A stretch of DNA of 63,826 nucleotides, the filler included, from Reclinomonas americana ATCC 50394 (taxonomy: Eukaryota), in assembly GCA_048213135.1 (NCBI GenBank). It is 7 parts of 3 records of this genome, joined end to end, with 100 filler letters (N's around TTAATTAATTAA, not from the genome) between each part and the next. Parts side by side here need not be neighbours in the genome. Positions count along the whole stretch, not along the records: positions 6,390 to 15,267 come from PS015327.1; positions 15,368 to 46,388 come from PS015327.1; 5 more parts are not named here. The stretch is one strand, 5' to 3'. Under the pieces are notes generated by a model that was not told where the DNA came from, searched no databases, and was given only the letters and a program-made list of their open reading frames with translations. Both the position numbers and the translations under genes were made by a program. Shown here one piece after another: positions 1-63,826 of this stretch (its first letter is position 1; each line of letters opens with the position of its first letter).

Positions 1-214
1 GGGAGACAGGGGAAGGGTATCAAGCAGAGTGGTGCTCTGATCCTTCTCGTGACTCTCCCTCCTACTCCTGCTACGCACCGTGCGAATAACCTCACAGCCA
101 ACCGACATCGCCACCACGTTTGAATGCACAGAGCACTTTGCTGTCGCCCACGATAGGCGCGCCAGGCCTGTTGAATACGACTTGCCGCTCGCCACTGCCG
201 TCACATAAATGAGC

Positions 215-708
215 TCAGCGCAAGCAACGCGATTTTCGATGGAGACGACTCAGACGCACCGCACGGTAACCCACAGCTATCCTCTGCATGCGCCAGGCAC
301 GGATCCGTGATGTGCAGTGCTGGAGCGCCTTGCGGAACTCTTCGTGCAGCTGCACACCCAGCACATGCACGTGTGCAATCAGTGGACCCAGTGTGTCCGG
401 CGGCTGCTCCTCCACGGTTTCGTCCGCCTCCACCGGCGCCAGTTCCAGAATGACGGTGGCCTCCAAGTCGTCGCCGTCGTCATCGCTGTCGTCCACGACC
501 GCTGGAGATTCGATCAGGCGTCGCATCACGCGCGGTGCGCATGGGGTCTCAGCTTCGTCGTCGACCTCTTCCTGATTGTCGAGGAGGCGAGTCTGTGTGG
601 TCGGCGCCAGCGAGTTGCGGACGACAATGCGGCCGCGACGGGTGCGGAGGACGATGCGGCCGTCGTTGATGTCGTCGTCTTTGGTCGGGCGTGGCGGTGC
701 GTGGTGCT
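215..708 (-). CDS. Probable terminal coding exon of an unknown protein (acidic middle, basic C-terminus); may be the 3' end of the kelch gene
   Basis: GC-rich open frame HHAPPRPTKDDDINDG...RKSRCLR* following a polypyrimidine tract ending in CAG; no recognisable domain. Confidence 0.3.
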
Positions 709-1399
709 GGGGGAGGCGGGGTGTGTGAGAAGGGGAAGGGAAGGTGGAAGGGAGAAGGGGGAAGGGGGAAGGGGAAGGGGAAGGGGGAAGGGGAAGGGGG
801 AAGGGGGAGGGGAGGGGGAGGGGGAGGGGAAGGAAAAGAGGGAAGGGAAAAGGGGGAAGGGAAAGGGGGAAGGAACAGGGGGAAGGGAAAGGGGGAAGGC
901 AAAGGGGGAAGGAACAGGGGAAGGAACGACTGCATAGGTGCGGAAACGAACGCAATCATGCGGCGGGGAGAGCGAGAGGCAGCACGTTCAATAACGTGGC
1001 CGAGCGCGCGACTGTGTGTAAGGGACAGGAAAGGCGGGTGTGTCTGAAACTCGTCCACACAAAGAACACCTCACCCTGAAGCGCATGAGTGCAGGAAAAT
1101 CATGACAAAAGAATAACACGCAGCGACACGTAAACCAACACAGGAATCAAGCGCACAAAACACAAACGATCGCCACACGCTCACTCGCTTCTGCCTGGCG
1201 GAAGGGCGACTGACGCGAATCTGCAAGTGCTGACCGCGAAGGAGAAATTGACAGACACATGGCAAACAGAAACACAGAGAAAGGGAGGATGCGTGAGAGA
1301 GTGAGAGAGAGAGAGAGTGACAGAGAGAGAGGAGGGGACGGGAATGAGAGAGAAAGACAGAATGGCTGAGAATGATTGCATCAGGAGGCACGTTCTTCC

Positions 1400-2124
<725 letters not shown>

Positions 2125-2203
2125 CAAGAGAGAGAGAGAGAGAGCGTCAGCAGTCAGACAGCGAATGATGTGACCAACAGAAGGGAGGAAGAAATACACA
2201 ACT

Positions 2204-3384
2204 CGTGTCCAACATCCACGTATCGGCAAACAACTGCGCTCCATCGCCGCCTCCAAACAAGTACACATCGTCGCCAACCACACACGTTGAGTGGAAGAAG
2301 CGCGCTGGAGGCCGCTCACTGCTCACATCCAAACGGATCCACTCCAGCGGGTCTCGTGGATTGTCTGGTGTGGAGATGAGCTCGTGTCTTTTGAGTCTCG
2401 AGGGAGGGAGAGTGAGCACACCTGTTCTTCTGAGTGCGTAGAGGTCGTCGAGAGCGAGTTCTCCGGAACATCCGCCGTGCACCAGAAGTACGCCTTGTTG
2501 CTCGAGGAAGGTGCTCGAGTGGTAGTACCTGTGTGTGTGTGTGTGTGTGTGAGTGTGTGAGTGAGAGGAGAGAGAGGGGGAGGGGAAGGGGGGAGAGGAG
2601 AGAGGAGAGAGGAGAGGGGAAGATCGGGCACGTGTGTGACGCGAAGATCATCAAAGTGCGCGTGTGTTTGTGCGCGTGTGAGTGTGTGTGCTTACCGAGG
2701 TATTGGTGTGAGCCCACTCTCGGGAGCACGTACATAGAAGAGCGCGGGCGCACTGGTCATGCGTGTCTGAGGTTGTGCGCAACTAGATAGGGGGTCCGAT
2801 CGTCGGATTGAGATTGGCTTCGCCAAACGACCGACTGCTGTAGATCGTCGTCGTGACGGAATGCGTTTCTCGTCACTGAAACGCATTTCTTCCTTTTGCG
2901 TGTGTGCGTGACGTTCTCCGTTCCGCAGCGGTGATGATGGAAGCGCGGCAAGAAGCGTGACTACGCACATGGCTACGCTGCATAAATGTCAGATTGTCAA
3001 AGCAGTGCTGCTGTGGGAGGATGGACGCACCTTCAGCGTGGAGCCAGATGTGCGTGTGCCCAGACTGCCATTCGTCACTCACCGACTCTGGTCACGCAGC
3101 ACCAGCACGGTCCATGTTCCCATATGACAAGGCTTCGTGCTGCACAAGCAGCTGCAGTTGTTTGAATCCGAAGACGTTGATTGCAATCTCTGAATCCTGC
3201 TGTCGATGTTCCACGCTCAGCACGAGCCCTGGAGGCACAAATGGCACTCAATCAGCAGACCTGACAAGCGTGCGCATGCGCGCTTGTGTGTTCTCACGCA
3301 CATGCACCTCAGTCCAATCCACACTGTTCCTGAACCGCCGTCAAGTTGGCGATCATCCCGCAGCACTGGAATACGCTGCAGCAT
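2204..3384 (-). CDS. Kelch-repeat protein, multi-exon; 5' exons and 3' end uncertain
   Basis: Spliced exons (~2893-2696, ~2528-2425, ~2370-2204) give PIPRYYHSSTFLEQQGVLLVHGGCSGELALDDLYAL and WIRLDVSSERPPARFFHSTCVVGDDVYLFGGGDGAQLFADTWMLD, typical kelch P-x-x-R-x-x-H...GG motifs. Confidence 0.75.
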
Positions 3385-4624
3385 TGTAAACTCACTCTCT
3401 CGCCGTCCCTTTCAAAACAAGAATCCAACAACTCATCCAACCAATCAAAATCGACTTATCCAAGCGCGCGCGCGAAACACACTCAGTGGTCTCCCTGCTG
3501 TCTTTCTGTCTCTCCTCGCTCTCCTCCATCACCATCAACACACACTCAGAGTACGCGGTGAACGGCGAGCACACGCACCGTCAATCTCTTCCCCTCCTCC
3601 CTCCCTCACTCACTCTCTCTCCACCTCTCACTCCCCAGTNNNNNNNNNNNNNNNNNNNNNNNNNNNNNNNNNNNNNNNNNNNNNNNNNNNNNNNNNNNNN
3701 NNNNNNNNNNNNNNNNNNNNNNNNNNNNNNNNNNNNNNNNNNNNNNNNNNNNNNNNNNNNNNNNNNNNNNNNNNNNNNNNNNNNNNNNNNNNNNNNNNNN
3801 NNNNNNNNNNNNNNNNNNNNNNNNNNNNNNNNNNNNNNNNNNNNNNNNNNNNNNNNNNNNNNNNNNNNNNNNNNNNNNNNNNNNNNNNNNNNNNNNNNNN
3901 NNNNNNNNNNNNNNNNNNNNNNNNNNNNNNNNNNNNNNNNNNNNNNNNNNNNNNNNNNNNNNNNNNNNNNNNNNNNNNNNNNNNNNNNNNNNNNNNNNNN
4001 NNNNNNNNNNNNNNNNNNNNNNNNNNNNNNNNNNNNNNNNNNNNNNNNNNNNNNNNNNNNNNNNNNNNNNNNNNNNNNNNNNGGGAAGGGAAGAGAATGA
4101 AGGACGAGAGCAAAGGCGGAAGGGGAAAGAGAATGAGGGAGGTGCAGGACATAGGGTCCAGAGTGTAAATGAGTGCGAGAGGGAAATCTGCGACCGACGG
4201 GGATGGAAAAGGGAAGAGGAATAAGGGAAAGGCGGAAGGAAATAGGGAAGGAAGGGGGAAGGAGTGAGGGAAACGGGTATAGGAGAAAGGGTTCAGAGTG
4301 TAAACGAGTGCGAGAGTGAGAGAAAGTGATGACAGACAGGGATGGAAAAAAGGGAAGGGGAAGACGGGAAAGGGGAATGAGGGAAAGGGGGACAAGGGAA
4401 AGGGGAAGGATGTATGAAGAGAGAAATGGCGGAAGGGGAAAGACAGCGGACTTGATTCACGTGTATGTCTGTCACACTCATCTCTCTCTAGCTTTCTCTG
4501 TTGTCTGTCTCTCTCTCTCGCCATTCTCTCTGTTGAGTGCAAGACAAGAACATGAGACAGCGACAATACAAAGAGAGTTCCCGACCTTGCGCAATCCCAC
4601 CCCCTCCCCCACGCAAGCATGCAC

Positions 4625-7793
<3,169 letters not shown>

Positions 7794-8205
7794 CTCTCAC
7801 TCAGCGCTCCTGTCACAAAAAGAAAAAAGAAACACACAATGAAAAAACTGCAAATGAATGGATTGGCAGTTGTCTTTCCCGCGCAAAATGGATGCGTTGT
7901 TTTTCCGATGACGAAGAAGCACTTACTTGCTGCAGCACAAAGCGTGTGTGATAAAAGGCACTGGAAAGGCAGGGTGTGAGAGATAAACATGGACTGCAAC
8001 TTGGCATACAATTGCAAGACTTTTCGAGATCGCGCGATAGCGATTGCGCTTGTGTCTTGCTTGCATTCATGCCGGAGGCATCCTCTCTTGCAGGGAGTCG
8101 CTGTGAGTTGCTGCAAGGGCAATCACCTTGATGCGGGAAACAAGAGACAATTGCACGAGCGAGCCTTTATGATATCACTTCTCACACACTTTGCGCGAGA
8201 TCAGA

Positions 8206-9403
8206 ATGACGTCCAAGGTGTGCTTGTGGTGTGCGTGTGTGTGCGTGTGTGTATGTGCGTTTGTGCGTTTCGCTTATTGTCTCGTGTGTGCGCGTGTGTG
8301 TTTTTGTGCGTGCGTGTGTTTGTGTTTGTTTGTGTGTGTTTCACTTCTGTCTTTGAATGTGCGTTTCACCGCGTGTACAGGTGTTGGAGGGACACACAGA
8401 TGAGGTGACCTGTGTCACCGTCACCCCCGATGGCCGGCACATTGTAAGCGGGAGTAAAAATAGCGAAGTTCACGTGTGGCCACTGGCGAGCGGGGAGGAG
8501 GTGCGACGGTATGAGTACGGCGGCGAAGAGATCTGGTCTGTCGCCGTCACACCAGACGGGCAGCACGTGGTGTGTGGGAGCAACTGCTGCATTGCGGTCC
8601 TCTCCATTGCGAGTGGTGACACACGATCGATTACGATATCGATGGATCGGTGATGTCCATTGCCATCACTCCCGATGGTCAACACGTCGCGAGTGGCTGT
8701 CTTGACGGGATAGTGCGCGTGTCGTCACTGGCGACTGGCAAGGTGGTGCGACGATAGACACACAAACAGTGTGTATTCTGTTGCCGTCACTCCTGACGGT
8801 CAACACGTGGTGAGCGGCAGTGATGACAATACGGTGCGCGTGTGGTCACTCGTGACTGGCAAGGAGGTGCGACAGTTTGACGGACACACTGATAGTGTGT
8901 GTGCTGTCGCCGTCACTCCCGACGGACAGCACGTCGTGAGTGGGAGTGACGACGGGACGGTGCGGGTGTTTTCTCTGGCGAGCGGACAAGAGTGGCGGCG
9001 GCTGGAGGGGCACACTGAAGCGGTTTGGTCTGTCGTTGTCACTCCCGATGGACAGCACGTCGTGAGTGGGAGTGACGACGGGACGGTTCGAGTGTGGTCA
9101 TTGGCGAGTGGAGAGGAAATGCGACGATTGGTGGGACATACTCGAGCCGTGATGTCCGTCGCCGTTACCCCCGACGAGCAGCACATTGTCAGTGGCAGTG
9201 GAGATCAGACGATCCGAGTGTGGTCTTCGCCGCGTGGCCTCGCTCAGCAGGAGCTCTTGGCGGCTCGATTGGCTGTGCTGGCCGTCAACGAGCTGCTTGC
9301 CGCAGATGATGAGGATCGCGACTGGATCCTTGTGGATGTGGTGCTGCGGTGCTTTGTGGCGGAGGATGCCGAAGTGATTGTACGTCGTGCGCCGGAGTGG
9401 TGA
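8206..9403 (+). pseudogene. WD40 array copy 1 (7 blades + conserved tail), disrupted
   Basis: MTSK exon 8206-8217, intron 8218-8380; blade 3 lies in a shifted frame (~8625-8754) ending in TAG 8755-8757; original frame resumes by 8771. Confidence 0.75.
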
Positions 9404-9821
9404 AGGCGGGCGAAGGGTTGTATATGAGTGAAGCTCGAATCCTCTCTTGTAGTTGGTATCCATGATACGATGCAGTCCCTGGAGACTGCAAAGAGTTCAC
9501 TGTCAAAATGCATTGACGACGCCGAGCGTCTGCAGAGATCCACGCATGCAGGAAAACTGCCGCATCACCACCACACAGAGTGAGGTGCTCCTACTGCGGG
9601 GCAGAAATCGTCGGTTCTGAGTAGGTTGGCGACCCGGTTGTTTGCGTGCACGGATAGCTCTAGTTGATGGTTTGTAAATAGATGGGAATGGTACGGAGTA
9701 CCGACACAGAAGCAAATGAAACCCAGTTTGTCGAAACGAGGAGTCTGTGAAGAATGAGAGACAATCGGGCGAAAGCGAGCAACGAAACGCTACGCACGCA
9801 CTCGCCTCTGCAACAAGCAGA

Positions 9822-10970
9822 ATGACATCCAAGGTGTGCTCTGGCTGTCCTCCCTGTGTGCGTGCGTGTGTCTCACCACAAGCGCAGGTGTTGAACGGGC
9901 TCACTGGCTTCGTGCAGTCCGTCGCCGTCACTCCCGATGGTCAGCACATTGCAGGCGCGAGCTACAGTGGCCAGCTTTGTGTGTGGTCACTGGCGAGTGG
10001 GGAAGAGGTGCGACGGATGGAGGAAGACACAGGTGCAATGCAAGCCGTCACCGTAACTCACGACGGCCATCACATCGTGAGTGCAAGTGATGACCACACA
10101 GTGCGAGTGTGGTCACTGATGAGCGGCAAGCAACTGCGACTGTTTGTTGGATATGTTTGGGGCATGTCCAATGTCGTCGTCACAACCGATAGTCAGCACA
10201 TCGTGTGTGGGGGTTGCGTCGGCCCCGCGGACAGGAGGGGCAAGGGACTTGGACTTTCTCTGGGGAGTTGCCGAGTGGGAATGTGGTCACTGACGACTGG
10301 AAAACAGGTGCGGCGGCTGGTGGGTCACACTGAACCGGTGAAGTCTGTTGCCGTCACTCCCGACGGCCAGCACGTTGTGAGTGCGAGTGACGACAAGACC
10401 GTGCGTGTGTGGTCACTCGCGAGTGGAGAAGAGGTGCGACGGTTGGAGAGATGTACTGGATTGGTGAACTCTGTCGCCGTCACTCCCGATGGCCTGTACG
10501 TTGTGAGCGGCGGTGATGACGAGACAGTACGAGTGTGGTCGCTGGCGACAGGAGACGAAGTGCGACGGCTGGTGGGCCACACCTCTTGGGTGACAACTGT
10601 CGCCGTCACTTTCGATGGTCTTCATATTGTGAGCGGGAGTAATGACGAGACCGTGCGAGTCTGGTCACTGGCGAGTGGACAGGAAGTGCGACGGTTGAAT
10701 GGGCATGCTGACGCCGTGTTATCCGTCGCCGTCACTCGCGATGGTCTGCACATTGTCAGTGGGGGTGCGGATAGCATCGTTCGAGTGTGGTCCTCGCCGC
10801 GTGGCGTCGCCCATCTGGAGCTCTTGGCGGCTCGATTGGCGGTGCTGGCCGTCAACGAGCTGCTTGATGATGAGGGCGATGATCCCGACTGGATCCTTGT
10901 GGATGTCGTGCTGCGGTGCTTTCTGGTGGAGGATGCCGAAGTGATCGAGCGCCGTGCGCCGGGGTGGTGA
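9822..10970 (+). CDS. WD40 array copy 2: 7-blade propeller + conserved C-terminal tail
   Basis: Exon 9822-9833 (MTSK), intron 9834-9887; seven repeats of type GH..V.SVAVTPDG.H.VSGS.D.TVRVWS; ends RRAPGW*. Confidence 0.88.
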   Translation: MTSKVCSGCPPCVRACVSPQAQVLNGLTGFVQSVAVTPDGQHIAGASYSGQLCVWSLASGEEVRRMEEDTGAMQAVTVTHDGHHIVSASDDHTVRVWSLMSGKQLRLFVGYVWGMSNVVVTTDSQHIVCGGCVGPADRRGKGLGLSLGSCRVGMWSLTTGKQVRRLVGHTEPVKSVAVTPDGQHVVSASDDKTVRVWSLASGEEVRRLERCTGLVNSVAVTPDGLYVVSGGDDETVRVWSLATGDEVRRLVGHTSWVTTVAVTFDGLHIVSGSNDETVRVWSLASGQEVRRLNGHADAVLSVAVTRDGLHIVSGGADSIVRVWSSPRGVAHLELLAARLAVLAVNELLDDEGDDPDWILVDVVLRCFLVEDAEVIERRAPGW

Positions 10971-11292
10971 GCAATGAGCAAAGAGGTTGAGCGCTGGTAT
11001 TCAAATGAAGGCCACTCGTTGCCTGTCTTGTCTGGGTCACAACGGCGAAGATGATTCGAGGCGCAGACATCAGCATCAGGTCCATGGCTGAATTCATGTG
11101 TGCAGGCACATGAAAGACAACCTAGAGTCCACCATTCAATTGCAGTGACGATGCCAAGTGTCTATAGAGATCCACCCATGCAGGAAAGCTGACTCATCGC
11201 CACCGCGCCGAGTGAAGAGTTCAACCGAGAAGTGAGAAACAGAATCGCGAGCGAGCAATCCACTCTCTCACACACGCTTTTGCGAGAACAGA

Positions 11293-12397
11293 ATGATGAT
11301 GTCCAAGGTGTGATGTGTCGTCTCTACCATGCGTCTGTATGTTTGTTTCACCACGAGCGCAGGTCTTGAAGGGAGACGCGGGCGAGGTGACTTGTGTCGC
11401 CCTCACTCCCGATGGTCTGCACATTGTAAGCGGAAACATGAAAGGCCAACTGCGAGTGTGGTCACTGGCGAGTGGGGAAGAAGAGCGACGGTATGAGCAC
11501 GGTGAACCAATCCGATCTGTTGCCGTGACTCCTGACGGGCGGCACATCGTATTTGGGAGAGATGTCTGCATCGTTTCTCTGCTTTCCTTTGCCACTGGAG
11601 AGCAAGTGCGACTGCTTGACACTGACGAATACGATGGAGCGGTGATGTTCACCGCGGTCGCCCCCGACGGTCAACACGTTGTGAGTGGGGGTATGGACAG
11701 CACAGTGCGACTGTGGTCACTGGCGACTGGCAAGGAGCTGCAACGGTTTGAGGGACACACGGACTATGTGTCTTCCGTTGCTGTCTCTCCTGACGGTCAG
11801 CACATCATCAGCGGAGGCGATGACAAAACAGTACGTGTGTGGTCACTTGTGACTGGGAAGATAGTGTGGAACTGCCGGGGACACACTGCCTTTGTGTTGT
11901 CTGTCGCCGTGACTCCCAGCTGCCAGCACGTTGTGAGTGGCGGCTGGGACCGTACATTGCGAGTGTGGTCACTGGCGACTGGGCAGGAGGAGCGACGGCT
12001 GGAGGGACACGCCGACACGGTGATGTCTGTCGCCGTCACTCCCGACGGTCGCCACGTTGTGAGCGGGAGCAAGGACAAGACTGTACGAATGTGGTCACTG
12101 GCGACTGGCGAAGAAGTGCGACGACTGGAGGGACATGCATCTGGAGTGAGTTGTGTCACCATCGCTGCCGACGGGCAGCACATTGTCAGCGGCAGTGAGG
12201 ACAAGACGATCCGAGTGTGGTCGTCGCCGCGTGGCCTCGCTCAGCAGGAGCTCTTGTCGGCACGTTCAGCTGTGCTGACCGTCAACGAGCTGCTTGATAA
12301 TGAGGAGGATCGCGACTGGATTCTTGTCGATGTGGTGCTGCGGTGCTTTCTGGCAGAGGACGCCGAAGTGATTGAACGCCGTATGCCGGGGTGGTGA
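11293..12397 (+). CDS. WD40 array copy 3
   Basis: Exon 11293-11307 (MMMSK), intron 11308-11362; seven WD40 repeats plus tail. Confidence 0.88.
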
Positions 12398-12604
12398 GAT
12401 CAGTCGGGCAAAGGGCTGCGCACTACTGCCAATGAAGATGCATTCTTCTCTTGTCTGGGTCAAGACAGGGAGATCGATGATTCGAGGCACAAAGGCCAAT
12501 GCATTGACAAAGGGAGCCCATTCGTGCAGGAAAACTGAAGTCATCGCGGGAGACAATCATGCATGAGTCACTCATTTGCTGTCTCACACCCACGCCAAAG
12601 TGAA

Positions 12605-13713
12605 ATGATCTCCCAGGTGCGTGCGTCTCTGTCGCTCGCTACCCCTTTGTTGCTCTCGCTCACCGCGAATGAGCGACACAGGTGTTGAAGGGACACACCA
12701 ACTGGGTGGAGTCTGTCGCGGTCACCCCCGACGGTAAGCACGTCGTGAGCGGGAGTTACGACAGCACAGTGCGTGTGTGGTCAATCGCAAGTGGAAGAGA
12801 AGTGTGTCGGTTGGAGGGATGCACGCAAGACGTGCTGTCGGTCGCCGTCACACCCGACGGTCTGCACATTGTGAGTGGAGATGGCGGTGTTGACGTGTGT
12901 GTGTGGTCGCTGGCGAGTGGCGACGAAGTGCGACGGATGGAGGGACACTCTGGAACGGTGTTCTGTGTGGCTGTCGCACCCGATGGTCAGCACATTGCCA
13001 GTGGGAGCAGCGACGAGACGGTGCGAGTGTGGTCGGTCGAGAGTGGAGAACAAGTGCGACAGTTCGACGGACACAACGGATGGGTGTTCTCTGTTGCTGT
13101 CACACCTGATTGTCAGCACGTCGTGAGCGGCACCGACGACAAGACGGTGCGAGTGTGGTCACTTGTGACTGGGAAGATAGTGTGGAACTGCCGTGGACAC
13201 ACTGCCTTTGTGTTTTCTGTCGCCGTCACTCCCGATGGCCAGCACATTCTCAGTGCGAGTGAAGACGGGACAGTGCGGGTGTGGTCACTGGCGACTGGGC
13301 ACGAGGAGCGGCGGCTGGAGGGGCACGCTAACATGGTGATGTCTATCGCTGTCACCCCCGACGGTCAACACGTTGTGAGCGGGAGCAAGGACAAGACTGT
13401 ACGCGTGTGGTCTGTAGCGAGTGGCGAAGAAGTGCAACGATTGGAGGGACATACATCTGGAGTGCGTTGTGTCGCTGTCACTCCCGACGGTGAGCACATT
13501 GTCAGCGGGGGTGAGGACGAGACGATTCGAGTGTGGTCCTCGCCGCGTGGCCTCGCCCAGCAGGAGCTCTTGGCGGCGCGTTTGGCTGTGCTGGCCGTCA
13601 ATGAGCTGTTTGCTGAGGACGATAATCGCGACTGGATCCTTGTGGATGTCGTACTGCGGTGCTTTGTGGCGGAGGATGCAGCCGTGATTGAACGCCGTGC
13701 GCCGGGGTGGTGA
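12605..13713 (+). CDS. WD40 array copy 4
   Basis: Exon 12605-12616 (MISQ), intron 12617-12681; seven WD40 repeats plus tail. Confidence 0.88.
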
Positions 13714-14018
13714 GCAATGAGCAAAGGGGTTGAGCACTGGTATTCGAATGAAGGCCACTCGTTGCCTGTCTTTGAGTCACTTCGCGATCGGTGAAGACAG
13801 ACATTCGTCCGCATGCATTCTCCTGACAACGTCGAAGCCAGTCATCGACGTTGCCAAGCGTCTATAGAGATCCACCCATGCAGGAAAACAGACATAACAG
13901 CACCGCGCCGAGTGAAGAGTTCAACCGGGAAGTGACAATCTATGCATGATGAGCGAGCAATCCACTCTATCTCTCTCTCACACACACACACACGCAAGCG
14001 CGCTTTTGCGAGAGCAGA

Positions 14019-15175
14019 ATGACATCCAAGGTGTGTGTGTGTTTCGCTTTTTTTGTCTTGTGTGTACGCGTGTGTTTGTGTGCAAGTGTGTATTTGCGTG
14101 TTTCGCTTCTGCCCTGCGTCTATTTATGGGTGTTTCACCATGAGCACAGGTCTTGAAGGGACACAGAAATGAGGTGACCTGTGTCACCGTCACCCCCGAT
14201 GGTCAGCACATTGTAAGTGTGAGTATAGATCGCCAAGTCTACGTGTGGCCACTGGAGAGTGGAGAGGAGGTGAGATGGGATGAGTTCGGCGAAGCGATCT
14301 GGTCTGTTGCCGTCACACCAGACGGGCAGCACATAGTGTGTGGGAGCGACTGTTGCATTGGAGTCCTCTCCTTTGCGAGTGGTGACTTTGAGCTTGAAAT
14401 ATCAGATTACAATGATTCGGTGATGTCCGTCGCCGTCACTCCCGACGGTCAACACGCTGTGGGTGGCAGTGTTAACTCAAGAGTGCGCGTGTGTTCACTG
14501 GCGACTGGCAAGGAGGTGCAAGTGTTCGAGGGACACACCGATCGCGTACAATCCGTCGCTGTCACTCCTGACGGTCAACACGTGGTGAGCGGCAGTGATG
14601 ACAAAACAGTGCGCGTGTGGTCACTCGTGACTGGCAAGGAGGTGCGACGACTGGAGGGACACTCTGGAACGGTGTTCTGTGTGGCTGTCGCACCCGATTG
14701 TCAGCACCTCCTCAGTGGGAGTGACGACAGGACAGTGCGGGTGTGGTCATTTGCAAGTGGACAAGAAGAGCAGCGGCTCGAGGGACACACCGACATGGTG
14801 ATGTCTGTGACCGTCACCCCCGATGGCAGGCACGTCGTGAGTGGGGGCTTTGACCGGACTGTCCGAGTGTGGTCGCTGGCGAGTGGGGAGGAAGTGCAGC
14901 GATTGGAGGGACATACATCTGGAGTGCGTTGTGTCGCCATCGCCCCCGACGGGCAGCACATTGTCAGTGGCAGTGATGACGAAACGATTCGAGTGTGGTC
15001 GTCGCCGCGTGGCCTTGCCCATCAGGAGCTCTTGGCGGCTCGTTCAGCCGTGCTGGCCGTCAACGAGCTGCTTGATGATGAGGAGGACCCCGACTGGATC
15101 CTTGTCGATGTCTTGCTGCGGTGCTTTGTGGCGGAGGATGCCGAAGTGATCGCGCGCCGTGCGCCGGGGTGGTGA
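14019..15175 (+). CDS. WD40 array copy 5
   Basis: Exon 14019-14030 (MTSK), intron 14031-14149; seven WD40 repeats plus tail. Confidence 0.88.
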
Positions 15176-15584
15176 GCGATAAGCAAAGGAGCTGAGCCCT
15201 GGTATTCGAATGAAGGCCACTCGTTGCCTGTCTAAGGGAAGATGACTGTTGGAGAAGATTTTATCTTNNNNNNNNNNNNNNNNNNNNNNNNNNNNNNNNN
15301 NNNNNNNNNNNTTAATTAATTAANNNNNNNNNNNNNNNNNNNNNNNNNNNNNNNNNNNNNNNNNNNNGTTGTTGGTCGTGTGGTCGCTGGCACAAAAGTT
15401 GAGTCAAGCAACCGAGACGGTCCACTGTTAAAATGCAGTGACGTTGCCAAGCGTCCATAGTGATACACCCGTGCAGGAAGGCTGGCTCGTCACCGCGAGG
15501 TGCAATAAACTCGAAGCGACTCGCAATCGTGCGATCCTGTCCCACGGCTCTTACTCACGCTCGTCTCTACTCTGTGAGAACAGA

Positions 15585-16684
15585 ATGACGTCCAAGGTGT
15601 GCTCGTGTTGTCTCTCATCTCTGTCATGCTTCCGTGTGTTTCACCATGAGCGCAGGTCTTGAAGAGAGACGCGGGCGAGGTGTCATGTATCGCCATTACA
15701 CCCGATGGTCAGCACATTGTATGCGGTGACACCGGTGGCCAGCTTTGCGTGTGGTCGCTGGCGAGTGGAGAGGAAGTGCGTCGGTACGAATACGATGACG
15801 CTATCTGGGCTCTTGCTGTCACCCCAGGCGGGCAGCACATCGTGTGTGGGAGCGAAGACTGCACTGTTGCAGTGCTTTCCGTTGAGAGTGGAGAAAGAGT
15901 GAGTCGTTTGAAAGGGCACACTTGGTGGGTGGTTTGTGTCGCTATTGCCAGCGACGATCAACACGTCGTGAGTGGCAGTCTTGACTGTTCAGTGCGAGTG
16001 TGGTCACTGGCGACTGGCAATGAGGTGCGACGATTAGTGGGACACACAGATTTTGTGTATTCTGTCGCTGTCTCACCAGACAGTCAGCACGCGGTGAGCG
16101 GGAGTTGGGACAAGACTGTGCGAGTGTGGTCGCTGGCGAGTGGTGAGGAGGTGCGACGACTGGAGGGGCACACTGCATGTGTGTTTTCAGTCGCGGTCGC
16201 TTCAGATGGCCAGCATATAGTGAGTGGTAGTTTGGATAATACGGTGCGAGTGTGGTCACTGGCGACTGGGCAAGAAGTGCGACGCTTGGAGGGACACACC
16301 GATTGTGTGTATTCCGTCGCCATCGCCCGAGACGATCAGCACATAATAAGTGGGAGCTCTGACAGGACAGTCCGAGTGTGGTCACTGACGAGTGGCGAAG
16401 AAGTGCGACGATTGCAGGGACATACATTCGGAGTGCGTTGTGTCGCCATCGCCCCCGACGGGCAGCACATTGTCAGTAGCAGTGATGACGAAACGATTCG
16501 AGTGTGGTCGTCGCCGCGTGGCCTTGCCCATCAGGAGCTCTTGGCGGCTCGTTCAGCCGTGCTGGCCGTCAACGAGCTGCTTGATGATGAGGAGGATCAC
16601 GAGTGGATTCTTGTCGATGTGGTGCTGCGGTGCTTTGTGGCGGAGGACGCCGAAGTGATTGAACGCCGTACGCCGGGGTGGTGA
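15585..16684 (+). CDS. WD40 array copy 6
   Basis: Exon 15585-15596 (MTSK), intron 15597-15655; seven WD40 repeats plus tail. Confidence 0.88.
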
Positions 16685-16949
16685 GCGATGAGCAAAGGGG
16701 TTGAACCCTGGTATTCGAATGATGATGCATTACTCTCCTGTTGGTGGGTTCTAGCGGCGAAGACAGACATTCGTAGGGCGTGTGGACCGTGGTGCCTAGT
16801 GCCATTGGGTGGAGAGCGAGAGGAAGGAGCGAGAGGGGACAGCGCACACGATGAAGCGGTCCACCGTCCAGTGAAGTCATCTTCTCGTGAGTCTCTGTGA
16901 TGGATTACATGGGAGAACGTGCACATTTCCTTTCGTGTTCTATTCACTA

Positions 16950-19900
16950 TCAAGTGACCTCCTCCACGTCGTCATCACCATCGGCGCCGGGCAAAACGGG
17001 ATTCACTTGTGCGGGAGGCGGTCGCCTGCGCGGACCGCGAAGTGCGCGCAGGTGGCTACGCGAGGCGAGATGTGCTTGCCAGCTGACATCGCCTTGGAAA
17101 CGACGACCGCCACATGCGTCGCACGTGTGCACCGAGCGCAAAAGCAGCGAATTGGCGGAGAGGCCGGAGGTGGTGGCGGGATCTGGTGGGTCGTCGGGGA
17201 GCGGCGGAAGGCGGCCGGCAAAGAAATCTGCACAGGCGTTTTTTGAGCGTCTTTCCATATAATGTATGCAGGCAGGCACGCATACGCACCTGCGGCCTCG
17301 TCGCGCAGGCGAGCCACCTCCGCAGGCCACTGCGTGAGGTCTGAGGCATAGGTGATGGAGGTGTGAGACGGATGGCAGAGTTCTGCAATGGAGAGGTGGA
17401 GACGTGACGAAACCCGATGAATCCGCCTGTCGCCAGTAAAAGTACTTGTCGGCCAGCGGTCGCAGCGTGTTGGTGATGTACTTGTGCTGGCGCATGGCCA
17501 AGTGTACAGTGTGCGTCACGAGCGAGGTAATGGAGGTGGCGAGCAGGCCTAAACGAGTAGAGGGATGAGAAGGGGGAGGAAGGGGCAAAGTGAGGGAAGA
17601 CGAAAATGGGAGCCAGTAGAAATGGCAGGTGGCGAGCGATTGAGGGAGCAGAGTGAGTGATCAAGAACGAGGAAGGAGAGTAAAGATCGAGGCCAAAGTG
17701 CAGGCAAGAGAGGAGGGCAAACAAAGAGATACCAAGAGATCGGCAGCAGACAGTGAGAAACCAAGGCAGAATAGCGAGCACACGAGAGAGGAGAGGGAGC
17801 ACGCAAGGTAGGAGGGTGAGAGATTGAGGCAGGAGAGCGAGAAAACTAAGCAGCAAGCCCAGCGAACGGCAAGTGGGAAAGGAGAGTGAGAGACGGAGAC
17901 AGAAGTGCAGAAACGGAAAGAGCAAACAAAAGGGAGAGCACACGATCGGCAATTGGGAGCGAAAGGGCGAGCGTCCAAGGTAAGAGACCATTGGAGGAAT
18001 GCAGGGAGTGAGCTTATGGGGACGGAGAGTGAGCAACCAAGATGGCAGACGAACAGGGAGACCGAAACCCCAGTAACTCAGAGCGTGCGAGCTTTCACTG
18101 TAGGAGACTGAGAAGACAATTATGGAGAGTGAAAGATGAGAGAGAGAGAGAGAGAGAGACAGAGCAACGCTGGAGAGAGAGAGGCAGCACAAGACGAGAG
18201 AGACGAAAAGTCGAGGAAGGAGAGGGAGCGATCAAAAACAAGAACTGGACTGCAAGAAGAAAGTCTACGTTGAGGAAGCAAACACGGAGATTGGTAAGAA
18301 AGGAACTGGGGAAGAGAGTGTGTGTGAGAGAGAGAAAGAGTATGCTGTCCAACTGTGCGCAATTCACGAGAGCTGATGCAAGTCCCTTGCTTTTTTCGTG
18401 CGCCTCACCCTCATCCTCCACCACACCCTCGCCCGCCTCGACATATCCCAGAAACTCCTTGCACCCGATCGACTGCAGCAACCCGCGCTCCGTGTCCGCC
18501 ACATCTACGGCACGCTGACGGCACTCGGCAACAAACTCTCGGATCTCGTTCAGCAAGCCGCGCTGCCGTCGTCGCACATGCGATTAGCATGAAAACAAGA
18601 TGCTTCCGCCCTCAGATCACACACCTCCACCATCTTGTCGACGCGCTCCCGTAACCTCTCGTCTAGCACCTCCTTGTTGCAGTGCGTGTGCACAAACATC
18701 ACATTCGATGGCCGGAATCTGCCCTCGCCAATGTCTGTCCCTCACGCTCACACTCCCACTACTCCCTCCAGAGTCACTCACCTCGGTCGCTGCGAACAGG
18801 CACCAGCCGCGGCGTCACTGCCCTCCCCCGCTGCTGCTGCTGCTGCTGCCGACTCAGCGCCACGAATGAGCTCACTCTGCGGCCTGCCCGTCTCCGCAAA
18901 GATCTCCAAGCTGCGCCGTACACGCCGCACGTCGTTCTGATGCAATCGCTCCGCCATCCACGGGTCCACCTCCTGCAGTCGCCGATACAGCTCCTCGCCG
19001 CTCAATCCGTCCAGCTCCGAGTGTACAGCCGCCTGCTCGCCGGCCTGGGAGGCCAGTGCGTGCACCAGCAACGAGCGCAGGTAGTAGTGTGTGCCGCCGA
19101 CAATGACAATTGGGTGGCCGCGGCGGGAAATGTCACGAATCTGTGGAGGGGGAAGGGTGGAGGCAAAGGGGATAAGAGGGGAGAGGGGGAAAGGAGATGG
19201 GGGAGGTGAGAAGGGAGAGAGAAGGGAGAGAGAAGGGAAGGGAATGGGAAGGGAAAGAGGCACAAAGAATGGAAAGAAAAGGAGAACAGTGGGAGATGGG
19301 ACAGCGAAAGAAATCAAGGCAGGATGATGGAGTGAGGGGAGAGTGAGAAACCAGCGAGAGAAAGAGAGAGAAAGAGAGGGAGAGGAAAAGAGAATGACGA
19401 AAAACGGTGAAAGGAACAGAAAGAGGAAGGGACAAAGAATGGAAAATGAAGGAGAAAGGATGGCGAAAGAAAGAAAATGGGGTGAGGGAGAGCGGGAGGA
19501 AAGACAAAGACTGGAGAACGACAAAGACAGAACAAGGGGGACAACGTGTGAGAAACGAGAGACAACTGAGAGAGACATAGATGGAAAAGAGGAGATAGGA
19601 GAGTGGACGGGAAAGAGAGAGAAGTGCGCGAAGAAATGACAATTTGGAGAGTGAAGATGAGAGAGAGAGACAGAGCAACGCTGGAGAGAGAGACAACACA
19701 AGACGAAAGAGAGCGAAAAGTCGAGGAAGGAGAGGGAGCGATCAAAAACAAGAACTGGACTGCATAGAAAACAAACCGCAAGAAGAAGTCTATGTTGAGG
19801 AAGATTGGTTAGAAAGGAACTGGGGAAGAGAGAGTAGTGCGCGAAGAAATGACGAAAGAAACAGAGCGGCAGTGACTGCCGACCAATCTCACCAGCTCCA

Positions 19901-21015
19901 ACGCCATGCGCACAAAGTCGACCACCGTTAGCTGCTCGCCAACGCGCGTGATCGACAACAAGTGGTGTGGAACGCCACACATTTCCTCCTCGGTGACCTT
20001 GTTGGTCGCTATGTCCAGGCCCACGTACATCTAGGAAGAGGCAAAGTGAGAGAGGAGAGAGAGGGAGAAGGAGGAGGAGAAGGAGGTGGAGGAGGAAGAG
20101 GAGGAGGATGAGTGAGAAGGGGGAGTGTGTGAGAGAGATAAGGAGGAGGAGAAGGAGGAGGAGGAGGAGGATGAGGAGAAGGGAGAAGAAGTGATAATCA
20201 TTGAGGACAAGAAGAAGGCGGAGCGAAGCAAAGAAGCACGGGGAGACAGCGAAGAATAGAAGCAGGAGAGGAGGAGACAGAAAAAGGAGGAAGGGGGAGA
20301 GAGATGGAGAAAGAGAAGTTGCTGGTTGATAAAGGCGAAGAAGGAGGTGCAGATATGCAGAGAAGGGAAACAGTGGAGAGACTGAGTTGCAAGGCGATGC
20401 TGAATAACGGTGATGAAGAGCAAGGGGAAGAAGACGAAGACAAAGAAGAGAAGGGAGGAAGAGGAGGACTAGAGAAACGAGAGGTGCTGTGCTGACGGAG
20501 AAGGCTGGAGGAGGAGACGAATAAGGGAGTCAGAGAAGGGAGTGCGAGGAGCGACAAAGATAGAGAAGGGAAGATTGAAGAGACATATCAAGGAGCGAGA
20601 CTGAGAAGGAGACAGAGACAGAGAAGACGAAGGCGAAGAAGGGAAGACTGAAGGAGGGGACTTAGAAGGGAGTCAGAGGGGACACGAGAAGGGGGGGGAG
20701 ACAGAGAAGGGTGGGAGAAAAGGGACATAGAGAATGTAATGCAGATGATGATCACAATGAAGAAGAAGAGGAAAGGCAAAGGGACAGGAGAGAGAGAGAG
20801 TGAGAGAGAGAGAGACAGACAGAAGAACAAGTGTGAGAGACTCTCCCTCCCACCTGCATCGCATCGGCATTGATGATTTCGGCATTGACATGTTTGGCGA
20901 TCTCGACTGCCAGCTGCGTCTTACCGGCGCCGGTGGGACCGCCAACGACCACGAGCTTTGCTGAGCGAGACACGTCATCGACAGGGCCACTGCCACTGCT
21001 GCTCCCGCCACTCAT
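16950..21015 (-). CDS. TRIT1: tRNA dimethylallyltransferase (MOD5/TRIT1 type) with C-terminal zinc finger, multi-exon
   Basis: VVVGGPTGAGKT, IINADAMQ|MYVGLDIATNK, VPHHLL, IVGGTHYY, LQEVDP...LHQNDVRRVRRSLEIF, QSIGCKEF, CDACG...WQAHLASRSH. Confidence 0.92.
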
Positions 21016-21875
21016 GATATCGAAGGATGACGAAGGAGGAGGACAGGCGACGTTTTTCATTCATGCAACTGCAACTGCTTCTTCTGTATGCCAAACAGCA
21101 ATGCAGGCGCAAGATGGTCATCATCTTGAGTGAGAACCAGCTGCAGAAACTGAGACATCCGAAGCAATCGAGACGTTTCATGAGTTGTCGGAGGTGGAAG
21201 AGCTCGAGGGCCTGAGCCTTGTGAGCCCTCTGCATTCGTACCCTTGATACGCTGGATCCACCACCTCTCCGTCGCATTGCAGTTCCTTGTTTTGTGATCA
21301 TGTGGGAACGCTTGAGTTGATTCCCACCTTCCTGGTCGTGACTTCCAACCCTTGATCTGCCCGCTTCATGCAGTGGCAACCCTTGAGACTGCTCACCTCC
21401 ATCGTTCTCGTCGCGTTGGTGCCAAATGCTCAGTCGTCACTCAGCTGGTTCTGTACTCCGACTCTTCATCTCAGAGTAAAGTCTCGTCTCACGAACCCAG
21501 CAACAATCATGGAGGTGACCGTTTCGTGATATCCTACGTTGCCTTGCGTACATGTGGCAAACCTCCGCCATCATCTCCTTATTGTCATGGTAATGTTGGT
21601 ACAACGCATCACGTGACAACTCTGCAGCCCCTCTTCAACCTGCGATCTTGAACTTTTCTCTCTCTCTCTCTCTCTCTCTCGACCTTCGACTCTCTGTCCC
21701 CCAAACCATGGCACCATTCTCGCTTTACCATGCTTGTTTCACCCTTCGACTCTCTGATCCTTGCACCCTTGTCCTTTTCATGACAGCCGGGCAGGTAGGG
21801 AAGGCTGACCAATCACTCTCCCCGCGGTCTTCCCCTCCGAGAGCTCTCAGCGCGCTTGTCGACACTGTCGGCACG

Positions 21876-23647
21876 TCAGTCCTCGCGAATGTTGTACGAT
21901 TTCACCAGGTGATCGTTGCAGGCCAGTGCTGTCGGTCAATGATGAGCACAACAACAATACCCACTTTTTTCTGGAATGATTGGGCGACTCACCGAGCGCG
22001 CCAACCTCGTGCACGTTCCAGTCGATGGCATTCACCCAGTCCTCCATCTTTTGCGACTTGAATTGCGAGAGTCGGCCGCCGTGCGCGTCGGTGGTGTGCG
22101 ATCGAGCGCGGCGTGATGGGAGTACCGACGATGGCGGCAGTGCATCGGCACTGCGCGTGGCTGCCTTGACGCCCTCCGACATGTCCCACAGTCGCAGCGT
22201 GCGATCGCAGGAGGAGGAGGCGAGGAGTCGTTCCGAGTGCGGCGACCACGCCAGGTCAGTGATCAGCGAGTAGTGTGCGTCGGGAATGTAGGCCACGGGT
22301 CCGGCCTTCGGCGCCCGCGTATCCCACACGCGAATGGCGTTGTCTTGCAGTGAGGCCGTGGCCAGCACGTGCTCCTGGTACGGGTGACGTGCGAGGCGCA
22401 CTCCGCACTCCGCCTCGCCACCACCGCTGCTAATGGAGAAGCGAGAGGCGGCACTGCTCTCGCGCATGTCCCACAGGTACACCGTGCCGTGGTCGTCAAT
22501 GGCTGGGCGCTTATAGTAAGAAGAAGCGCGTGCGGCGCTTTTTGAGTGATGCTGCTCACCTTGAAACTCAAACTGCTTGTGCGTGTTCCACGCGGCATCT
22601 TGCACGCGCGCACCGTCGTCTGTCTCATACGCGTGCAGCGGGCCGTCTTCCGTTTGCATCACATTGAATACGTGTGTCGCAGTGTCGTCGCCAGCCGCCA
22701 GCAGCCAGTCGAGTGAGATGCGATCCCAGTCGATGGTGCGAGTCTGCCGATCAAGTGAGAGACGGTGGGAAGGGAGGGGAGAGAAGGAGAAGCATAGACT
22801 TGCCTGACTCGGCAAGTGCCACTCGCGAAACATGCAGTCGATGTTGCTGGTGTCGAAGAAACGCAGGGCGCGGTCGGCGCAGCTGGCGGCTACGACGGAG
22901 CGGTCGCGCTGGGACCTGTGGAAAAGGGGAAGGGGAATAAGGGGAAGGGGGATAAGGGTAAGGGAGGGGGAGGAAGAGGGGAAGCGTCGATCAAGGGCAC
23001 GACAACACGCACCACGCCAGTCGCTCAGTGCCGACATTGAGCTGCACCTGCGTGTCGATCTGCAAGTCGGACTCGGGGAGGAACTCGAGAAAGTAGAGAA
23101 TGCCGGTGGCCGGAGTGTGGCCTGGTCGACTGGCGGTGGCCACCTGCGAAAAAGGCGAAGGGAGGGATGAGGGAAAGGGGAGAAAAGAGAAGGGGAATGA
23201 AAGAAGGAGGTCGACACGTGAGCGACTGAGGAAGAAGCGACTGAGGCTGAGCGAAGAACAAAACATGGGAGGAGGAGCGACTGAGAGTGACTGAGAGGAG
23301 AAAGGATTGAGAACAAGAGTCTGTGAGGAAGAGTGGCAAAGGGAGGAGACAGAGGGAGGGGACAGAGGGAGGAGCGACTGAGAGTGACTGAGAGGAGGAG
23401 TGACTGAGAGGAGGAGCGACTGAGAACAAGAGACTGAGGGAAGAGAGACTGAGAGAGAATGAGTGATTGAGGACAAGAGACTGAGGGAGGAGCGACTGAG
23501 AACAAGAGACTGAGGGAGGAAGAGCGACTGAGAGTGAATGAGTGACTGAGCGCGAGACAAGAGAATGCTCACCGCCAGCTTGTTCTCCTCAAAGGGAGAC
23601 CATTGCAGATCACCAGGATCGTCCACGAGGCATATACCAACGCCCAT
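21876..23647 (-). CDS. WD40 protein, PEX7 (PTS2 receptor)-like, multi-exon
   Basis: N-terminal LQWSPFEENKLA|VATA resembles PEX7; AHYSLITDLAWSPHSERLLASSSCDRTLRLWD; WVNAIDWN; last exon ALACNDHLVKSYNIRED*. Confidence 0.65.
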
Positions 23648-24396
23648 TCTCACAAACACTCTCAATGTCCTGCACTTGTCCTTCACTGTCACAATCATTC
23701 ATGCCTCGCGCGCATTGCCTGTCGCTTTCCCTTCTTCTTCCTCTTCTTCTCTCCCTCTTCTTTGTCATTGCTCTGTGTGTCATCGCTGATGCAGTGGGCG
23801 CGGATGAGGAAGACGAGGGATTGTGCATGATGAAGAGTGTGAAACCGGTGTGTGATGGCGTCATCAATGCAGAGAAAGGGAGAGTGATGAAGGGAAAGGG
23901 AGTGAGAAGGAGGAGAGAGACAGGTGATGACAAGGTGCACCAAGGCGACGACTTAGGCACCAGAAGTGAGTGAATGAGTGATTGAGAGAGAGAGAGAGTG
24001 CAACGGAGAGGGAGAAGAGAGAGACAGAGTGCACCAAGAGCTGAGTGAATGCAAGAGAGAGAGAGAGAGGTGATGACTACGTGTGCTACGAGTTGACTAA
24101 GACTGTTGCAGCTGAAGTGAGTGAATGAGTGAGGATGAGAAGGAGTGACAGTGAGGCGAGAGAGACAACTCATTTGGTCACCTGCACACTGTCTCTCTCT
24201 CTCTTGTCTCCTCCTCCTCCTCCTCCTCCTCTTCCTCTTCCTCTTCCTCCTCCTCTTCCTCCTCCTCCTCTTCTACCTCTTCATCATCTTCCTCTTCTTT
24301 CCCCTCCTTCTCCTCCTCTTCCTCTTCCTCTTGCCTCATTCACTCTCCTCCTCCTCCTTCTCTCACTCTCCCTCTCCTTCCCTTCTTCTCTTTCAG

Positions 24397-25228
24397 TCTT
24401 GTGGTGGCGCTGCGATTGACGGCGACGAGGATCTGTTTGCTGCGTTCTCTGGAGGGGCCGTGGCATCGCATGCTGCGGCTGCCGGGCACGAAGTGGACGA
24501 GGTGGATGACGTGGATGTCGGTGAGTGAATTGTTCTGGTCTGGGAGGGTTGTGTCGCACGGGCTCACTGGCATGTCGTGCAGACTTGGGTCTGTGAATGT
24601 GTAGGGAAAGGGCAATGTACTTCAACTGTTTACCTCTCGGGCACGAGGCTGCCCTCCGCAGGGTGTCATCGATCTGCAGCTCTGCCCGGCATGCACGACG
24701 CATCTGATCCACGATTCTGTGAAGCTGCGGATACAAGAACGAGCTTCTTCAAGCTCGTGCACGATTGTCATCGCACGAGCAACCCTCCCGGCAGGCAGTA
24801 TAGAGCGCAGCTGAGCAAGCTATCACTGGAGCGCCTGGGATGCAGTGGAACAAGTTGCGACTCCTTCGTGGTAGACATCTGTGATGCAAACTCAGCGTTT
24901 CCAGCGCGGAGTATTGTTTCGAGCAAGCCGCAACGTTCTGACCACAAGAGTTCGCTTTGTGCAGCAGCACCAGTGTCCGCTTGCAGGGCCCACCCTGCTG
25001 TTCGTGTACGAGAGAGTCTCACGTGTTTCCAGACCTCCACCGCTCTGCTTACCGAAATTAATGGCGTTCCTCTGTGCAGTCCTGCTCACTGCAGCTGACA
25101 TCAGCAGCACAGGTGTTGACGAATGGAAGGCATGTCGCGAAGGAGTCACGCGTGCTCTAGCAGCTGTGCAACTCCGGTTGTCTGGAGTGTCAGTGATGGC
25201 CTCGCGTTTGCCGGTGTCGACAGCTTGA
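24397..25228 (+). CDS. Probable multi-exon hypothetical gene; structure unresolved
   Basis: Clean AG/GT-bounded exon ~24397-24520 after a polypyrimidine tract, followed by further GC-rich segments (e.g. GVIDLQLCPACTTHL). Confidence 0.3.
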
Positions 25229-28200
25229 ATGTTGGCATGCGTACGCGTGTTTCCGCGGCTTCACTTCTCCAGAACGAGTGACTGCCGTAATGAGCAATGC
25301 TTGCATTCTAAGCTGTAGAGCGGCGAACGCACGCGTGCGCATTATGTTACTCCTCCGTGGCATGCCCATTCGAGCTGTGTACGCCGGTGGTTATTGCTGG
25401 AGCGTCATCGACAATCCTGGCAAGCAGTGCTATGAGGTCGTGGAAACACGACAGCCCACAGCAAGCCGCGATGAGAGCGACAGTACATTCTCCTGGACGT
25501 CCTGCAATCGAGCCACCCTTCCCCGTTATCCCCCCTTCCCCCTCCCCTCCCCTCCCCATTTTCGTTTTCCAAATCCAACAAAAATAATCGGCACTGCGGT
25601 GTGTGGATCACTCAACTCGTTTTCCCTCCTCCCCCCACCTCCCCGCACCACAACCAAGCCGCGCCGTCACACTGCAGTCGAGTCGAGTGGGACCGGCACA
25701 CATGCACCCACGAGTGCGGCAACAAAGCAAGCACCGTGAGGCAGTGGCACGCTCAGCACTCGACCGTGTCGACCAGTGTGACGAGCGCAGGGCGAGCGCA
25801 GGGAGTGCCGCCATTGGGGGGAAACACCAAATCAGTGCCAGATTAGGCGGCGTTCCGCAACCCGTGAGGGTGCGGAACATTGAGAAGTAGACACAGACAG
25901 AGAGATTTAGAAGGGGGAAGGGAAAGAGCAGCTGCGTACGAGTCGCCCTGGATGAACAAAAATGCATGTGTGCACGCAATCGAAACGCATCGCTAACGTG
26001 CTCCTCGTCGACACCAAAAAGTGCCAGTGTGCCAGTCGGTGTGAGCGCGCGGGCGTGTGCACGACAGCGAGCCACGTGACACGGCGATCGCGATGCAACG
26101 AGGAAAACGCGGACCTCTGTGTGAATTGCCGTGAGGCAACACCGACCGTGCGTGCGACAGCCACTCGCCCCAACGCGATCACCGGTGGCGAAGCGCCACC
26201 ACACATGGAGCAAGAGCTGCGCTGCTGTCGGGCACGCATCGCAACCGGCGGCACATGTTCTCGCTGCCGTGCACCGCACACCGCCAGACCGCTCACACAA
26301 AATCGACCAATGGCACACCACGAACGTACTGAGACAGGAGACGGGCCGACACGCACACAAGTACGCACACACATGCACATTCATCCAATGCGTCACGATG
26401 GGCCTCCGCGAGACAATGGTGATATCTCGCAGCACCCACAGCAGCAAAGTACAGAAAAGAGAAGGGGGGGAGAGATTCCCTCCACCCGCCGAGACACTGA
26501 AAGTGTGACTGAGTCACACTCCAGCAGGGTGGGTGCACTCGTGGAAACGGCTGGTGGTACGAGGGCGTTGCTGGGTGAGCACAACACGGGAGCAACAGAG
26601 CGACACGACTATCAGTTGTGGGGGTGGGTTGTGGCGGGCGACGAACGGGGCCTCGCTCTCACGAAGAAACGAGAGAGCGAGAACAGTCACAACGAGACAC
26701 GAGACCGGCAACACGACACGCCACAGCAAGCACGCGTGCATGCCACCGACAGGGAAGCGGCAAGAACATTGCCAACACAGACTGCAATCCCGTGCCCCTC
26801 GTGCGTGCAGGTGCACAACGCCGTGCAGTACTATACAGCCCCGTACACAGAGTCACAGAGGAGGACGCACCAGCAACGAAGAGGCGGAATCAGCCCACCT
26901 CACTCAATCCCCACACCACTATCAGCACGCGCGCGAGAGAGATGCGAGGGAGACTCTATTCTGCGAGAGACGAGCGCACGATCCAGCTGTCGGCCTTTGT
27001 CCTTGATTCAAACAAGGGGGGGAGGGAAAAGGCCGGAAAAAAGGCCCCCCTGACAGGCAACAACACAAGAACGGAAGAGTGGCGAACAAGGCACCACTCA
27101 CCACATGTTTTTTGGTCAAGGGTCAGGGCGTGGAGAACCGGATCCATCGGCGCAACGAGGGCGGCCGCCAACCAACGAACACCAAACAAGAGACTGACAC
27201 GGAGACGGCTACCAACGCACACCAACTCAAAAAGAGTGGTGTGCACAGCACGGTTGACCAAAAGCCATGGAAAACCACACCCAATCCGTAGCTCGTTGGG
27301 ATCGCTTGCAGAGCGACACCGACGCCCGCGCACACGACAGACAGACAGTTCACAGACACGCAACCTCGGGGCTGGTATCGCCATTGCTCTCATAACTCAC
27401 AAGAAAAGGGCCTCCACCACCTCACACACACAGAACAGCCTCTCGCGCGCGTGCTATATACACAGTGGAAGAGTGGAGAGATGCCAGTGACCCAATGCTC
27501 TGCAGACCGCAGTGACGCACAATGCCGAGTTCCCGCCAGATCAGTGTGCACCCGCAAGTGAGACAAAAGGAAGAGAGGAGAAGATCTCTCACATAAGAGT
27601 CGCACGTGTGACATGCATTCAAGCAAGCCGACAGGGAAAAAAGCCGAGAGGGAACACACGATGGAAAAGTGATGATTAACCGTTCGCCGCCCGCATATAA
27701 AAACACAAACCGCTCTCTCCCGCCCACATCGTGTCGCTCTGTGTGTGCTCACAACGTGTGCGCTCTCAGCGTGCAGAGAAGAGTGCAAAGTGTGTGTGTG
27801 ACGCCCTCATTCCTCGCGTGTGCGAGGTACCACGCAAAGTCGACCGAGAGAGTGCACTGAGACACCCCGGAGGGAATGCATGGGTGTGCGTGTGGTGGTG
27901 AATGACGAGGAGCTCGTTTAAGAGACTCGTGTGCCTAGCGCGCATTCAGCCAGCCACAGCAGCGGCATCCCTCTGCAGGGCGAGTGGAAAGGAGAAAGAG
28001 GCGGTAAATTACAGGACTGTAAATGCGTTTCTCATAAGCAAACAAAGGAGGGCTTACTTGATTGAAAGATGAGCACGAACGAAAGGCTAGAAGGCAGCTG
28101 AAGGTTTCGTGGGGGTGTTTTTGGCAATGAGGTGAGCAGCGATCGCGAACACGAGGTCGAGGATAATTTGTGACTTTTGTTTACCTGTGGTTTCTGGAAG

Positions 28201-28445
28201 TGAAGAACGAGCTGTCGACGTAGTAATTGTCTCTGTACTCGTTCTTCTTTCAGTTTGCTTCATTGTTGCATATGGTGACTGCTCGTTCCACGTGCACTGA
28301 AAGAAACTGAATCATGCAATTGATGGTTCTTGTTTTCTCAGATCTTCTTATCGAATCGCTTCTGTTGCCCTCCTCACTTGTGGGTTGCGGCAGGAAGTGC
28401 GTAGGATAAGCTGCAGCAGGGGAACTGCAGAGCAAGACGGAATTC

Positions 28446-40334: not shown

Positions 40335-43300
40335 CTCTCTCTCTGTGTGTCTCTCTCTCTGTGTGAGCGCTTGTGTGTGTGTGTGTGTGTGTGTGCGTGT
40401 GTGTATGTGTGTGTGTGTGTGTGTGTGAATGCTCACTATCTACATCAGCATCATGTCCAGTGCATCGGCATTGTCAGCGCGGTTTGTTGTCAGACTGTAG
40501 GTTCCTCACGCTAGTTGTTGCAGCTCACGTAATCTCGCACAGAACGGCGTTCAACCGCGTCGACATGGCCTTTGAGGTGGTCGTCGACGCCCTGCGACTA
40601 CGCTGTCAACTCGTACTGGCACAGTTCAGTCGCGATCATCCCGACTTTGATGTGCGGGCGTGGACTCCGGATGTGTGGACGCCGCCGTTGTTCTGGCATC
40701 CACTGACGATCAAGGCGTGGCACGATCAACATGCTCCACTCGCCCCTGGTCGCGTCAAGTTGTTTGCACCGCAGAAGCAGCACATGCTCGACTGGAAGTC
40801 TGTTTTTGACGCCGACCCCGCCACAGATCCCTCATGTGACGCTTTCGACGTGACAGCCTTGGTGTCAATCCTACTTTTTGGTGGCTTTGTGTTTGACGAC
40901 GGTCGCAAGCTGCTGCTGATCGACACCGTCGATGAGCGGAAAGCGGTTGAACAGTTGCGAGAGGTGCGGAACGAATTGGTTCACGGTTCGTCAGCCTGGA
41001 CCGAGTCCAGTGTACAAGAGTATCTCGGTGATGGCGGTGTATTTTACGCTCTCCTCGGACGGCTGCGCCTTCCTGTGGATGTGATTGATGGATTTGCATC
41101 ACGGATTCGTGAGGCGCGCCACCTCGACTTCAGCGTCAGCACATTCGAGGAACGACTGCATCGACTGGCTGTGCGAGAGATGGACTATTATCACGAAGAT
41201 GAGAGTGTGCGCAAGGACATGCAGACGTATGTGCCACTGCTGTGCTCGCGTGAGCGTGACGTCTCATCGAGGGACAAGATGACGAATCTATTGACGGAGA
41301 TGGATGCTTTCCTCTCCGACACCAATACCACGCAGCGAGTGTTGGTGCTATTCGGTAACAGTGGCGCCGGCAAGACCACCACCATGTCTGTGCTGGCTGA
41401 GCGAGCATGGCGACAGTGGCAGGCGAAAGCAAGTCGGCGTGTGCCTGTGCGTGTGCCTCTTGGTGCACTGCGCAATGCTGATGTGCGGTTGTTGGAGGAG
41501 GCACTGGGGCGACTGTCGCCCGAGTTGGGATTCAGTGAGCCGGATGTGCGACGACTGAAGGAGGAACCACTGTTGTTGTTGCTTGACGGGTACGACGAGC
41601 TGTATCGTGGCGTGAATCTGTTTGTCAAGAATCAGTTGGATGTGTGTCGCGATGTGAAGGTGATTATCACCTGTCGCGGCGATTACGCACTGACGGCATT
41701 GGATGGAGCGACGCAGTATCGACGGTACTTTGCGCCGGTGGATGCACGTGGACAGTTGTGCATGCAGCAGCTGATGGAACGACACATTGCACCGTTCAAC
41801 AAGGAGCAGATTGAGGAGTACTTTGAGCGAGTGGTACGGATGGGCGGTGATGACGGTGAAGTGAGGTGGTCGACTGCAGAGGAGTACATTCGTGCTCTGA
41901 AGAGTGTGCATGGACTGGATGTGCTGGTGTCGAATCCATTCCTGCTGACAGTGGTTGCAAGTGTGCTGCCGCAGTTGGTGGCGAGTGGTGTGCAACGACC
42001 GACCCGATGTGATGTGTTTGACCGATTCATTCGACAGTGGATTGTGCGGGAACAGGATAGGCAGACGCGTCTTGGTGCGGAGAGTGTGCCGAATGAGGAG
42101 ACGTGTCTCTCGTTCTGTGAGGGACTGGCACGGTTGATGCATGAGAGGAATGTGGTGCGCGTGACATCAGAGGAACGAGCATTCGAGGAAGACATTGCTG
42201 ACTTTGGTGGTGCACCACTTGCCAGTGGGCAAGTGGATGAAGGACCGTTTGACAAGTTCCTCGGCTACAAGAACCAGCATGTGCGAGTATGCTGTCCGAT
42301 TGTGCGACGGTATGGGACGACGCAGTGGGGTTTCGTGCATCTGTCGCTGCTGGAGCACTGTGTGGCACGGCATGTGTTTGCGTGGGAGACGTGGGATGAG
42401 GAGAGGAGGATGAAGATGCAAGATGTGCAGCAGCATGTGCTGGCAGTGCGACTGCTGAATGATCGACCATCGTTGGTGGAGCAGATGGCCGAGGTGGTGC
42501 GACGGTCGTCTCGGTTGCAAGAGAGATTGTGGGAGGTGATTGGGTTGTCGAGGGAGGTGGACAGTCGGCGAGTGGTGAAGGCAGCGGCGAATGCCGCAAC
42601 GGTGCTGTGCGTGGCGCAAGTGTCGTTCAGTGGGCGCAATCTGTCGGGTGTGCGAGTGAGGGGTGCGGATTTGAGGGATGCGGTGATGCACAGGACGGTG
42701 TGGAGGGGAGCGGATTTGCGAGGGGTGAATGTGTGCCTGGCGTATGCGAGGAAGGCGGATTTCAGAGGGGCGGATGTGACGGGAGTGAAGTGGCCGAGGA
42801 AACCGATGATGGGGCACAGTGAAGCTGTGATGGCTGTTGCCATTACTCCCGATGGTCAGCACGTTGTGAGTGGCAGTTGGGACAATACTGTGCGGGTGTG
42901 GTCGCTGGCAAGTGGCGAGGAGGTGCGTCGACTGGAAGGTCACACGAGTGGGGTGAATGCGGTAGCAGTAACTCCCGATGGCCAGCACATTGTGAGTGGC
43001 AGTAATGACGATACTGTACGGATGTGGTCGGTGGCAAGAGGCGAGGAGGTGCGCCGAATGGAAGGTCACACGAGTAGGGTGTGGGCAGTGGCTGTGACAC
43101 CCGATGGTCAGCATATTGTGAGTGGCAGTTGGGACAAGACTTTACGGGTGTGGTCGGTGGCGACTGGCGAGGAGGTGGTCCGACTGGAGGGCCACACGAG
43201 AGAGGTACATGCAGTGGCAGTGACACCCGACGGTCAGCACATTGTGAGTGGCAGTTTGGACGAGACTGTACGAGTGTGGTCGGTGGCAAGTGGCGAGGAG

Positions 43301-44623
43301 GTGCGCCGACTGGAAGGCCACACGCGTGGGGTGTGGGTAGTGGCAGTGACACCCGATGGCCAGCACGTTGTGAGTGGCAGTGCAGATGAGACTGTGCGAG
43401 TGTGGTCGGTGGCAAGTGGTGAGGAGGTGCGTCGACTGGAAGGCCATGCGAGTGAGGTATCCGCAGTGGCAGTGACACCCGATGACCAGCACATTGTGAG
43501 TGGCAGTGGGGACAATACAGTACGAGTGTGGTCCGTGGCAAGTGGCGAGGAGGTGCGCCGACTGGAAGGTCACACAGAGTGGGTGCGTGCATTGGCGATG
43601 ACAGCAGATGGCCAGCACATTGTAAGTGGCAGTTATGACGAGACTTTACGGGTGTGGTCTGTGGCAAGTGGCGAGGAGGTGCGCCGACTGCAAGGCCACA
43701 CGGATGCGGTGGCTGCAGTGGCAGTGACACCCGATGGCCAGCACATTGTAAGTGGCAGTGATGACAGAACTGTGCGGGTGTGGTCAGTGGCAAGTGGTGA
43801 GGAGGTGCGCCGGCTGAATGGCCACACGGAAGAGGTGTGGGCAGTGGCAGTGACACCCGATGGCCAGCACGTTGTGAGTGGCAGTTGGGACAATACTGTG
43901 CGGGTGTGGTCGCTGGCAAGTGGCGAGGAGGTGCGTCGACTGGAAGGTCACACGAGTGGGGTGAATGCGGTAGCAGTAACTCCCGATGGCCAGCACATTG
44001 TGAGTGGCAGTGATGACGATACTGTACGGATGTGGTCGGTGGCAAGAGGCGAGGAGGTGCGCCGAATGGAAGGTCACGCGGGTGAGGTGTGTGCAGTGGC
44101 CGTGACACCCGATGGCCAGCACATTGTGAGTGGCAGTGATGACAAGACTGTACGAGTGTGGTCGGTGGCAAGTGGCGAGGAGGTGCGCCGACTGGAAGGC
44201 CACACGAAGGAGGTGTATGCAGTGGCAGTGACGCCCGATGGCCAACACATTGTGAGTGGCAGTGATGACAAGACTGTTCGATTGTGGTCGGTGGCAAGTG
44301 GCGAGGAGGTGCGCCGACTGCAAGGCCACACGGGATGGGTTTCTACAGTGGCAGTGACGCCCGATGGCCAACACATTGTGAGTGGCAGTGATGACAAGAC
44401 TGTTCGATTGTGGTCACAAGCAAGTGGTAATGGAGCGACGCTAGGCACTGGGGGCTTCTATTCTGGCGACGGCGCATTTCGCAGGACTGTCTTCACCGCC
44501 CAGTTCATCGTCCGTGCTGTCGGCAAGTCCGTTCACCTGCTGCGTTGCCAACCAGGCGGTGACTTGCTGGAGCGTATCTGTGGTTCTTTCTTACCCGACT
44601 TCACGGGTGCCTTGCATAAGTGA
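39912..44623 (+). CDS. NLR-like STAND protein: Ubl-like - HEPN-like - NACHT - pentapeptide repeats - 13x WD40
   Basis: Exons 39912-39920 (MST), 39977-40272, 40543-44623 join in frame; FDVTALVSIL...LREVRNELVH; Walker A GNSGAGKT; Walker B LLLLLDGYDE; VIITCR; NPFLL; F.H.S..E; AAANAATVL; GADLRDAVMHRTVWRGADLRG; WD40 array. Confidence 0.9.
42810..44415 (+). repeat. 13 tandem 126-bp WD40-coding repeats with high internal identity
   Basis: gcagtggcagtgacacccgatggccagcacattgtgagtggcagt-type core recurs every 126 bp. Confidence 0.92.
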
Positions 44624-46057
44624 ATGAGGTTGAAACAGTCGTTGATCAGCGTTGTCGACAATACTCTGCGGTTCACTGTCATGTATCCAACGAGTAACGC
44701 AATGATGCAGCATGAAGAATCGTCGTATCGCCGGCTTCTCGCAGGCAACATCGAGGATCTCCGCTGCCGCAGAACATGTCACGATCGTGGCGGGATCGCA
44801 CATACGTGCTGACGAGGTTCCGAACGATTAGTTGCAGCGTATACTACGTATTCACACAGGGACTTAGACGGCGAAGCTGCTTAGCAACAGTGCGACGGCA
44901 TCTCCGTTGACGATGGCCACCGCGGTTTACCTGAGTGTGTTCATCTCACATTTCACCGGCACCGCCGCCCTCCCCATTCGCCGCCACCATGCTTAGCCCG
45001 GTCTCCACCAAGAGCAGGGTGAACTGCGTCAAGGCCGGCCGTTGGACATAGCTGATCAGCGCCTTGTCCCACAACGGGTAAAGGGTCAAGGGACGAGGAA
45101 CAGCGATTCCTCGCATGCGAAGAGGCTTACAGGGTTAAAAAAGACGCTGATCACACTCACGAATCGGTTCAAGGGTAAAGGGTTGAGGAAGACACTGAGC
45201 CATGCCGTTGACCCTGTAAAGACCTCGTTCCTTGCGACGTCGGTGTCGAGTTGTCCTCCGCACGTAAACTCCGCCTCTCAGCGCGTGATGGCCAGCACGC
45301 CAGCGGTGCGTCGACCACTTCTGCGCATCAAAGCGATCATCCTCCCTCACACTCACCCCGTCTGTCATCCACAGCTGCCGGCACCTCAACGCCTCACCGA
45401 CGAAGACGAAAGCATCGATGTGGAGCGCGGCAGAGGAGCAGACGGCATCGCACGCAAGTGCACATGCCGCTACTGCTGGGAGGAGTTCTGGTGATACGCC
45501 AAGGTCAGCCGATCGCTGTACGCGCATCAAGAGAGCATTCATTGACTTGACCTGATGCATCGCAGAACGCCTTGCCCTTTATCATTGTGTTTGTGGGCGT
45601 GGCGCTGATTCTGGTGTTGGTGTTATAAGACGAGACGCTCTCCCCCGTGCCTGCGGATGACGCTCTCCGCGCCGATGAAAAGAAACCGACAGGGATACCA
45701 CACATGTTGTGACAGGCGCGGTGGCTGATGATTGAGTGAAGGGGCACGAGAGGATCAAGAGGGAATGGTGGACATGAGGAGAAGGAACTTGCAGGAGCAA
45801 ATGGCAAGTTGACGGCGAGGAGCTGGATTACAAGATCACAGGCTGATGATTGAGTGAAGGGGAGGATCAATGCGGTAGGTTGGACGTGGGGTGAAGGAGG
45901 AAGGCTGCGTGAGATGGTGAGAGCTGAGAAAACGGCTTGAAGCTGGATTACAAGATCACAGGCTGCAGTTGAACGTGGACAAGAGGCCGTTGGACCATAG
46001 GGACAGATGCTTGTGCATGAGGAGTTCGCGCGCTTGATCTTCGGAAAAAGAGCGTTT

Positions 46058-46355
46058 ATGGATCATGGGAGAGAGTGAGCTCACATGGCTGCAGCGTAAT
46101 CAAGCAGCGAGGTTGCAAAGGAAGATCTAGAGTGGGAGATCATTGGACAAGGACCGCAGCAAGTGAAGGCTCCTTCTCTCTTCACCGTTCCCTCCTTGAT
46201 AGCTGACCGAATGGATCATCAGGCAAGCAGCTTGAGGGAAGGCAAAGCCCACTCTTCTCCTTTCCTTCACCAAAGCGTGACAGCTTTCCGAGTGGATCGT
46301 TAGACAAGGACACAGTGAAGCACAAGACACGCTCCCCTCCTTTCCCTTCCCTTGT

Positions 46356-46388
<33 letters not shown>

Positions 46389-46488
46389 NNNNNNNNNNNN
46401 NNNNNNNNNNNNNNNNNNNNNNNNNNNNNNNNTTAATTAATTAANNNNNNNNNNNNNNNNNNNNNNNNNNNNNNNNNNNNNNNNNNNN

Positions 46489-46545
<57 letters not shown>

Positions 46546-46601
46546 TTCTCCCAAGTCGCAGCTTTGTCTCATTTGTCTCAGTGGATCGTTGTCTTGCCTC
46601 T

Positions 46602-46649
<48 letters not shown>

Positions 46650-49600
46650 CTTTCCTCGTTCTCGTTGTTTGTTCTCTTTTCGTTTCTCTTCTTTCTGCAT
46701 TCCTCCTTGATCGCACGGTCTCAATCTCTTTCTCCCACACAGCCTTCGCTGACATCCTTGTCTCTCACTCGCTGCTTCTTTCGTATCGTTATCTGCCCTC
46801 CTCTCTCTCTCTCGTTGTTTGTGCCCTCTCCTCTCACGTCTCACCTCGTCGTTGCCTGCCCCTGTCTCCATCGCTGTCAACCCCTTCTTCCTCCACAATC
46901 GCTGCCCTTTGCTCTCTGTCTCCCAAGTCACTGTTTCTTTGGCTCTTCCTGCGTGTGTCTCCGCCTTTTCTCTTCTTCCCTTTCTTTCCTTTCTCTGCTC
47001 ACCCCCCTCGTCCCTCCAACAGGCGATCCTCCACTCCTCAATGTAGAATCCGTTCTCCAGCACCTCGAGGAGCTCGACGAGAACTTTCACGTTGCGCGCG
47101 CTGTACTCCCCAGCTTTCTCATCCTTTTCTTTCTCACTGCCTCTCGCAGAAATACAAGCTGGTGCGGCTGTTGCAGCACAAGATCCGCGCGGTGTGCATG
47201 CACGAAGTCGACGACATTCTGCACAGGAAGCGAACGCGCGATGGGTGAGTCTTGCTGAGAGGAGGCCTTTGCCACAAGTGTCTTTCAGGCCGAATTCGTT
47301 GTGTTGAGAAGCCCTTTGTTCACCTGCTAAGCTTGCTCTCACCGAGAAGTCTTTCTTTCTATGCTGGAAGACTTGTTGTCATCTCTCTGTGGACTATTTC
47401 ATTTTCGTTACTCGCAGATCAGTGAGAGTAATTGAGAGAGAGAGAGAGAAGAATGGAGATGAACCAGCGGATAGTTGCAACTTTGGGACAAGAAAGGCAG
47501 TCGTCAGCGTGAGTGAGAGTGATGAGAGGGGAGTGAGAGAGGCATGCTTGTCTCCTACATCTTGTCGTTTCTCCTCTCATGCCGAAGATCTCATGATCAC
47601 TCATTGTCGTCGTTGTCATCGAGGAGACTCAACTGCCCTCTCGTCGAGGAGACTTTACTGTCTCCTGCGAAGCCTGCTCAGCCTTGCTCTCACTTCTTCA
47701 CTCCAAGTGGCGAGCTAGATGACTTGTTGTCTTTGTGCATTGAGAAAGCGCGGTTCTGTTCTCGCTGAGAGACACCTTCTTTCTCCTACTATATCTCGTG
47801 TGCCTCATCTCCCGCTTCGTCGTTCTCATCGACGAGCAAGGTGGTTGTCGTCTTGGTTTCATCGACGATGCTCGTGTGTTTTCGGTGAGAACCCCTTTGT
47901 TCGTTCGTGCATGCTTTGTAGCCAGTCTTCCTTGCAATCTGACATGTTGTTTCATTCTCACCTCTGTCCTTGGTGGTCTCGTCATCCTGATCCAGCCAAG
48001 CAGTCAATCTATTCGTCTCTACTCAGAAACATCGTTCTTGTTCTGGGAAGCATTTCGTCAAGTGTCTCGTCAACAATCCTTATCAATGGCCATCGCTCAG
48101 GCTCAGCAGCTCCACCCCGTGATTGTCACCCCACTGTCTCTCTCACATCTCTGTCTTCACTCGCCGTCATGCTCATCCTCTCCCTCTTTCGTTCCCCTTC
48201 ACACTCACTCCCATCCTCGTTCGCTCGTCACAGTTTTCCTCTCTCCTCTTTCACCTTCCCCCTCTCTTCCTCTTTGCGTCCTTCCTCCCCCTCACCGCCT
48301 TTCCCTCACCCCCTTCCCTTCCCCTTTTCACCCCCTTTCCTTCCCCCTCTCCACCCTTCCCCTCTCAACAGCCCCCTCCTCAACACCCTCTTCGACTCCC
48401 GCCAAGTCGCCGCCCGCATCTTCGAATCCCCCGCCTACCGCTCCCTCGTCGACTCGGTCGGCGCCGTCGTCGAGCGCAGCGTGCGCCACGTGATGGAAGT
48501 CGGGGTGCGCTCAACTTGCCACAGGGGGGATTGGGGGGGATAGGAAACTCACTTTTGGTTGCAGCAACCCAACGGCGACCTGGTGGCTCTCGGCGTCAGT
48601 CCTCTCCCCCTCCACGCCTTTCGCGGAACCGCTGCTGCCGCGGCCGCGCAGCAGTCCCGAAGTTGCGTTCTTTCTTCAATGCCTTCTCTTTCCGCTCCCC
48701 CTCACCTCTCGCCCGGCAGACTCCTCCAGCCGCTCCTCCTCGCACCGCTTGTCGGCGCAGGACCGTGTCATTTCCGCGCACCAGCACAACCTCCTCTCGC
48801 TGTCCAGTCGCTCCGAGGGCTCGCACACCGATAGCGTTGCGTGCGAGATTCCGCGTCCTGCTCTCCATTGACTCACATGAGTGGCACAGAACTCGTTCCT
48901 CTCGTTTCCCGCGTACGGCGACATTGTGCAAGCCGTCAACGAGCTGAGCGCCATGCACGATCACGACACGAGGTTGAGGGCGTTGGAGGTAATCAAGGGG
49001 AAGGGAGGGGAAAGGGAGGGGAAAGGGGGAAGGGGGGAAGGAGGGGACGGAGAGGGGAAGGGAAGGAGAGGGAGGGAGGGAGGGGGAAGGGGAGGGAGGG
49101 GAAGGCGAAGGGGAGATATGGGAAAAGGTATGCGGAGAAATTGAGAAGAGTATGAGCTGGGGGGAGGAAAGGGTGAAAAAGGAGAAGAGAATGGCTTGGG
49201 AGTGAGAATGAAATGATAAAGGGAGAGAGAGGGAAAGAGGGAGGGAAGGGAGAGAAGGCAGGGGAGAAGAGAGGGCGAAAAAAGGGGAAGTGAAGGGCAC
49301 AGGAGAGAGAATGAAATGACAAGGGGATAGAGGGGGAAATAGGGAAAGAGGGAGAGAAAGCAGGGCGAAGGCAGGGCGAAGATAGGAGAAGAGAAAGGCA
49401 CAGGAGAGAGAATGAAACGATAAGGGAGGAAAGCTGGAGGGACGGGAGAGATGGCGGTGGAAGAGGGATGCGAAGAAAGAGAAGAGAAGGTGGAATGAAA
49501 TGATAAGGGGGGAGGGAAAGAGAGAGGGACGGATATAAGGTAGTGGAGAAGAGAGGGCCTGTAAAGGGAAAGGGAGGGAGAAAAGGAAGGGAGGGGAAGG

Positions 49601-52288
49601 GAGGGAGATTGAAACAGTCACCTGTGCAGCGCGATTTAGAACTATCTCTCTCTCACTCTCTCTTTCTCTCTGTGCTTTTTGACAGCCTTGCACACTGCCT
49701 TGATCTCATCTCTTGCACCCGTCGCAGCGCCTGCACGCCCTGCCTCCAATCGACATTCTCTGCGGCCCGGCGTGGCCCGACCTGCAGCTCCTGTTCGTCA
49801 CGGGCCTCATGGACGAGAAGGCATCGTGCGTACTCTTGCGCAGATCCACTCCCTTCTCCTTCCCTCATTCGTGTACAGCATTCGAGAGTCGCTGCTGGAG
49901 TACTTCCAAAAGCTGTACAGCATCGCACCGCCCGACATCTCCTTCGAGGTGTTTGTCACGTTGACCACGCACCTGCAGCGAGCGTTCTCCCTGCCGGTGG
50001 AGGAGTTGGCCATCTTGCGGCAGCCGGAGTGGTTTCAGTTCACGCTCTCAAAGGTCTGCCTCTCTCTCTTGCCCTCTCTCTGTCTCCATATGTCTCTCTC
50101 TCTCTCTCTCTCTCCCCCTTTCTCCCTCCTTTTCCCTCCCTCCCCTTCCCCCTCTCTAATCGCTCACTTCCTCTCCCCCGCACAGATGGCCGTGCTTCGC
50201 GTGCTGATCGAGAACGCGCCGACCCAATGGGTATCGTACGTGCAGGCAGCGCGGCAGGACGTGATCATCTCGCTGATGACGCTGCTGGGCATGGGCCTCG
50301 CCGAATCCGTGAACGGCCTCCTCAGCGGTGTGGTGGAGGAGTCGGTGGGTTTTGTGGAGTGTGGTTGCGTGCTTGAAGGATGACTGACTGCTGGCGAGTG
50401 CGCAGTTGCTCCCCATTGCGTTTCTCTGTGTGGTGGACGATCGAGCCACGTGGTTGCGCCAGTGGTCATTAGACACGGCCAGCAGGAGAGTGGTGCGTGG
50501 AGGGGTGAAGGGCAGTCAGCTCGAGAAGATGTTCTCATCTTTTTCGAGCAGATATTATCGGCCATGGAGGAGACGGGATTGGTGGCTGCTCTCGGCGCTC
50601 TGGTCAAGGAGTTTGACAGGCGGCAGACGGCGGGTGAGTGGTTGGAGAAGGGGATGTGCAGTGGAAAATGGAATCTTGCTTGTTCTGTTGACGCTTTCGA
50701 CATGCGTTCTTCGTTACTCTCTCAGCGGCTTCTTTCATCTTGGCTGCTCACTTCCTGCATATTCGCGATGTCCTTGCGACAACGAGTACTTTTGCCTCGT
50801 TTCTTGTTCCTTTCCGTCGTTTTTTCTTTGGTTTGTTCGCCTTCTCCTTCCCCCTTCTCCTTCCCCCTTCATCTTCCGCCTTGGTCTTTTCCCTGTTCCT
50901 CCCCCCTGTTCCTTCCCCTCTCTCCTTCCCCCTGGTTCCTTCCCCTGGTTCCTTCCCCTGGTTCCTTCCCCTGGTTCCTTCCCCTGGTTCCTTCCCCTGG
51001 TTCCTTCCCCTGGTTCCTTCCCCTGGTTCCTTCCCCTGGTTCCTTCCCCCCTGTTCCTTCCCGCTGTTCCTTCCCCCCTTTCCTTCCCCCCNNNNNNNNN
51101 NNNNNNNNNNNNNNNNNNNNNNNNNNNNNNNNNNNTTAATTAATTAANNNNNNNNNNNNNNNNNNNNNNNNNNNNNNNNNNNNNNNNNNNNCCCCCTCGT
51201 TCCTTCCCCTCGTTCCTTCCCCTCGTTCCTTCCCCCTGTTCCTTCCCCTGTTCCTTCCCCTGTTCCTTCCCCCTGTTCCTTCCCCTCATTTTTCGTGATT
51301 CACGCTGCAGGCATCAAGTGTGCGGCACTGGGCGAACGTGTGGCACTGTTGGCGCTTGACATGCTGTGCAGTGCGACCGAGCATGTCGACGCACAGACGC
51401 TGGTGTCGCGTCTCACCAGCCAGCAAGGTGCGGGCAAAGGGGAAAAGAGGTGGGAGGAAGGGAATCTTCGCCTGTCTGTCTTCCGTCTCTCTCTTGCGCG
51501 CGCGCTCTCTCTCTCACTCTCTGAGAGGCACTGATCACACACGCATTGGTCAAGGGTTAAGGGTGGAGGAGAGACATTGATAACACGCATCGGCCAAGGT
51601 TGAGGGTGGAGAGAGATACTGATCGCACACGCATCGGTCAAGGGTTCAGGGTGGAGAGAGACACTGATCGCACACGCAGTGGTCAAGGGTTAAGGGTGGA
51701 GGAGAGACACTGATCACGCACGCATCGGTCAAGGGTTAAGGATGGAAGAAGATAATGATCGCACACGCATCGGTCAAGGGTTAAGGATGGAGAGAGACAC
51801 TGATCGCACACGCACCGATCAAGGGTTAAGGGTGGAGGAGAGACACTGATCACGCACGCATCGGTCAAGGGGTGAGGGTGGAGAGAGACACTGATCGCAC
51901 ACGCATCGGTCAAGGGTTAAGGGTGGAGAGAGACACTGATCACGCACGCATCGGTCAAGGGTTGAGGGTGGAGAGAGAGAGAAACAGACAGAGAAAGAGA
52001 GTGCACATATATTACAGTTGCTGTTTGTTGCAAGGAGTGCAGCGGGCGACACACTGATCTCACACGCATCGGTCAAGGGTTAAGGGTGGAGAGAGACACT
52101 GATCGCACACGCATCGGTCAAGGGTTAAGGGGTGGAAAGAGATACTGATTGCACGCACACACCGATCACGGGTTAAGGGTGGAGAGAGATAGTGATCGCA
52201 TACGCATCGGTCAAGGGTTAAGGGTGGAGAGAGACACACGCACACTCTCTTTCTCTCTCTCTCTTCTCTCTCTCACTCTCTTACTCTT

Positions 52289-52339
<51 letters not shown>

Positions 52340-55238
52340 CTGCCCGCTTCTCTCAAATCGTTTCTTCTCTCGCCACTGCCACTCACCGTTGCCACTCCAT
52401 TACAGATCTTGACTTGCGCCTCACACTGTGGCGGCTCTTCGTATCCGCGCGAGAGGACACAAAAGCGGACAAGCAGCTAACCAGTTCTGCAGCATGCGTG
52501 TTCATTTGCGCAGGTTCTTTGTCGACTCACTCCGTTGCGCAGAATCCGCCGCGAACAATGACGTGGCCACTCATGCGCTGGCGCGTCTGCTTGAATCATT
52601 ACCACTGGAAGACGTCGATGTGGTGCAGTTGCGCCGAGTGGTGCCGCTGATGCCGCACTTGGCGTCGGAGGCGGTGCAGAAACGGCATGGTGCGCTCAGG
52701 GCGAAGTGTGAGTGTCCCTGGCTCTGTTGTTGACCGCTTCGTGGGGCAGGCGATTTGCTGGCCGACACGCTGGTCGTGATCCACGCGGCGCTGCTACAGC
52801 CATCTTCTTGTGAATATTTTGCGGGCCGGTTTTCTGCGGTGCGTTTGCACCTCTTCCACACTTGCGCTTTCCTGTGCTCATTGCGCCTGCAGGGTTTCAT
52901 CGAATTTATGCAAGCCGTGACTGCCGTATTACTCAACACGTTTTCCGGCTCCGGGTGCGTCCTCCACTCTGCTTTCCTTTCCATGCTTTCACTCACCTCG
53001 CTTTCCCAGTCCCCCCTGTTCGCTCGCCGTGCAGTTGCTCGCCACACAGTGTTTGGAGAGGAGTTTGGTGCACACGGCGCTGGCCGATGTGGTGTTGCCG
53101 ATATTGCCGCCGGCGCTGGCGGGGTATTTGCAGCGCGCGGTGGTGACAGCGGAGGCGCAAGTTGGTGAGCCGAGAAGGGAAAGGGGAGAGAGGGGGATGG
53201 GAGGGGAAGGGAGGGAAGGGAGAAGGGGGAAGAGAAAGAGAAGAGAAAGGGAGAGGGAGAGGGAGAGGAAGAGAAAGGGAGAGGTATTGGGATATGGAGT
53301 GGGATAGAGAAGAAATAGAAGGAGAGAGAGTGAGGGAGCATGAGAAGGTTGTAGCAGGAGTTACAAGTGCAGGGAGATAGAGAGAAACAAGGGCGAGGGT
53401 GAGGGCAAAGGATGAAGAGAAAGGATGAGGACAGAGAGAAATAGGAAAATGATCAGGGCAGCGAAACAGCGGCAGTGTGTGAGCGACTGGCAAAGAGAGA
53501 AAAAGCAATAAATAAATCATTGAGAGGAGAAATCGATTGGCGTCGGAGAAACAGGGGCAATGCTGAGAGAGAGAGAAAGAGAGAGGGAGTGAGAGAGAGA
53601 GAGACAGGAGGCGAGGAGTGGTGTATTCAGTGGAGAGAAAAGATGGCGAGCAGGTGACGGAGCGTGTTTGGAGGTTTGCACGGAAATGCATTGGTACGAC
53701 AGAGAGAATGAGGAGAGTGTGTGACGTGGTGAATCAGGGGGAAGAGTGAACAGAGAGTGATTGATGGGTTGCAACGAAGCTCAAGAGAGAGGAAATGAGA
53801 GAAAATAACACGATGAGTGAATTTGAAAGTTGAAGTCGACAATGCAATGGACAGAGACGGAGCAGGGTGGGGAGAGTGAGAGAGATTGATGAATTGCAAT
53901 GAAGTTGGTGAGGTTTGAAGTTGGTAAGTTGAGAGAGGAATGGAGAGAAACGAGACGGTAGGGAGGGCGAAGGAGCCGAAGGAGAACAGGAAGAGAGGAG
54001 GAAAGCCTGGGGACTCCAAAGAATGAACTGCTGGCACATTGGCAGTATGAAGCGGCGACCAGAGGGGCTGGAGAACAAGGGGGAGATAGAGACTGGGAAC
54101 TCCAGAGAATGGACTCAGTGAATTTGAAGTTGAAGTCGACAATGGAAGGGATAGAGAGTGGAACCGGGTGAGTGAGTGACGAGAGTGGAGAGATTTATGA
54201 AAGTCCGGAGAAGAAACCATCATCGTGTCGCTCTCCGTCTCACCCACGCCCTTTCCCTTCTCATTTCCCCTCGCCAGACCTCCGCCTCTCTGCGCTCTCC
54301 TGCCTGCGCTTGATTTCGCGGTCCTCCACCGGCCAGCAGCTGGTGGCCGGCGCACGCGGGACAAGTTGGCTCGGCTTGCTGTTGCACGTCATGCGCGAGT
54401 TGCGTGCCCTGCATCTCTTCACCCGCCGCGACTTGCCTCACGCTTCTCCTGCCTTCTGTAGCATCTCCTTGTGTCCTCCAGCCTACCGCAGCTTGCAGGA
54501 CGAATGCGAGGTGCTGTGGACGTGCCTGGCCGACACGCGCACTTGTGCACATCTCGCTGCGGTCCTCGGCGGCGATGCACCGGAATCGGAGGCTGTCAGT
54601 CATGCCTTTCGCACGCTGACGCTGACGTTGGAGTGTGAGCGGGAGCTGCTGTTTTGCCAGCCGGATTGGACGCCGCCGCTGGAGAGTTGTGTTGATTGGG
54701 TGCAGGGGGTTTAGGAGACGTGTGTTGACAGTTGTGCGCAGCCACGGTTGCGCCGACGATATTGTACGAATTCAGCTGGCGGCTGTTGACGCGACTGTGG
54801 ATTGTGCTGGAGACGTCGTCGCTGGTTGAGGTACTTGTTGTGTTCCTCGTCGCCCAAGAGGGGGGGGGGGTTGATTTTCATCGCCTTGTCGTCGTGCAGC
54901 ACCCCGCTTGCGTGTCACTTTGGCAGTTTGTCGCGGACTCTGTTTTGCTTCCTCCGTCCGCCACTGTGCATCCGCGGGATCATCTCGAGGTTGGTAGTTG
55001 TGTGTGTCTGCGCCTGTATATGCGTTTGTGCTTGTCTTGGTCGTGTTCATGTGCTTGTGTGCGTGTGTGCTTTTCCGTGTGTGTGTGTGTGTGANNNNNN
55101 NNNNNNNNNNNNNNNNNNNNNNNNNNNNNNNNNNNNNNTTAATTAATTAANNNNNNNNNNNNNNNNNNNNNNNNNNNNNNNNNNNNNNNNNNNNCCTCGT
55201 CGTGTCGTCGTCGTGTGTGTGTGTGTGTGTGTCGTTCG

Positions 55239-55332
<94 letters not shown>

Positions 55333-58300
55333 TTGTGTGTGAGTGAGTAACTGTCGTGCTTGTGTGATTGTTCCTGTGCATTGTCATGCGTTCACTGTTT
55401 CTCCTTCGCCACTCTCTGTGAATAATATTGACACACAAGAAGAGTGCGAAACACGTTTGCCTCTTGCAAGCTCGTGCATCTCCTGTCATTTCCTTCTTGC
55501 TCGATTTCTTCTTGTTCCGTCTCTCCTCTGCTGCTCTCTGTTCCTTCTGCTTCGCCTCCTGCTCTCGCCTCTTGCTCTCGCCTCCTGCTCTCGCCTCCTG
55601 CTCTCGCTTCGTCTCCGTGCGTGTCGGCGCTTGTATTTGTATTTGCATGTGTGTGTGTGCGTGTGTGTGTGTGTGTGCGTGTGTGTGTGCGCTGTTGAGT
55701 GTGTATGGTGCCGTAATCTTCGGTGCGCGCGCGCCTGCGTGGAAGCGTGTGTTTTTGTGCGATTAATTCTTGGTGTTCACCTGCATCATTGTGTGTTGCA
55801 TATTGCTGTGTGCGTGTGCAAGCGTTTTGTGCGTTCATGTGTGCTGCTTGTGTGACAGAGCGTGACTCTTCATCTTTGTGAGTTCTGTTTCTCTTTCTTG
55901 TTTTTCGAGCACGTGCGTGTGGTCAATTCTGCGTTCCTCTTACGCTGACTGCGCTGTATTCCCACCAGCGAGGCTTGTGGGTTCTCCTGCTTTTTTGCAG
56001 CTCCCTCGACGCACGCGTCCGCCTCTCGCTGCCCCCTTGGAAAGCAGTCGTGGTTGACCGCCTCGCTTCGATCCCCGAGCAGCCACCGATGCTCGACGTG
56101 GTGTCGTGCTTGTGCGCGCGGTTACGGCTCTGTTTGGTCCATGTTGGCGGGGCTGAGGAGGTTCTGAGACCGGCGGTTGTAGTGGTGCGTTACCTCTCGC
56201 CTTCAATCTCAGTGCGCATGGATCTGACACCTCTCTGTTCACAGCCCGGCGCACCCGACGATGTGGTGATTGGCGGTGCGTTCAGCTGATGCTTTTGTTT
56301 GGTTAGCAGGTGGTTGACTCCTTGCGCTGCAGATGTGGAACTCGGTGCTGGCGACCTTAATGCTGCCGATGGAGCAATTGCTTCACTTCTGCCGTCACTC
56401 ACTGCGAATCGGCGTGGTCAGCTCCCGTCATCAATGGTTTGTCGTGTGCAAGTGTGCTTTTGATTCTGATCACTCACTTGCCCTTTCGGAGCAGGCGGCC
56501 GAGGCGTGGCTGACCGGTTCGTGTGGATCGGTGCCGTATGACAAGTTGCATCGGCTTGCGTGGTCCGAGTTGAAGAAGCAGAGCAGTGCGCCTGGTCGGG
56601 ATGCGGTCAAGGTTGGTGCGACGCAGAGAGAGGGAAGAGTGAGGGACAGGGAGAGGGAGAGGGAGAGGGAGAGGGAGAGGGGGACGAAGGAATAGGGAGA
56701 GAGAGGGAGGGAGAGGGAGAGTGAGTGAGTGAGGAAGAGCGGAGAGGGAGAGCGAGAGGGAGAGAGAGACAGTGAGTGAGAAAGAGTGAGTGATAAAGAG
56801 AGAGAGGGAGAGGAAGAGGGAGAGGGAGAGGGGGAGAGAAATGGAGCAGTGGGAGACAGCAGGGCGGGAATGCGAAAGAGGCAGCATAGATATAGCAGTT
56901 AGAGATCACAGCGACAATGTTCAGCGAGATGTTCAACGAGTTGTACTTGGATAGAGTTGTGAGAGTTGAGAGAAAGAGATAGAGAAAGCAGGGGAGGGAC
57001 GGGAAAGAGGAAGAATGGGAGAGATAGAATGTGAGAGAGAGAGAGAGGGATACGAGGATTCGAGATTTGCTGGTGCGACAAAGAAGTTCACACGTTCTGC
57101 ACTCTCTCTCGCTGTGCTCTCCTCTCGCTGTGCTCCTTCTCGCTGTGCTCTGCTCTCGCTGTGCTCCTCCGCTGTGCTCTCTCTCTCTCGCTGTGCTCCC
57201 CTCGCTGTGCTTCTCTCGTGCGCTCTCTCCCGCTGTGCTCCTCTCTCGCTGTGCTCTCTCGCTGTGCTCTCTCTCTCGCTGTGCTCTCTCGCTGTGCTCT
57301 CTCTCTCGCTGTGCTCTCTCTCTCTCGCTGTGCTCTCTCGCTGTGCTCTCTCGCTGTGCTCTCTCGCTGTGCTCTCTCGCTGTGCTCTCTCGCTGTGCTC
57401 TCTCGCTGTGCTCTCTCGCTGTGCTCTCTCGCTGTGCTCTCTCGCTGTGCTCTCTCGCTGTGCTCTCTCGCTGTGCTCTCTTGCTGTGCTCTCTTGCTGT
57501 GCTCTCTTGCTGTGCTCTCTCGCTGTGCTCTCTCGCTGTGCTCTCTCGCTGTGCTCTCTCGCTGTGCTCTCTCGCTGTGCTCCTCCGCTGTGCTCTCTCT
57601 CTTGCTGTGCTCTCTTGCTGTGCTCTCTTGCTGTGCTCTCTCGCTGTGCTCTCTCTGTGCTCCTCCCGCTGTGCTCTCTCTCGCTGTGCTCCTCTCTCGC
57701 TGTGCTCCTCTCTCGCTGTGCTCTCTCTCGCTGTGCTCCTTTTGCTGTGCTCCTCTCGCTGTGTTCTCTCTCGCTGTGCTCCTCTCGCTGTGCTCCTCTC
57801 TCTGTGCTCCTCTCGCTGTGCTCCCCTCGCTATGCTCCTCTCGCTATGCTCCTCTCGCTATGCTCTCCCTCGCTATGCTCCTCTCGCTGTGCTCTCCCTC
57901 GCTATGCTCCTCGCGCTGTGCTCCTCTCGCTGTGCTCCTCTCGCTGTGCTCCTCTCGCTGTGCTCTCCCTCGCTATGCTCCTCGCGCTGTGCTCCTCTCG
58001 CTGTGCTCCTCTCGCTGTGCTCCTCTCGCTGTGCTCCTTCTCGCTGTGCTCCCTCTCGCTCTGCTCCTCTCGCTCTGCTCCTCTTGCTGTGCTCTCTCTC
58101 GCTGTGCTCCCTCGCACGCTGTGCTCTCTCTTGCTGTGCTCTCTCTCGCGGTGCTCCTTCTCGCTGTGCTACTCTTGCTGTGCTCTCCCTCGCCGTGCTT
58201 TTTCTCGCTGTGCTCTCCCTCGCTGTGCTCTCCCTCGCTCTCTTTCTTGCGCTAACGATCCCTTCCACTCTCGCAGGTCGCCACGGACTGCCCTTCATCT

Positions 58301-59193
58301 TTGATCGAGGCTGGCTGCCGCCTGCTGCAACGGTTAGCGACGCGGTGTGGACTCCCAGCGGAGGCTGTCGGCAGGCTTCCTTCGTTGGTGGCCCGCGTGT
58401 GCTTGTCGGTTTGTTTTCCGCAGCTGTTCGCTTGCTGCTGTATCGCTCACCGTCTCCGACAGCGCACGCATTTCGACTGGTGCGCCGCGTCGCTGTGCGT
58501 GGTGGGTCTTGGGGCGGGCGAGAGCGACGAGGAGATTGTGTCCACGGTCTGCGCGCTGGCGTCGCAGTGGTGGGCCTCGTGGTGCTGGACGGCAAGGTAT
58601 GCAAAGGAAAAGGGATTGCGCGACTGGTGCTGACTCATGCATGCACAGATCGGTCGCCGTGCACGTGGCCGACGGCGGAACGACGCCACTGCGACTGGAG
58701 ACGTGTGCGGCGGTGGCTGTCGATGTGCTTCGGCGGGTGGATCCCTGTTTATTCAACGCGTGCATTCGCGATCACGCGCCACTGCTGCACGTGCGTGCGC
58801 CGTCACTCTCCTCTCCTCTCCCTTGCCGATTCACTCATCGCGGGGCGCAGGTGGTGAAGCAATGGCTGCGGCAGTGCTTTGTCGATGTGCTCGACTGGGA
58901 CAGCGTGGTCGCGTATCTGGTGCTCGTGGCGACGCGTGGGGCTCCAATGGCAGTTGCGCGTATGAAGGGCGAGGGTGCATGCATATAGTTTCCTGACTTT
59001 TTTTGGATGCGAGCAGGTGCTGACGTGCGTGGCGGTGCTGCATCACCAGCAGGCGCTGCTGCGGGAGTGTGCGAATCGGAGGTGTTTGTTTGAGGCGGTG
59101 GTGTTGCAGCCGCCGAGGGGGTTTGTGTTGATGGAGTACGTGGGGGTGATGAGGGAGTGGGAGGGGAGGTTTGCAAGGCAGTTGGAGGTGTGA
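46058..59193 (+). CDS. TBC1D32: TBC1D32 / BROMI (protein broad-minded) homolog, many exons; start uncertain, first confident exon at 47023
   Basis: VLQHLEELDENFH|KYKLVRLL, DILCGPAWPDL, HFDWCAASL, QWLRQCFVDVLDWDSVVAYL, CVAVLHH, GFVLMEYVGVMREWEGRF resemble BROMI N- and C-terminal motifs. Confidence 0.82.
50925..51290. repeat. 13-bp minisatellite (ccttcccctggtt)n, intronic, spans a gap
   Basis: Directly visible tandem unit. Confidence 0.85.
51530..52235. repeat. ~45-bp minisatellite, intronic
   Basis: Unit gagagagacactgatcgcacacgcatcggtcaagggttaagggtg, more than 12 copies with one interruption. Confidence 0.88.
57105..58240. repeat. ~13-bp minisatellite (cgctgtgctctct)n, intronic
   Basis: Directly visible tandem unit; explains the long L/S/C/A-rich spurious ORFs. 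Confidence 0.9.
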
Positions 59194-60169
59194 ATGAAGG
59201 GAAGATAAAGGGGAAGGGTGGAAGGGGAAGGGGAAGGGGGAGGGGGAGGGGAAGGGGGGAGGAGAGGGAGGAGTGGGCAGGATGGAACGATGGAGTTAAT
59301 GGGTGTTGTTAGTCAGCATGGTAGGTGGGTCTTGGTTGGTGTGGTGGGTGGATCTCAACAGGCTTGGTGGATGTGTCTGAGTGAGTGTGGCGAGTGCGAG
59401 GTGTGCAAGTTTTGAGTAGTGTGGTGTACAAGTCTCGATGGGTGTGGTGGGTGAGTCTAATCGGTGTGGATGAGTAGTGTTGCTTGTGAGGCTCGTATTG
59501 TCGGTGGCTTGAGCAGGTGGTGGGGCGCAGTTGTTGTTGTCGTAATTGTTGCAGTACTGTGACAGCCACGGACCGGTGGCCGCACAGTGAGAAACAAGAG
59601 GACTGAGGTTTGAAGACGACATTGACCACAGACACTGTTGGGGTCCCCTATGTTAACGTTGTTGTTGTTGTTGTTGTCGTTTTGTACAGTGATGGCAGTG
59701 GAGACAAGACGCGAGCTAGAGGTACCGGCCACGATGCTGCAAGAACTAGCGACGTTTCATGATCAGCCATTGACCGCAGCGGTGCACGTGCAGTGACAAG
59801 ATCTACTACAGACTTGAGGGTTGAGAGCGACGTTGACAATGGACACAGAGTTGCCAAACTAGGCAGCACTGTCTACCAACACATTGGACAGGAGAGAGCG
59901 GTGAAGTTGGCATGCCTCCTGAGAGGGAAGATGACTGAGTAATTATGTTTGTATGTTGTTGATGTGCCAAGGTCATGATCATTGTCAGTCGCATTATTGG
60001 AATGTGGTGAATGAAGTGCTTTATTGTTGTTGCTACAGCTGTTGTTGCTAAACAATGCAGCACTGTGGTAGCCACAGGCTTAAAGCGAAGTGAGAATGGA
60101 AGGCGGCGACGATGTCATGAAGTTGTCATTCATGTGTCATGCATTGCTTTATTGGCCTTTATTGCAGTC

Positions 60170-60350
60170 ATGTCGAGCGACAGGTGAGCTCTCTCTCTTT
60201 CTTCCTCACTCCCTCCCTCTCACTCTCTCTCTCTCTCACTTCTCGTTTGCAGCGACCGTGTGCACGCCATCTCCGCGGAGTATCGTCATCGTTTCTCCGA
60301 TGCGTCGCCCGACTTTTGTGTGCTGGCGCCTGGGAGAGTGAACTTGATTG
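60170..60350 (+). CDS. Galactokinase-family (GHMP kinase) 5' exons; remainder lost at the contig linker
   Basis: Exons 60170-60183 and 60253-60350 give MSSDSDRVHAISAEYRHRFSDASPDFCVLAPGRVNLIG; APGRVNLIG(EH) is the galactokinase N-terminal signature. Confidence 0.8.
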
Positions 60351-60725
60351 GTGAGGCGAGAGAGGGAAAGGGGGCAAAGGGGAAGGGGGGAGGGGGGAGA
60401 AGGGGGGGAAGGGGGAGAAGGGGAGAAGAGAGTGAGTGAGTGAGAGAGAGTCTGTAAGCGTGTGTGTGTGTGTGAGAGAGAGAAAGAGAGAGAGAGGTGA
60501 GAGAGTTAGTGAGTGAGGGCGAGAGAGAGAGAGAGAGAGTGCGAGAGAAAGAATGCGTGTGAGAATGAGAGAGAGAGTGTGTGTGAGTGAGTGAGTGAGA
60601 GAGTGAGTGCGTTTGTGTGTGTGAANNNNNNNNNNNNNNNNNNNNNNNNNNNNNNNNNNNNNNNNNNNNTTAATTAATTAANNNNNNNNNNNNNNNNNNN
60701 NNNNNNNNNNNNNNNNNNNNNNNNN

Positions 60726-60862
60726 TGTTCAAGGTCGACGGCACACACAAGGGCAAGGTGCTGTGCGTCGACTGGCACGGACCGGAGGCATTGATCAGTG
60801 GTGGCGACGACAAGCGGATATTCTGGCAACGAGTGCCGGGCGGCGGAGCGCCGTCGGTGTAA
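60726..60862 (+). CDS. WDR12: C-terminal end of WDR12 on an apparently inverted contig
   Basis: (L)FKVDGTHKGKVLCVDWHGPEALISGGDDKRIF...* continues in frame from ...WDVRSDKP at 61235 on the minus strand. Confidence 0.75.
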
Positions 60863-60894
60863 GTGAAAGAAACGATACCGATGAGATTTTTCTA

Positions 60895-61214
60895 TTAAGG
60901 TGCGGCCGCCCCCTTCTTCTCCGACTGCTGCTTCTCTTGCCACTTGGCGTGCTTGGCGGCAAAGTCACGCAAGTACTCCTCCGTTTGCATCTCCGTTAGC
61001 CTACAGCAATAGGGGACGAGCATGAGATGAAGGCCGTGGGTGGAGAGCAGGGAAGCGAGCGCAAACCTGGACACGGCCCTCTCGAACGCAAACACTTCTT
61101 CGGCACCGGAAAACAGTTGCGGTGGCGGCTCCACAGCCGGCTTGCCTGCCACGTGCACCTTGTGTGGCTTGTCACCCAAGTGATCAATCACTTCCATCAG
61201 CTTGGCGTTTGTCT
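60895..61214 (-). CDS. 3' fragment of an unidentified gene on the same small contig
   Basis: Open frames with a probable GT-AG intron ~61093-61001; terminal frame LTEMQTEEYLRDFAAKHAKWQEK...AAAP*. Confidence 0.3.
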
Positions 61215-61234
61215 NNNNNNNNNNNNNNNNNNNN

Positions 61235-62922
61235 GGGGCTTGTCACTGCGTACGTCCCACACACAGGTGCGCCGATCGTAGCCACCCGAAGCAATCACAT
61301 TCGTGTTGGTGGGGTGCGCTGTCACCGAGTTGACCCACGCGCCGGCATCGTGACCGCCGGTCAGCGTACGCTTGATAAACTTGCCGTCCATTGCGCGCGT
61401 ATCCCACACACGGATAACGGAATCCGAGTGACCCGTGTACAACACTTGCGGGGCGGTGGGGAATGTGGTCACCGAGAGAATGGCGCAGTCGCATGCCTGC
61501 ACTCTTTTTAGAAGAAGATCGAAATATCATTCTCTGCAAGTATGCGACTCACCATGCGCGTCGCCGGCTCTCCCGTGTACATGTCGCGAATGTGCAGTTC
61601 GCTGTCGAGACTCACCGAGCACAGATGCGTGTCGTTGGTCCAGTGCAGCGCCGTCACGGCCTCACGATGCGCAGCAATCAAATCTCCAGAACGCTGTGCC
61701 GAGGAAAGAAAACTGAGCATCACTCTCTCATGCAACACGGTCGCACAGCGCGTTGCGCAACGTTACGCGGAATGCCGCGAGTGCCGGGCTCCGAGCGGCC
61801 ACGCTTCTTCTTCGGCTCGCTGCTGTCACCACCGCGAGCCTCACCGTCATCGTCGACGTCGGCTGTCTCGGTCTTCCACAGACCGACACGCCCGTCCCAC
61901 GATCCACTGGCCACACGCGATTGCGAGGGGTGCGCCGCAAGCGCCTCCACGGAATCGGTGTGCCCCTCAAACACCATCTGCTGATGCAGAGTCCACTCGC
62001 CTGTCGCCGCCGAGGCGGCTGCCTTCTTGCGACCCTTGCTGCGCGCACCCACATCGGCATTGCTCAGCGAGTACAGGTAAAACTCGGACTCCTTCGTGGC
62101 CACCGCCAACTGGAAGGCGTTGGTGGGACTGCTGAGGAGACCATCGACTGCAAGCAATGAACACCATTGAGGAGACAACTTCATGCATCGCTCAGTGTAT
62201 GCGCTACACGCTCACCGCCAAGTTCCAGGCCATTCTGCATGTACTTGATGCAGGTGACGGGGCCCGAGAGCTCACTGGGCGACTCAAAACGCATCTCACC
62301 GCTGTCGTCGTACAGTCGCAGACGCTGGCTGTAGGTGCCGGCCAGTATGAATCCTCGCGCTCCACCAGCGACCGCCCCCACCCAGTCATCTTGCGGCAAC
62401 TGCCTCTCCACTTGCGGTGGCCTCATGGCCTACACCACACAGTGTGATGAGCACACACTCTCAAAAGACATGCATGCATGTGCAGAATGCACCTCAAAGT
62501 ACTCGAGTGTCAACTCATTCTCCACCGACAGATTGTGCTTCACCAAGTACTTCTCCAGCGACGTGCGCAGCAGGTTGCCATCGATGAGGAAGTTGAACGG
62601 CGTCGATGGCTCTGAGCATAAGTCGGTGAGCGAAAGCGTGTGCATGTGCATGTGCACATGGCCGACTGGCGACCACAACAACACGTCTGTGTGCGTTCGT
62701 GCACTCACCGAGTGAGAGGAGGTGATTCACGATCTCCGACAGGCCAAACCGCGTGAGGTTTACAGGCACGGCCAGCGGTGGAGCCGACTCTGGCAGTGCG
62801 AGCGAGAATGTGCGTGTGATAAAGCGCACGAGGACCGAGCTGTTGCTGCTGATACTAGCGCTGCCGCTGCCGCCCACGGGCTCATCACCAGCTGCGTCAA
62901 TACTCTCAGCGTCGACCTCCAT
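61235..62922 (-). CDS. WDR12: Ribosome biogenesis protein WDR12/Ytm1 (NLE domain + WD40), multi-exon
   Basis: VRFIT...LAVPVNLTRFGLSEIVNHLL|PFNFLIDGNLLRTSLEKYL...ENELTLEY, DDWVGAV, GHTDSVE, ASGSWDG, KKKR. Confidence 0.92.
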
Positions 62923-63014
62923 TGGCGTGTTGTGATGTGATGCAGTTTTTGCCGGGTTGTCCTGTTTGTTGACAGGATATCATTTTTTATTTCGACGACA
63001 AGCGCCAAGACAAC
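62923..63014. promoter_or_regulatory. Probable compact bidirectional promoter
   Basis: Only ~92 bp, AT-richer, between the divergent ATGs of WDR12 and the next WD40 gene. Confidence 0.45.
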
Positions 63015-63826
63015 ATGTTCCGCCTCGTCGTACCTCCCCGTGTGGCAAACGAGCCTGTCACTCTGCGCAGCGCTCGCAGTGAGTGCTTGTGTCGCAGCGT
63101 TTGTGTTTGCTCGGTGGCCGTGCCACTGCCGGTGTTCACGTCGCCACCCCACCTCGTGCTCGCCGCCGGTTGTGAGGATGGTGTTGTCCGTCTCTTCGAT
63201 CTCGTCGACGGCAAGGAGATCGGCGCATGCCTGCCGCCAGCAGAGAGTTTAGTCGGAACCGGCGGCGAGTGTGGACCAGTGCAATGTGTGGCATTCTCGC
63301 CGTCAAACCCTCACGTGCTCTTCAGTGGTGGTGGCGACAAGCAGTGGGGTGACTACGACCTGCGCTGCTGGTCGTGGGAACGCGATTCACCGATCGCGAC
63401 GGCGGCTTGCACGTTGCGGTGGCGTGCTGTTGGACACGTGGGGTGCATCACAGCGTTGGCGGTGGCCCCGAACGGCCTGCTGGTGTTCACCGGCTCCACT
63501 TCGTGCACAGTGCGGGTGTGGCTCGCTGAATCGGGCGCACCCTTGTGCTCCATGACTGGCCACTGTGGTCCTGTTCGTGGACTGGCGGTGACACCCGACT
63601 GCACCGAGATCATCAGTGGTGCCGAGGACCGCACGGTGCGAGTGTGGGGCGCAGTCTCGGAGGAAGGTTCCTTGCGTGACACGACCACCACCAGCAACGT
63701 CACGGCAATGGCGCTGGCGCCAAACGGCCGCTTCCTCGTCACTGGCCGCCAAGACGGTGTCGTGGCCGTGTATCGCACGAATGATTTCACGTTGTCGTGG
63801 TCGTACCTGCTCGGTCGCGGCAGCCC
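63015..63826 (+). CDS. WD40-repeat protein, 3' partial (runs off window)
   Basis: Open frame from ATG 63015: LAAGCEDGVVRLFD, GHVGCITALAVAPNG...TVRVW, GHCGPVRGLAVTPD...SGAEDRTVRVW. Confidence 0.82.
   Translation, partial: MFRLVVPPRVANEPVTLRSARSECLCRSVCVCSVAVPLPVFTSPPHLVLAAGCEDGVVRLFDLVDGKEIGACLPPAESLVGTGGECGPVQCVAFSPSNPHVLFSGGGDKQWGDYDLRCWSWERDSPIATAACTLRWRAVGHVGCITALAVAPNGLLVFTGSTSCTVRVWLAESGAPLCSMTGHCGPVRGLAVTPDCTEIISGAEDRTVRVWGAVSEEGSLRDTTTTSNVTAMALAPNGRFLVTGRQDGVVAVYRTNDFTLSWSYLLGRGS

What the first reader, a model, noticed from the sequence alone, without database searches (positions are those of the whole stretch)
8206..16684. Tandem array of six hypervariable single-propeller WD40 genes with a shared uncharacterised tail: candidate diversified receptor repertoire
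Seen: six head-to-tail ~1.3-1.6 kb units with the same plan: a 4-5 codon first exon, a phase-0 intron, exactly seven WD40 repeats and a conserved tail. Scaffold residues are conserved, while the residues after GH (e.g. TNWVE, SGTVF, NGWVF, TAFVF, ANMVM, TWWVV) and in SG-x-x-D-x vary widely. Known: these positions form the propeller top face and are under diversifying selection in fungal HET-E/HNWD NLRs. Inference: these are NLR-type sensor domains without an NTPase, coupled to a different output module, evolving by birth-and-death (copy 1 is disrupted).
Basis: partly seen in the sequence, partly recalled or inferred. Interest (0 to 1): 0.8.

Follow-up and report, generated by a model that had tools for sequence, protein, structure and literature searches.

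The report
Tandem WD40 genes sharing a novel tail
Six neighbouring copies of a small protein-binding gene keep the same scaffold and an uncharacterised helical tail but differ mainly on their binding surface, which suggests a set of adaptors with different targets; an immune role is not shown.

Summary
Six head-to-tail + strand genes (8206-16684) each have a 4-5 codon first exon, a 54-163 nt GT..AG phase-0 intron, seven 42-residue WD40 blades and a 58-59 residue helical tail. Copy 1 is frame-broken.

Variation peaks at five blade positions: the d-a loop, the start of strand a, and the b-c turn. Four of these are the positions selected in fungal HET-E. A NACHT-pentapeptide-WD40 gene in the same window (40.5-44.6 kb) uses the same repeat type.

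- At the variable sites the array gives a nonsynonymous/synonymous ratio of about 0.5-1.2, on saturated divergence (dS 0.6-1.2). This is not distinguishable from neutrality. The NACHT gene's own repeats do show an excess (0.42 vs 0.19, p 2e-4).
- Synonymous sites show no recent exchange between the array and the NACHT gene.
- The tail has no Pfam or PDB relative. In 1.84 billion representative proteins it matched only two, both WD40+tail (one from Reclinomonas americana). The family is therefore old and lineage-restricted, not a recently truncated NLR.

Best reading: a variable-face, constant-tail adaptor family, expanded by tandem duplication with birth-and-death. The tail's function is unknown.

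The parts
8206..9403 (+). Copy 1, a pseudogene. Exon 1 is 8206-8217, the intron 8218-8380 and exon 2 8381-9403. The frame is lost near 8620-8634 and regained after 8751, with a first in-frame stop at 8651-8653.
9822..10970 (+). Copy 2. Exon 1 is 9822-9833, the intron is 54 nt and exon 2 is 9888-10970. It has seven blades, with a 16-residue insert in blade 3, plus the tail. It is the most divergent copy.
11293..12397 (+). Copy 3. Exon 1 has 5 codons (11293-11307), the intron is 55 nt and exon 2 is 11363-12397.
12605..13713 (+). Copy 4. Exon 1 is 12605-12616, the intron is 65 nt and exon 2 is 12682-13713. It has an exact 42-residue period, and all seven blades are canonical. This copy was modelled.
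14019..15175 (+). Copy 5. Exon 1 is 14019-14030, the GT-rich intron is 119 nt and exon 2 is 14150-15175.
15585..16684 (+). Copy 6. Exon 1 is 15585-15596, the intron is 59 nt and exon 2 is 15656-16684.
13537..13710 (+). The conserved 58-residue tail of copy 4 (SSPRG...PGW). The equivalent stretches in the other copies are 9224-9400, 10791-10967, 12221-12394, 14999-15172 and 16508-16681. It is predicted as three helices with falling confidence.
15268..15367 (.). Assembly gap between copies 5 and 6: two 44-N runs around a TTAATTAATTAA linker. Further copies could be missing here.
11143..11191 (+). One example (upstream of copy 3) of a roughly 45-nt intergenic block, ...GCCAAGYGTCTATAGAGATCCACCCATGCAGGAAA..., about 100-150 nt before the ATG. 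It recurs before copies 2-6 (in reduced form before copy 4); only its TGCAGG core aligns before copy 1. It is a candidate shared regulatory element. A second shared block of about 55 nt follows each stop codon.
40565..44623 (+). Context gene, not part of the array. It is a single-ORF NACHT + pentapeptide-repeat + 13 x 42-residue WD40 protein. It uses the same repeat flavour and has the same five variable positions.

Best explanation
The array holds six tandem paralogues, five intact and one broken. They belong to an old, lineage-restricted family of soluble proteins of about 345 residues. Each protein is a seven-bladed canonical WD40 propeller followed by a conserved three-helix tail of about 58 residues.

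Shown:
- Whole units, including shared 5' and 3' flanking blocks, were duplicated in tandem.
- The scaffold and the tail are under purifying selection.
- The 3' end (blade 7, tail, start of the 3' flank) is the least diverged part.
- Amino-acid variation is concentrated at five top-face positions per blade, which evolve at roughly the neutral rate.
- At least one blade has been copied to a different blade position in another copy.

Inferred:
- Each paralogue presents a different binding surface and so binds a different partner.
- Blade 7 plus the tail form a constant module that couples every paralogue to the same downstream partner or assembly. The logic is that of an adaptor or substrate-receptor family, not of an NTPase-switched receptor.
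- What the tail binds is unknown.
For: Gene plan and fold.

Tandem whole-unit duplication: conserved flanking blocks.

Constraint: pairwise dN/dS is 0.29-0.49 for the propeller and 0.25-0.52 for the tail over the 10 pairs of intact copies. Omega for non-variable blade sites is 0.39.

Homogeneous 3' end: dS is 0.12-0.37 in the tail against 0.58-1.21 in the propeller. Blade 7 has the lowest pS, 0.30 against 0.46-0.61 for the other blades. Blade 7 of copies 5 and 6 is 97% identical at nucleotide level.

Top-face variation:
- Entropy is 2.8-3.6 bits at positions 7, 8, 10, 26 and 28.
- On the model, strands span blade positions 9-14, 20-25, 29-34 and 40-45. Positions 7-8 therefore lie in the d-a loop, 10 at the start of strand a, and 26 and 28 in the b-c turn.
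- The bottom loops (positions 15-19 and 35-39) have entropies of 0-2.6 bits, mostly below 1.9.
- Passages of Paoletti et al. 2007 (PMC1805685) place their selected pairs (7, 9) and (25, 27) in these same loops on the top face. These correspond to positions 8, 10, 26 and 28 here.

Blade transfer: blade 3 of copy 4 and blade 5 of copy 5 share 81% nucleotide identity, pS 0.30 and identical residues after GH.

Old family: the tail profile found 2 proteins in 1,835,955,588. One is a 394-residue protein that is colinear over propeller and tail at 28% identity. The other is a 116-residue Reclinomonas americana EST product, 62% identical over blade 7 plus tail. Blade 2 lacks the canonical GH in copies 3, 5 and 6; by my reading of the alignment the 394-residue relative lacks it there too.
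Against: - No partner, expression or localisation data exist. No sequencing run could be listed, so even the short first exon and the intron rest on sequence conservation alone.
- The tail is modelled with low confidence (pLDDT 80 falling to 38) and has no relative of known function.
- Near-neutral evolution at the variable sites fits 'different partners' no better than 'no constraint at all'.
- Scaffold omega of 0.3-0.4 is fairly relaxed.
- It is unexplained why 42 blades keep about 60-87% nucleotide identity although synonymous sites are close to saturation (median pS 0.57).
Confidence: 0.5

Rival explanations
1. The array is an NLR-like non-self or pathogen sensor repertoire. Free propellers under diversifying selection act as NTPase-less receptors, or as decoys or partners of NACHT-WD40 proteins, and signal through the tail.
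For: - The repeat type and variable positions match those of the NACHT-pentapeptide-WD40 gene in the same window.
- That gene's repeats show an excess of nonsynonymous change at these positions: pN 0.42 against pooled pS 0.19 in 6 disjoint repeat pairs (one-sided Fisher p 2e-4), with pN 0.045 at the other sites.
- The positions match those selected in HET-E/HET-D.
- The array has tandem, birth-and-death dynamics with one pseudogene.
- The variable sites often hold W, F, Y, M or R.
Against: - In the array itself no test gives a ratio clearly above 1: 0.88 (p 0.86), ML omega 0.54, and per-site values of at most 1.23 on saturated data.
- There is no recent sequence exchange with the NACHT gene (pS at least 0.43, median 0.68).
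- There is no similarity between the tail and the NACHT protein.
- The family, with its tail, exists in diverged form elsewhere with a degenerate propeller. That fits an old conserved function better than an arms race.
- All copies have exactly seven blades, with no repeat-number variation among the paralogues.
Confidence: 0.2
2. The copies are redundant paralogues drifting apart. The top-face positions are simply unconstrained surface residues, and the copies share one function carried by the scaffold, blade 7 and the tail. The variation is noise, not a repertoire.
For: - Variable-site rates cannot be told from neutral.
- Scaffold omega is relaxed, at 0.3-0.4.
- One copy is already dead.
- Blade 7 keeps its top-face residues among copies 3-6: SGSEK, SGREE, SGRDE, FGRDE.
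Against: - Five copies have stayed open across dS 0.6-1.2.
- The bottom-face loops are equally exposed yet conserved, while only top-face positions vary. From general knowledge, not tested here, the top face of single-function WD40 families is usually the most conserved surface.
Confidence: 0.2
3. The proteins are substrate receptors of a ubiquitin ligase or a similar modular machine. The constant C-terminal helical box recruits a shared core, as a SOCS box or F-box does, and the variable propellers select the substrates.
For: The architecture is analogous: a variable WD40 propeller plus a short, constant three-helix box at one end. The comparison with WSB and FBXW proteins comes from my own knowledge, not from a call.
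Against: No SOCS-box, F-box or any other Pfam family matches the tail, even at E up to 10. There is no PDB sequence relative; the best E is 0.17, to Cas9, which is taken as chance. No BC-box-like L-x3-C-x3-hydrophobic pattern was evident on reading the tail.
Confidence: 0.1

Closest known systems
WD40 domains of the fungal HNWD/NWD NLR family (HET-E, HET-D, HET-R of Podospora anserina)
   Same: Both have 42-residue, highly regular WD40 units. Variability is focused on the d-a loop and the b-c turn of the top face (passages of PMC1805685). Both are multigene families with pseudogenes and some repeat exchange.
   Different: - The array genes have no NACHT or HET domain.
- The repeat number is fixed at seven.
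- Blades mostly pair by position rather than evolving in concert.
- Nucleotide identity between blades is 60-87% (97% in one pair), not up to 100%.
- No positive selection was shown.
- A conserved C-terminal tail is present.
The NACHT-pentapeptide-WD40 gene in the same window (40565-44623)
   Same: It has the same blade consensus (..GHTxxVxxVAVTPDGQHIVSGSxDxTVRVWS.ASGEEVRRLE) and the same five variable positions.
   Different: - It carries an NTPase and 13 repeats.
- Its repeats are homogenised (median pS 0.29) and show an excess of nonsynonymous change at the variable sites.
- It has no tail.
- Its relatives at 26-30% identity are in Mortierellomycotina fungi and in Mycoavidus and Glomeribacter bacteria.
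Highly repetitive bacterial WD40 propellers (PDB 5yzv Thermomonospora; 2ymu; designer WRAP-T 7big)
   Same: These are the best structural matches: Foldseek E 3.5e-33 to 4e-32, target TM 0.96 for the single-propeller chains (0.48 for the longer 2ymu chain), rmsd 0.8-1.3 A, 40% identity.
   Different: They are bacterial or designed proteins and have no helical tail. The match covers only about 285 of the 343 residues.
WD40 + SOCS-box (WSB) and F-box/WD40 substrate receptors
   Same: The design logic is the same: a variable propeller plus a short constant helical box. This is an analogy from my own knowledge.
   Different: There is no sequence match to SOCS-box, F-box or any other Pfam family.

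Membership tests
WD40 repeat beta-propeller (Pfam PF00400) | Multiple WD40 repeat matches above the gathering score | tested here: met
   All 5 intact proteins scanned score 174-249 bits against a cut-off of 27, with 6-7 stretches each.
WD40 repeat beta-propeller (Pfam PF00400) | Closed seven-bladed propeller fold | tested here: met
   The AlphaFold2 model of copy 4 has 28 strands in 7 blades and mean pLDDT 90.2. Foldseek matches solved seven-bladed WD40 propellers at E 1e-33.
NLR / STAND receptors, including fungal HNWD/NWD (HET-E type) | Central NACHT or NB-ARC NTPase in the same polypeptide | tested here: not met
   No NTPase family appears among the 25 best Pfam families shown for each of the 5 proteins. 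Exon 1 has only 4-5 codons. The spacers between a stop and the next ATG are 207-418 nt, too short for an NTPase exon.
NLR / STAND receptors, including fungal HNWD/NWD (HET-E type) | Repeats with very high internal conservation, maintained by concerted evolution (repeats group by gene or species, not by position) | tested here: not met
   Nearest neighbours are mostly the same blade index in another copy. Identities are mostly 0.60-0.89, with one pair at 0.97. Median pS between blades is 0.57. The exceptions are blade 3 of copy 4 with blade 5 of copy 5, and blades 3-6 of copy 6.
NLR / STAND receptors, including fungal HNWD/NWD (HET-E type) | Positive diversifying selection at the top-face positions of each repeat | tested here: inconclusive
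   The same positions are the most variable. The ratios, however, are 0.88, 0.54 and at most 1.23 per site, on saturated divergence.
NLR / STAND receptors, including fungal HNWD/NWD (HET-E type) | Repeat-number polymorphism between individuals | not testable with these tools
   Only one assembly is available: no whole genome is held and no runs were listed.
SOCS-box or F-box WD40 substrate receptors | A recognisable SOCS box or F-box | tested here: not met
   No Pfam family matches the tail at E up to 0.1. In 6 tails at E up to 10 the only hit is one chance match (Exop_C, E 0.19).
'WD40 + SSPxxLAxQEL...VLRCF tail' family (unnamed, defined here) | Seven-blade propeller directly followed by the conserved tail at the C-terminus | tested here: met
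   All 6 window copies have it. Outside the window there are 2 hits in 1.84 billion representatives, at E 4.8e-11 and 5.5e-09, both WD40 followed by the tail.

The most novel reading that the evidence does not exclude
This protist runs a two-tier WD40 recognition system. NACHT-WD40 proteins have repeats under diversifying selection. Alongside them sits a genomically clustered repertoire of free single-propeller sensors. Their conserved blade-7-plus-tail module docks them in trans onto a shared signalling or effector partner. In effect this would be a 'split' NLR in which sensor and switch are separate genes, and it would be present in a deep-branching eukaryotic lineage.
Probability: 0.15. Interest if true: 0.75.

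Novelty: new variant of a known kind. Interest (0 to 1): 0.42.

Why it matters
If the paralogues really bind different ligands and share one output through the tail, this is a compact, NTPase-free way to build a recognition repertoire from STAND-type WD40 repeats. It would also define a new small domain. The tail was seen in only three sources among the 1.84 billion representative proteins searched.

The array also gives a natural contrast within one locus. The same repeat type appears homogenised and positively selected inside a NACHT gene, but old, position-stable and near-neutral in free propellers.

If the variation is only drift, the array is an ordinary tandem gene family.

Tried and rejected
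- Whole genome: none is held, so the genome-wide count of tail genes could not be made.
- Earlier notes of this scan: nothing by place, sequence or words.
- Tail word search among proteins of 188-601 residues: no hit.
- Whole-protein search: 2334 WD40 proteins passed E 1e-20. The 120 listed were 26-59% identical, none above 59%. There is thus no sign of one-to-one orthology with a housekeeping family. Scores above the curated cut-offs of the WDR3 and WDR5 propeller models are taken as the effect of consensus-like repeats, not orthology.
- Tail in JGI metagenome contigs: 165 pattern matches, none confirmed.
- ESM Atlas, tail: no usable hit.
- PDB sequence profile search with the tail: best E 0.17, to Cas9, taken as chance.
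- Public sequencing runs: none was listed and no RNA holder was listed. Read laying was therefore not used, and splicing and expression remain unverified.
- Tail homodimer prediction: 'no answer', score 0.01. This is not evidence either way.
- Tail against the NACHT protein by profile comparison: nothing.
- Gcp1-3, the Pex7-like WD40 proteins that co-occur with the mitochondrial T2SS in jakobids and others (passages of PMC8134430). I considered these because the only named tail relative is from a jakobid. I did not pursue them. They are described as Pex7-like, no sequences were at hand, and the supplements were not opened. The array proteins end in ...PGW, which by my recall is not a PTS1-type ending.
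- Literature searches for small tail-bearing WD40 families or NLR-like genes in jakobids or protists: nothing describing this family. This is a limited full-text search, not proof of absence.

Full report
**What is there**

The region 8206-16684 holds six head-to-tail units on the + strand, starting at 8206, 9822, 11293, 12605, 14019 and 15585. Each unit has the same plan:
- an ATG exon of 4 codons (5 codons in copy 3);
- a GT..AG phase-0 intron of 54-163 nt;
- one long exon that ends in ...PGW (PEW in copy 1) followed by a stop.

Without the small exon the long ORFs have no start codon ahead of blade 1. The donor (AAG|GTGTG, or CAG|GTGCG in copy 4) and the acceptor (CAG|GT) are conserved, while the intron interiors differ in length and sequence. 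The gene model is therefore well founded on sequence alone. No RNA evidence could be obtained.

The five intact proteins are 59-70% identical to each other. All five are strong WD40 matches. Copy 4 has a perfect 42-residue period. Its AlphaFold2 model is a seven-bladed propeller with mean pLDDT 90.2, followed by three helices at residues 288-312, 316-329 and 333-339. Confidence in the helices falls from about 80 to 38.

Copy 1 is closest to copy 5 (82% nt identity). It carries -5/+1 nt near 8620-8634 and -5 nt at 8751, which put blade 3 out of frame and introduce stops. Five-base deletions are unlikely to be read errors, but the assembly is a gapped draft. A gap at 15268-15367 lies inside the array, so six copies is a minimum.

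The units share more than coding sequence. About 55 nt after each stop, and a block of about 45 nt some 100-150 nt before the ATG (clearest before copies 2, 3, 5 and 6), are also conserved. Whole genes with their flanks were therefore duplicated.

**Where the variation lies**

I cut the 35 blades of the intact copies into one register, with GH at positions 4-5 and the turn Asp at 27.
- Entropy is 2.8-3.6 bits at positions 7, 8, 10, 26 and 28. It is at most 2.6 bits at every other position.
- In the model, strands occupy positions 9-14, 20-25, 29-34 and 40-45 of each unit. Positions 7-8 therefore lie in the d-a loop, position 10 opens strand a, and positions 26 and 28 flank the Asp of the b-c turn.
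- Paoletti et al. 2007 (PMC1805685, passages read) place their four positively selected HET-E/HET-D codons, pairs (7, 9) and (25, 27), in these two loops on the top interaction face. With a one-residue offset these are positions 8, 10, 26 and 28 here.
- The bottom loops (TPDGQ, positions 15-19, and LASGE, positions 35-39) are conserved. The variation is therefore specific to the top face and is not a general property of loops.

**Is it diversifying selection?**

This is not shown.
- Over the 10 pairs of intact copies, Nei-Gojobori dN/dS is 0.29-0.49 for the propeller and 0.25-0.52 for the tail. Propeller dS is 0.58-1.21, close to saturation.
- Pooled over blades and pairs, the five variable positions give pN 0.53 against their own pS of 0.72, or against a gene-wide pS of 0.48. 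Per-position pN over mean pS peaks at 1.18-1.23 (positions 8, 10, 26).
- In five disjoint, closely related blade pairs the variable sites give pN 0.224 against pooled pS 0.254. The ratio is 0.88 (Fisher p 0.86). The other sites give 0.37.
- A GY codon model in IQ-TREE gives omega 0.54 for the variable partition (tree length 11.4) and 0.39 for the rest (tree length 2.8).

The variable sites thus change about four times faster than the rest, at roughly the neutral rate. That fits either released constraint or selection that saturation now hides.

The first, evenly spread variation, is not met. The second, dN/dS below 1 at top-face sites, is neither clearly met nor clearly excluded.

**Relation to NLRs**

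A single 1418-codon ORF at 40367-44623 (first Met at 40565) lies 24 kb downstream. It encodes a NACHT domain (PF05729, E 9e-10), pentapeptide repeats and 13 WD40 units of exactly 42 residues, with the same consensus as the array blades.
- Its repeats vary at the same five positions.
- In six disjoint repeat pairs those positions show pN 0.42 against pooled pS 0.19 (one-sided Fisher p 2e-4). All other positions show pN 0.045. This is the HET-E-like signature.
- Median pS among its repeats is 0.29, which points to concerted evolution.
- Between array blades and NACHT blades, by contrast, median pS is 0.68 and the lowest value is 0.43. The tail has no counterpart in the NACHT protein.

The array therefore shares the repeat type with an NLR-like gene but is not a recent offshoot of it. 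Structurally, its nearest solved relatives are highly repetitive bacterial WD40 propellers (5yzv, 2ymu; 40% identity). LIS1, WDR5 and G-beta follow at 25-31% identity.

**How the array evolved**

By nucleotide identity most blades are closest to the blade with the same index in another copy. This indicates duplication of an ancestral seven-blade gene. The exceptions are:
- blade 3 of copy 4 and blade 5 of copy 5, which share 81% identity, pS 0.30 and the same GH-SGTVF string;
- blades 1-2 of copy 4 and blade 2 of copy 2, which are of the canonical type where the other copies have a degenerate blade 2 without GH;
- blades 3-6 of copy 6, which are closest to one another.

The 3' end is the least diverged part. 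Blade 7 has pS 0.30 against 0.46-0.61 for the other blades. Tail dS is 0.12-0.37. Copies 5 and 6 are 97% identical in blade 7. Blade 7 also keeps its top-face residues in copies 3-6.

The picture is birth-and-death, with occasional blade transfer and a homogenised or strongly constrained module of blade 7 plus tail.

**The tail**

The tail is 58-59 residues long, with 37 of 59 alignment columns invariant in the six copies. It has no Pfam match, no PDB sequence relative and no Atlas neighbour. In the window it occurs only in the six copies.

A profile of the six tails was searched by HMMER against 1,835,955,588 representative proteins and found two.
- P0001 is a 394-residue protein from an unnamed assembly. 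It is colinear with copy 5 over propeller and tail at 28% identity.
- P0002 is a 116-residue product of a Reclinomonas americana EST, named by its source. It is 62% identical to copy 5 over blade 7 plus tail.

Aligned together, the eight tails keep a scatter of invariant residues: S, P, A, E-L, several A/V positions, an invariant L-R-C-F core and a terminal R. The motif can be read as S-[ST]-P-x-x-L-A-x-Q-E-L ... V-L-R-C-F-x-x-E-[DE]-A-x-V, with a variable charged loop in the middle. P0001 has degenerate blades. By my reading of the alignment it also lacks GH in blade 2, as copies 3, 5 and 6 do.

The propeller-plus-tail architecture is therefore older than this array, and the tail is its best-conserved part. 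The representative library holds one protein per 50% cluster, and the window's own proteome is not in the databases searched. 'Two' is therefore a floor.

**Mechanism**

I commit to the adaptor reading at about 0.5. The top face differs between paralogues and sets partner specificity. Blade 7 plus the tail is the constant part that couples all paralogues to one shared partner or assembly.
- Shown: the architecture, the pattern of constraint, and the duplication history.
- Inferred: that the faces bind different partners, and that the tail is a docking element.

The rivals are:
- an NLR-like immune repertoire (0.2);
- neutral drift of redundant copies (0.2);
- ubiquitin-ligase-type substrate receptors (0.1).

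A tail homodimer prediction returned no answer and is not used as evidence.

**Verdict**

It is a new variant of a known kind: a canonical STAND-type WD40 propeller fused to an undescribed tail domain, in a tandem family. Interest is moderate. It would rise sharply if low-divergence comparisons showed selection, or if the tail proved to link the propellers to the NACHT system.

Noticed in passing
window 40565-44623 (+): An intronless gene encodes a NACHT + pentapeptide-repeat + 13 x 42-residue WD40 protein. Its repeats are homogenised (median pS 0.29). They show an excess of nonsynonymous change at five top-face positions (pN 0.42 against pS 0.19, p 2e-4). This is a HET-E-like signature outside fungi. 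Its relatives, at 26-30% identity, are in Mortierella and Linnemannia fungi and in Mycoavidus and Glomeribacter bacteria.
   Followed up: partly
window 40565-41320 (+): [quoted passage not shown] It contains an R-x4-H motif (LREVRNELVHGS) that gives a sub-threshold Swt1-like HEPN hit (E 0.098). It may be a HEPN-type effector domain.
   Followed up: partly
window 6290-6389, 15268-15367, 46389-46488, 51092-51191, 55095-55194, 60626-60725: Scaffold joins recur in a fixed form: 44 N, TTAATTAATTAA, 44 N. Larger N runs lie at 3640-4082 and 6896-7597, and GA/CT microsatellites flank several of the gaps. This is a gapped draft assembly, so copy numbers in repeats are minima.
   Followed up: no
window 36047-37966 (-): A long ORF gives a strong match to DUF2264, annotated as 'conserved in bacteria' (E 8e-80). 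It is a possible gene of bacterial origin in this eukaryotic window.
   Followed up: no
window 4481-5626 (-), 18781-20529 (-), 21850-23568 (-): The neighbouring genes are ordinary: DUF4470/DUF4471, an IPP transferase domain, and an unrelated, weakly matching WD40 protein. The array does not sit in an obvious defence island.
   Followed up: no
window 8218-8380 and 14031-14149: The introns of copies 1 and 5 are expanded by GT-rich, microsatellite-like sequence (163 and 119 nt, against 54-65 nt in the other copies). These two copies are also each other's closest relatives.
   Followed up: no
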